Source: Psammoneis japonica (lineage: Eukaryota). From it: a DNA stretch of 64,000 nucleotides. The stretch covers positions 538,979-602,978 of the forward strand of contig QPGO01000008.1 of assembly GCA_008632985.1 (NCBI GenBank). The letters run 5' to 3'. The number at the start of each line of letters is the position of its first letter. Positions within the stretch are counted from its first letter, which is position 1. The notes under the pieces are model-generated. The model was not told the origin of the DNA and searched no databases. It saw only the letters and a list, made by a program, of their open reading frames with translations. Shown here piece after piece: positions 1 to 64,000 of the stretch. Position numbers and translations under genes: made by a program.

Positions 1-642
<642 letters not shown>

Positions 643-1263
643 AATAATGCTTTTTGAGTGTGAAAGGCTAAAGGATAGTTGTTACACTAGCAGTATGATA
701 AGGTAGGATCGACACTTATGCAATAGGCATTGGAGCTCAATTTCAAATTGCTCTCTCGGTCTTGCTGCTAGAAGAGATTGTAAGTATTTCAAGTTTGTGG
801 CGGCCACAAGAAGAGGTGTCTGATGTTAGCCATGGCAGTGCATTTTTGCATTGGTAGATCAAACTACGGTTTTCATCTTGGTGGCAAACAGCGAAAAAAG
901 AAGAGTTTGGCAGACATAGTAGATGTAACGTTCGTCCAGTGTTCAAGTGGGCGGCAAGCACAACAAAAGGCAGTGAACCATGCAGACCATGTAATTCCCT
1001 CGACTGTTTGGGAGTTGATGAATACTCTGAAGAATCGGTGTCGTCTACTGAGGAGGTATGTTGTGTTTCCTGAGCTTCGAGGGAGAGGTTTTCAACGATT
1101 GATTCTTTTCTCTTTCGCTTGATCGAAAAACTCTAGCGTTTTATCTTGCTATTGACAATCTCTGTGATGACTTTCTGGATTAGAGCCTCGCTTATTTCTT
1201 CGTCGTCTTCAAAGTTTCTGACTCTAATTCTCTTACTCTCGCAACGGATAGCACATCAGCTTT

Positions 1264-1437
1264 CTACTTGATCTTGTGCTCGTTAAACAAAACCCGTCGT
1301 CTGACAACAGGGTCATACTTTACAAAGGCAAGCTTCTCGGGATTCTTGGTGACATTCTTTCTCGTCGTGTAGAAGAACCCGGTCCCCGCTGAACTCAAAA
1401 GCTTGATGGGTATTGTCTTGCCTTTGCCACGGGCCAT
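1264..1437 (-). CDS. MRPL33: Ribosomal protein bL33, probably mitochondrial (57 aa)
   Basis: [28 protein letters not shown]...[18 protein letters not shown] is the bL33 signature; ATG at 1437. Confidence 0.9.
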
Positions 1438-2027
1438 GCAGACTGCTCGCGTTGCGTGCATGTTCGATTTGCTGTGTTCGAGAAAAGTTCTACACGTGAG
1501 AATGTAACCTGCTGCTCCACGAATCGACAAGTGGTGGAGCGGTACTGTATTGTAGCCTAGAGGCAACAGAAACGGGGAGGCAAAAGGGTTGGGTTGGGCA
1601 CTTTGGACTTCGCTGATGAAAACGAAAGTTATTGTGTCGTCATGGCCGCATGCCGCATGATGCATGATGCGTCGTTGTTAGTGTGTCGGCGCGAAAATGA
1701 TGAGCGGCGTCAGAGTGAGTGTGGAAGCTCAAGCGTCTGCGTTACGCGCGCTCCATCAACCGTGCACGCATACCATAGGGCCCCTACATACATACATCAG
1801 AGGTGCATAAATCGTCTGTTGTCGTTCGCACACGCGCATTCGCACACTCAGCGCGTGTTGATTGCGCGCAAGGAAGCACACGCGCGGACGACAAGACGAT
1901 TTATTACTACTTTTGCCCTCCAAAATCTTTGAGCGTCTTGACAAAACGACGAGAGACGAAAGAGAACAACATGCAACGAAGTCTTTGCTCTGCCTCATAG
2001 CTCTCAGGCTTCAAAATCAAACGTATA

Positions 2028-3941
2028 ATGTCGACGGATACCAAAGAGTTTTTCATACTGTCGACGGACACAATCCGTGAATCGAAAACAGATCAAACAA
2101 TACCTGATGGATGGAATGACCGCCCACCGCTGTTTTCTACTGGGGACGAAGATCATCAGCTCAAAGAAGTGAGTCTGAAAACAAAATTGAATGTCGATTC
2201 TAGATTGTTTCTTGTGATTGCTGATACACTCTGTTGGTCTCTCTCGTGTTCTGGTTCTTCTGTAAGATGACGCGTAAAGGGATTCCTCCCGCTCTGCGGT
2301 GTGCTGTATGGATATCTTCTGTTGTAAAGTCATCTCATCCTCACCAACCCGAATCATATGCGGCCGAGTACCGCACCTTATCTAAAGTTCGTGTCTTGGA
2401 CAATACATACGACGCGGTTCTCAAACAGATCTTTTCTGATTCGTCAGAAGAAACCACAGATCCTCCGTTGTTTGGTCAGACGAAAGAGGATCTTGAAACG
2501 TTGCTGCTCAATGTCCCCGAAAAGGGCCGTCACGCATTGACACGTGTTTTGTGTGCTGCTGAACATATTTTGGGCATGGACTACTGCGTCATGATTCCCA
2601 CGATTTTGTCCTTGTTGTTGACGTGCATGTCGGAATCCTATGCGTTTTGTGCGGTGCGAGAAATGACACACAATTCGTCCAGGTTCTTTCCCGTTTCCAA
2701 ACGCGAGCACCACGCATGGTGTCGAGCCTTTGCCGATATCCTCAAACGGCTGCATCCCAAAACGGCTGAGGCCATGCAACACAATGGGGCTCTAACAACA
2801 GAGGGCCTGGATCCGATCTTTAAGTTCATGTTTGTTCCCATTCTGCGGCATGAGGTATGTCTGTCGAATAAAGTTTGAATGGTTGCGCCTTCCCTGTATT
2901 TTTCACGAACCCTCTCTTACTCAAGTACTGAACCTGTATGTTCCTATCGTGCAGCATGTTCTGAGAATAATGGACATATACTGCCTGGAGGGCTCTAAAA
3001 TTCTTTTTCGATTTGGAGTGGCATTGCTATGTCTTTGCAAGAAGGATTTGAAGGTATGTAGTTTGCACTGACTTGACCACCCTCTCGCTGCACTACCTGA
3101 TGGCTGCTCGTTTCCTTCTATCCCTGACCAGGATATCAAACATATTGCGAAAGGTGAATGGTGGAACCGTGTCAAAGAGTATACTCATTCTCCGGACTTT
3201 CAGTTTGATTATCTTGTACGAAAAGCATATGGGTACCACGGTTCCCGTCACCGAAAAAGAATACGATTTCCTCGTCGACACATTATTCATCGAATCATTC
3301 GAATTGAAGAAGAGCGCGTCGAATTATACGACAATGTGGAGGAGGCCAAGCCACGCCCCTTGGCCTTGATGCAAAACTCAGATGACCTTCCAATCGTGTT
3401 GGCCAAGGATGCATCTGTTAGAACGAGTTTGGCAGAATGGCTGCCGATGAGTTTGCGTCTTTGCAAATTGGACTTGATCTTTTCCACCAATCATCACGGA
3501 CGGACATTGGAGCGCTTCTATAAACATGTACACTTGTCACGCAACACAATCACACTCATGGAGGTTTTGAACAATGGCAGTGTCATTGGCATGTACGCTT
3601 CACAGGCGTGGCACGTGAGCTCTACTATTTACGGGGATGGTGAGTGCATTTTGTTTCGAGCCAGTCCATCTCCAAAGGCATGGAAATGGAGACCGGAGAC
3701 TTCTCCGCAAGATTTGGACGCAGAGCATCAGGCGCTGCAAGAACAATTCATGGTGGGCAAGGACGACTTTCTGAGCATGGGCGGGAACGACGACGGCTCG
3801 TGTGGAATCCGCGTGAACGAAGACCTGACACGAGGGGAAAGTGCTCCAGCACAGGGCTATGGAAACGAGCCGTTGCCAGGAGAGAATCTTAGATTGTTTG
3901 ACATTGGATTGGTAGAGGTGTACCGTCTTGTCTTGTTTTGA
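2028..3941 (+). CDS. Rab-GAP TBC domain + TLDc domain protein (TBC1D24/Skywalker-like), 4 exons
   Basis: Exons 2028-2168, 2267-2854, 2955-3053, 3132-3941 joined in frame by GT..AG introns; TBC motifs RKGIPPALRCAVW and RIMDIYCLEGSKILFRFGVALL; TLDc motifs LIFSTNHHGRTLERFY, YGDGECILF, LSMGG, VEVYRL. Confidence 0.88.
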
Positions 3942-6926
3942 ATGTGAGCTTGGGACACGGCGAATTTGGCTGTGCTGCCTGCATCGCTCTTGGGAACAAA
4001 GTAAATAAACACATCTATAGAGCACGATAAAGTGAAAATATGTTGGCGTGGCTTTGGGGAAAGTGATTGATTGTAGTCTTTATCGTGAGGGCAAACTTGT
4101 ACGAGTGCGAGGCAGGACAAACAGGATTTTCACGCAGTCCGCAGCAGAGAGAAAGGGCCCATCACATGCTGGCAACTGCCAAGAGTTGAACGTGTGGTTG
4201 GTTGCCAATGTTTGTGGCTTCTCAAGCAAGCTGCAAGAAACCAAGAGCCGCAAGCCAAGCAAGTGGTTAAATGCCATCAGTTTGGCAAAGGATGCAACGG
4301 CACTGCTGCACAGCCAAGAACAGGTGCAGGCCAGGCCAGGAATTGGGGTGATGCAGCTTCATCACCCAACACAGTTGGTCAGCCCCCAGCCATGCAATGG
4401 CAATGACCATGGCTTGGCAGGCAACATCAGCCATGATCAATGCACCATCACCCCATTTCTGCCACAGAAGATTGTCATTTGGTCCCAGCTTGAACTGCCT
4501 TTGCAGGCTTGATCCCCCCATTGGATTGCCAATGCCAGCATCACAGGGAGGGCACTCAACAGTGTGTTTGCCCCATTTGACCATTTGAGAGACCATTGCT
4601 CCATGCTTCATTGTCTCCAAAGGAAGTGTTTGCCCACATGACTGAAGGTCACACAAAGCAATGGCCACAGCAAGTGAGTGCCAACCCAGCAAATTGGCGC
4701 CAACTGGGGAGTGGTTGGGCAAGCCTTGCCAGCCTCCTGACAAGAAGCTCATCCACTGTTTCCAGGAGAGATGGCAGCAAATCATGATTTGCCAACAGGA
4801 GCAGGACACCCACTTGCAGCACCACAGGTCTGGTTGGTCATTCAGGCATTTTGGATGACAAATTGGCTGCAGAACAGCAGCAACAATGTCTCAGTGCACA
4901 CACCCATCAACAAACTGTCAATGCCAGAAAAAGACCCCAGCACAGACCCAAGGCAAATCAGGAGCAAAAAAGCTTGCACAGATGTGTCAAGCACATGAAG
5001 CTCATCACCTCCTGATGCTGTGGGTTTTGGCATTGCCCCCCCCCCCCCCCCCAAGGGCAGAGATGCTCAGTTCTTGGTGCTGGTGGCGACAGCCCCCAGT
5101 CACTGCAAAGCCAATGTTGGCATTGAAAGTTTGCCAGACACTGCCGTTGCATCAATGTTGCCAATGGGGTTGGGTGGACCATTTCTCTTTGGCCTCACTG
5201 CCCCAGAACAGGCCCACCAAGTTGTTCAATGTTCCTGCATTCATGGCAGCAATGACCACCCAAACACCTCTCTGATGCTGCAACTTTGGAAGCCCCAGAT
5301 GACCTTCACATGGCCACCACAAATGACACTCTGTGAAGTGCCAAATTGGCACATTGTGCAGTTTTTGTGACTGCCCTTGGGGTTGACCACCCAGTTGCCC
5401 AGTGTTTTGGAGAAATGATCAGCAAATGTCCAGACACAGACACCAAAAACTTGGTTGGCATTAAAGTGGAGCTCCTGCATTGGTTGCACCAGCAGCAGAC
5501 CACCTTTCTCAACCCTGTCATTTGATGACAATGACCCCTCCATCCACGTCAAAGACAACAATGAGGAGGTCAAGAAGAAGAGGCTGCAGCAATTTTGATG
5601 ATTTGTTTGCAGTCAGAGGGGCCTTGCTTCCTTGCAGGAAACACTGCTCACAACCTGATGATGATCCCTGCATCTGCATGGGAACGACACTGTCACTGAG
5701 ATTTAAGACCACCAAGTGGCTTCAAAGGTGGCATGGGGCACCTGTGCATGGACCTGCAGAACATTGTCACAACACCTGTGGCAGCCCCAGAGCCACACCC
5801 ATGCACTGCCATTGCATGAGGTCATGTGGGCACCAACATCAAATCCGGCAGCAGAAAGTGGACTTTGACAATGGCCCCCATTGACTTGGGTCCACCTCAA
5901 CCCTGATGAAGCCCACTTGCTGGGTGTTGCCATGGTGACATGCTTCTTGCCTGGTGTGAACCAACCCCTGTTGCCATGGGGCTGCCAACGCATCTCCTCA
6001 TGGATTGGGTGAACTCGTGAGCCCCAAAATTTGGTGATGCCATGCCAAAACAACATCAGACCTGGCTGGTGCTTTTGCAAATGATGCTCCACCTTGTCCC
6101 CAGCACCTTTTGAGTGTTGGCTTTCCAGCTCTCATTTTGACATCAGTCACCAACATGGCAAGTCTTCTGCCAGAACTTTTGCGGCATTGCTGTCTTGTCT
6201 AGAGCTGCTGCTGCCAAGCTCAAGTTGCCAGCCATCAGACCACTTCTCAAAGCTGTCTGCCATGTCACAGAGGACCTCCCCATCACTGACCCAGAGCTGG
6301 AGTCATTGCCCTGCTGGGAAGCCCCATTTGCAGATGCTGTGCTGTCATCAAGGATGCCCTGCAGCTGGTCCTTAAAAGGTGAATCTAAAAAGGTGCTGGG
6401 TTTCAACTCTTTTTTAACTCTTTGTTTGCCACAGCAACATGATGTGCACAATTTTTTTGCAAGAGGCAAAACATGGCCACCATCCACAGCACAACTGAGT
6501 GGCATGTTGCCATTCAGAGTGGTTGCAGCAGCAGACACTTCCCCCATGCCATGCAGGGGCAGGGGTGATTGTCAAAACACAGCAAGGTGCATTGTGGTGG
6601 CTTGGTTTGGTTTGTTGTTGTGCTGGCATTTTTTTTCTTGTCTTTGTTGCTCACCTGCTGTCACAACAGCATTTCTTGCATCACAGCAGGTGCAACCAAC
6701 CACGACCAACAGAATCAGTGCTGTTGTTCTTGACATCCACAGGATGGCATCTGGTGGAAGGTCAAACAAATGGGTGAGCATGTGTCACAACAATGTTGTT
6801 CTGTGGCACTGGACTGTCCTTTTTTGCCTTTCATGTTCCCTCAGCTGACCCTTGCTTTTTGTGCTGCATTTTTTTGCTTTTCAGACCATCTTTTTTGGCA
6901 CTGGCAACATGAACATCAACAATGTC

Positions 6927-9870
6927 ATGGACATCTCTGTGCTTGTGTTCAGCTCCAATGAAACATCCATGGAGGACACCAACCTCCTGGAGTCCAGCAT
7001 TGCTCCCTTGGCCTCTGCTGAATCACCTGATGATGCACTGGCACCACCTCTGAGAGTGCCTTGTCAAGTGAATTCTGTGGCCCATGATGGCTGGATTGCA
7101 GGATGATGATGTGTCTTTTTCATGTGGGTGTGGAGCATGGAGGGGAAAAGTGTGGCATGTTGCAGCTCTCAGCAGTTGCTGCAGATCCAAATGACAAGAC
7201 TGCACTGAACAAATTTGATGAGTGCATCGAGCCTCCAGAAGGAACTGGGTGGACAGACTGGATGGAGAGGACCTCCCAGGAGTTACACAAACTCAAGCTT
7301 GCTGATCCCCACATGGCCAGTGCTGACAAAACAGAGTTGGTTTGGCCAACATTTTGCAAGTTTGCAGGAGACATGTTGGGTGCAACCTCCAAGGTTAGAA
7401 TTTTGGTGGCATGGGGAGGCAGTTGCAAGCACATGTTCCATCTGACTGAAGAAACCCATCACAAAACCTTGTCCATGCCCAAGAAAGGGCTGAAGCACTT
7501 TTGTGACCCAAAGAAGTCAGTTGAACACTGCAAGTCCTGTGCCCTGAATGCCAAGACATTGCCCTGAATGCCAAGACATCCAAAGCTGTTTGCTGCAGCT
7601 TGGGAGAAATTTGGTGCCATGTGAAAGAGAGGGAGGTGCTCCCAAAGCTTGCTCTTTAATTGTTGATGCCAAGGCACAAGCTGATGTGTTGTGAATGATG
7701 ATTGCCTTTCAAGTCTGTGGACAAAGAAATGGAGTGGAGTTGCTTTCTGACATTTGGGCTGCCAAAAGAGAAAGAACAGAGAGCTGGCAGACTCTGGGCT
7801 GGAGAGGCCTGTCCCAGCTGGGTGGGAAAATGAGGGAACCTCTGTCTGGGAACCTTGGCAGTCTGGATCTCATGCAGGCCCTGTTGGGGGGGGGGGGGGG
7901 TTGTTTGTGGCCCCTCTTGGGCAGCAAAGCAGGCCTGCAAGTCTCTTGTTGACTTGTTTTTTTTCTTTTTCACAGCCCATGGCTCAGAAGAGGTTGCCAA
8001 GGAAACCAGCTTCTGTGCCAACAAAGAGTGGGTCAGACCCATGATGGAGCAAGAGTGGCAACAAATCAAAGCTCAGAGCAAACAAGATGAGGGCCAGGTT
8101 GTGGTTGATGGCAACAAGTTGGAGCTGGACTTGGAGTTGATGGAGCAAGGCAAGATGAGCTGGTTCATGGGTGGTTTCAACCACCTCTTTGGTGGCTCAG
8201 TTTTTGACCCTGATGGACCCAGCAGCAAAGCAGCAGCATGCAAGTGGGAGCAGCAGCACCTCTGAAGCCAGCAAATGGGCCTCTCATTCAAGCAAGATGC
8301 TGACTTGTTGTTTGGCACCTGTGGGAGCTTTTTGACAGTTTCTCATGACAAGGACTCTGTGCCTCCCTCTTGCAAGTCTTCTGACTGGTCCATCAGCCAG
8401 CAGCAAAGGCAGCAACTCAGATGATGAGCTTTGAAGAAGAGCCCAAGAGGAGAGCCAGGTTGGCTCCATGTGATGAGCACCACCCTGTGGCAGCAGGAAG
8501 CAACACAAGGAGCCAAACAAACCTTGGACTCCAGCCACTCCTGGGCCCTCCTCCTTGCTTGGCTTGGACTTTTGTTTTTTCCAACTGCAATGAAGCTCCA
8601 GTGACAAGACCTCCTGTGGATGGAAATTTGTGACTTGGCAGCACCATGGATTCAGAGCTCCATGCCTCAAAATGTTTTCATGCAGACTCAAAGATTCATC
8701 CACTTTGTTGTGGACAACAGAAATTTGCCAAAGCATGGCACCTCAAGATGGCCCCCACTGCAGAAGGCAGCCCCCTTTGTGAACAAAATTGGCAAAAGAC
8801 TCAGGGACAGGTGTGTTTCAAGGTTGTTGGCCATGGACCCTGAACCAGATTTGTTGGGAAAAGGGCACAAGCTGTGCACCAACAACCTCTGAACATCAGA
8901 GGAGCTCATCAAACTGGTGTGTGACATGCACAGCATGTTGGTGGCAGGCACCATGAAAATGTCAAAGAAAAAGTCATGAGCAGCAAGCAACTTCCCTTTT
9001 CACAAACTGTTGTCCAGTGTGTTGTCCAAGGTGCCTTGGGGGTGGTTGCTCTGGGCACAGAAGACTGTGCAAGGAAATGAGAGCAGTGCAGTTGAGCTCA
9101 AGTGCTGGCAACAACTTGGAAAGATGGAGAAAACAGGTTGGCAAGCTGCGCAACCACATGGCGGGTGCACCTGGGAATTGCAAAACATTGCAGTGGGACA
9201 ACAACTTGACTGTGCAGCAATCCCTGACCACATCAAGTTCATGCATGCTGCAGACAAAGAAGATGGGGAGACTGCTGAATTGCCCTTCAGCTTGAATGGA
9301 AATCAACACTGCCTCTGCATCATGTGCCACTGCATGGATGGAGAGACCCATGCCATGAAAGTGACAACAAAAAGGCTCACAAAAGCAGGGCACCCCTTTC
9401 ACAAATGCGCCAAGCCCACATGATGAAACTTCAAGTGGGTGATGGACCTGGGAATGCAGCCCATCAACAAAGGCATTGGTGGGCATGCATGCGGCCCCAC
9501 AAAAAAGCCAAAATGGGTCTGAAAGAAGGCATGCACACCTTGCAGCTGGGGAGAGTGTTTTCTGCAAACATGGCCTGGTGTGTGGAAAGACCCATGGACC
9601 AAAAAAAGGGAGAAAGAGGCCTGTGCAGGAAGAAGACCTTTTGCATGACAAGAAAGTGACAAAGATGTCCAACCTCAGCAAAGATTGCTGTGATTGCATC
9701 AGGAAGGCCAGTTTGAAGATGCCAGATGCAAGTTGCACCACCTTGAGACAAGGGTGCTGCAAATCTTTGCATGGCTGCAGAAAATGTGACAAGGCAATTT
9801 GCAAAGCATGCTGGCAACATTGTGGTCACCTTGGGCACCACATCAGGAACAGGCAGGCATGGCACAACAT
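6927..9870 (+). mobile_element. Degenerate piggyBac-like DNA transposon: DEDDh 3'-5' exonuclease remnant (about 7100-7700), DDE_Tnp_1_7-like transposase (about 7950-9420), Cys-rich C-terminus (about 9550-9850)
   Basis: Remnants EEVAKETSFCANKEWV, PWIQSSMPQNVFMQTQRFIHFVVDN..PLQK, LCTNNL*TS (TDNxYTS-like), IPDHIKFMHAADKED (YNxxMxxVDxxD-like), CRKCDKAICKACW; upstream HVGVEHGG..GMLQLSA and SLIVDAKAQAD resemble Exo I and Exo III motifs; many stops and frameshifts. Confidence 0.7.
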
Positions 9871-10338
9871 TTGTTGAGCAACAAACAATGGTGCAACAGG
9901 CAACAGGAGCACAACTTCCCTCAATGACAAAACAAAAGCTTGCCTCAGTCTCTGTTGCCCCCCAATCAACGGCACGCCATTGTTGCAAAAAAGGTGCATT
10001 GGCGCATGATGCTGAGGCACAACATGAGATGCACTGAACAACAAATGACAATGAAAAAGATGACAACATGAACTTGCTTTGAAAGAAAGACAAAAGATTG
10101 CATGCATCTGTTGCTTTTGCCCCCAACCCCAGCTCAAATCCAAGAGCAACTTTTTAAAATTGGCATGTGTCCTGCCTTGCCATTCCTGCAGCATCAGCAC
10201 TGGCACCTGAATTTGAGCAAAAAGCGTTGCTCCCAACTCTTCTTCCAACAATCTTGAATCAGGCAAAAAGTTCAGGAGAAACAAGCACAGAACTCCTGCC
10301 CACCACATTGACAAGACATTCACCAATTTTGATTGTTT

Positions 10339-10892
10339 GAGAGAGAGAGAGAGAGAGAGAGAGAGTCATTCAAGAGAGTGACTGGTGTGTGTTGATTGCA
10401 GAAATGACACGGCAAACTCCACAAAGGACTTTGACTTTTTGATTGCTTCTTGGCTTGCACAACCTTGGCAATCTCCTCTCATGCCAAAACCTTTGCATCT
10501 CCAATGCTCCCCAGTTTTGTCCTGCCAGATTACAAAAAGAGAGACAATTTTGTTCATTCGTTCATTCATTTGTTTGTTTGAGAGAGAGAGAGAGGGAGAG
10601 AGAGAGAGGCAGACAGAGAGTGCAATGATTGGCCCAAATCAAATCCACTGAATCCACTCATCTGCCCCTCACCCTTGGATTGTTTTGACGCAATGGCCAC
10701 CCCACATGGTTGACAACAGCAGCCAGCCACTGATGAAGCCACTGCAAAAGTCCCGCTCCTGACTTCGACCAATGCTGTTGTGCCTGCCATTTGTCTTGCA
10801 GCTTGGGTGACCATCTGAGTGGCAGCTCCCACCTCAGCTGCTTCTTGTTTTTGTTGGTCAACGTGGTTGTTCATTCGTTCATTTGTCCATTC

Positions 10893-10925
<33 letters not shown>

Positions 10926-10985
10926 GCTGGAGCATGTTCATTGCAGAGTTGACACTGTGAATTCCACAAAGGACTTTGACTTTGA
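10339..10985. repeat. Three (GA)n microsatellites with duplicated flanks
   Basis: (GA)n at about 10339-10365, 10580-10620 and 10898-10925; shared TCCACAAAGGACTTTGACTTT at about 10418 and 10963; shared TGTTCATTCGTTCATT upstream of tracts 2 and 3. Confidence 0.85.
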
Positions 10986-13900
10986 TTGCTTCTTGCCTGG
11001 GACATTGCCAGATTTGCACGGGCACTTGTCTCAAGCCTTCATTCTTCTGTTGGCATTCTTGGCATGAAGCTCAAGATGATTGAATTTTAACAAAGCTGCT
11101 CCAACTGGACCTCTCTTTGTCAAGCTGCCCAAAGCTGCACGTTGTTCACTTTGTTGGGCATTGTCTTGAGAGTTGTGCATGTGGACAATGTGGAGGAAAA
11201 ACCAGCACACTGTGCAAGACAAAACAAAGTCTTGCTTGTTTGTGCAAATGCCAGAACCACAATCCTGCAATGTCCTTTTTGTTGGGCAATGTGCAGGACA
11301 TTTTTCCCTGACAAATGATGAGCCATTTTTTGTTGCATCATTTTGGAGCTGAGAATCTGGGTGCTGCGGCACTGCAGCAGCACATGCTGCTGGAAGCCTT
11401 GTCCACTGGCCCTCATTTGGAGTGGCTTCAACAGCACCCAAGTGACTTGGGATTTCAGTCAGAGGGTGTCTCAGTGTGACAATCATCAACAATGGTTTTC
11501 TCATCAGTCATCCACCACCAACAATTCCATGCTGTCCAAGTGCAGCCTGCAACATTCCCGCCACCAAAAAAATGTCCATGCTTCAGAGTCAAGGCAAGTG
11601 AGCAACTCAACCAAGAGTGCAGTTTCATCGCTGTTGCAGGACAAATGGATGAGTTGGCTCATGGTGTTCCAACACCAGCTGCACTTGGGCCCACATGATT
11701 TGTTGGATTTGCGCCATCCAACAAAGTCTTGGGAGGATGCTCTGCTCATGGTGGAAAATGTGATGCTGTCAAAAAGCCCGTGGCTTCATCAAAGGTGGAC
11801 TTGCACATGCATGTTCCAAGAGGCAGCACAGGAGAAACTTTGGAGATCATTTGCTGTGCAATGCAGTCAATGCCAGTTTGGACAAAATGACTCAAAGACT
11901 TTTGGTCAAGAACAGCTCATCAAGAACAACTCAATGTGGTGCGTGCACAATGCCAACATTTTCTCCACAAAGCACATGCCCAACACAGTGACAAAGCCAT
12001 TTTTCTGGGCTCAAATGGAAGCACCTTGCAATGGGGAAATGAAATGAATTGCTGCAAGTGAGGCTGGGGTTGTGGCTGCTCTTGTTGCCAGCAAGTTGAG
12101 CAAAGGTCACCTTGTCATTGGAAGAACCAACAGAATGAGAAACTGTCAAATGGGGAAGAATCACAGAATTGTTGTGGTCTGCCCCCTGTTCCAGCACACA
12201 TGCCAGAACAAAGGAAATGAAGTGCTCCAGGTGCAACAGCAGCCATGCAGTTTCTTTGCCATGCACGACACTCCCCATCTAGAGCCAGCTCAGGTTGCTG
12301 GAGCAGGCGGGCTGCAGTGCTGCTTCTGTCTCTGTCCAGAGATTTAGATTGCCAAGAGATTTGTGTCTTCTTGGCCCAAGCCACATCACTGAGGCATTCA
12401 TCAGCTTCAGTCTTGCTTCTGGCTCAGACAAAAGAGAAACAAGAATCAACTCCTCAATCAATGGATGAAGCTGGAGAGAAACAGCAAAGACAAAGCAAGG
12501 AGATGGAAGATGTGCAAAGCAAAGAGGGTGGAAGCAAAGAATTTTCTTGTCTCATCAAGCAGACCAAATGACCAGCCAACAGAGAGAAGTTGGAGATTCC
12601 TGTGGTGTCCTTGAACAGAGCAGCTGTCACAGCTGCATCTTGGAGCTCCATGGCAAGGAGTTGCTGCACGCAGGTCAAGGAAGGTTTTTGTCGTGGGCCC
12701 TGCACCAATGCTTTTGGGGCTGTCTTTTTGGCTGTGACAGATGAGACACCAATGAAGCCACAATGTTGGTTGTGGGAGCAACACAAAAATGAAATTGAAA
12801 CATGACCAGAGCAGCTTGCTTGAGGCACTTGGAGTGGACAAAGCTTCCAATGGCAGGCGTGTGTCAACTTGACTGAGCTCAAGGTGGGCTGGTGGATTCA
12901 TGATGGTTCCCTGAACAGGAGTTTGAAGATTGGCTCCAACTCTCTCCTCCTTGAGCACAAAAAAGCCAAAATTGACCACACCATTGTCTTGCAGTTGGGC
13001 CAGCAATGCTGACCATGCAGCAGACCCACACTCCCCAGCACATCATTTTAAGTCAAGACAGGAGTTAACTGGGTGCTTGTTGTGCAGCACCAAACAAGGC
13101 AACTGGAGAATGGACAAGCCCAATCCACACCAAGCGGGAGACACCAAAAAGAACACAGAAAAAACACGTGCATGTCTTCAAATGTCAACTCACAAAAATT
13201 GACCTGAAAAGTGCAAGGGCCCATGAACCATTTCTGGATGAAAAAGCTGTCTTGGAAGAGGGTGTGTCTCTTTTCTCCAAAAGAAAAGCCTGGGGAGTTG
13301 CTGACAATTGCAAGAAGAAACACAGCTGCAAGCAATGCTGCTGTGCATTGTTGACAACCAAGTTGCATGGAATTTGATGTGAGGAAAACACCAAGAGGTC
13401 TTTGCATGAGTCTCAGAGGAGTGGTGCAAAAGGGATGATTGCCTGGATCATCACTTGGATTGCAGTCATCCACGTGGAAAACAATTGATGTGGTTTGGAA
13501 GAAGTGGCAGCTGTGAAGATGCTCTGTCTTGGGAATTCAAAGAAACAAGACAAGAAATGTGAGAACATCTTGGGTGCAGAATTGTGCAGAGGAAATGTGT
13601 GGCCGTTGAGGATGAGAATGCAAAGAGATGAGTCAGCATGATGATGGTGTGACACCACTCATGAACAAAAGCTTGACAGAATGTCCCCACTGACACCTGT
13701 GGCATCTTCATCATGGCACAACTGCCAAACATTCTGTGGTGTCCAAGGAGGTTGACACAGCACCAAACTCTTGCGTGGGACAGTTTTGCAGGCACTTGCA
13801 CAGAAAAGTGTGTGCTTGAGGTCACAGAGCCACTGCCGCAGCTGCATCTTGAGTGTGAAAGCAGCACACATGTGCAGGGTTGAGGAAGATTTGTGCAGTG

Positions 13901-14700
13901 GACTCAGCATTGCTGCTTTCAGAGCCACCTCTTAGACTGGTGTTTCATCTGGGTCAGACTCTTTGAAGCATTTGGGAGGTGTGTGTCAACAGGAGTTGTG
14001 CCAGCAAAATGACATGACTTGTGCACCTTTCATGAGGTGCGGTTCTTGGAGTTGCCAAAGCTTCTGGCAAGCATGTGCCAATGACAGGGCACAAGGCAAA
14101 CTGGCAGAATTGCAACCCCCTTGATGGCACACCCTTGATGGAGCACAATGGTGCTGGAGCAATCAAGATCACTTGGGCCAGTTGGGCATGGCACACCCAA
14201 TCTGACACTGTTTGCTGTTCTTGCTTGTGAGCCTTGAGAGAGCTTGCACAAAACTGCAAACCAACTTCCAAAGACATGTGCAATCAAGCACACAGAGGAA
14301 AGCTGCTGAGGACCCAAGCTGTCAGGTCTGCACAGCAATCATGTGCAGACAACATCCAATGATTGAAACCCAGCAGATCTGATTTGCAATGAGAGCAACT
14401 TGCCTTTTTCAATGGACAAAGCAGCCATGGCAATCAACGAAACTGATGTGTCTCCAATGTGGTGGGGCAACTTTTGTGTGATTTGTGCAATGGCAAGCAA
14501 ACTGATTCCAAGCTCACTTTTCATGGGTTTGCTGTTTCAAAAAAATCAAAAAAGGTGGTGAGAAAACAATGGCGCTTTTCACTGTCACACTTTGTGTGGC
14601 TTTTGCGAACTCCTGACAGATGTTGTTGCATGAGCTCATCCAAGTTCCAACAAGATTTTTTCCCACTTCCACAGATCTCTTTTTCCATCTGTCTGTTTTT
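10950..14700 (-). mobile_element. Highly degenerate coding element, possibly an Academ-like DNA transposon
   Basis: Weak motif echoes only (AIVSNSPG for DQP-like, HGPLHF, STFDEATGFL..IHLSCNSDETALLV for XPG-like HEEAD/DTD); not verifiable by eye. Confidence 0.25.
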
Positions 14701-15462
14701 CCCTGCATGTGACCAGGTGTTTTACACAGAAGAGGCCATGCATGCATTGTGTGCACCAGGACAATGCAGAAACATGCCCGTGTGTTCCAGGGCAGTGCAG
14801 CAACACATGCACGCAAATTGTTGTCTCATCTTTGTTCTGTCATTTCAGACCTTTTTTCCCAATGGGCTGTTGGCCAAATGGCCTGCTGTGTCATCACATT
14901 TGGGGGGTAAAAATGTCCTGAAAACATGTGCTGATGGCTCTGGCAGAGGTGTGCTGGTGGTGGTGGCTGGCACGCCAAAGAGCTGGCGACAATGCAAACA
15001 GCATGAAGAGAAGCTGGGACAATGTGCAACCCAGCACCAAGTGCAGTTGGTGACTCTAAAGCTGACTGATCACAAAAGTTCTCAAGGAGGTTTCCATTGC
15101 ACCTCGACGACACTCTGGCAAGTTGAGAGCTGGTGCCTTCCTTCTTTGCCTTCGGCGTTGATTTTGTGGGTGGGGAGATGATGTTGCTGCAGTGTGCTTC
15201 ATGCCTCTGCTGGGCGTGAGAGGAGCTGACATGATTGCAAAGGCAAAGTGGCATTGTCACAATGGTTTGTGTTGCTGCGATGTTGGTTGCAATGGACCAA
15301 CAACCAACTCTGAAGAGGGATCTTGATCCCGCGACGTACGACGCACGCACATCTAGACCACTGATTTCCATCTCTAGAGAGGGCCCTACACTCTAGTAGA
15401 GAGAGGGCCCTGCAGCATTCTGATTTGGCGGCGGCGGGCTCCGCGTCCGCGTGAGCTCGCTG

Positions 15463-17660
15463 GGAGTTGCATGAAATGTCGAAATTTTCGTTTTTCCCTG
15501 TTTTTCGTGGTTTTTCGTGTTTTTTCGTGACGACAATTCATTTTACACATCCCCTGAAACGTTGCATTTTGGGCCATGCGAACACCAGACACCAGATAGA
15601 AGATGGGGTCGAACGGCGAACGCGGCGATGGTTCGTTGATGCGAAGCGAAAGTCAGTGCCGTCCACCGTCACCGTGCATGCCATTGTCATCCACAAACCT
15701 GTGTCACCAGTCAATCTAAGATGACAAGATGGTGAAGCTAATGCCAGTGCGTTGATTTTCAAAAAGAGATTGGAGTGATGGTGCGCAACAAGTCCAGATT
15801 TACAGTTGACTCCACTCCGACACAAAACCATTTTCTCATCGTGTCTTTGTGTGCTCCACCACAGATTCCCGGCAAAATGGTTTCAGAACAATGCAGATTC
15901 AGAAAACAAAGGCACACAACAAGTGAGTGGGCAGGAACCCATGAGAAAGGTTGCCTTCATCATGAAGAAGGCCCCACAACTCACACACTGCTGCATGTCC
16001 TGCAAAGTGCTCAAGCATGACGCGAACCCATTGGTTCCAAATCCACTCCGATCTTGTCTGCCTCTGAATGACTGTCCTTGCAAGACAATCCACTGTGGCT
16101 CTGGGCAGGCGCATTTGCATGGTGAGCAGTGCAGTCGTGTGTTGCGCATTTGATGTTTTACACTGTGCTAAAATGATTGACACCGCGCTGTTGCCATGCA
16201 GCAGTGTTTTTGTTGCCGCAGGTGGATTGATGGTTCCATGCATTGTCGGGCAGGGTTCTCATTCGTTTCCAACGTCTAAAAACAATCTTTTGATGTCAGG
16301 CCTTTTAGAGAGATTCCCTTCGGGAACGCTTTTGGTGCGGTTTCGGAACGCTTTTGGTGCGGTCCGGAACGGTGGAAACACGGGAATGACGAAATGCCTG
16401 TTTCGTTGAATGGCATTTCCGTGTTGGAGCTGTTGGCGGTTGTCACAGATGTGGTTCAACAATGCCAGTGGTTACAATGCACCCTTGCAGTTCAACTCAC
16501 AGCCACTGCAACTCAAAATTGTTGCGACTTCTGCCAGCCGTTCTTTTTCTTAGAGAAAATAGAAACCTGTTTTGACGGGTGTGCCTTTTTGCAATAAATC
16601 CATGCAATCTGTTAAACTTTTACACTGTTGTGCCACACTCAAATAGTTCTGACAATGGTGCACCAATTGCAATGCATCACATGTCTCATTGGCGAATTGA
16701 CCGGCTCCAAAGTTTGATTTCCGCGCGAATTAGTGCATGTGAGAACGTTCTCGGAACGCTTTTGGAACGCTTTTGGAACGCTTTTGGAACGGCATGCAAG
16801 GGAATCTTGAACGACAACAATCCAAAATAGTCTCTAGCCCCAGTCCCCCCAAGAGGCCTTTTTTGGTTTTGGCGGTTGGAGCCATTTGGCGGGTTTGAAT
16901 TTGAAATCTGTGCTGTCGCACGAAGCGATGAGGTTGAGACAGTCGTGACTGGTTCAAATCGGAGTTCGGGATCGAGAAGGGAACTCAACGGCGTCTCTTG
17001 CAGTCGCACGTACGGTGCCATGCGCATCATCATGCGTGCAGAAACGCCGTGACAACGTGATGTGCTCATGGCAACTGCTTGTGATGCACACATGGACACA
17101 CAAATTTGAACACAGTAGAAAATGAGCGCACAGGCAGGCACCGACAGAAGGTGTCGTCATCATCGATTGTCGCACCGTTTTGTCGTTCATTTCAGTGCTT
17201 GATGTCACCATGCCAACCCAATTGAGTGAGTGCAGGTTGTCATTTTTCACGCACTGTGCAACATCATTTAAACATTCTCATTCCATCCAGTGGGTTGTCT
17301 TCTCAACGAGAAATTTTGGCGGGGTCTGGTGAAGACACAACCACCTGCATTTCTGGGGGCATTTTGTCTCAGCACTGGTTGGGAAAAAGGCAATTGTTGA
17401 GAAACCTTCCATGGAATTTCGACATTTTGTCAAATCAAACAGAGCCCCAAAAACACAGGATTTGTCCTGCAGCCAAATGCAACATTGTGTGTCTGTGGCA
17501 TGTCCCCTGGCAAAAAGTGCGAGCAGCGTTTTGGTGGCAAGTGCACAAACTTTCGCAGCATCGTGCAGACTGTGGCGGCACTCGCGTGCAGGCAGGTCTC
17601 TCTGACATTCTGTGCGTTTTTGCAGGGAAAAACAAAAATTTTGACATTTCATGCAACTCC
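15463..17660. mobile_element. Non-autonomous TIR DNA transposon, about 2.2 kb, 38-39 bp TIRs, candidate 3-bp TSD CTG (PIF/Harbinger-like)
   Basis: 15462-15500 GGGAGTTGCATGAAATGTCGAAATTTTCGTTTTTCCCTG is the reverse complement of 17623-17661 except for two mismatches, both at CpG; CTG at 15460-15462 and 17661-17663. Confidence 0.8.
16323..16791 (+). repeat. Two clusters of GGAACGCTTTT(GG) short repeats
   Basis: 16323-16372 (GGAACGCTTTTGGTGCGGT x2 plus partial) and 16753-16791 (GGAACGCTTTT x3 plus partial). Confidence 0.85.
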
Positions 17661-17842
17661 CTGGCTGGGCAACGCTTCGACCGCGCGCTCGTCGTTGCGA
17701 AAGATCTTCGTTTTCAGACATTGGACAACCGTCTCAAGCTGCTCTCGATTGTTCCAACCAATTGGCTCCAGTGCTTTGCCTCTGAGGCCGAATCTTGCAC
17801 TCGACTTGGAGATTGGTGTCGCCGCACGGTGCCAAATTCAAG

Positions 17843-20800
17843 ATGACCGGAGCAGCCGACTTCCATCCACACATGAAGCGCCCACACTCGAAAGATCGTC
17901 GAAAACGATTTCTGGCCCACTTTTTGTCTCAGAACGATCCAAACACTCTGGGACGATTTGTTGTTTTGTCGTGGAAACGCACAGGAACCAACCTGTTGTG
18001 TGGGATTTTGCACCAGCATCACGAAATCATCATGCATGACGAACTTTTCAATCCCATTGACACATTTTCTTATCATCCTGCCGTCTTTTCTGATGAAGGC
18101 TCAGATGGGGGACCCCCCTCCTTGGGAACAACACGGGGCCCTCGCTGGACCGTGCTCACGCGAGACCTTTTCCCCGAGGATTTCTTGGATTGTGTTTGGA
18201 TGGGATCCCATCCCAGTGGTGCTCGCATCAAACCTCGCGGCAAAGTTGTGGGCTTCAAATCATTTCCCGAACACTGGAATGATGTGCGAAACCAAGCAGC
18301 CTTTCAGCGCGCTCTACTCGAAGATTTTCGAATCAAGAAGATCCTTTTGTCTCGCGATGATGAGTTGGCTGTTCACGTTTCTATGCTGCGAGCAGATCGA
18401 ACAGGAACTTACTCAACACACGCTTGCCCAAGAGATTTGAAGCTCTTTGTCGACCCTGCCAAGTTTCAATCCTTTCTATGCAACTGCCGCACAACTTTTG
18501 GTCGCCGGCACAAGTCTCCGATGATTGGACGGGATGCATTCTCGCTTGCATGCGAACAGATGGTTGACGATGAAGAGCACTTTTCGAGTGAAGTCCTTCC
18601 GATGCTGTGTGAATTTTTGGGGGTCGATCGCTCAGTGCCTCTCAAAAAGCTCCGAGAAATGGTCAAGCAAGCCAACCCGGACGAAGACCTTTCTCAAGTC
18701 ATCAAGAACTACGAGAATTGGAGTTCTGTTTTCGCCACAGTGACGTCCTTCATTTCGTGAAACAGAGGGAGCATGCTGTGCATGCAAAAAGAGCCGATTC
18801 TAGTGTGAGGGGATGTGCTCCAGTGCCTCCCAAAGAACCTGCTACATGGAGCCCATTGTTGCCTGTCTGCTCTCGAGGCAAATCCCTGCAGATCCCTGGC
18901 AAACACCAAGTCAATGCCAAACACGAATGCAATGCGAATCGCTTTGTAGAACTGGCAAAAGCGTCTCAGCACGAGCCAATTGCACAGTTGGAAAACGCTG
19001 CCTTGTGTTGGTCAATGTTGGAAGACTTTGTCGAAACGTTGGTGGCGACGTCCTCTGACACCCAACTACGAAGAACTGAGGCTATCTTTGGAATCGACAT
19101 TGATGACCCACTTTGCCAGAACGATGCAGCGCGGCATAAAATTGAACGCATGGTGCCTTGCAAAGTCAGGTTCGTGAATGTCAAGCCAGAAATGTACGGA
19201 AAGCTTTGTCGAATTTGGAATTTGCTTGCGAAACACTCAAAACACGACTTTGTCGTCCCACTCGGCGACGACATTCGTTTGCTCGACCCTGGGTGGCAGG
19301 AACGAATTGTCGAGAAATTTTGTCGCATTGCAGAAAGGACAGGCTCCCATTGGGTGCAGCATGTGTTGCAATGAACGACTTGTGCTTTCCTGGCTTTCCC
19401 ACCTTTCCTGTCATGCATCGTTGGCACATTGATTGCTTTCGGACACTTCTCCCGAAGCAATTTGTCAATCAGGGTGGAGACCCTTGTCCACATGAACTCT
19501 GCTCTTGCTTCAATGCGGCGGAGTTCGTACAGTGTTGCAGACTCCGAAATGCAATTGGCGGCGATGGCGATGCCCGCTGCCAGAAGCATCACACAAACTG
19601 GAGGGGTCAGATGCTCAATGTGGGTCTGAGGCATCTTCGCAACGAGCTTTGACTTGGCACACCTCGAGGGGTGGTCCTGGACATCGTCGTGCCATCATGC
19701 CGAACCAACAACAATGAACACCTGGAACGAATTGTTCGCCTCCGTGCCTCTGTACCAGCTCACGTGAAATTTTGGATCGTTGTGGACAACCCCTTGGATG
19801 CACATGCAAAAAGCGTCCAAGAACTCGCCCGTCGTCTAAACGAAGAGCAGCTGCGCTTATCCAGCAGTTGTTTCATCAATGTGATTCACTGCGGTGCCAA
19901 TCGCGGGGCTAGTTGCGCTCGAAATGCGGGGTGCAATTGTTCGACTGCAGATTGGATTCTCTTTCTTGATGACGACGTCATTCCAGACGAGAAGCTTCTC
20001 GACGCACATGTTGGCAGTCTACGTTGGCATCCCGACGGAAAGGTGTTTGTTGGCTACACTGAGCTCCCAGAACCAACGAATTGGTGGACAAAGATGCTAC
20101 GAACTTGCAATGTTGGGTGCTTTTACGGCATGGCAAAGCAAAACACTATGACAAATCTGCCGTGGGGAGTTGCTGCGAATCTCATGGTCCGCGGATCACG
20201 CTTCAACCCCACAATTCAGTTTGAGCATGTCCACCCAAAAACTGGTGGTGGGGAAGACATCGATCTTGTCTGCCAATGCAAGAGCTGCTGCCCAATGTCA
20301 GGCATGCGAGCAACTGTCGCTGTCCCAGAAGCCAGAGCATGTCATCCATGGTGGAACAACGGCAACATTTGCTGCAAGCAGATTGCGGGGTGGGCCAAAG
20401 GTGATTCGCTGTGCATCACAGAGTGGCCCGAGAAGACTTTTTTTGCGTGTCCAAATTGGATTGAGCACATCTTGTTTTTCATTCTACCTGGGTCAATCTA
20501 CAGTCGACGTCCCCTTGCAGGGCTTGCTGCTGCGGTGAGCGTTGTCGTCCTGGAGCATGGTCTCAAAGGCATGAGATGCTACCTTGACGCCTGTCAACAT
20601 TGCGGGGACGGCAGCTCTTGGTTGCAAAGATCTTTTGCAGCAGTTGGAGCCGGGACCGCACTCTCGTCTCAGGAGACAACTCGAACGTTGTGCTTGACAT
20701 CTCGTTTCTCTCCGCACTCCCTCTTCCGTCACGTTGACTGGTTCGATGGCCAACAACCGACAATCAAGCTTGACATTCAGCTTTCTTCCATTGTTCGTTT

Positions 20801-20873
20801 TGCTGTCAACATTGGCATTTCATCTGCAGCACATCTGTTTTGCACAAGAGGAGCCCAGGAAACTTCCGCCTGA
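17843..20873 (+). pseudogene. Hypermutated Stf0-type sulfotransferase + GT-A domain + GT2 glycosyltransferase fusion gene
   Basis: PAPS-loop WKRTGTNLL and VVGFKSF; GT-like GDDIRLLDPGW..PGFPTFPV..FVNQGGDP; GT2 LDIVVPS, NRGASCARNAG, WILFLDDD, GGGEDID; frameshifts at about 18716 and 19345; in-frame TGA at 19650 (probable CGA); start codon uncertain. Confidence 0.82.
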
Positions 20874-20999
20874 TTCCCAACAGTTCAAAGCGAATCATGC
20901 TCGAAATGCTTTTTACAGGAGAAATGAGAGACTTGCCAGACGATCGCACCACAAAACAATCATTGAAACAAGGATCTTGAAACAATCGTCAGACTCCTG

Positions 21000-23620
21000 C
21001 GGGGAGAGCCTGCAAATCCGTCACCAGCAGCAGCCCCTCTCTTCAACAAACACTTGGGTGCTTTTCCACAATCACGTTAAGAGCAAACACAGATGGAAGT
21101 GCCGTGCAGTGAAGCCATCCACCACGTTCGTCCAATGCTGCGGGTGCTGCACATTTGCTGTCTTCTCCATCACATTCTGTCCAAGGGTGCAGCTGCTTTG
21201 CATTAGCTCTCTTCTGCTTTTGACGTGTGGTGTCGCGCATTGGCGAAGCGCACTTGAGATAAGAACTCGACTGGCCAGTGCTGCAAAGGCAGCTCAATGA
21301 TTTGCAGTGCATGTTTCATGACGGGGCATCCATCATGCATTTGGACTATGAAGGCAGTGCATTGTTTTCATGTTGAAACAATGGAGCTGCTTCTCTAGAG
21401 AGAGAAGGCTGCAGCTCAATGTCATGTGTCATGTTCAAGAATGACAATGTCCATTTCACCAGCCTTGCACAGACTCCCCAAAGCTTTGGTCCAATGCCTG
21501 TGACAGTGCTTCACTTTCTTGGACACGACGCACCTTGGAGGTGCCACAGATTTGCACTTTGGTGCAAGCCAAAACCCCATCTGCCATGTTGGGCTCAAGG
21601 CACTTGACCAACATGTCAGTTTGTTGTGTGTTTGACTTTGTCCAGAACAACATGTTGTTTTCTCTTGCATTTTGGGGTGGTGGACTCAAGACATTGATCC
21701 CAGGTGAGTTTTGAAGTGGCACAGCCTTGGAAATGGCGGGGGATGCATTGAAACAGCCGTGCAAATGGCTGAACATTCAAGGAAGTTGAGAGTGTGAGCA
21801 CAATGCTTCTGTCTTCACTTGGGTGTGTGTGCCAATGATTTGGCACAAAAACAACATCAAGGAGTGGCCCCAACCTGGGAAGTTGAACACACTGCCTTGG
21901 TCATTCAGATTTCAATCTTCAAGAACAAATTCTCTCAGCAGGAAGCAGCATCATTGGGTTGCATGTTGTTCCAGAGCTGACCAAGATCACGTTCATTGAG
22001 CCATGTTCTTCCTTCTTGACCAAAAGTTATGATGCCCTGGCCACAGAGTGACTTTTGGTGTGCCCATCAGGGGGCTTGGTGTGATGCTGTTGTCCAGCTG
22101 CAGCCTGAGATCTGTGCAAAATGCAGAGCTCCTGCATGTGCAACACAGAGAACCAGGCAACAACAGACAATGGAGGCAAGTTGGGAACAAGAAACCCCAG
22201 CAAGTGCCAGGACCGTCACAACCATGAGCACCACAGCAAATGACAACAAGAAAGACCTCATGATGAGAGATCTGATCAGCAGCACAAAGAGGTCTCATCA
22301 TCATCCATGTGCAGTCTGCCTGTGCAAAGTTGGCAGAATGCACCTTCCCTGATTTGCAGTGTCTGCTTGGGCAATGCAGGTTGCAGGAAAGTGCACACAA
22401 TGCAATGGCACACCAGGAAGGCACAGCTGTTGCAGACCAGACAAGAGAAACAATGACCACAGACAGCTCAAACAGACAGCACATGGCAACAAGCAACACT
22501 CTAGAGGCAACGTGTTCTCAGCAAAAGCTGTTGTCAATGCCAGCATTGATCACTCACATTAGACATGCTGCACATGCCCTGTTCAAAGTGTCCACGGTCA
22601 TTGCAAGAGGATTGGCAAAGATGCCAAGAAACATGCTGTGCAACAGCATGGCCAGCATCATCCCTGCGGTCTTGAAGTGCAAAATTCTGAGTGTTGCACA
22701 AGTGCTTGGTGGTCAGGAAGCAATTGATGATGATCTTAATTGCAGACCTGTTGTTGACAACAATGGGGCACAGGACCTTCTCAGGAAAGCCCACCAGCTG
22801 GCAGTTCTCGTGGAGAGCACTGCTGCGCGTGCCAACAAATCAGCAGCACTGCACAGCTGCAGACACAATCATTGTCCAGGTGGTTAGACCACAACCAAGG
22901 AGCACCACATGTCTGTGAGTTGAGAAACACAGATCAGTGCTTGTGTGGGGACATTTGTGATCAAGGATTGTGCGGCTCTGATGTGAGTGCACAATGCCAC
23001 CCAGGCTGGGCAGGCAGCTGCAACAACCTTTTGCTTCTGTGTGGTGCACTGCATGTCTGGAAAAGAAATGCAAGTGCTGGCAATTGTGCCCACAAGTGCA
23101 GCCCACTTGGAAAATCCAAACAAAGTTGAGGGTGTCATGAAACATTTAAGATGCAAGCAGCCAATGACCATGCAGCCAGTGTGCCAACTTGCTTGTAAAT
23201 GAAAGCCCACAACAAGGGAGACAGCTGGTCTTTGTTGAGTCAAGAACTGCAGAGCGGCACTGGAAAAGTGCCAAGCAATCTCACAATTTTTTATTTTTAG
23301 AACCAAACTCAGAACCCCAGTCTTCTTTTCCTTTTTGCACTCAACCTCTTTTTTTGAGGCACAATGGCCGGCAGCCACAAGTGCTGTGTCAAGCGCACAG
23401 GTGCAAAGTGTGATGATGTTTTCTGCAGAGCTTGTTGCAACTGGCCACTGAGTCTTGCATCAAAACAAAACAGCAGCTCCAGCCAACACAGAGACGGTGT
23501 CCACCAGACCTGGGCAATGGCCAAGCAGCAGCAACGCACAGCTTGTTGTTGTTGTTGTTGTTGTTGTTTTTGATTCTTCAAACCACCAGCCCAATTGCTG
23601 CAATCTCCAGATGAGACACT
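21000..23620 (-). mobile_element. Decayed Ty1/Copia 3' region (RNase H remnant plus downstream sequence), paralogous to about 52200-55990
   Basis: Minus-strand NRSAIKIIIN..TQNFALQD..QHVS resembles Copia RNase H; collinear nucleotide similarity to 52200-52750 and 54600-55990; about 540-bp unrelated segment at 22880-23420; (TTG)n at about 23542-23567. Confidence 0.65.
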
Positions 23621-23958
23621 CAAACCCCTCATCAACAACAAAGTTTCTATCCGATCAATGAAGCACAAGCGCTCATCATGCGGTAGACCCCAGTCTACGG
23701 TACGGTAAGGATAGATGTCGACCTTTCGTTCGTCGTCCGTCGTCCGTCGACCGACAGCGCGGCGATCGCCGCGAGGTTCGAGGTGCGCAGAGCGGCAGAG
23801 CGGGCGATGACAATGATCGGAGAGCGGAGAGGAAAGCAGCAACAATACAACAAACGCACAGTCTTTCCTTTGTTTCGACCCACAAGGTCTCTTTCTACTC
23901 TTTACGTTTTTGATATTTGTCCTGTTGCACTGTTTTGATTTTGATCTACAATAAAGTA

Positions 23959-25018
23959 ATGTCCTCGAGTGTGATGCAAAATAATGGCCTTGGCGTTGGG
24001 CAACCGTGGTTCCTCGGTGCACCGCTAACCAAGGTTGTGTGTCTGACTGTGGGCCTTTCCTTTGTTTTTATAGAGCTTAGGAAGGCTCACGGTACCTTGG
24101 ATGTTGGTAAGTATTTTGTCAACGCGTGTGTGCGTCTGCGTGTTTGTGTCTCGTTGTGTCTCGGAGTCAGTCGCTCACCATGTTGCAAAAACAAAACACT
24201 ACCCGACTCTCTCAACTCTCAACTCGTACTATTTTAGATTTTGAAAAGATAATAACGGTGGAGAGTATTATCGCCTCGTAACGGGTCATATTAGCTATAA
24301 TTCAGGAGGAGAATGCATCATGGGTTTGGGTGTGTTGGGTCACTTGATGAGACGATTTGAACGTGAAATGGCCAGCCGCAAACTGTGTAGCTTTCTCGTC
24401 CTGGTGGGAGTCCTTGCCGTATTGTTGGAAATGGCTTTTTGTCAAATTTTGGCCTTGAATGTAACCTATGCTGGTCCATATCCGTGGGTGGGTGCACTCT
24501 TGTGGCTCTATCATTGCTACACACCGCGGGTTCATCCTCGCTTTTTTGGTATTCTCGGATTTCACTTTTCCGAAAAGGCAATTACCTATGCCTTTTGTTT
24601 TCAAGTGGTTTTTGTTGGATGGATCAACACCTTGTTTCCAACTGTGTGTGGTGCCTTGGCGTCCTTCATTTGGTGCAAGTCGCCCTTGTCCAAGGTGAAT
24701 GTAATGCCAAATGCTGTTTGGAACGCAATGGAATCTGTGATTTCTCGACTCGTGGAGGATCCCCCGCGTGTGTTTGCAGCTCCGGGCTATGGTGGTGGCA
24801 GAGGGGGCGGCGGTGGTGCGAGACAACGCCGAGTCGTTCCTCCTGCAGCTGCTGTTCCACGAGCAGCCGTACCCATGCGTCCGCCATCGCCTCCACCGGA
24901 AATCATGATTGATCAACTCGTCAGCATGGGTTTTGAACGAGAGGCTGTAATACGTGCCTTGCGAGCAACCAACAACAATGTCGAACGGGCAGCTGATCAA
25001 TTACTCATGGGGGGATAA
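23959..25018 (+). CDS. Rhomboid-like pseudoprotease with C-terminal UBA domain (UBAC2/Dsc2-like), 2 exons
   Basis: Exon 1 23959-24106 (APLTKVV), donor GTAAGT at 24107; exon 2 in frame from 24249 (EYYRLVT, RRFEREMASRK, FSEKAITY); UBA IDQLVSMGFEREAVIRALRATNNNVERAADQLL. Confidence 0.82.
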
Positions 25019-25106
25019 TGTGACTAGAAAGTGTGCAACAACAATTAGATTGGTTTACATCAAAACGATAACAAAAAACTAGAGCACTACTACTAGCAGT
25101 AGCCAC

Positions 25107-25988
25107 CTAAGTCTCCATCTCCACCACACCGGTATTACCAGCCGCAAGTGCCGCAGCACTCGGAACAAAGTGCGAGTCCAACACCACGGTAGTCCCCGGC
25201 CGCATGGTGAGACGTTCACTTCGTCGAATGGCATCACGAAAGGGCTTTGTCTCGTTTGGCTTGACGGCTCCACGCGTGTACTCGACCGTTCCGTCCGTGC
25301 GAATGACACAGGTATCGCAGTTGCTACCCGACCCCAAATCGTTAAACACACCCGCAAGAATGGCTCTCTTGACCAACTCGACCGCCTCTGCCTCTTCCAT
25401 GCCTTCGGTCCAACCGTTCTCAAAGACACTCATGGCTGCAAGTGATCCCGATCCCATGGTGGTGTAGGGCAATTTTCCCGTGGATCCGTGTGGGTAAATC
25501 TGGTAGACATGAGGCCCATCGATATCGACTCCGCCCAAGACGAGTGCAGCCGAAATGTGTCCCTGGTATCGAAAGAGCATACGCTTGAGCATGGTACAGG
25601 CTGTCACGAGACGGGACTGCGAGTTGGTGTTCATGCGCAGCAATTCCAACTGAGAACTAATCAACTCGGTCGTCTTTTCCGTATCTGCTGCCGTGCCGGC
25701 TCCGCAGCAATAAATGTTGGGCGCCAGGTAGTGGATCTTTTCGCAGTTCTTCTCCACCACTTCGGTGCCTCCTGTGGCGCGTGTATCGGCTCCCAACACA
25801 ACGCCGTCCTTGTAGACGAGACCCACAATGGTGGTGCCCGTCTTGAGGGCCATGGGCAACACGGATGTATCGGGAGACGCAGCGGCGAGCTTTTCAATCA
25901 TGGCGTTGCGGTGCACATTGTCAAACGAAAAGCCTGATGGATTGCATGACGAGTCGGAAGAAGATGGTGTCCTTGTGAATTCAGACAT
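25107..25988 (-). CDS. PSMB7: 20S proteasome subunit beta-2 (beta type-7)
   Basis: Propeptide [60 protein letters not shown]. Confidence 0.96.
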
Positions 25989-26355
25989 GGTTGGAGGTGT
26001 AGTGGTATGGGTATTAGAACAACAACGTCAACAACAAACAGTGCAACAATGTCATCAATGCGGCGAAAGATCGTCGGCCATGTTCGATGCGCTTCGATGT
26101 CTCACGGAGGGAGGGACAGACAGCGGTATGTTTCCGGGTTTCTAAATTGTGTAGAAACTATACGATAAAATACGTACGTACCTTTGGACGGAGTTTCCGG
26201 TAATAATCATTGAACTGGCAGGCGCCGGCCCAAAGATGAAAGCGGTGGTCATCACCGCACTGCGACAGACAAAGCAACGCTGTGTTGTTCCTCATCTCAT
26301 TCAACACCTCTCGACACACTCGAAAAGCAGCTTGTACACCATACGGCCGTGGAGC

Positions 26356-28049
26356 ATGATGGCAGCATCCTCTGCCGCGGGAGGAGTCAGTCTCATTCTC
26401 AAAAAGGAAGGAGCGCCAGCCGTCATGACGACGGAGGAGTCTGTTGCCCGGGCGGCCGCGGGTATTTCTGACAAGAAAATATCAAGTGAAGCAAACGGAC
26501 CTCTGCAAGACTCCAACGCTGCGGTTACTGACGACAGTGACGTGAATGCAGAGACACTAGAGCAAACAAAGGGTCCGGCACACGAGGAAAACAACAATGA
26601 CTGTACTTTTCGTGAGGCGGCTGACACGAACAGCATGACCACCGGCGTAAATGAGATTCCTTCAGGCTACGCGCAGTGCAGTACTGAGGGTACACAGGAA
26701 GGAATCTCGGTTGAAGACGATGCTCACGTTGTAGACGCTGCGCTATTGTCGGCATTGTCCGACCGACGAGAACGTGTTGCTCTGCTTCGTTTGGAGCAGA
26801 CGCTTGTAGACTTTATGAAGGACACAAGTCAAACCAGTATTCAAGTGGGTGGCTTTTCCAATTCGACTGTGATTTACAATCAGGCTGACGGAGTCATGAC
26901 ACCGCCGAGAGCATCGTGCGCAGGAAAGCAGACTAAATTTCAACGACTCTGTCTTCATCGATTGGCGGATCGATTCTGTATTCTCAGAGAAACGGATCTT
27001 GATTCCGAATTCAATGGCGGTCCCGGTCTTATTCGTCTCATCAAGGTGGCAGACTCAAAGATACCCAAACATCTTTTGATTGATTTGGTAGACAATCAAG
27101 AAGACGAGGGACAGGCATCGCTGACGAGAAACTTGTCGGGGCTGGCGCTGGCGGAGAAACCAAAAACGCCGCAGCGGAAAATGAAAATTATGAAGAGGGG
27201 TTCGTCTAGTTTTGGAAGTTCGGGGAGTCTCAAGGACAAGAGCACAAGAGTAGTAACAACAAGGGGAAAAAGACCGCTGGGGCTGCTGCTACTGCTGCCA
27301 ACAAGGGAAAGAACTTGTCCGACAAAGAGAAAGCGTATGCCGCAGCGCGAGCTAGGATTTTCAACAATGAACAAGCGGTCGAGGGGGATGACCAGAGGGC
27401 GAGCATGAGTTCGAATGTTGGGAATAGCGCCGTCTCTTCGGCCTTTTCATCGGCGTATACATCACCATCGACGACTCCACCTCCACCAGCCAACATGACT
27501 TCGTGGTCACCCGCCTCCTTGGAGCGTTCCGCCCTCTTGGAGCGTGCCGCCCTAGATCTTCCTCCGTCTCTATCAGATGAGCAGCAGTGTGCACAGACAC
27601 CGCCGCCACAGGATCGACCGGGATTGGCCAACAGTAGTAGTAGCAACACTAACAACAACCGACCAGCTGCAGCAACCGGTGGAGGTGTAAGCAAGGTGAC
27701 GTGGAGGAATCGAAAACAAGAAGAGAGTGATCCGGACTTTCAAACTCGACATCGAATGCAGGGAGCTACTACGACTGGAGGACTTCATGAATACGGACAG
27801 AATGCCTATCCCTCCTACCATCAGCATGCCCCGCAACACTACTATGCCGGGCAACCTTCAATGACACAGACATCTGCAGCCTTTTATCCAACACAGCACG
27901 GGCAAGCCTATTTTCACTCGTCCTTGCAACAACAACACGCAGTCATGACGCCACCGGGGAGTGGCAGTTCCACGCCCAATCGAGCTAGCGCTAAGCAACG
28001 ACAACGAGGGGGAGGCTATGGGGAGCAAACCAAGCGAGCAATGACATAA
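26356..28049 (+). CDS. R3H + SUZ domain RNA-binding protein (one apparent -1 frameshift at about 27243)
   Basis: RERVALLRLEQ, FQRLCLHRLADRF (R3H), KMKIMKR; after the shift EKAYAAARARIF (SUZ) and ESDPDF. Confidence 0.8.
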
Positions 28050-28452
28050 ATACAGGCAGTACAAATGACTTTCCTGCATTGGGATAAACAGCTCTACTAC
28101 TACTACTCATATATATAGAAACGGGATTTACATGGTAAAACTGCTCAAGTCGTCCGTCCTTTCATTTCTAGTGTATTCTTCTATTCCCTCCCTTGTTTTT
28201 GACGCGAACTCTCGTGCTACCGTACTCTAAGCTGAGCCAAGAGGGTATTTTATAAATTAGAAGTACCTCCGTTACCGATTTTCAAGTACTTCTACAGACA
28301 ATTTCCCAACATAAAAGGAACATACTAGGGTAACTGCACTCCGTTCCTTCATACCTGTTGCTACTAAACGTAAGATTATCAGCCACAAACAGGTCCCCAA
28401 ATAAAAAAAGCTCTGTAGGCTCTATTGTAGAGAGAGTGCGCGAAATAGTACG

Positions 28453-29875
28453 CTATGCTTCATTTTCTTCATCTTGACCCTCACCTACCAGTAGAGCGGT
28501 GCCAATCACTTCATCAAGCATGAGAGACCTGATGTCTTCTGCGCATGTCACTTCAACAGGAATATGTACGACCTGACGACAATCATTATTAACACGCAAC
28601 ACAGTGGCTTCACAACGTCTCCCTGATCTTTAGTATCAAGGACGCTGACAAAATCCCATTCGTTTTGGACTCGTTTTCCATCGGCACCAACAATGACGTC
28701 CTCCCAACTCACCCAACTCTCAGGCAAATATCGACAAGCCCGCAGGCCTGCTCTAGCCGCAGGACTGAATGGCAGGACTCTCGTAATTGGAGCGCCCGGG
28801 AATATTTGGCCTTCGGACGTTTCAATGTCGTACTGTACTGGGGTAGGAATTACAGATATCCCTATTGCCGGATTTGTTGCTTCACCGTCCCGTATGATCT
28901 GGGTTGCGATCCTCTTGATTGTATCTATTGGAATTGCAAAGTGAACACCAACAGCATCGGTTGCGCTACCTGTGTGCATCCCAATCAGTTTACCGCGACT
29001 ATCCAGCAATGGTCCACCGCTGCTGCCCGGACAAAACGAACCTTTGCGGGTCAAAAAGGCAACAAAGTATAGAATGTCAAATCCAATAGGAATATCATTT
29101 GAAAAAGGACCGGGCAGAAATGACAGCATTTTTACTCACCATCTGTTTGAATTGCACCAGGAATGCGATGTTTTGAACCGCGTACAACTTGGTCTAAGGC
29201 ACAAATCACTCCCTTTGTCAGAGTATTTGAGTAATCACATGGATGTCCAATTCCCAGACAAGTTTGACCGACTCGCAGATTCCTCGAGGAGCCAACGCGA
29301 ATCGGTCGCGGCAATGATGGTGAATGATCATGCAATGATATTTTGAGAACGGCAACATCTCGGATCTGTTCACTTCCAACAATTCGTGCCTCAAACGTTT
29401 TAAGCAAGCCGGGCAACTTGACTGTCACTCGACGGGGCTGGCCACCTCCGAGTACAACATGATGGTTGGTGAGAATGTGTCCCTGAGTGTCCCACAAGAA
29501 GCCACTTCCCTTTCGAGAGACTTCTTCATCTTTTTCTTCAACATACACACAAATGTCTGCCACGCATGGTAAAGCTCGCGAGAAGGCTTTTATGGTTCTT
29601 TGTTCGTCGTCATCATTGAAACTGCTCCGAAGAACGTGATCCTGGAGTAACTCCTTCAAGTCACGTTTTATCTTTGCCATATGCAGCCGAAGAGCAGAGC
29701 TTCTTCGCGTTTTCAGGAACGTATCATATTCTTCGCTTGATGCCCACAGCCCATCACCGTCAGAGTTTAACCCGTGATATGCCTCGAAGTATAGCGATGG
29801 TGTCATGGAGAAGCAAAGAAAGCAACATCTGAAAAAGATCGTGAACACAAGTGCGACGGCTTTTAGGCACATCAT
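28453..29875 (-). CDS. Deg/HtrA serine protease with PDZ domain, divergent; intron 29042-29139; frameshift at about 28612
   Basis: GSGFLWD..ILTNHHV (His), RDVAVLKI (Asp), IQTDGSFCPGSSGGPLLDSRG (Ser), PDZ SPAARAGL..DVIVGADG. Confidence 0.82.
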
Positions 29876-30929
29876 AGTGACCAGGTGATACCGGTAGGTG
29901 ATCAACGTGTTCGTGTTGATGCTTGATCAATGATCATGTTCCAAGTTCTTGTCGCGAATCATCGCGAAGTCATGAGTGCCTGTCGCATACGGTAACGATA
30001 CGCGCTCTATCATACACAGTACAGTATGATACCGTAGTAGAACTGCACTTTCCTGTCAGCTTGTCGGCGTGGATATTTTTGTGTCGCCTGGTTTGGGTTT
30101 GGGTTGCATCCGCTGCGCGTCTGTGTGAACACAAATTTGAAAATCCTCTTCTCGTGCTCTCAGTTACAATAGAGAACTGTCCCGTTTGATGTTATTATTC
30201 TTCAGAACTGATATGGTGACTAAAAGCACCCGCAGTAGAATGAATTGGGGAGAAACGAAGGAATAAAAAGTACAGCAAAAGCGTGCGTCAAATCAAAATC
30301 AGAATCGCTTGTGCTGTAGTCTAGTCCTAGCTTGATAGCATGACAGGTGGTGGGTTTATTGATAATTCGTTTTCTTTATAAGGCGATAACTTTATACCGG
30401 CTACGAAATTATTTCAATGTCACAATTTTTGGTGCTCTAAGATTTTGGCCAGTGCGAGGTTGGCAGGTTTCTCTCTAGAGCCTACATACTCTCTAGCTCT
30501 ATCTAGCTACATAGATCTAGTCGTAGTAGACTGCGTGATGCAGTCTGGCGTACTTAGTTAAAAAACAGAATTTGCTCCACTTCTTGTGGGTACCAGTAGC
30601 TCTAGTTCGATTGAAGAATCGAGAGAAACGCGATAAATCAAATGTTCGCATTTTTCTTGTGCTCACATAATCTGGCAGCCACCCCCTCGAACGCAAACGA
30701 CGTTCGAATAATCGCGATGCGCTTCGGCTGGCTCTGAAAGAACTTCGAATTATTTAGCCGTAGAAGACTAGCGTAGAATCTACATAGCAAGTCTGCCCAT
30801 CTTCCGTACAGACCACAAAAATCAGCAGGTTTGTTGTTGCTGTCGATCCAGAAGCTGCGACTCCTCGTCCTCTGTCCAGGAAGTTCAAAGTAAGATTTGT
30901 CCTTTGGCTGAAAGGAGAGATTCTTAACC

Positions 30930-33900
30930 ATGACGGATGAGGAAAATGCCAGTGACGGCAAGGAGGAGTCAGAGACTGAGAAAAAGAAAGATAACGAGTC
31001 GACGCCGTCCGACAACCACGAAAGCTCAAGCTCCTCTGAATCTGAAGAAGACGACTCATCATCGATTAGTAGCAGTGAAGACGAAGACGATAAGGCTTCT
31101 TCCGCATCAGTCGCTGCTAAGCTGCCCGCCAATCTTACCGGCGCCGATGGTCACCAGCTCTCTGAATACGAGCTTCAACGGTTGGAACGGATTCAGCGCA
31201 ACCAGGCTTATTTGAAGGAGCTGGGTCTTGAAGAAGGTCAATTAGCTAAGAAAGCCAAGAAGTCGGCGTCTGAGAACAGGAAGAAGCGTTCAAAGCCGGT
31301 GGTCGCTGTAGCTCCAAGACAATCACTCTCTCGGAGTATAAAACGTCAAGTGAGCTATGCGGAACCAAAACTTCGAAAAAGCGACGAGAAGGAGTATATT
31401 ATCAACAAGCCACCGAGAGAGTACAAGAAAAAGGCCCCTCGTATGGATAGGATTGTCTATGACGAATTCCAACGCATTTCTACTGCGTCAAAACAAGCAC
31501 TGAAGACCGCCAAATCGCAGCTCCGCCAAGTGAAGGTCGAACATCGCTATGCTGTCAAAGCTTATGAGTCTTTTCAGAAGCAGGAACGTAGACGTACTGA
31601 GCTTGAAAAGCGATACGAGGAGATGGAAAGAGAACGGAGATGGTTGGGAGGCAAGACAAGGAAGGAAACGCTGCAGATAGCAGACCGACGCATGAACGAT
31701 CTTTACATGATTCGCGGGAGGCATCAACGGTGGATCTGGGAACAACAGCGCCAAGGCCAGAACTCGCAGCACCGTGAAGCAGCAGAGAAGAAAATGGCGA
31801 TGCTTGATGCCCTAAACCGCTTCCCTGTGGCTATAAAGGTAAGAGTGATCTAGGTTGACGGTGCGCACGTTTCTTTGCAGTGACGGCTTGGATCTTATTT
31901 GCCGGTTCTGATTATTAGGAGGCCACGAATGTCTTGAACATACTTCTACTTCAGAGATCTCCGAAGGACCCTCCTCCGCCGCGACGTGGCACGCGTAAAC
32001 GCCCAGGATCAGAGGAGTCCGAATCACCGGCAAAGAGACCTGCAACAGTGGAGGCTATGACAGCCATTTCAGCTCCGTCCGTGACCATTTCCAATGCAAC
32101 ACAGAACACTGAGTCGCTGTCGAACGCAGTCACGGTCAATACAGATCAACCTGCTCAAAAGCCAGCTGCTAAGCGCAAAGAGTTTCTGGTTCGTAACGTT
32201 GGAGGGTGGGTCTCACCCGAGTTTTCTGAATCTATCAAGCGAACGTGGTTAGAAAGCAGTCGCCCCACATCCTACTTCATCCCACAAGTTGGAGATGTCG
32301 TTCTGTGAGTTTATTTTCTAAAGCAATCGGATTGTTTATGCCGCACTGTTTACGTCTCACTTATTCTCGTATGATTACTGTTAGGTACTACCCCGCAGGT
32401 CATCGAGCATTTCTGAAAGCGCATCCAGATGTTTTGGGTAAAAAGTCGCGAAACAAAACTCGAATGCCTTTGATGGAACGCGCGAAGAAAGAATTCAACA
32501 AGAAAAACAAAGAAACCGAGACTGCTGGAAAAACGGACGGGGATACAAAGGACGTCGAACAGAAATCGGAGCAAGAGGCAACAGATTCAGGCTGTTGTTG
32601 GTACAATGAAAGTTGGATTGAGTCGGATGGCAGCTATCCTCTGATATGCCGTGTGGAGAAAACACACGCCGAGTTCCCACCAGACCCCAATGCCGAACAT
32701 AAGCAAGTTGAAAAAGAACAAGACGGAGGTGTCAAGGTAGTGTTTGTTGTTCCGAAAAAAGGAAGGAAAAAGCACACTCCTCCCATTTGCCTCGTGGTTC
32801 AGTTGAATCCTCTTTGCCCAATACTGCCATCCACTGAAGCGGGTCAAGAATCCCTTGGGATTCCTCCGAAGTTCTGCGCTGTTACTTTTCCGTGCAAAGC
32901 GTCACCATTTATTGTTCCCTTCTCGTGGGCCTTTCGACGGGCGCACTCTCTTTCAAAAGGCGATACTGTCAAAATCAAAGGGGGAGACTCGACGGCACGA
33001 GTTATCGGTCCCAAGCTTGGGAGTCACGGCGACAGCCACTCCCTTGACGACAACGCATACCCAGAGCTCCTTTCTGTGCTTGAATCTAAAGGCGCTGAAT
33101 TCATTGTGAAGTCACTGGAAAAGGTCCTTTTGCGTCGTTCCTCTGATACGACGCCGTGTACGTACAGACTGCCCCTTTTGGACATTTGTGTTGTAACTGA
33201 CTTTCTTATCACTCGCATGAAAAGGAATGCAGCAGTCGCACCTGCCATGGATCAGACAATTAATCAAGATGATTTCGTATCAGGACTGATTCATTTGATT
33301 CGCAAGACCCTTCCTTTGTGGAATGGTGTTGCAGTGATGGGCGAGGGTAGGCGACAGCGTCACTACTCCGCTTGGGAATTGACAAGAAGTGAAAGCAAGG
33401 AAAAGGCTCTCAATCATCTTGAAGTATTCTCCTCGTTGAACACCAGCTACAATATGAACAGTGGTCTTATTCACACTTTGGACGAATCTATGAGAGCAAA
33501 GATTGAATGTACACTAGAGGACTATGTCAAAGGCACAGAAGATGCCAAATTGTTTGTGTCCCCGGTTACCGATGAAATCGCTCCATCATACAGCTGCGCC
33601 GTTCCACTGACCATGTGCTTTGAGCGAATTCTACAGCGTCTCAAACGCGGGAAAAGAGATTCATTCTGCTACTATCGGAGCGTCGATGGCGTTCTTTCCG
33701 ACTTGAGTGATATCGGATACAACTGTGTGGTAAGTTGTGAGTGCGGCGAGAAAACGGGGAAGGCGCTTCGTTTCTAACCCCTTTCCTCATGTGACCTGAT
33801 TACGCAGCTTTATAACAGTGCAAATTCATCTATTGTTGAAATGGTCAACCACGTTATACCTCCTTGCAAGAAGTCTATTTCTCAGTTGGTTTCTCGTCAC

Positions 33901-36900
33901 TTGCGTGAGAAAGCTGCTCGAGAAAAGGCGAACGATGAGCAGCGGAAGCTTGTAATGCTTCAGTTTGATTCTTCGGAACAGGCAGAAAAGACTGAGAATG
34001 ATAGTCGAGCATCGACTCGGCGAAAGCCTTCGTCCAAACGACGCTCTCGCATCGTTCCGTTCAATCAGCCTTTGAATCGCACTTGGATGCAAAGCTTTTA
34101 TCCCGATCATTCTTTCGCACACCATGGTGGAAAGACAACAGACTCAGCGACGGCAGACGCTGACTTGGCAAGTAACTCGCGCCCCACGAAACCGAAGATG
34201 GTTAAGGCGGAAGAGGTCTATTGGGTGCCTCAGACTGGAGACACCATTTTGTATTCTCATGAGCTACATTCTCGATTCATCAAGAACCATTACAGGTCTT
34301 TGACGACAGAGCAGTGCATGTTGCCCCAGTTCAATAACCAAGAGGAGAACAAGATGAATGAGGACTCCGACATTGCGAAGGGTGCTGCTGGGTCAGAGCA
34401 ATGGGGCGCTAATTGGATTGTGGGGCATATCGTATCAGTTCGGGCTTCATTTCCTCGTGAATGCGAATCGAAAGACGGGAAGGACAGCTTCGAAGAGGCG
34501 TCTCCTGTACTCAGTGTGGGAGTCAGCTTCAAGTACAGCTGGGCGTCCAAATCAATGTACACGATACACTGGCGACCCTGTCACCTCCGTTATACCGGCA
34601 AAACCCCGTCACAGGCTATTTCCGGACATGCAACCAGGAACACTAGAGACTCTTCCGTTGACGAAGATTGTATTGAAGCGAAATGCTGCGAGGCTTGTGG
34701 ACTGAGTCAAAAAGCGTCCTTTTTGCGGCCTGCGTGGATTTCCTTAGATGGAGAACCAGGCGTGGAGAGCCAAAGTGTCGCGCTTCCTGATGCTTCGGAG
34801 ATTTCATCCGTTCTGGACCCGCCCACGGGATTGAATGAGCTTGAAGCCAAAGCCCTCGATAGATGTTTTAATTTGTTGAAGAAAAGGTGTATGGTTGGGA
34901 TTTCGGCTGACTATGTCGATCCCAACTTGCGTGTCGAGAACGTCAAGCGGGGGTGGCAGCCAATTGCCAAGGGAAGTTCTCGGCTTCCATCTTTCGAGAA
35001 GCTTTTGACGTCAAAAACAGTCGACGCTAGCAGGAAGCGAACGAAGACAGTGCGTGCGAAAGGAGCTGAAGTCAATCAAGATGATGCCCAGAGACTCCTC
35101 GCCGAGGTGCATTTTCTCCCACCTTGGGCGTCGCGTCCTGGGGATTTGGATGACACTCAAGCAGCAGAGGGCAAGGCAAAAAGCAAAGTCAGAGTGAAGC
35201 TTCATCAGCATTGGACGATGACACCAAATCCAAATCTTTCACTTGAGCTCATACAATTGCGATTACGTTATAACTTCTATCGAACAAAAGCGGCATTGAT
35301 TCACGACATCAACGAGGCCTACGTTGTTTCTGTGCTCCAAATTCTAGCCAAACCGTCCCATCAAAAGGCATGGAAAGCTATTTCTATTTCCAAAATAGCT
35401 AAGGCGTTAATGGTCAAGGACGCACCGAAAGGAAAGACTGGAAGTTCGAAAGAGACGCCGTCGACCACTTCCCAGATGCCAAAGAATAAAATGCTGAATG
35501 AAGAGGAAGCTTTATATAAAGACAAGATTGAGAAGATCCGTACATTATACGCAACGGCCGTGGCAAGTGCTGCCGAAACGAGTACAGCGGAAATGATATT
35601 CGGTACTGCAATACAGAAGAAACCAAAAGAAACGAAGCCGGCCGCCACAGCAACACAGGAAAGCGACCGCTTGATGATGATTCGTCAAAAAGTTGAAGAG
35701 CTGTTGTCTGCTCTAGCTCGGGATCCCTGTCTCAATCGCGTACCTCCATTGCCACAGACAGCTCCTTATCCAACTGTAACAGTCAAAGTTCGCTCGAATG
35801 CTCTACAAGTATCTGGAGTATCATCGGAGTCGCCTCGTATACCCTCGAGCAATCCCGGTGATGGGAGCCGTGCCCCTGATCCAGACGAACACGAGTCACC
35901 CGATGTTTCGAAACCAATTGCGTTTGAACCTAGGGATTACATTGGTAATGACGCGCTAACGCGGGCTTTCTATGGACGTGTGGGGCGAAACGAACCGTGT
36001 GCTAGGTGTCAGGTGAACAAACGCCCCATGCTTGCATGCAGAGTCAGAAGGGGGCATTCGAACGCCGACTTCGACTGGATAGATTACTTCAGGGGCACGG
36101 GTGGAATCGACAATATGATTGACAGCTTTTCAGGTAGTGGCACTTCTTCCGGTTCGGTCGCTCACGTTATCCCGGGGGCGACAACGGGGCCAGTGGCGCA
36201 GACAGCAGTGGTCAGTCAAACCAAGGGAGCCGCCCATTCTGATCCTGTACCAAGTCAGGAAGAAAAAGAAGTTAGTGCTGAATCATCCCACATTCAGTTA
36301 CATCCTGCCGTTGTCCTAGAGAGAGCGCAATTGGTATTGAAGATGGCCGAGGCGGAAGTTGAGAATGCGTCGGAAAAGATGAAAGAGCCTTCAAGACTAA
36401 GCGATGAATTTATTCGCCTCTATTTTCCGCTTGACCCGAGTGATGGGCACTATAATTACTGCGTAGTGTGCGGTCTAAGCGGTGACATTCTCTGTTGTGA
36501 AGGCTGCCCGACCGTTGCCCATGCACCATGTGTGAATCTCTCCGAGGTGCCAGAAGGTGATTGGTACTGCTCTAAATGCGAAGCAAAGAAAGGAGATGAT
36601 GTCGAGAGTGAGTCTCGCGCGGAAGCAGGCACAAAGGACGAATCCGTCACGGCAAACAGCGCCAACGTCACATCGTCGCAAGACGATCACGAAAACCCCG
36701 TGGCGGCCTCGCCAGGGGCCAAGATTGAGCCAATGGTCCCTAATAATCCATCTCCGACTTCGGTTGCAGAAATTCTTGAAGAGTTGCGCTCTTACCGGAT
36801 CAAATCGTCGGGCAAAGACCCTGGAACAGGTAAGAAAGGGCAAGAGAATGAAGGAGACGAAGAGAAAGCGAAGGATCAGGTGGACGTCGGTACGAAGATA

Positions 36901-37260
36901 TTGAAGAACTTCGGCGAGATGGGCGATTTCGAAGGCGTGGTACGGAAAGTGCCTTCACCCTCTAGTCCTTTTTATTCCGTTCAATACAACGACGGGGATG
37001 AGGAGGATATGTCGGAAGATGAAATACAGAAGCACCTTGTGCAGAACAAGGAACCGGGCGAGCCGACGATTACGGAGAAGCCGGGGAGGGGAAGACCGAG
37101 GAAATATGTAACCGCCGATGACTGCCCCCCGAAGGAGAAGAGGAAAAGGGGGAGGCCAAAGAAGATTGTCGTGGCAGATACAGATGCTGGTACGAATGAA
37201 CAGGAACCTCCCAAGAAGCGGGGAAGGGGTAGACCTCGTAAAAAGGAAGCAAACGCATGA
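30930..37260 (+). CDS. Large chromatin-reader protein: BRWD/PHIP-ancillary-like and bromodomain-like modules, PHD finger, Tudor-like domain, AT-hooks; 4 exons
   Basis: Exons 30930-31838, 31919-32304, 32385-33729, 33808-37260 in frame; YFIPQVGDVVLYYPAGH, FVSPVT..APSY..YYRS..NCVLYN, PHD CVVCGLSGDILCCEGCPTVAH..C..WYCSKC, YSVQYNDGDEEDM, three RGRP motifs. Confidence 0.85.
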
Positions 37261-37444
37261 CATGGTGACGATCGTCCGGTACAAGAAGCGAACACTGCAA
37301 TTGCACCGTTTTTGAACAGCGGTAAGAAACTGAACATATGGGCTTATCTGCTTCTGCTATCCAAAGCTACTCGTCTAAGTCTAGATTCCTCGTACCCGCC
37401 CGTTTCAACTACATACTTGTACACGCATCTCACCAGATACTTAG

Positions 37445-39046
37445 TTAAAAGTCGCCACCCGCCATAAAGTTCTTGATCATCTCCAAGGCAACTTCAGGTT
37501 GATCGCTAGGCACCATATGACCGGCGTCTATAATCTGCAAGAAATGGAATCCGTTGGAACTCTTGGCAATTCCCGTTCCATTGTTCCAGTCATGATCCTC
37601 GGCGGCATTGAATTCATCCTTGTGATCCCAGTCCAACGCAAGCGTCCAGGCACGGTTTCCGAGATAATTGCAAATGAAATCAACGTCACCGGCATATATC
37701 AAGACGGGTAATCCGTCATTGAGCATATCCTTAATATAAGGGCTGAAATCCTTCATCCAGTCCGTGTGGAAACGAAGATTGATGCCCATGTTGCAGGACC
37801 TCCAACTGCCACTCTCCTCGGTAACGTGCAGGGCCTTGCGCGTCGAGTCCAAATTCAAGAATTCTTCAACGTTGGAAAAGTCATAGCACAATGGAGGATG
37901 CTCACACTTCTTGCGAATGTCGTAGGGATTCTTCATTGTGGCGGTGTAAGGAGAGGTGAGGCCGAGGTTGCAAACAGTAAATGCGGTTTGACAAGCAAAA
38001 GCGTTCGCCATGGAGTCCCCTTCATTGCATTTGTGGATGAGATAGGTGCACTTAGGCACAACTTGTTGCATGGCATTGTAAGTCTCTTCATTGACGACCT
38101 TAATCCCATGGGAATTGTTGTACACCATTTCAGGGTACCACTTGTACTGTTCTTCTGGATCGGTAAGCCCATTGCCTACGGCGACCCCGGCAAGGTTCAG
38201 CTTGATCAATCCTTCCTTGACATTCTTGTTTCCCAACCAGACGCGGTGAGCAATGGCGGGAGCATAGTGTCCTCCGTATGATTCTCCCACCACGTAGAGT
38301 GGAGACGAGGCATATTCGGGGTGCTTCTGGAAGAAGGCTTGCAAAAAGTAGTAGGCGTCTTCTGAAATCATGTCTTCGTTCTTATCCGTCTCTGATCCGT
38401 AGCTGTAGCCAACCCCCGCCGGTTGGTCCAGCCATAGCACATGTGCCGCCTCCGTCCAAGAGTATGGATTGAGCTTGGTAGATTTCCCGTCAGGATTGAC
38501 CGAGCACGGGCCATTTTCCGACAAGAGTGCCAGAGTCGAGGAGCAGCCCGGTCCACCCGTTAACCACACAAGGAACGGAATCTCCTCGTCATCCGTTTCT
38601 TCCTCGACAGAAGAAGGACGTTTCTCAAACATCCAGTAAAAGAGGTGCTTGTTCTCTCCTTCTTGATCATACTTGCTACCCTTTACATCCATGTATCCCG
38701 AGAGAGACTTGCTCGATGCATCACACAAGTCGTCATCCACCTCGTGTTCCACTAGCGTATGAACGGCATTCTCCACAAAGTCAAACGAGTCGCCCGGAGA
38801 TGAGCAGTCAAAGACGCCCGGCGGAACGTTCTCGGCCTGACTGGGGCTCAAGCACTCGGACGGAATGGCTTCGCACTTGCACCATACACAAGGGCTGCTG
38901 GACTCATCGTCCACAGTGCCACGGCAGGTGGCTTCATCCTTGGCAGCGTTACACGCAGACGCATCTTCCTTGAGGACACTGCCACGCAAGTCGGACGCAC
39001 CAACGGCAGATGCCAGCAAGAAGAAACGAAACGACGACAGCTTCAT
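37445..39046 (-). CDS. Serine carboxypeptidase (S10, CPY-like) with signal peptide
   Basis: WLTGGPGCSS, LDQPAGVGYS, GESYGGHY (Ser), GDVDFICN (Asp), AGHMVPSDQP (His). Confidence 0.95.
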   Translation of the reverse strand: MKLSSFRFFLLASAVGASDLRGSVLKEDASACNAAKDEATCRGTVDDESSSPCVWCKCEAIPSECLSPSQAENVPPGVFDCSSPGDSFDFVENAVHTLVEHEVDDDLCDASSKSLSGYMDVKGSKYDQEGENKHLFYWMFEKRPSSVEEETDDEEIPFLVWLTGGPGCSSTLALLSENGPCSVNPDGKSTKLNPYSWTEAAHVLWLDQPAGVGYSYGSETDKNEDMISEDAYYFLQAFFQKHPEYASSPLYVVGESYGGHYAPAIAHRVWLGNKNVKEGLIKLNLAGVAVGNGLTDPEEQYKWYPEMVYNNSHGIKVVNEETYNAMQQVVPKCTYLIHKCNEGDSMANAFACQTAFTVCNLGLTSPYTATMKNPYDIRKKCEHPPLCYDFSNVEEFLNLDSTRKALHVTEESGSWRSCNMGINLRFHTDWMKDFSPYIKDMLNDGLPVLIYAGDVDFICNYLGNRAWTLALDWDHKDEFNAAEDHDWNNGTGIAKSSNGFHFLQIIDAGHMVPSDQPEVALEMIKNFMAGGDF

Positions 39047-39087
39047 AATAATCAATTTCTTCTTATAGAGCTACAAAAGTATTCGGA

Positions 39088-39224
39088 TCTTGATCCAACT
39101 CTTGGGTTGTTCTTGTTACGGCCTATCTTCTCTCTGTGGGATTCGCCGCGAGATTCTTGATCCAACTCTTGGGTTGTTCTTGTTACGGCCTATCTTCTCT
39201 CTGTGGGATTCGCCGCGAGATTCT
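39088..39224. repeat. Perfect 67-bp tandem duplication in a divergent promoter
   Basis: Unit TCTTGATCCAACTCTTGGG...CGCCGCGAGAT starts at 39088 and 39155. Confidence 0.92.
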
Positions 39225-39510
39225 CGATTGTGCCATGTGTCAGTCGGTCGCCTTCTTTTCAGATCGATCACAGCGATCGCGAGTGCGTGAACTTTTTTGT
39301 GACCGTTAGATGTGGTACAAATTGTACGAGGCATAATTCCAAAGATTAATCACGAATAAAATTGTTATGATCAATTTACCGTTGAATAGTACACAAAGCC
39401 GATACAAACAAAATGATCATTGCGAGTCTTCAGCGTTGTGTGACTGTAATTATTTTGATTTTCACCACTTATTTGACGACTGCACAACCATCGATCATCG
39501 GTCATCGGCC

Positions 39511-41169
39511 ATGGTTGCTACAGCCGCTCAAGATGACAATGACACACCGGCCCGACGAGCGGCTCTGGGGACTTTGTTGAGTCTATTGTTACGTATTCTA
39601 TCCTTTGCTTGTACTCAATGGACACTCCGCGTCATAGATCCCGCAGCGTTGGGACAAGCGTCGATTCAGTTGGAGCTCATGCTTACCACCATTTTGTTTG
39701 TAAGTCGCGAGGGATTTCGATTGGCATTGACCCGTGTCCAATGGAAAGAAAGCAACATTGTCAATGCCTCGTGGTTATCAATACCGGTAGTGTCAGTGAT
39801 TGCTTCTTTGGCCCTGATACGGCATTTATCACTGCTGCAAAGCGTCAACAACGACGATCCTAACAACTCGGATGATTATCGATTAGCTGGAATGTTGTAT
39901 TGTGCAGCTGCGGTTGTGGAAGGATTAGCGGAACCAGCTATTCTTGTGTGTTTGAATCAATTCCAAGTCACCATTCGAGTGACAGCAGAAGCGATAGCCA
40001 CCTTGGGGAAAACGCTGACGCTTGTGCTCTGCCTTGCGCAACCGTCGATAGCTCAGCGTTGGTCCGTCTCGAGCTTTGGAATATCACAACTCGTGTATGG
40101 AACCATTATTTTTGTCGTCATGTATACAAAGACGTGGTCCATCTTGACTTGGCCATCTTTTCAAAAGTCGAGTCCTTCATCTACAAGGTGGTGGTTACAA
40201 TCCTGGTTGGATGGCAACACGTGTTGGCTAGTTGTCGTCTTTACGGTTCAGGGGCTCTTCAAACACGCGCTGACAGAAGGTGACAAGATTGTATTGACGC
40301 AACTGGAGGATGCCTATCATCAAGGAGTCTACTCCATGGGACTTCACTTTGGAGGCATGGCTGCACGTATCTTGTTACAACCCATGGAAGAGAATGCAAG
40401 GCTCTTGTGGAGTCGACAGGCAGCCACAACACAATCCAAGCAACAAAACGGCAGTGATCCACTGGAACAATCCTTTACTGTCCTGGTCAAGTTAGTCATG
40501 TACATTGGATTTGTATTTGCCGCCATTGCCGTTCACTACACGTCGGTTCTGTTGAAGGTACTGGCGGGACCAAAATGGGGAGACAACGGCGAGGCTACCC
40601 AAGTGCTAAGTGCTTTTTGTGTTTACACTGCCTTTTTGGCCGTCAACGGTATGACGGAAGCCTTTGTCTACGGTGTTGCGGAGTCGGGAAAACAAGTTGG
40701 AGGATTATCCATGGCGCACTTGGTGGTTGGACTAGTTTTCTACGGAATTGCACCTGTTTTCGTTACAAGACTTGGAACGGTGGGACTTGTGGCTGCCAAT
40801 TGCATTGCCATGTTGCTACGATGCGTTTACTCGCTTTCCTTTGCAACAAAGTTCTTTGCAGAACGAAGAGATCGCAAGGAATCCAATCTAGAAGTCGCGT
40901 GGCGGCTGTTGAAACAAATCGTCCCGCACACTGCCGTATTGGTAGCCTTTGGTCTTGCTTTTGCAGTGACACGAATTTCACTGGACCAACTGCAACTGGC
41001 TGAAAAGGACATTGACCAAGTGGGGCTAAGCAAGGTGTGGCTCTTGGCAGCTTCAAAGCATGTCGTTGTGGGCATTGCATGTGGTATGGCGGTATTGCTT
41101 ACTGCATTCGTCTTTGAGGGCGACTTTGGTCGATCCTTGCGATCCATGCTTCGGAGGAAGCAGGACTAG
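39511..41169 (+). CDS. RFT1: RFT1 (Man5GlcNAc2-PP-dolichol translocation protein)
   Basis: LELMLTTILFVSREGFRLAL, LAEP, FKHALTEGDK, QGVY..GGMAARILLQPMEE, LAVNGMTEAF, GLVAANC. Confidence 0.93.
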   Translation: MVATAAQDDNDTPARRAALGTLLSLLLRILSFACTQWTLRVIDPAALGQASIQLELMLTTILFVSREGFRLALTRVQWKESNIVNASWLSIPVVSVIASLALIRHLSLLQSVNNDDPNNSDDYRLAGMLYCAAAVVEGLAEPAILVCLNQFQVTIRVTAEAIATLGKTLTLVLCLAQPSIAQRWSVSSFGISQLVYGTIIFVVMYTKTWSILTWPSFQKSSPSSTRWWLQSWLDGNTCWLVVVFTVQGLFKHALTEGDKIVLTQLEDAYHQGVYSMGLHFGGMAARILLQPMEENARLLWSRQAATTQSKQQNGSDPLEQSFTVLVKLVMYIGFVFAAIAVHYTSVLLKVLAGPKWGDNGEATQVLSAFCVYTAFLAVNGMTEAFVYGVAESGKQVGGLSMAHLVVGLVFYGIAPVFVTRLGTVGLVAANCIAMLLRCVYSLSFATKFFAERRDRKESNLEVAWRLLKQIVPHTAVLVAFGLAFAVTRISLDQLQLAEKDIDQVGLSKVWLLAASKHVVVGIACGMAVLLTAFVFEGDFGRSLRSMLRRKQD

Positions 41170-41811
41170 ACTCTAGAAATCAGTCGCAGTGACGTTCACT
41201 GAGCAATTCTTTTGCGCTTTTTATGCCTGAATCTAACAACCTGACCGGTTTCCTGACGTTTCGATGAAAGATGTGGTTCTTGCGTAATAATTCCAGTCTA
41301 ACAAGAATGTGAAGTCGACGTGACGGTGTTTTCGGATTGCGGTAGTGTCTTTTTCGAGTCCCATCATCTTGTAGTAACACCTACTACCGGTAACTAGAAG
41401 TACAGTATAACTCTACCGTAGACATGATTAAATGCGCTTGTTGCTTGGATCAGGTACCAGGTAGGCCCTTTGCATACTCAGTATGCATTACAAAGTAATG
41501 CCTTTTCGGTGGTATCCAGCTGTTGTCAAAAAAGATTCAAGATACAGTAGCAATTACTGACGGTTGGGCGGCTGGACGGCGGCGGAGTGCGGAGTCGACC
41601 AAAGATGAACCATGAACCAACTGCTGCCCGCCGCTGTCTTAAATTTCGTCTTGTTGTAATCAAGTATTGTTCTTAGGAAAACATCTCTCGAATCCTGAAG
41701 TCGTCGGAGCAGCGAAAGGAACGGAACAGAATCAACGCGTTGACGATTGAAGTTGAACTGCGACAGCGACGGTGAGACTGTGGTGGACGTGCTTGAAGCT
41801 GTTACGGTACG

Positions 41812-42186
41812 ATGAAGACCCACGACTACCCCGCACAGGTATTCCAAACTAACTTCACTGCAGGTTCCGGCAACGCATTACAAGCATGTGTTGCTTCGAT
41901 CTTTCATCTTAGTTTGAAATGCCTGACTATGAAGAAGGAATTCGCGACTTCTGCAAACCTCACTATTCAGTGCGTAAGCAGAAACTTCCGTCATCAAAGT
42001 CTGACGCTGGAAAGCTTTGCATACTGCGTGGCAAGTCTCCCAGAGGCAATTTTGGGCACGTCGTAGTCGCTCGCTGCTCTCGTGACAATAGTTTTTGACC
42101 TACTATGGGATCCTCACCCCGACTCAGCTTTCCTGGACCCAACTGAAACCTTTGGCTGGTACATAGTCTTCGAAAAATGCACGTGA
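41812..42186 (+). pseudogene. Small conserved-looking protein, possibly papain-like/C39-type fold, with two frameshifts
   Basis: Fragments in three frames: FQTNFTAGSGNALQACVASIF / LCILRGKSPRGNFGHVVVAR / WDPHPDSAFLD; shifts at about 41915 and 42093. Confidence 0.45.
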
Positions 42187-42409
42187 CGTTATACTGGGAC
42201 AGCTGTACTTTACTTGCTTCGTTTCCGGTTGGAAATACCTTCGAGTTGTATCTTTCGTCTGAGAAGTTGGTGAGCTCGGTGGTGAAGAAATGTATTATGT
42301 ATTATCTATGTATTATTTGTTCTCATGCCTCCAAAGTCGATTGATACTTTGCGCTAAACGAAATTGACGAAGGTGTCGTCCTCCTTCCCCAATCACTCAG
42401 CATGAACTC

Positions 42410-43771
42410 TTAGACGTCTGCGTCAAGTAACGAGCACGCATTTGGGATTTGTTCATCTTCATGGAAGAAATCAGCGTGCTCGGCCATCACGTCTAGTACA
42501 TCCGGATCTACGTCTGGAACACCATTCTGCAACCTTGGACTTGCATACTGCAACAACGGTTTCTGTTCTCCAGACTCATCATCATTATTGCTAAACCAAA
42601 TATCATGAAAAGGCAATAACTCCGTGAGCGAGTCGTCCGCCACGCTATCAAGAAGGGATGGGGCATCGCTTTTGTCGTCCTCGGATCCTCCAACACCGCC
42701 ATTTACTCCCTCGCAACGATTCGGCGGCTTTGTGTCCAGTGTTGTGTAATCAATTATCGGAGAGAGGTACGGGAAATTCGAGGTATCGACGGTGACGGTA
42801 TTTTCACTCTCTTGGTGGTCTTTCGCGAACTGAAAAGGTGACATCAGTGTTGACGTTGAATCCTGTTCCCTGCTTTTGTTGCACTTGTTCCGTGATACGT
42901 TTGCGATGTCGAAAGCCTTGGGGGTGGCATGTTTGACTGAGGGATGTGAGTTTGGGCTCTCTAGCCCTGTATTTGTCTCGATCGGGCTGGATTTATTGGT
43001 TTGCGGGCATGTCTTGTTCGCAATCTCTTGAATCAGCGTTCCAGTCACTTCGCCTACTGCGTCTTTCAAAGCTGACTGCGTTTGCGTTTTACTATTATCT
43101 ACCCCTTTCCTGTTGAGCATTTGAGGCAAGATGTGATCACCTGCTTTTTGTGCGTTGGGGTGCTGGTTTGTAGGTGCGGACTTTATGGGAACTGCTTCAG
43201 GGGTGTCAACAACGTTCATACGCACTGGCTTGTCAGCTTCACTCTCTGAAAATGTTATGTTGGGAAGAGCGCTTTTCGTTCTCTGTCTTTCGATCGTCGT
43301 ATTCATCGTGCCGCCGACAGTAGAGACATATAGAGGCTTTGCGGTTGTTTCGTCGAGAGCTTGGTTTCGTGGCTTCTCCACGCTGTCGCTGATCGAATCA
43401 GATTGCTTTGGTGGCGCTGTCGCTATTGACGCCGCACGAACATGTGTCTCTCGTGGTGCTATCATCCTAGCGGCCTCTGTTGCAGCGCTAGAATCTATCA
43501 ATTTTCTTTGCTTCCTGCGACGCTGCTCCACCGCTTGCTGTAGGAGAAACTTGTCTACAAGCTCCATCGCTTTGCCGGAACAGGCGTTTGCGGGCCACCT
43601 TTTCTGGCGCTGATTAATGTGTGGGCAAGTCGTCATGTGCACTCGAGCTTCCTTGTAGTATTTGAAAATGTCGCTGCAATTCTCTCCGAGGCATGCATAA
43701 GACTTCCTCTTTCTTGCGGCGGCTTCGTGTGACAGAGAAACCGGCGCGACATTCATTGAATAGCTAGACAT
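42410..43771 (-). CDS. Hypothetical protein with N-terminal C2HC zinc-finger-like motif and low-complexity body
   Basis: Uninterrupted ORF of about 450 codons with normal dinucleotide content; YACLGENCSDIFKYYKEARVHMTTC. Confidence 0.6.
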   Translation of the reverse strand: MSSYSMNVAPVSLSHEAAARKRKSYACLGENCSDIFKYYKEARVHMTTCPHINQRQKRWPANACSGKAMELVDKFLLQQAVEQRRRKQRKLIDSSAATEAARMIAPRETHVRAASIATAPPKQSDSISDSVEKPRNQALDETTAKPLYVSTVGGTMNTTIERQRTKSALPNITFSESEADKPVRMNVVDTPEAVPIKSAPTNQHPNAQKAGDHILPQMLNRKGVDNSKTQTQSALKDAVGEVTGTLIQEIANKTCPQTNKSSPIETNTGLESPNSHPSVKHATPKAFDIANVSRNKCNKSREQDSTSTLMSPFQFAKDHQESENTVTVDTSNFPYLSPIIDYTTLDTKPPNRCEGVNGGVGGSEDDKSDAPSLLDSVADDSLTELLPFHDIWFSNNDDESGEQKPLLQYASPRLQNGVPDVDPDVLDVMAEHADFFHEDEQIPNACSLLDADV

Positions 43772-43924
43772 TGTGTCGCACAAACGACAGATAGGTTCAC
43801 AATGTACCCTTTTCGCTTTTGGATGGAGTAGTGACAACAGAGGACGGCGAAGAGCTTGTTGTAAACGACGGAAGCATCTTCACGCAACGGTGAAATCATA
43901 AAAACTTGTGACGGTGGTTGCACT

Positions 43925-44100
43925 GATTAACGGTTTGCTATTATAAACATTCGTATCTTTTGGTCGTAAATATCAGCAATACGAACTCATAACCTGCCTC
44001 CAAGCTAATCGGGTGGCGGATTAACGGTTTGAACATATAGAAACATTAGTATCTGTAGTTTGTAGTTAGGCTCAAATACACTCATAACCTCCCTCCAATC
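43925..44100. repeat. Imperfect direct repeat of about 94 bp in a divergent promoter
   Basis: GATTAACGGTTTG..AAACATT.GTATCT..ACTCATAACCT.CCTCCAA at 43925 and 44019. Confidence 0.75.
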
Positions 44101-44162
44101 GATCGCAATGACCTTATTTCTGCTTCCAACTTCATACTTCATCCGCTCTTCGAGCCGAGACA

Positions 44163-46593
44163 ATGGCGAGCAGTCAAGCTCCACAGCAGGCTAACACCGA
44201 CGACGATGACGGTGAGCGCTTTTTCCGTTCATACTCAAAGGCCTTGGCTGAAGCTCTTCTTGAAAACGAGAGCGGGACCAAGAAAGTTTCGAAAGACCAG
44301 CAAATTCACGACGCCTACGTAGCACTTTGCTACGATGAACCTAGAGTAGAGAGCGACGAGGCTTGTCGTTTGTTGGCCTTGGAACTGGCAACAGATAAAA
44401 GGAAACGAGGCGTCAAGAAATCGTACGCACTTTCTGAACGTCTTGTGGAAGGGATCCGCCAAGCTACATCGAGAACTGTCCCTCCTGCGTCGTCAGGCAA
44501 CAACGCTGGTAGCACCTCGCAGGACGACCAGGGCGGCAAGCAAGCGCAGTCACAAGAGGATCAAGACACAGAGTCGTTTATAAGAAACACTGGTACTGCT
44601 TCTGCTTCAGCATATGCTGCGTTGGCGGTTGCTGCTTTTATTCAAGTACCGCTTGCCTGTTGTGTTTGTGCCGAGAAAAGTATGATCGAAAGTTTTCTAG
44701 GTTCTTATCGCGGTCCAGTGAGACAGCAGCAGGCTGTGACAGACGATTTGAACGACAGCAGTATCGACAACAAGAAAATGGTGGCTAACCCCTCCGGTTC
44801 TGTACAAGATAACGATGAACAAAAGGGGGCGGGGAACGACCATGACTCCCTTGCAGAGATCTTTGCAGACGAGAGTGATCCCGACGATTTTGAGTTTGAA
44901 TCTGCCATGAACGATCCTTGTAAATCGACTTGGGACCTCCCAGAAATGGATCCATCGATTCTATCTTGCCCCCCTACAACAGAAGCTACTTGGACAGAGT
45001 TGCGACATGCAGTTGCGAACCTCTTGACTGAGTTGACGTATTCCAAACTCTTGTACTTGTCAGCACAAAAGTGGAAGAGTCTTCACGTGTCGGATATTTT
45101 GACACAATTAGCGTTGACCTTGTTGATACCGCCAACATGTGATGATCATAGCAACGGCAACATCTCTTCGCTATTAAGTGACGACGCCGACCCCGCCTGT
45201 CACGAGTTGAGTAGTTTGGGAGTGCAACCGTTGTTTTGCTTGAGAGATCGCGCCGTGGATGCGTCGAAGCTGGGCAAGGACGAAGTACTGGGCGAATATC
45301 TCATGCTTTTACAGACAATGTTGGGTGTGGATGCCGCGCTGTTTAATCAACAAACGAAAAAAGAGGAGCCTCTGGCTCCTGCGACTGTGATTGGCCTTGC
45401 GTCCCTTTCAGATATTTGCGATACGCCCGACAGCAGCAAGTCAACGAGACAGAGAATTCGAAAGTGCGTCATTGAGAATCTGGAAGATCTCGCCAGTATT
45501 TTAGAGCGGGTGGCTGCATCACCGATAGCAACATTTTCACCGGACATCAATGGCAAGACGGAGGACGAAAGTAAAGTCACTGACCTAGTTCCAACTTGGG
45601 TCCACGTCATACTGACTATGCTGCCTTTGTCATACACAACGACCAACGTCGAGGCAGATGGGACGTCGAAACATTCAACTGATGGGATAGCTACAGCTCT
45701 GTCGAATAGGGAAGCGCAACTGTTGTTGAATTCTGGGTTCTTTCGCCAATTGATCTTGGTGTACACACGAAACCATTCTAGTCAAGAGATCTATTCATCT
45801 CCAACGTGCAAGTTCGCACGAGACAAGCTCCTGCACGCAATATTGGTCATGTGTGTTCAATCACCCACAATCTTGTCAAAGTACGCGTGGCGTGTCCCTG
45901 AATTATCTCAACTCCTCTCTGATGGTGATGATGCACAACAGCTTTCCCGAGATTGCAGAATAATGTGGTCCTTGGTGGGCAGCGTAGTATTAGCCGGCGG
46001 CGGAGGGCGCCTTCGTCTGGTGACAAGGACTGGGCCGAGCAGTAACCTCAGTAGCACACGGACCGCTGATTCGTGTCGAGCAGAGGCAGTGAAGTCTTTT
46101 GAAGAACTATGCGGCGTGGTAATGCGTGCCATGGTTGAGTTGCAAGCCATTCGGCGAGACTCACTAGACGGCACAGAAGACTTGGGAGAATGGAAAACCC
46201 AACACGTGGAATCTCTTGAGCAATTCGCAAGATTCACCAATCTTGTCGTCTCGTTGCCCTCCTTTGCCGGCATGTGGATGGCGTGTGTCCAGGGTGATCC
46301 TTAGTGGGAAGGAGCCTGTTTACACGCCTAGAGTGAAGAAGCACCTGGACGAGCTACGGTCTATCGTTTCCAACATGCCGGTGTCGACCCAATCCAAGAG
46401 TACATTGACGTACAAGGATGACCCTGTGGCCAAATCAGCAGACAATGACAAGACGGCTCAGCCGCTTGTAAGGGTCACTGATAGAGGCGATGAACACGTT
46501 TCTGCTGTGCAAAAGGGTATCAAAATTCTTTCACTTCTGCTTCGAGAGGGTACCACCAAACAAGGAAGTAACCTCGTGTCTAAAACGGATTAA
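44163..46593 (+). CDS. Hypothetical alpha-helical protein (apparent frameshift at about 46290)
   Basis: 713-aa ORF continued by an overlapping ORF ending at 46593; no recognisable domain. Confidence 0.65.
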
Positions 46594-46639
46594 AAGTAGA
46601 ACGTTCAAATAAAAGGCTATTGATAGGTAGCAGAATACA

Positions 46640-47911
46640 TTATTTCTCCTGGTCTTGCTTTGATTCTTCTTGAACAGCTTCTGGAGGCTCTTCTTCGCTA
46701 TCTTCCTCGCCATCGCCCTGACCATCATCGTCCTTGCTCGACTCTTCGTCCTCTGTCACACTTTGCTCTTGTTCGATTGTTGTAGTCAATTCTTCAATCA
46801 ATTCTGGCGGGACAGGGCACCGAGCCTTCAAGCAAGGTTCAATAACTTGTTCCATGGCCACGGTAGGTCCACATAGCTGTAAAACAATGGCCGAACAGGT
46901 CTGAATTGTGGTTGGCGTGGGCCCATGATGGATACGGATTTGTCTTTTGTACGCACGGGCAGCACGCTTCTTCATGAGTCGATAAGGCCTTTCTTTGCGA
47001 AGACACAACAGTTCCACTACGCCAAGGGTCGTTTCCTTTACCAAACTTGCTTGATACTGACCAGAGTCGTCTTCTGGTGGTTCTTTCTTTTCCTTTTTAG
47101 GAGTACTAGCAGCGGGCATTATTCCAAGCTTTCTGAATCGTTTGCGAATGTCTCGTTTCCGGACGATATCACCTTCTTTAGCATGGGGTGATGCTTGCTC
47201 TGCTGCTCCTTCATCGTCCGCTTCTAACCTAGGCAAAGCATCTTGCTGCACTCCTTCCAATAGAACCTCCAGCACTTGATCAACGGCATTCATGGGAGCT
47301 GCATAATATAGACCCGTAGATGTGTCGCGAAATGTTTGCAACACAAAAAGAGCAGCATCCACCTTGTTTTCCCCGTTCTGTGAGAGCTTGGCTTTCATCA
47401 TGACCTCCATCGCAAGAGACGCCTCTGGCTTGTCAATAACCAAATCACGAGCTCGCCTGTATTGCTGAAGAGCAAACTGAATGACAGTGGCATCTCGAGG
47501 ATAACCCGCACGAACCGTGTGGCACAAGTTTACAAATTCAGCAGAATGTACCGTGTCACGCTTCAGGTTCAGCTGCAGTAATGCCTGACCCGGTGTTCCC
47601 TCGAATCCTTCCAAAATGTTCTCTTCTACTTCTTGCACACTTTCAGGAGGAGGAGGAGGAGGAGTTTCTTGTTTTGTAAGGGGTTGTGTCTTCACATCAG
47701 AAAGGCTCCTTGTGGTAGCGCTCCGGAACGGAGATATTGTCACCCAGTCCGAACGAAGACTTTCCATGCGGCTCGCAGAACTTGCTTGAAAGGCCCTGTA
47801 ACTGTGTATCTGATTCAACTTCAACCACTTATTTGATCCATCCTTTGATATCCTGGAGACGGGTGTTCTGCAGCACTGTCGCAAAAACATTTGGCCTTGT
47901 GCCGACGTCAT
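46640..47911 (-). CDS. Hypothetical protein, possibly mitochondrion-targeted
   Basis: ORF of about 420 codons; Arg/Ser-rich N-terminus, acidic C-terminal tail. Confidence 0.65.
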   Translation of the reverse strand: MTSAQGQMFLRQCCRTPVSRISKDGSNKWLKLNQIHSYRAFQASSASRMESLRSDWVTISPFRSATTRSLSDVKTQPLTKQETPPPPPPESVQEVEENILEGFEGTPGQALLQLNLKRDTVHSAEFVNLCHTVRAGYPRDATVIQFALQQYRRARDLVIDKPEASLAMEVMMKAKLSQNGENKVDAALFVLQTFRDTSTGLYYAAPMNAVDQVLEVLLEGVQQDALPRLEADDEGAAEQASPHAKEGDIVRKRDIRKRFRKLGIMPAASTPKKEKKEPPEDDSGQYQASLVKETTLGVVELLCLRKERPYRLMKKRAARAYKRQIRIHHGPTPTTIQTCSAIVLQLCGPTVAMEQVIEPCLKARCPVPPELIEELTTTIEQEQSVTEDEESSKDDDGQGDGEEDSEEEPPEAVQEESKQDQEK

Positions 47912-48125
47912 GGTGCTCCGCTTCTCCAACGCAAAAGAGTGTTGGACGCATGTGCGAGCAGCAGGCCGCGTACGGTAGTTTCTATCTACACAGATCCTGG
48001 TATTAGATAGAGCTCAGTACCTGTAACTGCCGATGATATCGCGATGATTTTCAGTCTGTTGTTTTCAGTTTGTTGTTTTGTTTCCTATTATTGTCGTTCC
48101 GTTTTTCTCTCCTCCATAAACGACA

Positions 48126-48478
48126 ATGGTAAGCCTTATTCATGCATTCGTTATCCTATTGTGTTTTCGAAAGCCCGTTCTCACCAAATGTTTTTTTCGT
48201 TTTCTTGTTACTAGAGTCAAACATTCATAGTGAACCCCAAGCCATTCCTTGCTGATTTGACGGGCAAGACGGTGAGGGTCAAGCTCAAGTGGGGAATGGA
48301 ATATCAAGGCTTCTTGTCTTCGTCTGACGCATACATGAACTTGCACTTGGAACGGACTGAAGAATTTATCGACGGACAATTTGCAGGATTCTTGGGGGAA
48401 GTGTTGATTCGATGCAACAACGTTCTGTACATTAAAGCGGCTAAAGCTGCTGCCGATGGTGATGCCATGCAAGAATAA
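48126..48478 (+). CDS. SNRPF: Small nuclear ribonucleoprotein F (SmF); exon 1 is the ATG only
   Basis: ATG 48126-48128, intron 48129-48214 (GTAAGC..CTAG), then [51 protein letters not shown]. Confidence 0.95.
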
Positions 48479-49208
48479 AGAACTGAATGGCTCTTATTGG
48501 TAAGTCGAGACACAGTGTCGAGAGTCTTTTGTTGGCCTAGGATTACTTTAGAGCGTCAGACCGATGGATACCGGCACAGAAATGTGTTCGTGGGTGTTTG
48601 CAGCGAAGTGCTTCCGAAAGGAGTCCATTTTCCTGCTAGCTGCCTTGGTTCCATCCATGCAAATCAACTACACGCGCTGATGACCATGGTCCGTCGGGAC
48701 CAATATCACCAACCCATATATGAGGCCACGACTCGAAAACTGCTCTGATCATTCCTCTCCTTCGCAACCATCTCACAGCCGTAATGCTCTTCCGTTTCTT
48801 TTTTAGCAGTCATCCATCTGCAGAGCGCTGGGGGGGCATGTTCATTACTAAGGTAATATTGTAACCAATCTAGAATGAGCATAAGGCGGCGAGAATATCG
48901 GTGTCAATCTTTACTTTCAATATACAATATTCCGCTTGTTCCCGTCTCTCTGAACGAAAGGCATGCTGCATTCTTAGCGGCACGGATAGCAGGCAGGTGC
49001 CAGTATGACTCCCCTACTAGAGCAAGCTGGCTAGCAACAAGTCACTAGAGGGCTGATTTTTGATGCGGGTAGCGGTTGTGTTATGCTTTTGCCGCGGCGA
49101 CATCGTCCGGCGGTTCAGGGAGTTAGTGTATTGACTGTATTCGTCTTCCTCAAACAACTTTATTAATCCAACGCATCCAGTCACCTGGAGAAAAGTCCTG
49201 GCTCTCGC

Positions 49209-50198
49209 CTAGTCCTGATGCATCGATTTCACCACTTTGTGAATATACGCCGTGGACGTGCCTCCTGTCAACCAGCACCAACCATCAATTTCTTCGGCGA
49301 GTTCCAATTTGTAATGTCCCGACGGGTAGACACCTCTTTGTCCCTCAATAGCGGGAATACTGTTCTCCAAAGGAAGCATGTAATCAGTCGTAATGATTAT
49401 AGAGCCCGTCCGAAACTGACGACCAACGGCACGACCAAGACTTTCCATCAAGTCAGACGAGAAGCAACTTGAAAACACAAAAGCGCAGTCAACGTCACCG
49501 AGACACTCATCTGGATTGTCAAAGGAACCACATTTCAATTCAATTGGTGCCAGCTTAAGGCTGGAATCATGTTGAGTGTTGTCAAACGCTGAAAATGGGA
49601 GCTTGGCTACGCCCATCGTGTTGCATGAAGCGAGCTTCTCGACAGCTACATTGTGGATCCCCTCCAAAAGCTCAATCCCCCGACATAATTTCCAGCCTGG
49701 ATGAAGTGCTGCAGCACCCAAGACTAAACGACCCGTTCCACTTCCTAGATCTGCAAATACCCTTCCATCCCACGACGGAGGTACTTCACTTTTCTCCTTG
49801 AAAAAATGAAAATGTGCTCGATCAAGAAGTTGCGCAAAAAAGTGAAAATCGAACTCGCCATAAGTCAGATCCATCGGCGGCTCTTCACCTTTTGAAATAA
49901 AAGCCCAATATCCATCCGTGCGACTTGCTGCGTTTCTCATTTTCAAGTCTTGAGAAGGGTAAAGTCTCTCCAAACCATTCAAGACAGACTCGTACCGGAC
50001 ACCCGAAATCGACTCGGCATCTGCTTTTGCATTGGGGTTTACCTGAGGCGCAGCATGAAGCGACAGAGACACTCTACTGGGATGCGTGGAAAATTGAGTT
50101 TTACGAGTCATAGACCATGTTCGGACAACATTGTCAGTCGCCCACGAGTGGCAACAGAGCGGAAGAGAAAACGTGAGCAGAATTCGACTCCTCTTCAT
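49209..50198 (-). CDS. DOT1-like class I SAM-dependent methyltransferase with signal-peptide-like leader
   Basis: LTYGEFD, FADLGSGTGRLV, GIELLE; hydrophobic N-terminus ending CCHSW. Confidence 0.8.
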   Translation of the reverse strand: MKRSRILLTFSLPLCCHSWATDNVVRTWSMTRKTQFSTHPSRVSLSLHAAPQVNPNAKADAESISGVRYESVLNGLERLYPSQDLKMRNAASRTDGYWAFISKGEEPPMDLTYGEFDFHFFAQLLDRAHFHFFKEKSEVPPSWDGRVFADLGSGTGRLVLGAAALHPGWKLCRGIELLEGIHNVAVEKLASCNTMGVAKLPFSAFDNTQHDSSLKLAPIELKCGSFDNPDECLGDVDCAFVFSSCFSSDLMESLGRAVGRQFRTGSIIITTDYMLPLENSIPAIEGQRGVYPSGHYKLELAEEIDGWCWLTGGTSTAYIHKVVKSMHQD

Positions 50199-52189
50199 CC
50201 TTCTAGTTGATTTCAAAGATTCCTTCTCGGATGCCAAGAATCAAGAATCTGCGATCCAAAGGTTGCGAATTTAAGATTTGCAGACTAATGCTACTTATCC
50301 TTCTTTTACTTCCTCGGAACTGCAGCAGGGTGGTGTTCCCTACTTCACGTTTTATTGTGAAAAGGTGAGTGAAAAAGGCGGGAAAGCGATAGCGCAGACG
50401 CGCTATCAGACGCGAGCGGCAAAAAATTGATCAAAAACTCATTACCGTATGAAATTTGGTCAAATTGGAATTTCCATGCCTGCTGCAATGTTTGGGTGGA
50501 CAGGAACAGAGACTAACCTCTAACCTGTCCCCGGCGTTTTGCGGGCAGGCGGAGCAGAGGCACAGCAGCACCAAAAAAGAATTGACGTTTGCTTTTGCCA
50601 GAGTGACAACAACAGAACGGGGTTTGCAGCACCATTGCTGCCAGCAGCCCTCCTGACCCTCTGTTGCCCAACAGCTCCAGGAATGCACCAAACAATCTTT
50701 GCAGGAGCCTTGACCAGCAGCACAGCTTTCTCAAGGTTGTTGGGATCAAGGAGGAGGAGGTGAGGGAAAAAAAACATGTGCCCAGCAATGAGGAGATGTG
50801 GGAGTTGGCAACCACTGTGCCTCAGGGCTGGCTGACCTGTGAGATGGGGAGGTGGTCAGCAGCTCCAGAAGGATGAAGACAGAGCAGCGAGCTGTCATCT
50901 CGAATGCAGCTCTCAAGGCACCAAATGTTGGCAGGCTCTTTGTGACCTGGGCACAACAACCACCAGCTGCAATGGTGGTTGGGAGTTTCTGAATCACAAA
51001 AGGGTCGACAATGGCAGATGCAGGTGATGTGAAGCAAAAACGACATGAAGCAAAAGGCAAGCACAAGTGGCAGCCTTTCTTGTGATTTGAGCACAAAGAG
51101 CTGCCACAGGGCAGCACTTTTGTTCACAGTGGCACCTTTCAAAAAAAAGCCAACCATTTAAAAAAACCTGTTTGCAGCATGTGTGTGCAGAGGGGCGGGC
51201 AACAGTGTGGTTGGCACAGCTTCTGAGCTGCAAAAGAAGAAAGAAGAAATGGCATCCTGCATTGGAGCCCTTTTGATGGCACCCTGGCTCCCTGATTTTC
51301 AAGTGGGCTTCAAAAATGAAAACAAAAAATGATGAGAAGGCAGAACAAGATGCAAGCTCATTTCGTGGAAAGGCACGCGCATTGGAGAACACACTGGGCC
51401 CCTGGAAGAGACAGATCAAAGATTGGAGACACAGCCCAAAATTCCCAGACCTCATGTGAGATTGTTGCCAGGGTTACACCAAATGTTGTGTGCACCACCA
51501 TGTGCAGTTGAGGCTTTCAGCCAACAATGCAAGTGATGCTTGCAACAGCCTTGGAGGAAAGTGTTCACACAGCGCATGTCTTTTCTCTTGACAAGAATTG
51601 CTCAGGCAATCTCCAGCAGGATTCCTCAGGTCTTTCAACTTTCAATGTGGCAGGCAGCACTTGAACATGGGCCCCCCCAAGAAAATCAAAAAAAAATTGT
51701 CATGAGGACACTGCTTGTTGAAAATGCAGCTGTGTGTGCTTGGAACAAGCAGGAGCTCATCACGGGGTGCAACAACACTTGAGACCACAGCTCATCATGT
51801 GTGTGGAAACCAAAAGTTCAGGTGACCTGCTGGGGCTTTGCAGGGGATCTGGTGGCCAGTGGCCATGGTGCAACACAGAAAAGTGGCTCCACCTTTCAGC
51901 ACAAGAAAAAACATTCACAAAACAATGAGCAGGATGTTGCCACATGGAGCATCAGGTGGAAACCCAAATCCCCACCCCCTCTGACAATGTGGTGCTCCAT
52001 CTCCTCACCCCCTGATGTTCCACATGTGAGCAGCTGCATGCATTCACCCCCACTGACATTGCCCCTGGGTGACAAAAATTGTGGTTGACCAACAACTCCT
52101 CAGCGTGGGTGTTTGGGATGAGAGGCCATGACACACATGCCTTGTGAAAAACCAACAACAACATGGAACAGACCACAATTGGTTGAACA

Positions 52190-52750
52190 ACTGTGGAGGA
52201 CAGGTCTTTTCAAGGCAGCAAGCACAGCAATTGGGCTGGAAGAAGACATCAACAGATGTCTGTGCATTGCTGCTGCTTGGCAACTGTCCAAGTCCCATGT
52301 TGGCCAGCGTTGCTGTTCTGTTTTGATGCAATTAGACTCATCAATTGACGATTGCCATGAGCTCCTCTGCTGTGAGAAGCAGAACTTTGCTCAGCCAGAG
52401 CTGCTGCCAAGCATGCTCTGAACCCATGCCACACTGTCCAGGAGCTCTGCTGGGATTTCCTCAAAGGGGTCCTGCCCCCACCCCACCCCATTTGTTGAAA
52501 CAAGAGCATGCAATCAAAAACATCAACAAGAACTGCATCCCAGCACAACAACCATGTCATGACACTCAGCATTTTGGTGCTGCTGTTCAAGAATGGAAGA
52601 ATGATGGTCGCATGATTGTTGTGCAGCATGTTTCTGGCACTGTCAACCCTTGCATTGTTGACCCTGGTGCTGACCTTCCCAAGGCCCAGGCATGCATGGT
52701 TTTTGATGCTGGGATGCTGCCGCCATGCTGATGGTTTGTTGCCAAGGATG
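52190..52750 (+). mobile_element. Ty1/Copia RNase H remnant
   Basis: LGFPQRGPAPTP..AIKNINKNCIP..HDTQHF..VQEWKNDG..VQHVSGTVNP matches Copia RNase H C-terminal motifs. Confidence 0.65.
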
Positions 52751-52756
52751 CACTGC

Positions 52757-54592
52757 TGTTGGAGCATTGGGGTGCAACACAGCTTTTGAAGCATGGACAG
52801 ACAATGTTGAACTGAAAGCAACACCGGTGGCTGTTGGTGATGTGGTGAATTCATGTTCACAACTCTCACCATCAAGATTGGTCTCATGCTCACTTTTTGG
52901 CTTCTGCACCAAGGTGACATGACAATTGGCACAGAGCAGTGTTTGTAGTCCATGCAGCAAGTTCAGGGATCAGTGAGGCACCAATGCAGATCAGTTGGCA
53001 AGCAGCAAAATTCCAACACAAAAGCTGGAAAAGGCTGGCTGGGAAGTCATCAAGAATCCAAAGGCACAATCCGTGTCAGCAGAGATTGTGGCAAACAAGC
53101 TGGCTGGACAAAGCAAGTGAAAAGATGGTCTCTCCTGGAGGACCTTGCTGTCAGGAAGCCTGCGAGGGTTGTCTGAAAAAGGGAGTGTGGCAAAGTTGTG
53201 TTGGACCTGGAAAAATGTCAACGTGGGTGAGGGGACACAACTGAGCATGGAAGCATGAAGATTTGGAGGAGTGGGTGCATGGTGCTGCCATTGCCAAGTT
53301 GGGTTGACAGGCAGATGGACACACAGAGACCACAAAGAAAACAAGTGATCATGTTGGAAGAGTGTTGTTTGGGCCGGAGATGCAGGTGCTGGCAGCCATC
53401 TCTGAGGCAGGAGAACAAACTTGAGGATGGGCAAGAACATCCATTGGTCCAACCACATGAGAGAAGGACAAGGCAGTCTGGAGGAAGCAATGTGATTGTC
53501 GCCACATGAAACAGGACATGATCAAGAAGAAGACAAAGAAGGTGAAGGCATTTGACACAATTGTGGGGCAGTGCATGAAGGCCACCTGTCACAAGGCTGA
53601 AGGAGTGACAGAGGTTGCAAGGGTCACAAAGGAGTGTGACATGGTGGCACCATTGGAACTCTCAAGTTGATCTTGTTCAAAATGCAAATGAGAGAATCCA
53701 CTTGCATGTTCAGGCTGTCAACGCTTGGAAGCAGTTGGCATTCATTTGTCAGGATGAAGAAGAGATGCTTCAAGACTGCTGCAATTGCTGGCTCACAAGC
53801 ACTGTTGAGGTGGTGGAGGGTCCTGTGGCTGGGTCATTCCATGCCAGAAGAAATCACCAAGAAAGAAGATGGGTTCAGCAAGGATGCTGAAAACACCTGG
53901 AAGAAAGAGAGAAAAATTGAGTTGTTGGCAGTGCTGCTCATGGAAGGTGCAAAAGCATGATGTTGGTGCATCTTGAAGGACCCACACTGGCAGTTTGCAC
54001 TGATGGTTGACAACCAACCCAATTTGGCTGAGGAGGCACTGCAGGTGTTAACCACCACATGCAGAACCAACAAGAAATTTGAGGGAATGAGCTTTGTGAC
54101 ACATGAGAAAAAGGGGGTCAAATGCTGGAAATGTGACAAGGTTGGGCATGTGAAGAAGGGCTGTCCTTTTCTCAATGATGACAATGACCATTCATCAGCG
54201 GAGTTGGATGAAGTGAGCTGCGGATTTCAACAAAGCAGTTGCCATGGCATTGGGCAGCATGGTGCCCAACTGTTGTTCTCCTTTGGTCTGCACACACAAG
54301 GCCAGTCAAATGATGGCTTGTGTGGAGGAGTGTGTTGGAACATTGGGGGGTGACACAGTTTTTGGAGCACAGACAGACAATGTCAAAATAAAAACAACAA
54401 TGGTGCTGGCCATTGGTGATGTGGTAAATCCATGTTCATGACTCACCATGAAGACTGGTCCCATGCTCACTTTTTAGCTTCTGCACTGGGACAACATGGC
54501 AGTCAGTGCAGAGCAGTGTTTGTGATCCATGCAGTGAGTTTGGGGACTGGCAAGACCAATGTAGATTGGTTGTGAGCCACAAAATTCTAACA
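52757..54592 (+). mobile_element. Gag-only LTR retroelement (1.84 kb) nested in the Copia remnant; LTRs 52757-53018 and 54333-54592
   Basis: Two diverged direct repeats of about 260 bp starting TGTTGGA and ending TTC(C/T)AACA; purine-rich GGAGGAG just before the 3' LTR; internal zinc knuckle CWKCDKVGHVKKGC at about 54123-54164; no pol; TSD only partial (ACTGC/ACTTT). Confidence 0.8.
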
Positions 54593-56820
54593 ACTTTTTG
54601 TTGTGCACTGTGGCTCTGTGTCATCTTTTTTTTCACGGCAAACAAGTCACTCACATTCTCATCTGGTCTGCAGCCTTGCCTTTCACAAAGCTTCCTTTCT
54701 GGTGTGTTGCTGCACTTTGTGCTTTTCCCCATGACCTGCACAACCCAAACAGACACTGCCTCTTGCAGATCCGGAAAAGGCACAATCTGCTGACTCCGTG
54801 GACTGCAGGCAGGCTGTGCATGGATGATGGTCAGACTGCCTCTCTGTGCAGCTGAGCAGCACAGATCTCCTGTTGGATCTTCTCATTCTCTTCTGCTTGT
54901 GCTCATCATGTTGTCACAGTCCTGGCACTTGGGGTCTCTTTTCCCAGCTCACCCTCATCATCTGTTGGTGAGCCACTGTGCAGGCAGCTCTTCAACTTGC
55001 ACTGCTCTCAGGTTGCAGCTGGACTTCACTCTTTCAACTTGTGTTTTCAGGTTTGCGTCGAAACAGCTCAGACAAAGAAATTCTTTCACCTTTCTGCAGC
55101 AAGATTTTGAAAGACCTCATCAATGCTTTGCTTCCTTCAAACCAACTCAAATTCTCAAGTCATGTGCACTCCCAATTAAAGGCACTTTTGCAGCCACCGG
55201 TGCATGGATTCCGTCAAGCAATTACAGCGACCAAAAAGCCTCATTGTGAGCATTGCCAAATCTGAATCTGACCTCTCTCCCAAGTGCCTCAAGCTCAAGT
55301 CACTAGATGCTTGGGTTCATGGCTTGTGTCAAAGTGCAAATCTATGGCGCCTGCAAGGTGCATCGCATTCAAGAAAATGAAGCACTGTCACTATGAGCGT
55401 AACACGAAGATTCGCAGCGAGTTGTTGCGAGTCTGCACGAGGGGCCCTCACGAGAACTGGACGTTGTCATGTTTGAAGATGACATGCAATGGCCGCACCT
55501 TCTCTCTAGAGAAATTACACCTCCACTTCAATACGAAATCAACACTGCATATTTGTCTTGCAAATGTATGACGGGCGCTCGTCATTAAAATGGAACACAT
55601 CATGAAGCTGCCTTTGCAGCGCTAGTGTCTGCCCTCTCAAGTGGTTCCACACGCCAATGCTGCGTCATTAGAGCTTGATGAGTACGCAACACCACATATC
55701 AAAAGCAGGAGGGCTTTAACGCATACGGTAGTACTAGCTGTCCTTGGACGAACTTGATGGGTGACTAAATGCGCGGCAGTTCTGAATACTTTCTCTTTCC
55801 GTCAGTGTGGACGTTGAAGAGTAAGGAGCAGATGCAGAGAGGAACACACCAGTATTGCCAAGGAAGTACAGAAGCTCATTGCGGCCAGAAGACGTTCGGT
55901 GCAAAGTAGAAAGTTGAACGGTACTAAGTACCCAAGGTTTGCTGAAAAGAGGGAGTGCTACAAACGGAGTTATTGGCCCACGACTCCCGATTTTTGTGAC
56001 TGCTTGCGAAGGGCAACAATAAATGATTGCAACTTATCGGGTTCGTCTGCTCAAGTTGGCCCTGAATGATACCACCTCCCCTCTAATCTCTCTCTCTCTA
56101 TATATATTCTACTTGAAAAAAAGAACATGCACGGCCATGATGGCGCAGGAAGCTCCAATGTACGGACTCAGACGTTCACCTATCCGACTTAGCTTCCAAC
56201 AAAACCCTGAAATGCCTTGCCGCTGTATCAGAGGCTGACCTTGCTCTTGTACCTGTCGTTTAACATGATACACACTTTTTTTATGAGTTTTCTTTATGGA
56301 CGAAATGAGTCACGATGAAAACTCAACACCTTCAATTTCATCTTACCTTTCCCCCATCCCAGATCGTCGGTCTAAGTTCTCTCAAATACGCACAAGTACA
56401 TATCATAAGTAGTACAACGGTAATAAGACTCGAAAAGTCAAAAATCGCGCTCATGGTCTACTTGCAAAGGCAACAAAGAATAATGGGAGGCGGTCGACTA
56501 CTATCACGCATCGGCGGTCGGTCATGGTGTGGGTGTTATTTTCTTGGCGGCAGTCGTTCAGTTTTAAAATATCGTAAATAAATATATATTTATTTCATTG
56601 AATTGATATCCCTCGTGAACGGTTATCTTTTACATGTATCCAAGAAGCGAGAAGTGGTCATTCGCGCGGCATCGCATCCTCAACCCACTGCGCGGCCTGG
56701 GCGACGGCATGGGGCATGATGATAAAACACGCAAAACAACAACGGGACGCGATCGAGCAACAACGGAAGCCTGTGCTTCAAATAGAGACAAGCCATCTTT
56801 CAATACGAGCTTCTGGAGCT

Positions 56821-59800
56821 ATGTCGGAGTCGACCGAGAAGCCAGAGCAGATAGAATCCAAGAATGAATGTCCCGAAACAAACGGGGAGGACACGCCGCC
56901 GCTGACTTCTGAAACAGAAACTTCGCAGGAAGCAGAAACAGGCGAGGAAACCAAAGTGCCTAACGGAGAGTCCAACGGTGATGTCGCTGCTCCTTCAAAA
57001 TCGGATGAAGATGAGGAAACGAAGGAGAAAATCCCTACAGATCAAATTCTTCTTCATAATCTGAGCAAGGGTTTTGCATCGCTCAGCAGACGCCGCAACA
57101 CAAGCACGGTCCGCCCGTGATTTCCGAACGTTCAGTCTGCTCGTGCGCGACCGTTAACTTTATCGATCCTACATCTTCGCTTGTAGCGGCGACTCCCACC
57201 AGCAAATTCAGTATTTTGTCGCCCCTTTCCAAACAGTCAGCGGGTCAGACAAAAGAGGCAGAGTCTGCGTCTGTAGATTTGTATCCAAAGCTCACCTCGA
57301 TACTGGAGCGCGATTATCAAAGCACGCTTCATTCGGTGCCTTATCAGAACCCACGTTCTGGTAAACAGGAAAACATTGAGAACTTGTACATTCGTTCCAT
57401 TGTAACAAAGGCACACGGAGTCGGCGACACATATGTGCCTTGGGGAGGAACTGCTGCGACTCAAGCCTCGCCTGTCAGTGACCCAGCCGAATGGCATAAT
57501 GGTCCCCACTGTCATGTCTACATTGCCGCTTGTGAAGGCTTGGAGCATTACAGGCAAAAGGTTAAGCCAGCTCTGCAGGCCTTTGTGTCGCAGATTGAAG
57601 GAGCTGCCGGATCGCCGACTAATCCGAAAGACTCGGGAAGCTCTCGAAACTCAAGTTCCAGCGGTACCAGCTCTACAGGTGCTCCCAGCGGCAGTTACAG
57701 TGCTCACTATGTGATAATTTATGTACCCATTGGTAAACGAACCGCTGAAAGATCGTCGTCCTCTCCAAATGTCGCGCCGCTGGACCCCGGTGCCGCTTCT
57801 CTTGCGACAAAGCGAATGGGATCACTCGCGTCACGCATGCGGCGACAGATCCAGCAGGCATCCACGCCCTCGAATTCCGATCACGGCCGCTCACACAGTG
57901 AGTCAGCATTGGAAGCTCGTGAAACCGTTTCGGCAGAAATGACGGTTTCTGATCCTTCGGCTGCGCCTCCCCCTGGCCCCATTGCTCATTCATCACGTGT
58001 GGAGAAGGAACTGTATCGCAAGTTTACAACGGACTTTCCGAATGGCAAAACGTGTATAATGACAACACTGATGGAAGTATTGTCTGAAAACTCTGTAGCA
58101 ACCACGTCGCCACTCAAGAATCAAGAATGGAATAACTTTTTGAGAATGCTGGGGTCAGCCATTGTCAGCGGATTCAACGATCGCTGCAGACGATACGACG
58201 AAGAATTACGGCGATTGGATGCACTACGTGCTGCGGCTCGATCACCTGTAAGAAAGAACAGCAACCGCAAGCTGACAAAACCTCCGAAGAATCCATTTGA
58301 TTTGAGTCACTTTTTCTTGGTCAAGGAAAGCCTGGCGTTCACCTACGAGCAAATGCAGTTGCCAGCAGAAGCGTTACTTCAGTACGACGAGCTTGGTGCA
58401 TTTGTCATGGAAGCTGTTGATCTCAGTGAGAATGGTGTAGCCAATATGAGAGGCGATGAGGAGGAGTCCGAGGAGAATGATTACGACGGGCTCGCAAGAA
58501 AACGAAGCTCGAGAAAACTGACTAGTGTATCCAACTTTAGTACTGCAGAGGACTTGGCGATTGCAGGTGACACTGTTGGCTTCCGTCGTCGGCTACGAAG
58601 TGTGCAAGATTTGACCCCGGAAGTTCCATTGGTCCTGCAGTATCTCTATGCGCGAGAAGCATCCCTACTTTTTCAATTGGTTGCACCTGTTGAATTGATT
58701 GAGAGGTCTCATGTGTTTATCCACACTATGTACACCATGTGGATTAAGGGATTGGGTGCCCTAGCTAAAAAGAAGAAGGAGCTCTTGACCCGAGAAGAAC
58801 AGACACGAAGGCGAAATGAAATAGAGAAATGGGCGTTGAGGACGTGTTGGGATGTCAAATGCGCCAGTGATACCTTCTTTTATCCGCCATTTGCCATGAT
58901 GAAGCAGCTATCTGAAGCGTCATTTTTGGAAGGGGCTCGAATAGAAAACAGCTCTGCAGAGCAGTACTCAGACGACGGAAGCTCACAAGGGAAACGGCCT
59001 CCTTCGCAACCCGGTGTTCAGCAAATGTCCGTCAATCCAATTCACCTGGAGGCGGCATGCAAACTAAGCGAGCTTCTCGAGTTTGCTCGTAATCGCTTGC
59101 TATATCTGGGAGACGTTGAGCTGGGAAGCGACAATCCCATACGGAGTATGTTTAAGGGACTTCCACCAGATATGCGGAAGTCTTGGTCGCCTTGGGTATC
59201 CGAATCGGTTACAGAGAGGAAGAAGGCTGTTGTAGGGGTCAACCACAATAAAACGCTGACAAAGTCGGACCATAGCGAGACACGGTGGATGGATGGAATG
59301 TTTGACTCTCCGAAGCAGTTCGAGTCAAAATACGTGGAATTGGTTGGATCTGTTGTTAAGCTGTGTCGGTTGGCTGGAAGGCGACGTATTGCTGCGCGCC
59401 TTCAGGCGGAGAGAGCGGAAATTCACATTTTGCGTGGAGAATACGAACTCGCAGAAAAGGCTTTGCTTCCTGCAGTTAATATATGCGCAGAGGATCGCTG
59501 GGACCGTGGTCACTTTTGGAGACTATTCCGGCTTGCCTGTTGCCAACGCGTGTGCGCTGATCCAGCGGCGTACCTCAACACACTGACACGCTGCTTTGGT
59601 TCGGAAATGTCGTCGGTAGCTCCAACAAAGGCGCTGAAGCTGCTTCAGCAAGATCTTGAAGCTGTCGTTGGCAATGAAGAAATATCAAAGTATCACCTTG
59701 GCATATCGCCCTTTCTTGAAACAGACTTGACGGTTGAGGCGGCTTCTGCCGCAAACTTGGTCACTCCATCTGGCTCGCTGCGGAAAAAGGTGCTGAAGCA

Positions 59801-61454
59801 CTTTTGTTCTGTCGGAGAAAAGATGGGTATTACGCTCCGCATCACTAGTCACTTGCCTCAGACCATTTACGTGGATAGCATCAGGCTTGTTATGGTTGCA
59901 TATGACAAGTACGAGACGATCTATGCCAGTCGGGGTGATGTCGAAGAGGAATTGGTGGGGGCATTTCAAATCATTCCATTCGATCCTCCAACCGTCGTTG
60001 AACCGGGGGATAACGAATTCAAAATCGACTGGGTCCCCATGAGCACAGGCCAGTACATCTTGTCGACAGTTGAAATCCAATGGAAAGCGTCTTGCTTCTT
60101 CTACCGAAGTTGCGCCATGCGAAAGCCTCTAATGGAGATTGATGTAGTGCCGAGCAACCCAACTCAAACGGTCGAATTGAATCCGCTCTTTCTCATGCCG
60201 GGACACACCCAACCCGTTCGGATCACATTTAAATCAGGCTCTGATATCATCACCGAAGGCTCTGTGCAGCTAGAATGCTCCGATGGGCTTGAGGTTATTC
60301 CACCAGGAAGCGATCCAGAGGACGACGAGTGGGGAAGTTCCTGTAAAATACTGATACCTCCTTGTGGTGCGGGTGAATCTGTTGTTCTCGCTACATCAGT
60401 CAGGAGTACGCTGCGAAGTAACCTTTCAACAGAGATTGATGGCGACAAAGTTGGGAGAGCTGAAGATTCTGCGGTGCCGGCCTCCAATGGTATTGTGCAG
60501 ACAATGGTTGCAAACGTCTCCACATCATACTACCACGCCCTTTTTGATAAGGTCAAGGACTCCAATGACACTGCTACGCCAATGAACACAGTACTGGAAG
60601 CCAAGGTGACGACTCTGGACCGACCAGCGTTAACCGTTGACAGTGCGAACGCCTTCCCTTACACTTCAGATCAAGCGATTGTTAAAGTGTCGCTGCACTG
60701 CAATACGCCGGTCCCCTTTTTTATCAAGGAGTGGAAAGTAATGTTTCCTGAACCTATGCGGGTTGAGGACGACGGAGACCTCAATGCCGATCTCTACGGT
60801 CACCCGATTTCAGAGGGTGAGGCGCTCTCCTTTGGGTTCCTTTGTGTGTACAGCAAATCTCCGTTTGAATTGGAAGTTTCGGACGGAGAAGAGGATTCGG
60901 GCGAGGAATCAGTTTTGCGTGTTGTTCTACAAGATGAATTTGGTAAGACATTCAACCAGGTCCTTCCCCTGGATCTCGATAGCTTCTACGAACAAATACG
61001 CAAAGAGGAGGAATACAACGGAACCAAGGGAATCCCGGTGGAACTACGGTGCTCGACATCCGAGGGTTTATCAGGTACTCCAGTCACATTTACTTATCAC
61101 GTGGACACAAGTCTGATTGCAAAGACACCTCGTCGACTCTCTCTTTCAAGGAGTTCAGAAGACATCCGCCTTTTGTACGATATTTCTTGTGACGAGAATG
61201 ATTGGATCATTGGAGGCAAGGTCCAAGGAATCCTGAAGTGCTCAGAGAGGAGCTCTTTTGACTTGGAGTTTGTTGGCATACCGACACGCCCTGGCGTGCT
61301 CAAAACTTTTCCATCGATTTCTGTTGAGTACCAGTCTGCAGAGGCAGATGCGCCACCCATCATGGTGCATTCTGAACTGCCGGAATCATTCACCTCCTTT
61401 TCTATTTTGAGCAATGTATCTCTTGCATATCCCGCGATACTGGAAACGGCATAG
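56821..61454 (+). CDS. TRAPPC10: TRAPP II complex subunit TRAPPC10/Trs130 (apparent frameshift at about 57060-57115)
   Basis: PHCHVYIAACEGLEHYRQKVKP, YDEELRRL, FFLVKESLAFTYEQMQLPAEALLQYDEL, C-terminal WIIGGKVQG..IPTRPG; 1445-aa ORF plus upstream overlapping ORF. Confidence 0.85.
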
Positions 61455-61544
61455 TCAATAACAAGTACGCCATATCTATTTCTAATTGAGCGTTGTTTAT
61501 TCACAGAATTTTTTGTATGAATCGGACGAGAGCGAAGCAACTGC

Positions 61545-62236
61545 TTACAACCAAACGTCTTCGTTGCTGGTCCCTTGAAAATTGTTCGAATCAGTACGAA
61601 TCTGCTCAATGTTTTGTATTACAACATCATCCATTTCATCATCTGGAAAGTATCGATCCGATCCATCAGTTATACCCCCTGTCAGTCCCACATAGGTGAC
61701 AAAGACAAGCGAAGCTAGAACAAGGGCCGCCTGCAGAGGCAGTGTGCGATCAAAGTTTCCAGCCAGATTAAATTCTTGTTGCCGTTCGCGACGATTGGCA
61801 GGAGTCGCTTCCTGCTCCTCAGCCGAAAACAAAGACTTCCCGGTAAACTTTGTACGAGGTTTAGATTGATTCCCGTCTAGATTACTCGTGTCAAAAAAAG
61901 ACGGTAGCTCTGTCTCCTTGTTTGACGGCGTAAGAGTTTCGCGAGAAGTTGTTGCGGGATCACTCTCTTGTCTGTCACGAAGCTGTTTGTAGAATGCAGC
62001 AGCCATTTCCCTTCCCTCTGCACTTGCTGAGTCTTCGCCATCACTGTCGCCGGCACTGCTGCAGATGATGAGGTTTGAGCGACGACAACAGTACCCCAAG
62101 AGTGACCGCTAGTCGAGCTCGCAGTGGCATGCTGTCTGCAGCGAAGCGAATCCACTGCAAGAAAGCCTTTCGCTCTCCATCCACAACACGTAATAAGCAA
62201 AAGGGAGACAATCAGTGCTCGTATCATGAGTGTCAT
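61545..62236 (-). CDS. Probable plastid-targeted single-TM hypothetical protein (frameshift at about 62100)
   Basis: Signal peptide ending AKG-F (ASAF-like), then EGREMAAAFY, EFNL, a TM helix and GGITDGSDR. Confidence 0.6.
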
Positions 62237-62479
62237 TAGTGTTGGGCCATTTACGATTTGTTTGCGCTGTTTACATTGGCAATTCCGACGACTTTCTCGT
62301 CATTCGTCATGTTGTCATGTTGGTTGCTCGGATGGAACGAACTCCGAGCTCCACAGAACGATCAGTCGGCTGAGTCATCGTCATGGCTGAAAATGACGAT
62401 GACGTCATGGCCCCGATTTTATTTATTTGTGCAGGTTCGCGCAAAAAAGTGAAAAGTGAAAAGGCACCACAAAGAAAAC

Positions 62480-64000
62480 GTTCACATCACAACATCATGC
62501 GTTTCTTTCTCACACTGTGAAAATGAAACCAGGAAATTGCCAAAAAACATCGAATCACCAGCATAGACAAGCAAGCATCAGTGACAACAAGAAGCCACAT
62601 GATGAACAACACACTGTCTGGGGAGGCTGCAGACGTGACAAACAAAAAATCAGAAAAAGCGCTGCACAATGTCGAGCGTCACAAGCTCAGGACAAGCAAC
62701 AAGCAACAAGCGCCAGTGACGGGGCAAGAAGCCACAATGCAATGAACAACACATTGTTCAAGGAGCTTGGATTGGTGACATGGAGGCCATGCCGAATGTC
62801 ACTTCTTTTGCATCTTGAACTTTTGCAGGTCAAAAAAGAAGAGCACCACACCACACCATGAAGAAAAGATGAAAAAGACGACAATGGCCAGCTCGGCGAG
62901 TCCCCGCCATCCCTGGTGCTCACAAGCCCACACTGTTCTGATGCCATTGACAACTCATTTGCACTTGGGCAATGCCCCATTGAGATTGAGCTCTTGGAAG
63001 AAGAGAAGCCAAACTGTGCATGCTGGCACAGTGAGCTCAACGTCAGCCAGTTTTTTCTTTGTGAAAAAACAGTCACACGCAGCATTTGCCAGATGATGTC
63101 GGCCAACAAGAGAGACCACTGTTGCTTTGATTTGGCAGCAACTTAGATGGTGAGTGCAATGAATCCACCTTTGAAGCAGATGAATGTTGAAATCTAAAGC
63201 GTTTGTGATCCACTGTGTTTTGGGCCACTGACGATGCCAAGAACAACGTGGCTGGTCATGCAAGGCAAAGATGGGTGCCAATTTGCTGGAAGATCTCTCT
63301 TTCTTTGCAACCCAAGGAAGAATGACACAGCAACACATGAGATGACAAACAATTGAGCAAAAAGACTGGTTCACAACAATTGATGAGCAAGCATCTCTGG
63401 ACACAACAGCTGCAAGAAAATCCTTGTCTCCAACCCATCTGGCATGTCATGTCAAGGGTCTCTTGTTCTTTGTTTTGCTTTTCATGATGTGCTCAGCTAA
63501 AGATTGCAGCTCTTCTTTCACAATCACCATGACTGCAGAGGCACAGCCAGTTGTTGGGTGAATGCCCCCCCTTTCTGCATGTTGCTTGTCCTGAGGAACT
63601 CAGCAGACCTGTGGCACAAAGTTTGTTTGCTTTGGCAGAGCTGCTGGTCATCTCACAGTGGTGCGTGGAACACTGAGCACTGTCAAGGGCATTCACAACT
63701 CTTTTTGAATCATTTTTGTCAAACCATTTGTTTGACAGAGCATTCATGACTCAACTCAACAAGAGTTGCCAAAAAAGGCCAAAGTTGGCCATGTTGGGGG
63801 TGTGACGTCAATTTTGCAAAGCAGTGCTCTGCAAACCACATTGAACGCTGCTGCCGCAACTGTGCACAAGAGCCACCCAATGTTGTGATTTCAGTGCAAA
63901 GAGACAAGGTGGGAAAGCATGTGAGTCAAGACAGCAACTTGTCATGTCTCAGAGACCCCCATCTCTCATTGCACCATCACAGCAGCACAGACAAGGTGCA
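62480..64000. repeat. Third TpA/CpG-depleted decayed-repeat domain (continues beyond window)
   Basis: Only a handful of TA and few CG; minus-strand LAPIFALHDQPRC weakly resembles transposase motifs. Confidence 0.8.

Follow-up and report, generated by a model that had tools for sequence, protein, structure and literature searches.

What removes the dinucleotide TpA from whole domains of a diatom chromosome? This question is raised by a 64-kb stretch of pennate diatom DNA (the window, 64,000 nucleotides in full), for which a sequence-only reading had proposed a genome-defence process that converts TpA to TpG or CpA in repeats, together with ordinary CpG decay. We have followed up this proposal using composition, homologues, repeat copies and public reads. 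Our main reading is that the chromosome carries domains with active, locally targeted A:T to G:C conversion at 5'-TpA-3', and we give it a probability of roughly 75%.

Extent and composition of the TA- and CG-poor domains

The depletion of TA and CG in the window is real and extreme. Pooled over the old domains (19,084 bp; Table 1), TA makes up 0.23% of the dinucleotides compared with 3.79% in the flanking host genes, and CG 0.64% compared with 5.77%. If the ancestral TA density of these domains is assumed to equal that of host DNA, 723 TA are expected and 44 are counted (binomial P ~1e-248). The 10.9 kb from 4140 to 15000 hold only 20 TA and 57 CG, and positions 62500-64000 hold 4 TA and 23 CG. 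In a 1-kb scan of the 64-kb window the observed/expected ratio (o/e) of TA is 0.00-0.09 in 18 windows (5-15, 17-18, 21-23, 51-55 and 63-64 kb), 0.15-0.29 in transition windows and 15-21 kb windows, and 0.42-0.92 in gene windows. The same depleted blocks show a CG o/e of 0.00-0.19 and a TG/CA o/e of 1.6-2.3. This agrees with the earlier description that TA and CG nearly vanish and that TG and CA dominate.

The losses and gains form a closed balance. TA, CG, TG and CA together account for 23.9% of dinucleotides both in host DNA and in the old domains, where the loss of TA and CG amounts to 8.69% of dinucleotides and the gain of TG and CA to 8.64%. The GC content is 0.487 in host DNA and 0.488 in the old domains, and the claim that two processes offset each other in GC content is thus borne out. 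Other AT-only dinucleotides are not affected in this way: AA stands at 8.84% in old domains and 7.72% in host DNA, TT at 7.30% and 7.34%, neither being depleted, and AT is likewise not depleted. Between 4.3 and 15.1 kb TG (n=1225) and CA (n=1243) are intermingled with a runs test z of 0-1, and strand-coordinated runs of TG or CA gave no signal in this test in any domain.

Depletion of TpA is regional and clustered, with three or more discrete domains in the window, and it is coupled to a gain of CpA and TpG. The domain edges are sharp, only a few hundred bases wide. Those at ~4100-4300 on the left and ~23300-23650 on the right match the extent of 4140-23640 given by the sequence-only reading.

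Table 1. Features of the window, with the evidence on which each assignment is based
Position	Strand	Feature	Evidence
4140..15104		Old hypermutated domain, nearly free of TA and CG, largely single-copy	Composition, Pfam, word depth
15105..21322		Young block, TA depleted, CpG near normal	Dinucleotide counts
15462..17661		Multi-copy DNA element bounded by terminal inverted repeats (TIRs)	39-bp TIRs, word depth
17786..18757	+	Host-type, weakly sulfotransferase-like gene, ORF open	Homologues, PF13469 in 3
18883..20843	+	Host-type family-2 glycosyltransferase pseudogene	PF00535, E 1.5e-11
21323..23640		Old hypermutated domain with diverged copies of a repeat also at 54694-55626	Composition, repeat comparison
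50521..55177		Old hypermutated domain with internal diverged direct repeat	Composition, repeat comparison
62564..64000		Old hypermutated domain running past the window end	Composition

These domains had been called transposon domains or repeats. That part of the claim stands for one TIR element and a few diverged repeats; it does not stand as a general description. Searches of 179 stop-to-stop ORFs of at least 75 aa yielded no TE or viral Pfam domain, and six read-through frames covering 50.5-55.4 kb yielded no Pfam domain at all. The only weak Pfam matches lie below the cut-off (zf-CCHC, IcmQ and an integrin domain), and the zf-CCHC match may be a by-product of an excess of Cys and His. Scans of the window for tRNAs and Rfam families gave no matches. 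In the first old domain the word depth ranges from ~65 to 130 and peaks locally at 6.7-7.3 kb and 10.7-11.3 kb. At a threshold of 90% likeness most of 4-15 kb is single-copy, a measure that would miss more diverged copies. In a metagenome control (80 loci, 16 of them diatom-like) 0 of 1209 1-kb windows combined a TA o/e below 0.25 with a TG/CA o/e above 1.4. Given that the 16 diatom-like loci are free of such domains, the TpA process may be restricted to certain lineages, or may merely be missing from gene-rich contigs.

Contigs built from 31-letter words of the public run X1 (~65x) reproduce the window with 0 differences over 4001-5051, 4 over 10935-15488 and 7 over 17636-23535. X1 is perhaps the source sample of the window itself, so that its base calls may not be independent. 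At least 11 full-depth single-copy differences separate the window from X1, and among those listed 10 of 11 fall at CpG or TpA steps. At sites 18478 and 18711 the window has TA and X1, possibly the same source sample, has TG, at most a hint of de novo mutation.

Direction, sequence context and tempo of the changes

The direction of change can be read from copies and homologues of the affected DNA. The TIRs of the multi-copy element (15462-15500 and 17623-17661) differ at 2 of 39 bp, both times as CG against TG/CA, and no clear target-site duplication was found around the element. Its word depth in X1 is 950-2700, compared with 65 for single-copy sequence. At 19 of the 27 listed differences the window has CA or TG and reads of other copies have TA, mostly at majority depth; three further listed differences are TG/CA in the window and CG in other copies. 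The 19 polarised sites form 7 runs where ~10.5 are expected, by a hand count on few sites. Metagenome contigs had 0 matches to the TIR pattern.

The diverged repeats point in the same direction. The repeat in 21323..23640 and its counterpart at 54694-55626 share 68% nucleotide identity, which rises to 83-84% when both are coded as purines and pyrimidines. The edge copy at 55280-55626 is less mutated, having kept TA by 5:0 and CG by 11:1 where the 21.3-23.6 kb copy has CA/TG. For the direct repeat 52757-53018/54333-54592, the best pair, nucleotide identity is 76% and purine/pyrimidine identity 95%, with 51 transitions against 5 transversions and 15 double differences in which CA stands against TG. 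The paralogue pairs together have 37 such CA-against-TG differences at the same step. Recoding to purines and pyrimidines uncovers hidden repeats in DNA of this kind.

The two genes within the young block can be compared with homologues. The sulfotransferase-like gene has 38 homologues, of which the named ones come from diatoms and 3 carry PF13469. The glycosyltransferase is 58-60% identical to Bacillariaceae/Nitzschia proteins, and its frame is shifted once, near 19330-19407, and interrupted by an in-frame TGA at 19650-19652. We defined conserved-Tyr columns as those with Tyr in at least 70% of homologues. In the sulfotransferase-like gene 10 such columns have become 4 His, 3 Cys and 3 Tyr, with other conserved columns kept at 139/167; in the glycosyltransferase 13 have become 8 Cys, 4 His and 1 Tyr, with 169/189 other columns kept. 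For the pair combined, the 23 Tyr columns now hold 11 Cys (TGY), 8 His (CAY) and 4 Tyr, compared with 308/356 other conserved columns kept (Fisher P 2e-12). TA accounts for 0.99% in the glycosyltransferase and for 2.64-5.68% in 14 orthologous CDS, at equal CG. The pair is syntenic in 13 of the 16 diatom-like loci, where the CDS have normal TA, and it is found at the single-copy depth of 65, counted at 90% likeness or more so that more diverged copies would be missed. Judged from these alignments, the pair is best described as native diatom genes damaged by hypermutation. The replacement of Tyr by Cys and His in native genes means that the TA poverty arose by mutation and is not a native composition. 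The earlier statement that adjacent genes use TA normally applies to the flanking genes (TA 3.79%) and fails for the pair at 17.8-20.8 kb, which lies inside the block and is hypermutated itself. Since a change from TA to TG or CA never creates a stop codon, native genes can be killed while their reading frames stay open. Long stop-poor ORFs in TpA-hypermutated DNA are artefacts.

Orthologues from environmental diatoms (10 of the glycosyltransferase and 7 of the sulfotransferase-like gene), aligned by codon, provide 29 sites with TA in at least 60% of orthologues. At these the window has TG 13 times, CA 10 times, TA 4 times and GA twice (P 5e-9). The other 15 dinucleotides were kept at 42-86% of orthologue-majority sites; AA was kept at 69% compared with 14% for TA. 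Overall, 42 polarised sites comprise 22 TG and 20 CA, and both strands are struck. Conversion of A:T to G:C at TpA on either strand, as had been suggested, is thus seen in TIR copies, orthologues, Tyr columns and the edge copy of the repeat. The base at +1 is C on the struck strand in 20/42 cases and on the other strand in 14/42, which does not clearly speak for a T-A-C preference of the TadA kind. The 102 surviving TA include zero ATAC/GTAT or ATAT (23% in host DNA; P 2e-12), whereas TTAA makes up 16/102 (3% in host DNA) and CTAA/TTAG 23/102 (7.4% in host DNA). The sequence preference of the process therefore extends beyond TpA, with ATA/TAT steps lost first and TTAA and CTAA/TTAG last.

The tempo of the two losses is seen in the young block, whose near-normal CG had escaped the sequence-only reading. 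Between 15105 and 21322 TA has fallen to 0.94% (58 TA against 235 expected, P ~1e-44), and CG still stands at 5.24% compared with 5.77% in host DNA (325 CG against 358 expected). Thus, ~6 kb have lost 75% of their TA and only ~9% of their CG. TA loss and CG loss are hence separable, as the sequence-only reading had held, and TA loss is the faster of the two. We estimate that TpA is lost ~15-fold faster per site than CpG if both clocks began together in this block.

Relation to known mutational systems

Fungal RIP changes CpA to TpA and makes DNA AT-rich. The diatom pattern runs the opposite way, as had been noted from the composition: TpA is destroyed (0.23% compared with 3.79%) and GC stays the same or rises a little. 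What the two systems share is that silenced or invasive DNA is inactivated for good by mutation, through transitions that depend on sequence context and strike either strand; in both, genes caught in or beside the target can be killed. Genes that are single-copy at 90% likeness or more are struck in the diatom, and hence the dependence on duplication that is a trait of RIP is not evident here. Deamination of 5-methylcytosine resembles the diatom changes from CG to TG/CA in the old domains, in both TIR mismatches and in many inter-copy differences, a resemblance of pattern only. Unlike the TpA process, it is unable to remove TA and is the slower of the two. ADAR hyper-editing and APOBEC3 likewise produce deaminase-type, context-dependent showers of transitions against selfish nucleic acids. 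However, they act on dsRNA or single-stranded replication intermediates, while in the diatom the changes were made in place in resident chromosomal DNA, elements not of the retro type and two host genes among it, and no strand-coordinated runs are seen in the domains.

The closest parallel is found in Bigelowiella natans, where Mettrop et al. (bioRxiv 10.64898/2026.01.13.699255) describe TpA to TpG/CpA hypermutation of integrated NCLDV and virophage DNA in mutation-accumulation lines. In this preprint, two silent viral regions gained 231 de novo mutations, of which 230 were A>G or T>C, all at TpA; the de novo rate in these lines was ~1000-fold over background, and one class of CDS has a TpA frequency of 0.0018. 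The same signature had therefore already been shown, and the process cannot be called undescribed, as it was at first. Both organisms have region-confined A:T to G:C transitions at TpA that give TpG as well as CpA. The B. natans genome, as described there, contains clusters of TpA-poor, CpA- and TpG-rich windows in which much of the sequence defies annotation, and the diatom domains are alike. The saturated TpA frequencies are also similar, with ~0.002 in the B. natans class and 0.0023 in the old diatom domains. There are distinct differences, too. The host here is a diatom, a stramenopile, and not a chlorarachniophyte. For B. natans targeting of foreign DNA was proposed, whereas in the diatom window no viral genes were found among the ORFs and read-through frames covered, and a TIR element and a native gene pair are struck. 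TA loss in the diatom is near-total over tens of kb, and it co-occurs with CpG decay, a term ('CpG') that appears 0 times in the main text of the preprint. A literature search, covering sources outside subscription journals, found no reports of TpA hypermutation in diatoms, and only the diatom occurrence seems to be new. Mutation accumulation in Phaeodactylum tricornutum revealed a GC>AT bias, and TpA is not mentioned in the accessible part of that report (PMC6604790).

A candidate process, its alternatives and its meaning

In the process that we propose, TpA would be converted on either strand at random, and with random strand choice each TA ends as TG or CA. Conversion would cover a whole domain and everything inside it, namely the TIR transposon, the unclassifiable old repeats and the native gene pair. 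Targeting would be independent of repeat copy number; a single-copy, syntenic gene pair is struck, which speaks for targeting of domains rather than of repeats. The cue might be silent chromatin or methylation. The loss of CpG in older domains would be a separate process with a slower pace, for which the simplest candidate is deamination of 5-methylcytosine where DNA is methylated and silenced. As to the chemistry, adenine in a T-A context may be converted to hypoxanthine, which is read as G, by a DNA deaminase of the CDA fold (ADAT2/TadA-like or other). We consider this assignment tentative, at somewhat under an even chance.

Among the alternatives, an attack on thymine survives best, and we regard it as unlikely. 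A dioxygenase of the TET/JBP type acting in silent chromatin would oxidise the T of TpA, giving 5-hydroxymethyl- or 5-formyl-uracil. These bases can pair wrongly with G, and T>C changes would follow, which at a palindromic site mirror A>G. The palindromic nature of TpA and the random choice of strand suit either chemistry, and the weak +1 preference lends a TadA-like enzyme no special support. However, the authors of the B. natans study prefer deamination of A, likewise as a proposal (10.64898/2026.01.13.699255).

A single deaminase with dual activity on A and C, attacking both palindromic steps TpA and CpG, is clearly less probable still. Both pyrimidine-purine steps vanish together in the old domains, with a loss equal to the gain of TG and CA, and ADAT2 of amphioxus and trypanosomes deaminates both A and C, as cited in 10.64898/2026.01.13.699255. 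Against such an enzyme stands the young block, in which the rates of TA and CG loss differ by an order of magnitude. Furthermore, ordinary 5-methylcytosine decay suffices for the loss of CG, and diatom TEs are CG-methylated according to PMC12344493.

It is very improbable that modified bases at TpA and CpG in heterochromatin were mis-called during sequencing or assembly. Some of the differences between the window and X1 could be methylation-related miscalls, given the steps at which they fall. However, the X1 contigs match the TA- and CG-poor sequence almost letter for letter, the glycosyltransferase also bears the kind of frameshift and stop codon expected of a gene that is really dead, and paralogues show independent choices of CA against TG.

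Two further mechanisms are hardly credible. ADAR-like A-to-I editing of retroelement dsRNA, fixed via reverse transcription, would fit TpA since ADARs favour U 5' of the edited A (10.64898/2026.01.13.699255). Yet a DNA-type TIR element, an in-situ syntenic gene pair and intergenic DNA are struck, the genomic edges are sharp, and no reverse transcriptase domain was found in the 179 ORFs or in six frames of 50.5-55.4 kb. Error-prone repair at methylated DNA by a polymerase of the Pol eta type, with A>G changes at WA motifs, had been a candidate of the sequence-only reading and would yield A:T to G:C transitions; WA includes AA, which is not depleted and is kept far better than TA at orthologue-majority sites, and we have dropped it. 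That foreign or TE DNA was always TA- and CG-avoiding, by native composition or selection, has nothing in its favour except the composition itself and is barely conceivable, since orthologues, other TIR copies and the edge repeat copy have TA or CG where the window has TG or CA, and the genes affected are native diatom genes.

Targeted A:T to G:C hypermutation of resident DNA opposes the near-universal GC>AT bias, and the prior report of it is a single preprint from 2026. For the mechanism, the diatom domains set several constraints: it is faster than and separable from CpG decay, acts domain-wide and on random strands, and has a context beyond TpA. Scans of GC content and RIP indices overlook such domains. 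A broader reading, which we hold with somewhat less confidence than the adenine chemistry, is that a chromatin-guided DNA base-editing defence erasing palindromic TpA, an 'inverse RIP', might be common to distant SAR lineages (diatoms and chlorarachniophytes). It would act within short evolutionary time on any silenced DNA, even on native genes swallowed up as a domain spreads, and its extended context would mark it as the work of one conserved enzyme. Such a defence would have gone unnoticed because CpG decay cancels its effect on GC. Diatoms are a group of major ecological importance, and a saturated signature in this second lineage suggests a widespread, overlooked genome-defence or heterochromatin-linked mutator.

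Composition and support of the hypermutated domains

In a sliding 1-kb scan, TA fell to an observed/expected ratio of 0.00-0.09 in 18 windows (5-15, 17-18, 21-23, 51-55 and 63-64 kb) compared with 0.42-0.92 in gene windows, and in most of these TA-poor windows CG was at 0.00-0.19 and TG and CA at 1.6-2.3. The old domains, in which both TA and CG are nearly gone, together (19,084 bp) hold 122 CG and 44 TA, against 723 TA expected at the density of the flanking host DNA (P ~1e-248). Their gain in TG+CA over host DNA (8.64% of dinucleotides) equals their loss of TA+CG (8.69%); the four steps make up 23.9% of dinucleotides in both, GC is 0.488 in old domains vs 0.487 in host DNA, and the same counts gave no depletion of AA, TT or AT. 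The edges are sharp, with TA and CG dense until ~4100-4300 and again past ~23650. The 1-kb windows, pooled counts, sharp edges and mass balance bear out the sequence-only reading, which had described such a domain at 4140-23640. A young block (15105-21322) is low in TA (0.94%) and has normal CpG (5.24% vs 5.77% in host DNA).

Since TAA and TAG are almost gone, gene finders would over-call old-domain DNA. Both strands of 4140-15000 carry 36 TAA+TAG vs 499 TGA, and all six frames there contain ORFs of 120-280 aa that lack Tyr and have Cys and His in excess. A GA/GAGA-rich simple repeat occurs three times in the old domain (10327-10375, 10549-10623 and 10886-10934; spacing ~220-340 bp). Neither the 179 stop-to-stop ORFs nor 50.5-55.4 kb, read through in all six frames, yielded a transposon or viral Pfam domain.

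The bases were compared with X1, a public sequencing run of unrecorded library type that may be the sample behind the window assembly. X1 contains 86% of the words sampled from 14001-24000, and contigs built from its words reproduce the TA/CG-poor sequence at ~65x word depth: the two disagree nowhere in 4001-5051, at 4 places in 10935-15488 and at 7 in 17636-23535. Among the 40 differences listed, 11 are single-copy and at full depth (within 11944-22830): 8 are CG vs TG/CA, 2 are TA in the window vs TG in X1 (18478 and 18711) and 1 is a transversion, with a CpG or TpA step at 10 of the 11. The differences at CpG and TpA could be alleles, new or ongoing mutation, or miscalls at modified (methylated) bases.

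The flanking ORFs are long and intron-poor with ordinary eukaryotic products (proteasome subunit, S10 carboxypeptidase, Rft1, DOT1-like protein, PHD/Tudor protein), and the best named relatives of the carboxypeptidase are from raphid pennate diatoms (Nitzschia, Fistulifera; 61-70% identity), which assigns the window to a diatom and not to Bigelowiella. The DOT1-like gene ends ~300 bp from the domain starting at 50.5 kb, which is probably a coincidence. Between the carboxypeptidase and Rft1 genes lies a 74-bp tandem duplication (39088-39229, 98.6% identity).

Features of the window (positions in nt unless kb is given)
Feature	Position	Strand	Remarks
TIR element	15462-17661		39-bp terminal inverted repeats at both ends
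Sulfotransferase-like (weak) protein gene	17786-18757	same as GT2 neighbour	diatom homologues
Family-2 glycosyltransferase (GT2) gene	18883-20843		diatom homologues
Diverged repeat	21.3-22.4 kb and 54.7-55.6 kb
PHD, Tudor and AT-hook protein gene	33778-37257	+	gene-rich stretch, chromatin-related
DOT1-like histone methyltransferase gene	49212-50240	-	gene-rich stretch, chromatin-related
Further hypermutated domain	50521-55177		TA/CG loss with sharp edges
Diverged repeat	52.76-53.02 kb and 54.33-54.59 kb
Further hypermutated domain	62564 to window end		TA/CG loss with sharp edge

Direction of change in a native gene pair and in repeats

The two genes of the young block have diatom proteins as homologues and share order and strand with 13 of 16 diatom-like metagenome loci (L002-L005, L007, L009-L016), and hence 17786-20843 is a native gene pair and not foreign DNA. 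It looks like a conserved diatom pair, possibly with a role in sulfated polysaccharides. In both genes together, 23 columns are Tyr in at least 70% of homologues; of these, 11 read Cys (TGY), 8 His (CAY) and 4 Tyr in the window, while other conserved columns are unchanged at 308/356 (P 2e-12). Environmental orthologues, aligned by codon (10 of the glycosyltransferase and 7 of the sulfotransferase-like gene), gave 29 sites with TA in at least 60% of them, where the window reads TG 13 times, CA 10, TA 4 and GA 2. Each remaining dinucleotide was kept at 42-86%, lowest at AC and AT because these see the same TA events in the overlapping step. The glycosyltransferase CDS has 0.99% TA vs 2.64-5.68% in 14 orthologues, at equal CG content. 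Reading frames stay open because no new stop can arise from TA>TG/CA: although the sulfotransferase-like protein has lost 7 of its 10 conserved Tyr, its ORF is intact. The glycosyltransferase has one frameshift and one TGA on top of its Tyr losses.

The TIR element is a multi-copy DNA element, since its word depth is 950-2700 vs 65 elsewhere. Its inverted repeats differ by only two mismatches, both CG vs TG/CA. At 19 of 27 listed differences the window has CA/TG where other copies, mostly at majority depth, have TA, and at 3 it has TG/CA where they have CG. Just to its left, a CpG-rich stretch (15337-15397) holds 6 surviving TA inside 60 bp, five of which are followed by G at +1 on one strand or both (3 CTAG, CTAC, GTAG), with one in GTAC.

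Purine/pyrimidine recoding lifts the identity of the diverged repeats, from 76% to 95% in the pair at 52.76-53.02 and 54.33-54.59 kb and from 68% to 83-84% in the pair at 21.3-22.4 and 54.7-55.6 kb, and thus their divergence is nearly all transitions (51 vs 5 transversions in the best pair). At 37 steps one paralogue has CA and the other TG, which therefore needs separate conversions of an ancestral TA or CG. Where an inner copy has CA/TG, a domain-edge copy keeps TA at 5:0 and CG at 11:1. A native TA/CG-poor composition is excluded by the Tyr columns, orthologue TA, CDS TA content, TIR copies, paralogues and edge copy. The sequence-only reading had set out comparisons by which it might fail, and orthologues, TIR copies, paralogues and the edge copy all favour a real TA>TG/CA process.

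Properties and candidate chemistry

The process strikes either strand with equal frequency and independently (1225 TG vs 1243 CA; runs-test z 0-1 in each domain). TA loss can be told apart from CpG decay and outpaces it, with ~75% of TA lost in the young block vs ~9% of CG; per site this would be ~15-fold, provided that both started simultaneously. Dependence on repeats is not apparent: counting sequences of at least 90% likeness, the gene pair is present in a single copy. The 102 residual TA reveal a sequence preference wider than TpA: ATAC/GTAT and ATAT are absent, vs 23% in host DNA, and TTAA (16) and CTAA/TTAG (23) are strongly over-represented. The +1 base is C on the hit strand at 20/42 sites vs 14/42 on the other, which lends no clear support to a TadA-like T-A-C preference.

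CG methylation of diatom transposable elements in heterochromatin is established (PMC12344493) and would suffice to account for the slower CpG loss. For the TpA step, our leading, still tentative guess is a DNA-acting adenine deaminase (probability about 0.45); the main rival is that thymine is oxidized instead of adenine being deaminated. RNA editing of the ADAR type does not fit with a DNA-type element and a gene pair that sits in place. Mutagenesis at WA by Pol eta, a mechanism that the sequence-only reading had offered, is rejected because AA is intact. Fungal RIP is the mirror image, converting CpA to TpA and making DNA AT-rich, whereas in the old diatom domains TpA is destroyed and GC is unchanged.

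Comparison with Bigelowiella natans

The sequence-only reading had put the signature forward as a candidate undescribed system, but a 2026 preprint reports it in Bigelowiella natans (10.64898/2026.01.13.699255). According to this preprint, two silent integrated viral regions mutate ~1000-fold above the rest of the genome in mutation-accumulation lines, 230 of 231 mutations there being A>G or T>C and those all on TpA; the genome has 124 clusters of TpA-poor, CpA+TpG-rich windows and one class of CDS in which TpA has a frequency of 0.0018. The preprint puts forward an ADAT2-like deaminase as a candidate. CpG and diatoms appear nowhere in its main text (10.64898/2026.01.13.699255), whereas the window combines TpA loss with CpG decay. 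Our literature search found no diatom report of TpA hypermutation, and a Phaeodactylum mutation-accumulation study describes a GC>AT bias without a TpA effect (PMC6604790). The TpA>TpG/CpA hypermutation seen in the window of this pennate diatom is thus real and striking, extends over whole domains and is overlain by a slower loss of CpG. It is a further occurrence of a process of which there is one previous description, a very recent one from a different SAR lineage.

Follow-up and report, generated by a model that had tools for sequence, protein, structure and literature searches.

A host gene for a putative diatom cell-wall enzyme within a TpA-depleted repeat domain of the Psammoneis japonica genome

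The window analysed here is a stretch of 64,000 nucleotides from the diatom Psammoneis japonica (NCBI GenBank assembly GCA_008632985.1, contig QPGO01000008.1, positions 538,979 to 602,978), and at 17843-20873 it holds what, judging by its sequence, appears to be the remnant of a diatom gene of about 1000 codons that joins a sulfotransferase-like domain to a GT2 glycosyltransferase domain. It is a putative, once functional diatom cell-wall enzyme gene, and it is a host gene, not a transposon-derived one. When the 998-aa orthologue P0003 is aligned to the window by tblastn, its residues 1-287 fall on 17843-18733, residues 282-512, in another frame, on 18715-19407, and residues 488-984 on 19332-20831 with one stop read through; the limits given for the gene in the first-pass annotation, 17843..20873, are exact. 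The region is also covered, over 17636-23535, by contig X1 (5940 letters, word depth 65), built from the accurate-read run X1 with exact 31-letter words. The parts of the gene are the following.

17843..18715, + strand: piece A, putative N-terminal sulfotransferase-like (NodH-like) domain, with the ATG at 17843 (tblastn, P0003 residues 1-287)
18716..18717, + strand: frameshift 1, 'gag aa ttg', a Glu codon lacking one base (sequence against alignment)
18718..19344, + strand: piece B, middle domain conserved among diatom orthologues (tblastn, P0003 residues 282-512)
19344..19346, + strand: frameshift 2, 'ggc(c)tc', one C absent between ...ARETG and LPLGAAC (sequence against alignment)
19347..20873, + strand: piece C, with the FPGFPTFP/GDPYLYELY block, a TGA, the GT2 domain and a hydrophobic C-terminal part (Pfam; tblastn, P0003 residues 488-984)
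19650-19652, + strand: in-frame TGA within piece C (tblastn read-through; X1 identical there)
19671-20873, + strand: GT2 glycosyltransferase domain (Pfam PF00535)

The match to PF00535 (Glycosyltransferase family 2) reaches 45 bits (E 1.4e-11) and lies above the cut-off of 23.3; within this domain FLDDD is retained and the nearby Tyr residues (GASYARN, GYNYS) are replaced. The match to PF13469 (Sulfotransfer_3) is weak (13.6 bits, below the cut-off of 27), and PF13469, or an annotation as 'LPS sulfotransferase NodH', is found among some relatives of the gene, the NodH-like label of the N-terminal domain thus denoting a resemblance rather than a proven membership. At frameshift 1 the orthologues have N-Y-D/E-E-L-E-F. 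The two 1-bp frameshifts (18716 and 19344) could be real or could be assembly indels; X1 differs from the window over 17636-23535 by three one-letter gaps, with a net gain of 3 letters. Whatever the state of the frame, 38 of the 361 columns of at least 90% consensus are altered in the gene.

It had been proposed in the first-pass annotation, from family knowledge, that this gene reads Cys or His where its ancestor had Tyr. Alignment to the orthologues gives Tyr, not Cys or His, as the ancestral residue, and the orthologues show Tyr where the window shows Cys or His in all ten of the motifs originally quoted; examples, orthologue against window, are GASYARNTGYNYS against GASCARNAGCNCS, GDPYLYELY against GDPCPHELC, and VPSYR against VPSCR. 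The possibility that the orthologues themselves have Cys or His at the same sites was checked, and they carry Tyr. Consensus columns were counted against 46 diatom orthologues at thresholds of at least 70% and at least 90%, and in a strict set in which P0001-P0004 all agree. At the lower threshold 456 of 533 columns are kept, and the 30 Tyr columns now read 5 Tyr, 17 Cys and 8 His, as against 451 of 503 non-Tyr residues retained (Fisher test, p = 1.8e-18). At the higher threshold 323 of 361 columns are kept, with 5 Tyr, 10 Cys and 4 His at the 19 Tyr columns, and among the 297 strict columns the 16 for Tyr read 3 Tyr, 8 Cys and 5 His. The composition of the gene is shifted in the same sense: its 1008 codons include 8 for Tyr, 47 for Cys and 46 for His (0.8%, 4.7% and 4.6%), compared with 3.0-5.0%, 1.5-3.0% and 2.1-4.1%, respectively, in the orthologues.

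The substitutions concentrate on TA, a point on which the reading of the gene as a victim of TA-directed mutation could have failed. Among the 49 mismatches at strict columns, 22 are explained by a single TA>CA/TG step and 5 by a single CG>CA/TG step, so that 27 of 29 single-step transitions are of TA or CG type; leaving CG aside, the transitions at conserved columns are almost only TpA>TpG and TpA>CpA (22 against 2). Both strands are affected, as had been suspected at the outset, with 17 Tyr>Cys and 8 Tyr>His replacements and approximately equal counts of CA and TG per kb. A change of TA to TG or CA creates no new stop and does away with TAA and TAG, which would explain a frame that stays largely open although the codons for Tyr, Ile, Leu and other TA-containing codons are rewritten. 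The small number of other changes (2 other transitions and about 13 transversions) points to a burst and not to slow decay.

In its dinucleotides the gene stands apart from its neighbours. Its observed/expected ratio (o/e) is 0.14 for TA and 0.85 for CG, where the background values are about 0.5 and about 1.0; across the window, 15 ordinary ORFs range from 0.40 to 0.71 for TA and from 0.77 to 1.08 for CG, and when ordinary spacers are included the TA range is 0.40-0.92, with the highest value, 0.92, in the intergenic kilobase 28001-29000. The earlier impression that TA is clearly reduced and CG largely retained in the gene therefore agrees with the comparison with flanking genes. A TA/CG scan of the window, together with self-blastn and word depth, gives the following features, none of which has a strand assigned.

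About 4250-23500: sharply bounded domain that holds the gene (TA/CG scan)
4250..15250: island 1, TA and CG almost gone, CA/TG o/e 1.6-2.0, sharp left edge near 4250
15250..21250: inner segment, TA lost (o/e 0.05-0.21), CG kept (o/e 0.72-0.97)
15462..17661: high-copy element of about 2.2 kb, TA lost, CG kept (self-blastn, word depth)
15462-15500 and 17623-17661: 39-bp terminal inverted repeats of this element (self-blastn inverted match, 95%)
21250..23500: island 2, TA and CG both lost, single copy at a likeness of at least 80%
50500..55400: island 3, TA and CG both lost, with a direct repeat pair inside
62400..64000: island 4, TA and CG both lost, extending past the window end

In island 1, positions 5001 to 15000 hold 0-4 TA and 0-9 CG per kb, and over the whole of this island (4250-15250) 38 TAA and TAG stops stand against 509 TGA; because TAA and TAG vanish, each of the six frames of such domains remains open over long stretches. 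In the inner 6-kb segment, which contains a 2.2-kb inverted-repeat transposon copy and the gene, approximately three quarters of the TA have disappeared to date and most of the CG is still present. Island 2 shares a distant similarity (68%) with part of island 3, and both dinucleotides are back at about 23500. The direct repeats of island 3 (52757-53018 and 54333-54592) are 76% identical, and CA/TG o/e is about 1.9 in the old repeat islands. The edges are sharp: those at about 4250, 23500, 50500, 55400 and 62400 each span no more than 250 bp, the TA-loss edge and the CG-loss edge being the same at the outer borders. The signature is thus confined to delimited regions, and the rest of the sequence of the window is ordinary. 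A Pfam search of 67 stop-to-stop ORFs (at least 110 aa) from the approximately 25 kb of islands gave no match above cut-off and no transposon domain; two matches below cut-off, IcmQ (E 0.0057) and zf-CCHC (E 0.0017, at 53961-54350 in island 3), are noise or at best a faint lead. The repeat nature of the islands is judged from read depth, terminal inverted repeats and weak self-similarity. No depletion of this kind was found in 79 metagenome loci around relatives of the gene (677 kb, 1236 1-kb windows), where the lowest TA o/e is 0.24. Two of these metagenome windows have CA/TG above 1.6, both on contig L020, for which they are ordinary and which has 65-74% GC.

Contig X1 is just as TA-poor as the window over 5.9 kb, and the TA-poor sequence is real DNA and not a base-calling artefact. 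Seven letters differ between the two over 17636-23535, and all seven are TA<->TG or CG<->CA/TG transitions, with none at any other site in 5.9 kb. In four of the seven it is the window, and not X1, that has the TA or CG, and the derived state is found on either side: at 20731 X1 has the Arg codon of the orthologues, and at 18711 the window has their Tyr codon. X1 may come from the same sample as the assembly, in which case the seven differences could be alleles or leftover assembly errors and not the mark of independent lineages. Within the gene the differences per remaining site are 2 of 26 for TA and 3 of 168 for CG, five events in total. Word depth is flat at 65.1 over 17701-21300, where a single contig is found at a likeness of at least 80, so that this sequence is single-copy in X1 and the process has acted here on single-copy DNA, not on DNA marked by homology; a duplicate of 17701-21300 may nonetheless have existed and since been lost.

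The element upstream of the gene ends 181 bp before its ATG and is present at a word depth of 1100-4300, compared with 65 for single-copy DNA (17-65x). At 11 of 27 variant places the copy at 15462-17661 has CA or TG and other copies have TA, and at 7 of them the TA variant makes up at least 0.68 of the depth, so that most other copies of the transposon have for the most part retained the TAs that this copy has lost. In four pairs of repeat copies, adjacent double differences are CA<->TG swaps in 9, 5, 15 and 2 cases and of any other type in no more than 2; because the copies differ mainly by such swaps, the mutation must have taken place in situ, after insertion. As to whether the targets are invading or selfish DNA, terminal inverted repeats and high depth mark one element, the islands are free of Pfam transposon domains, and the gene is a host gene.

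The claim made at the outset that TpA loss is not a by-product of CpG decay is borne out by the whole of 15250-21250, where TA is lost and CG is kept, next to older flanking islands that have lost both; the two losses are therefore separable, and TA loss is most simply read as the faster of the two. Mutation also prefers TAY over TAR. RTAY sites are absent (GTAT 0 against 105 in the background, ATAT 0 against 83, ATAC 0 against 93), and YTAR sites persist best (TTAA 18 against 38, TTAG 13 against 42). That Tyr>Cys is slightly commoner than Tyr>His agrees with this preference, which also predicts a purine before Tyr>His sites; one is found at only 4 of 8. Residual CG in the islands is lowest at TCGC (3 against 126), TCGG (3 against 102) and CCGA (1 against 104), and highest at GCG/ACG (GCGC 12 against 82).

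We consider it probable that an ordinary host gene has been caught in a repeat-nucleated, silenced domain that is hypermutated at TpA, through an adenine deaminase and through deamination of 5-methylcytosine. Inside the domain TpA has changed to TpG or CpA on both strands, apparently at a rate far above that of all other substitutions, and CpG has changed to TpG or CpA, probably more slowly; the old parts have lost both dinucleotides. The domain would correspond to silenced chromatin, and the insertion of the transposon 181 bp upstream of the ATG may have joined two older islands and drawn the gene into silencing. As in the proposal for Bigelowiella natans, the putative enzyme would deaminate adenine in 5'-T-A-(Y) DNA to inosine, read as G; the change of CG would reflect deamination of 5-methylcytosine. 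The gene may have been killed by hypermutation, or hypermutation may have followed prior silencing.

The same regional mutation could have a different chemistry. A modified thymine at the palindromic TpA, for instance 5-hydroxymethyluracil made by an enzyme of the TET/JBP type, would give T>C through mispairing or faulty repair; it predicts a symmetric signature identical to that of adenine deamination, both strands being hit equally as they are by a symmetric mark such as CpG methylation, and the coinciding edges of TA and CG loss at the outer borders fit it as well. 5-hydroxymethyluracil of dinoflagellate DNA is enriched at TpA. No evidence for such a modification of thymine in diatoms was found, however, and the sole experimental precedent, that of B. 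natans, proposes deamination of adenine in the part of the preprint available to us (bioRxiv 10.64898/2026.01.13.699255), which makes thymine chemistry unlikely in our view. The RTAY versus YTAR context effect does not separate the adenine and thymine mechanisms. It is also conceivable, though we rather doubt it, that one DNA deaminase with a 5'-T preference acts on both T-A and T-C-G, with C as a poorer or methylation-dependent substrate. Such an enzyme would agree with the scarcity of residual island CG in TCG contexts and its better survival at GCG/ACG and with the outer edges shared by the two losses, and ADAT2 enzymes, as cited in the available text of the same preprint, are reported to deaminate A and C in DNA. 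The 6-kb segment that has lost TA and kept CG shows, however, that the two changes differ at least in their kinetics; moreover, what marks C as a target is the G on its 3' side, whereas A is marked by the T on its 5' side, and CpG decay in methylated repeats requires no special enzyme.

Explanations that dispense with targeted mutation of chromosomal DNA fare much worse. If TA and CG were simply the most mutable sites genome-wide, the islands and the dead gene would be old neutral DNA at equilibrium and selection would keep TA and CG elsewhere, in line with a background TA o/e that is already below 1 (0.40-0.71 in ORFs), but this is very improbable given edges sharp within 250 bp, an ordinary intergenic kilobase (28001-29000) with a TA o/e of 0.92, the TAs kept in most other copies of the transposon family, the 22 TA-type changes at 297 columns where single-step transitions of other kinds number 2 and transversions about 13, and the lack of any of 1236 1-kb windows from the 79 related metagenome loci below a TA o/e of 0.24. 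Miscalling of modified bases in repeat DNA by a long-read base-caller, left unpolished, could leave a residue resembling the seven TA/CG-site transitions and three one-letter gaps relative to X1; it is barely credible, since error-prone reads could not yield a contig of exact 31-letter words at depth 65 that is equally TA-poor over 5.9 kb, and since it is the window that holds the TA or CG in four of the seven differences. Almost no credence can be given, either, to ADAR-like A-to-I editing of RNA followed by reverse transcription and reinsertion of edited copies: ADAR favours a 5' U (bioRxiv 10.64898/2026.01.13.699255, in the part available), but the change is equal on both strands, one unbroken signal spans the inverted-repeat DNA transposon, the host gene, the spacer upstream of that gene and old repeats unrelated to them, and the repeat copies have diverged in place. 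GC-biased gene conversion was rejected because it is not TA-specific and because CG>TG/CA goes the opposite way.

TpA hypermutation of a silenced domain, our preferred reading, would have several consequences. In the literature searched, TpA-specific hypermutation has so far been reported for one rhizarian alga in one preprint, and a saturated footprint in a diatom suggests that the process could be common across one of the major groups of primary producers in the sea. The locus offers a natural time series, from untouched genes through the segment without TA but with CG to the islands without both, and it indicates that the process may take out a conserved host gene. The long open frames of hypermutated domains mislead gene callers, and transposon proteins inside them become unrecognisable (none of 67 ORFs above the Pfam cut-off), but dinucleotide scans are a cheap way to locate such domains. 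More tentatively, it is possible that diatoms and chlorarachniophytes share an old, SAR-wide defence in which a 5'-T-A-Y DNA adenine deaminase acts in silenced domains and erases TpA in approximately 1e5 generations, about ten times faster than methyl-CpG decays, removing TAA and TAG stops and Tyr codons and causing collateral death of host genes through transposon insertion; were this true, the states without TA alone and without both TA and CG would record, as a built-in clock, how long ago silencing began.

Among known systems, repeat-induced point mutation (RIP) of ascomycete fungi is alike in being a hypermutation by transitions at a specific dinucleotide, which ruins repeats and can reach adjacent single-copy genes. 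It works, however, in the opposite direction, by C>T mainly at CpA, which creates TpA and AT-rich DNA, whereas the present sequence loses TpA and gains CpA/TpG, its GC staying at about 0.49; instead of the TpA gain and AT enrichment expected of RIP, we find TpA o/e of 0.00-0.2, CpA/TpG o/e of 1.6-2.0 and GC of 0.47-0.52. RIP also needs duplication, whereas the gene is single-copy in X1 at a likeness of at least 80%. CpG decay in methylated transposons likewise changes CG to TG/CA within repeat islands, and methylation of diatom transposable elements by DNMT5a is described (PMC9998398, whose available text makes no mention of TpA), but it cannot explain the loss of TA, which is gone even where CG is intact (15250-21250). 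APOBEC3 and ADAR of animals also produce deaminase-driven, context-dependent transition clusters in defence against viruses and retroelements; their substrates are single-stranded cDNA or RNA and their trace differs between the strands, whereas chromosomal DNA carries the trace here, and symmetrically. In mutation accumulation lines of Phaeodactylum tricornutum, CG is the most mutable context, and the term 'TpA' is absent from the part of that text available (PMC6604790). Searches of the literature on TpA/CpG depletion, RIP, hypermutation and mutation accumulation found no diatom precedent, and the signature was met only in the B. natans preprint.

That preprint describes the closest known case (Mettrop et al., bioRxiv 10.64898/2026.01.13.699255, 2026). 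According to the portion available to us, de novo mutations in the hypermutable regions of B. natans, which are integrated giant-virus and virophage DNA, occur at TpA only, as TpA>TpG/CpA, with a rate of approximately 6e-7 per site and generation; the DNA hit there is single-copy, and the authors propose an A-deaminase. Transitions from TpA to TpG/CpA on both strands, delimited regions and single-copy DNA are common to both systems, and the long-term trace in B. natans is likewise a depletion of TpA with a gain of CpA/TpG, read there as a defence against invading DNA. The host is here a diatom (a stramenopile) and there a chlorarachniophyte, and the targets are here repeats, a transposon and a host gene and there viral inserts. 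Depletion is near saturation here (0 TA in 2 kb), compared with a Rho of 0.45 there, and CpG is also erased here in the old parts, whereas it goes unmentioned in the preprint text available. The preference for TAY over TAR is seen here, the comparison being with the running text of the preprint. A de novo rate is given for B. natans; the corresponding observation here is the seven differences between the window and X1, all at TA- or CG-type sites. What the diatom locus adds to the B. natans case, with due regard to the part of the preprint compared, is the diatom host, the saturation, the slower coupled loss of CpG, the TAY preference and the collateral loss of a host gene.

The gene at 17843-20873 on the forward strand comprises about 1000 codons, which a tblastn search with its 998-residue orthologue P0003 found spread over three frames:

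17843-18733, forward strand, residues 1-287 of P0003
18715-19407, forward strand, residues 282-512 of P0003
19332-20831, forward strand, residues 488-984 of P0003, one stop read through

Pfam GT2 (PF00535) scores 45 bits on the C-terminal part, above its cut-off of 23.3; the N-terminal match to Sulfotransfer_3 is weak, at 13.6 bits for a cut-off of 27. Some relatives are labelled 'glycosyltransferase involved in cell wall biosynthesis / LPS sulfotransferase NodH'. The longer-protein search returned 95 relatives at E<=1e-40 with a top identity of 66-69%, and those named by organism are all diatoms (a Bacillariaceae MAG, Cylindrotheca closterium, Nitzschia inconspicua, Seminavis robusta and MMETSP diatoms). 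The ordinary neighbour genes in the window are eukaryotic (proteasome subunit, serine carboxypeptidase, Rft1, DOT1-like, UBA and TLDc proteins); the top matches of the serine carboxypeptidase share about 70% identity with it, and those with an organism name are diatoms. The window thus comes from a diatom that lacks close relatives among the proteins searched. A 74-bp tandem duplication (39088-39228, 98.6% identical) lies in the intergenic spacer of the divergent pair serine carboxypeptidase and Rft1.

The first-pass annotation held that Tyr had been replaced by Cys or His through TA loss on both strands, and the orthologue alignment, the substitution spectrum and the TA and CG ratios confirm its observation and support its interpretation. 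All ten motifs that it quoted have an orthologue Tyr at the window's Cys or His.

Table. Conserved Tyr columns of the gene (P0001-P0004 are four of the 150 hits listed; the 46 orthologues were taken as the top 46 among the 95 relatives, and columns with a residue in fewer than 60% of them were left out)
P0001-P0004, unanimous: 297 columns; 16 Tyr columns, 3 Tyr kept, 8 Cys, 5 His
46 orthologues, at least 90% consensus: 361 columns, 323 kept; 19 Tyr columns, 5 kept, 10 Cys, 4 His
46 orthologues, at least 70% consensus: 533 columns, 456 kept; 30 Tyr columns, 5 kept, 17 Cys, 8 His

At the 70% consensus, Tyr is kept in 5/30 columns versus 451/503 for other residues (Fisher p = 1.8e-18), and among the 46 orthologues every non-Tyr residue class is kept at 68-100%. 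The gene contains 0.8% Tyr, 4.7% Cys and 4.6% His, the orthologues 3.0-5.0%, 1.5-3.0% and 2.1-4.1%; 18 of its 47 Cys and 10 of its 46 His stand at an orthologue-majority Tyr. The observed/expected ratio (o/e) in the gene is 0.14 for TA and 0.85 for CG; 15 ordinary ORFs in the window range over 0.40-0.71 and 0.77-1.08. Since Tyr retention (5/30) is close to overall TA retention (0.14 versus about 0.5 in the background), the Tyr codons appear to have had no visible protection by selection.

The 49 mismatches at strictly conserved columns of the gene are concentrated at TA:

single TA>TG or TA>CA step, 22/49
single CG>TG or CG>CA step, 5/49
any other transition, 2/49
single transversion, 13/49
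multi-step change, 7/49

Transversions and multi-step changes fall mainly in the poorly conserved middle piece. The TA rule also fits non-Tyr changes, namely Leu>Pro (CTA>CCA), Ile>Thr/Met/Val, and Thr>Ala and Lys>Glu where the preceding codon ends in T; Arg>Cys/Trp/His changes lie at CpG. Residual TA in all depleted parts of the window varies with the flanking bases.

Table. Counts of TA contexts in depleted DNA (about 0.8 times the length of the background DNA used) and in background
TTAA: residual 18, background 38
TTAG: residual 13, background 42
CTAA: residual 12, background 51
CTAG: residual 10, background 66
GTAT: residual 0, background 105
ATAT: residual 0, background 83
ATAC: residual 0, background 93
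GTAC: residual 5, background 107

Per strand, the mutated A thus seems to favour 5'-T-A-Y-3' over T-A-R; Tyr codons (TAY) would therefore be good sense-strand targets, which fits the excess of Tyr>Cys (17) over Tyr>His (8). Residual CG, counted at 4250-15250, 21250-23500, 50500-55300 and 62500-64000, is rarest after T (TCGC 3 versus 126 in background, TCGG 3 versus 102), is also low in CCGA (1 versus 104) and is commonest in GCGC (12 versus 82), GCG and ACG contexts being the most frequent; this hints that the C>T process in these islands also favours a 5' T.

The depletion is local. In 1-kb bins the background of the window has o/e values of about 0.45-0.7 for TA, 0.8-1.2 for CG and 1.0-1.3 for CA/TG, and four islands have lost TA and CG, with CA/TG at 1.6-2.0:

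island 1, about 4250-15250, TA and CG lost
island 2, about 21250-23500, TA and CG lost
island 3, about 50500-55400, TA and CG lost
island 4, about 62400 to the window end, TA and CG lost

No TA at all occurs in 8001-10000. The segment 15250-21250, which separates islands 1 and 2 and is made up of a 2.2-kb inverted-repeat element and the gene, has TA at 0.05-0.21 with CG at 0.72-0.97, so that TA loss is separable from CpG decay and probably faster, as had been proposed. The outer edges of the depleted domains are sharp (at most 250 bp), and TA and CG shift together there. CA and TG counts are about equal in depleted DNA, hence there is no strand bias, and GC content stays at about 0.49 because TA and CG conversions offset each other. 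Ordinary ORFs flanking the domains lie at the low end of the TA range of 0.40-0.71, perhaps by chance or through a faint edge effect:

3072-3941, border ORF, TA o/e 0.46
24320-25018, border ORF, TA o/e 0.43
49209-50198, border ORF, TA o/e 0.42

With TA lost, TAA and TAG stops are nearly gone from the islands (29 TAA, 9 TAG and 509 TGA on both strands of 4250-15250; 26 kb of ordinary DNA has 407, 466 and 988), so that all six frames contain long ORFs; the stretch 16000-23000 is overlapped by 57 ORFs of 60 aa or more. Such islands trap gene callers.

If both losses began together, TA was lost roughly ten times faster per site than CG in the 6-kb segment, by our arithmetic from TA of about 0.14 versus 0.5-0.6 and CG of about 0.85 versus 1.0. 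A model of two rates in one domain explains all three states without TA loss reaching beyond CG loss.

The TA-poor sequence is real. The DNA read run X1 contains 95% of the gene's sampled words, and its contig of 5940 letters, built from exact 31-letter words at a depth of 65, carries the same TA-poor sequence over 17636-23535 with seven differing letters and three gaps (mapped on 15001-24000). Exact-word contigs of this depth are impossible from error-prone reads, and base modifications leave the letters of accurate reads unchanged. X1 may be the assembly's own sample and hence no independent evidence of occurrence. The gene's frame-breaking 1-bp deletions (18716-17 and 19344) may be assembly indels, since 5903 contig letters stand against 5900 window letters with three gaps; an in-frame TGA at 19650-52 is common to both. 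The seven substitutions are:

18478, window TA, X1 TG
18711, window TA (Tyr codon as in the orthologues), X1 TG
18712 and 19546, window CG, X1 TG or CA
20731, window CA, X1 CG (Arg codon as in the orthologues' RRVDWFDG)
21174 and 22830, window CA or TG, X1 CG

All seven, with none elsewhere in 5.9 kb, are transitions between TA or CG and TG or CA; such pyrimidine-purine steps occupy about 49% of positions, and, transitions granted, the chance of seven in seven is about 0.007. They match the pattern expected of an ongoing process in two lineages or alleles that are diverging; residual assembly error is a less likely source. Within the gene they affect 2 of the 26 remaining TA and 3 of 168 CG, few events that point to the faster change of TA.

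Repeat copies show the process acting in place. The element upstream of the gene spans 15462-17661 (about 2.2 kb), ends 181 bp before the ATG and is bounded by 39-bp terminal inverted repeats, 15462-15500 and 17623-17661, which are 95% identical and differ at two sites, each reading CG in one repeat and CA or TG in its partner. A CTG triplet, seen by eye at both flanks, may be a 3-bp target duplication. Word depth of 1100-4300 versus 65 across 15.3-17.7 kb marks a high-copy family. Among the 33 variant rows listed for 15293-16851 (126 further rows lie beyond), six found only in a second read run, X2, were dropped; of the 27 used, 11 pair a CA or TG of the window with TA in other copies, six pair a TG or CA of the window with CG in others, and ten are of other kinds. 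The other copies hold at least 0.68 of the depth at 7 of the 11 TA rows. Most copies thus keep the TAs lost here, which ties the process to the place and not to the element family. Four pairs of diverged repeats within the window differ mainly by transitions, and their adjacent double differences are CA<->TG swaps in 9, 5, 15 and 2 cases (other types at most 2 each), as expected if an ancestral TA or CG had mutated independently in each copy, on either strand, after insertion. The pair with 15 swaps, direct repeats at 52757-53018 and 54333-54592 (76% identity, 51/56 substitutions transitions), encloses a weak Gag-type zinc knuckle match (E 0.0017, 53961-54350); together these could represent a decayed LTR retrotransposon.

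These findings are best explained by a regionally targeted TpA>TpG/CpA hypermutation, faster than methyl-CpG decay, the TpA change probably being adenine deamination in silenced DNA. A transposon would have landed just upstream of the host gene, the DNA of the domain would have been silenced, presumably through chromatin, and a putative deaminating enzyme acting on adenine would then have caught the gene as well; mutation may have caused the silencing of the gene, or followed it.

Around relatives of the gene in 79 metagenome loci (677 kb), none of 1236 1-kb windows has TA o/e below 0.24, the first percentile being 0.34 and the orthologous genes 0.46-0.89. Metagenome contigs seldom include repeat domains, and the survey therefore shows that the gene is abnormal, not that the process is absent elsewhere. 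The literature searched contained no description of TpA-targeted mutation in diatoms; a P. tricornutum mutation-rate paper gives CG as the most mutable context, and 'TpA' does not occur in its available text (PMC6604790). Diatom transposons are methylated by DNMT5a, according to the accessible part of PMC9998398, which can explain the CG loss of the window but not its TA loss. Fungal RIP has the opposite chemistry, C>T at CpA creating TpA, and this defining feature is absent from the window. The available text of a 2026 preprint on mutation-accumulation lines of Bigelowiella natans (bioRxiv 10.64898/2026.01.13.699255), in which neither 'CpG' nor 'stramenopile' appears, reports that two integrated viral regions received 231 of the 302 nuclear point mutations, nearly all A>G or T>C and these at TpA, at about 6e-7 per site per generation and in some lines only. 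The giant-virus region is single-copy and transcriptionally silent, the long-term trace is depletion of TpA with gain of CpA and TpG, and an ADAT2-like A-deaminase was proposed. From its numbers (211 mutations, 6169 TpA, 3132 generations) we compute about 1e-5 per TpA per generation; extrapolated across lineages, the 75-80% TA loss of the diatom gene would require, to an order of magnitude, 1e5 generations.
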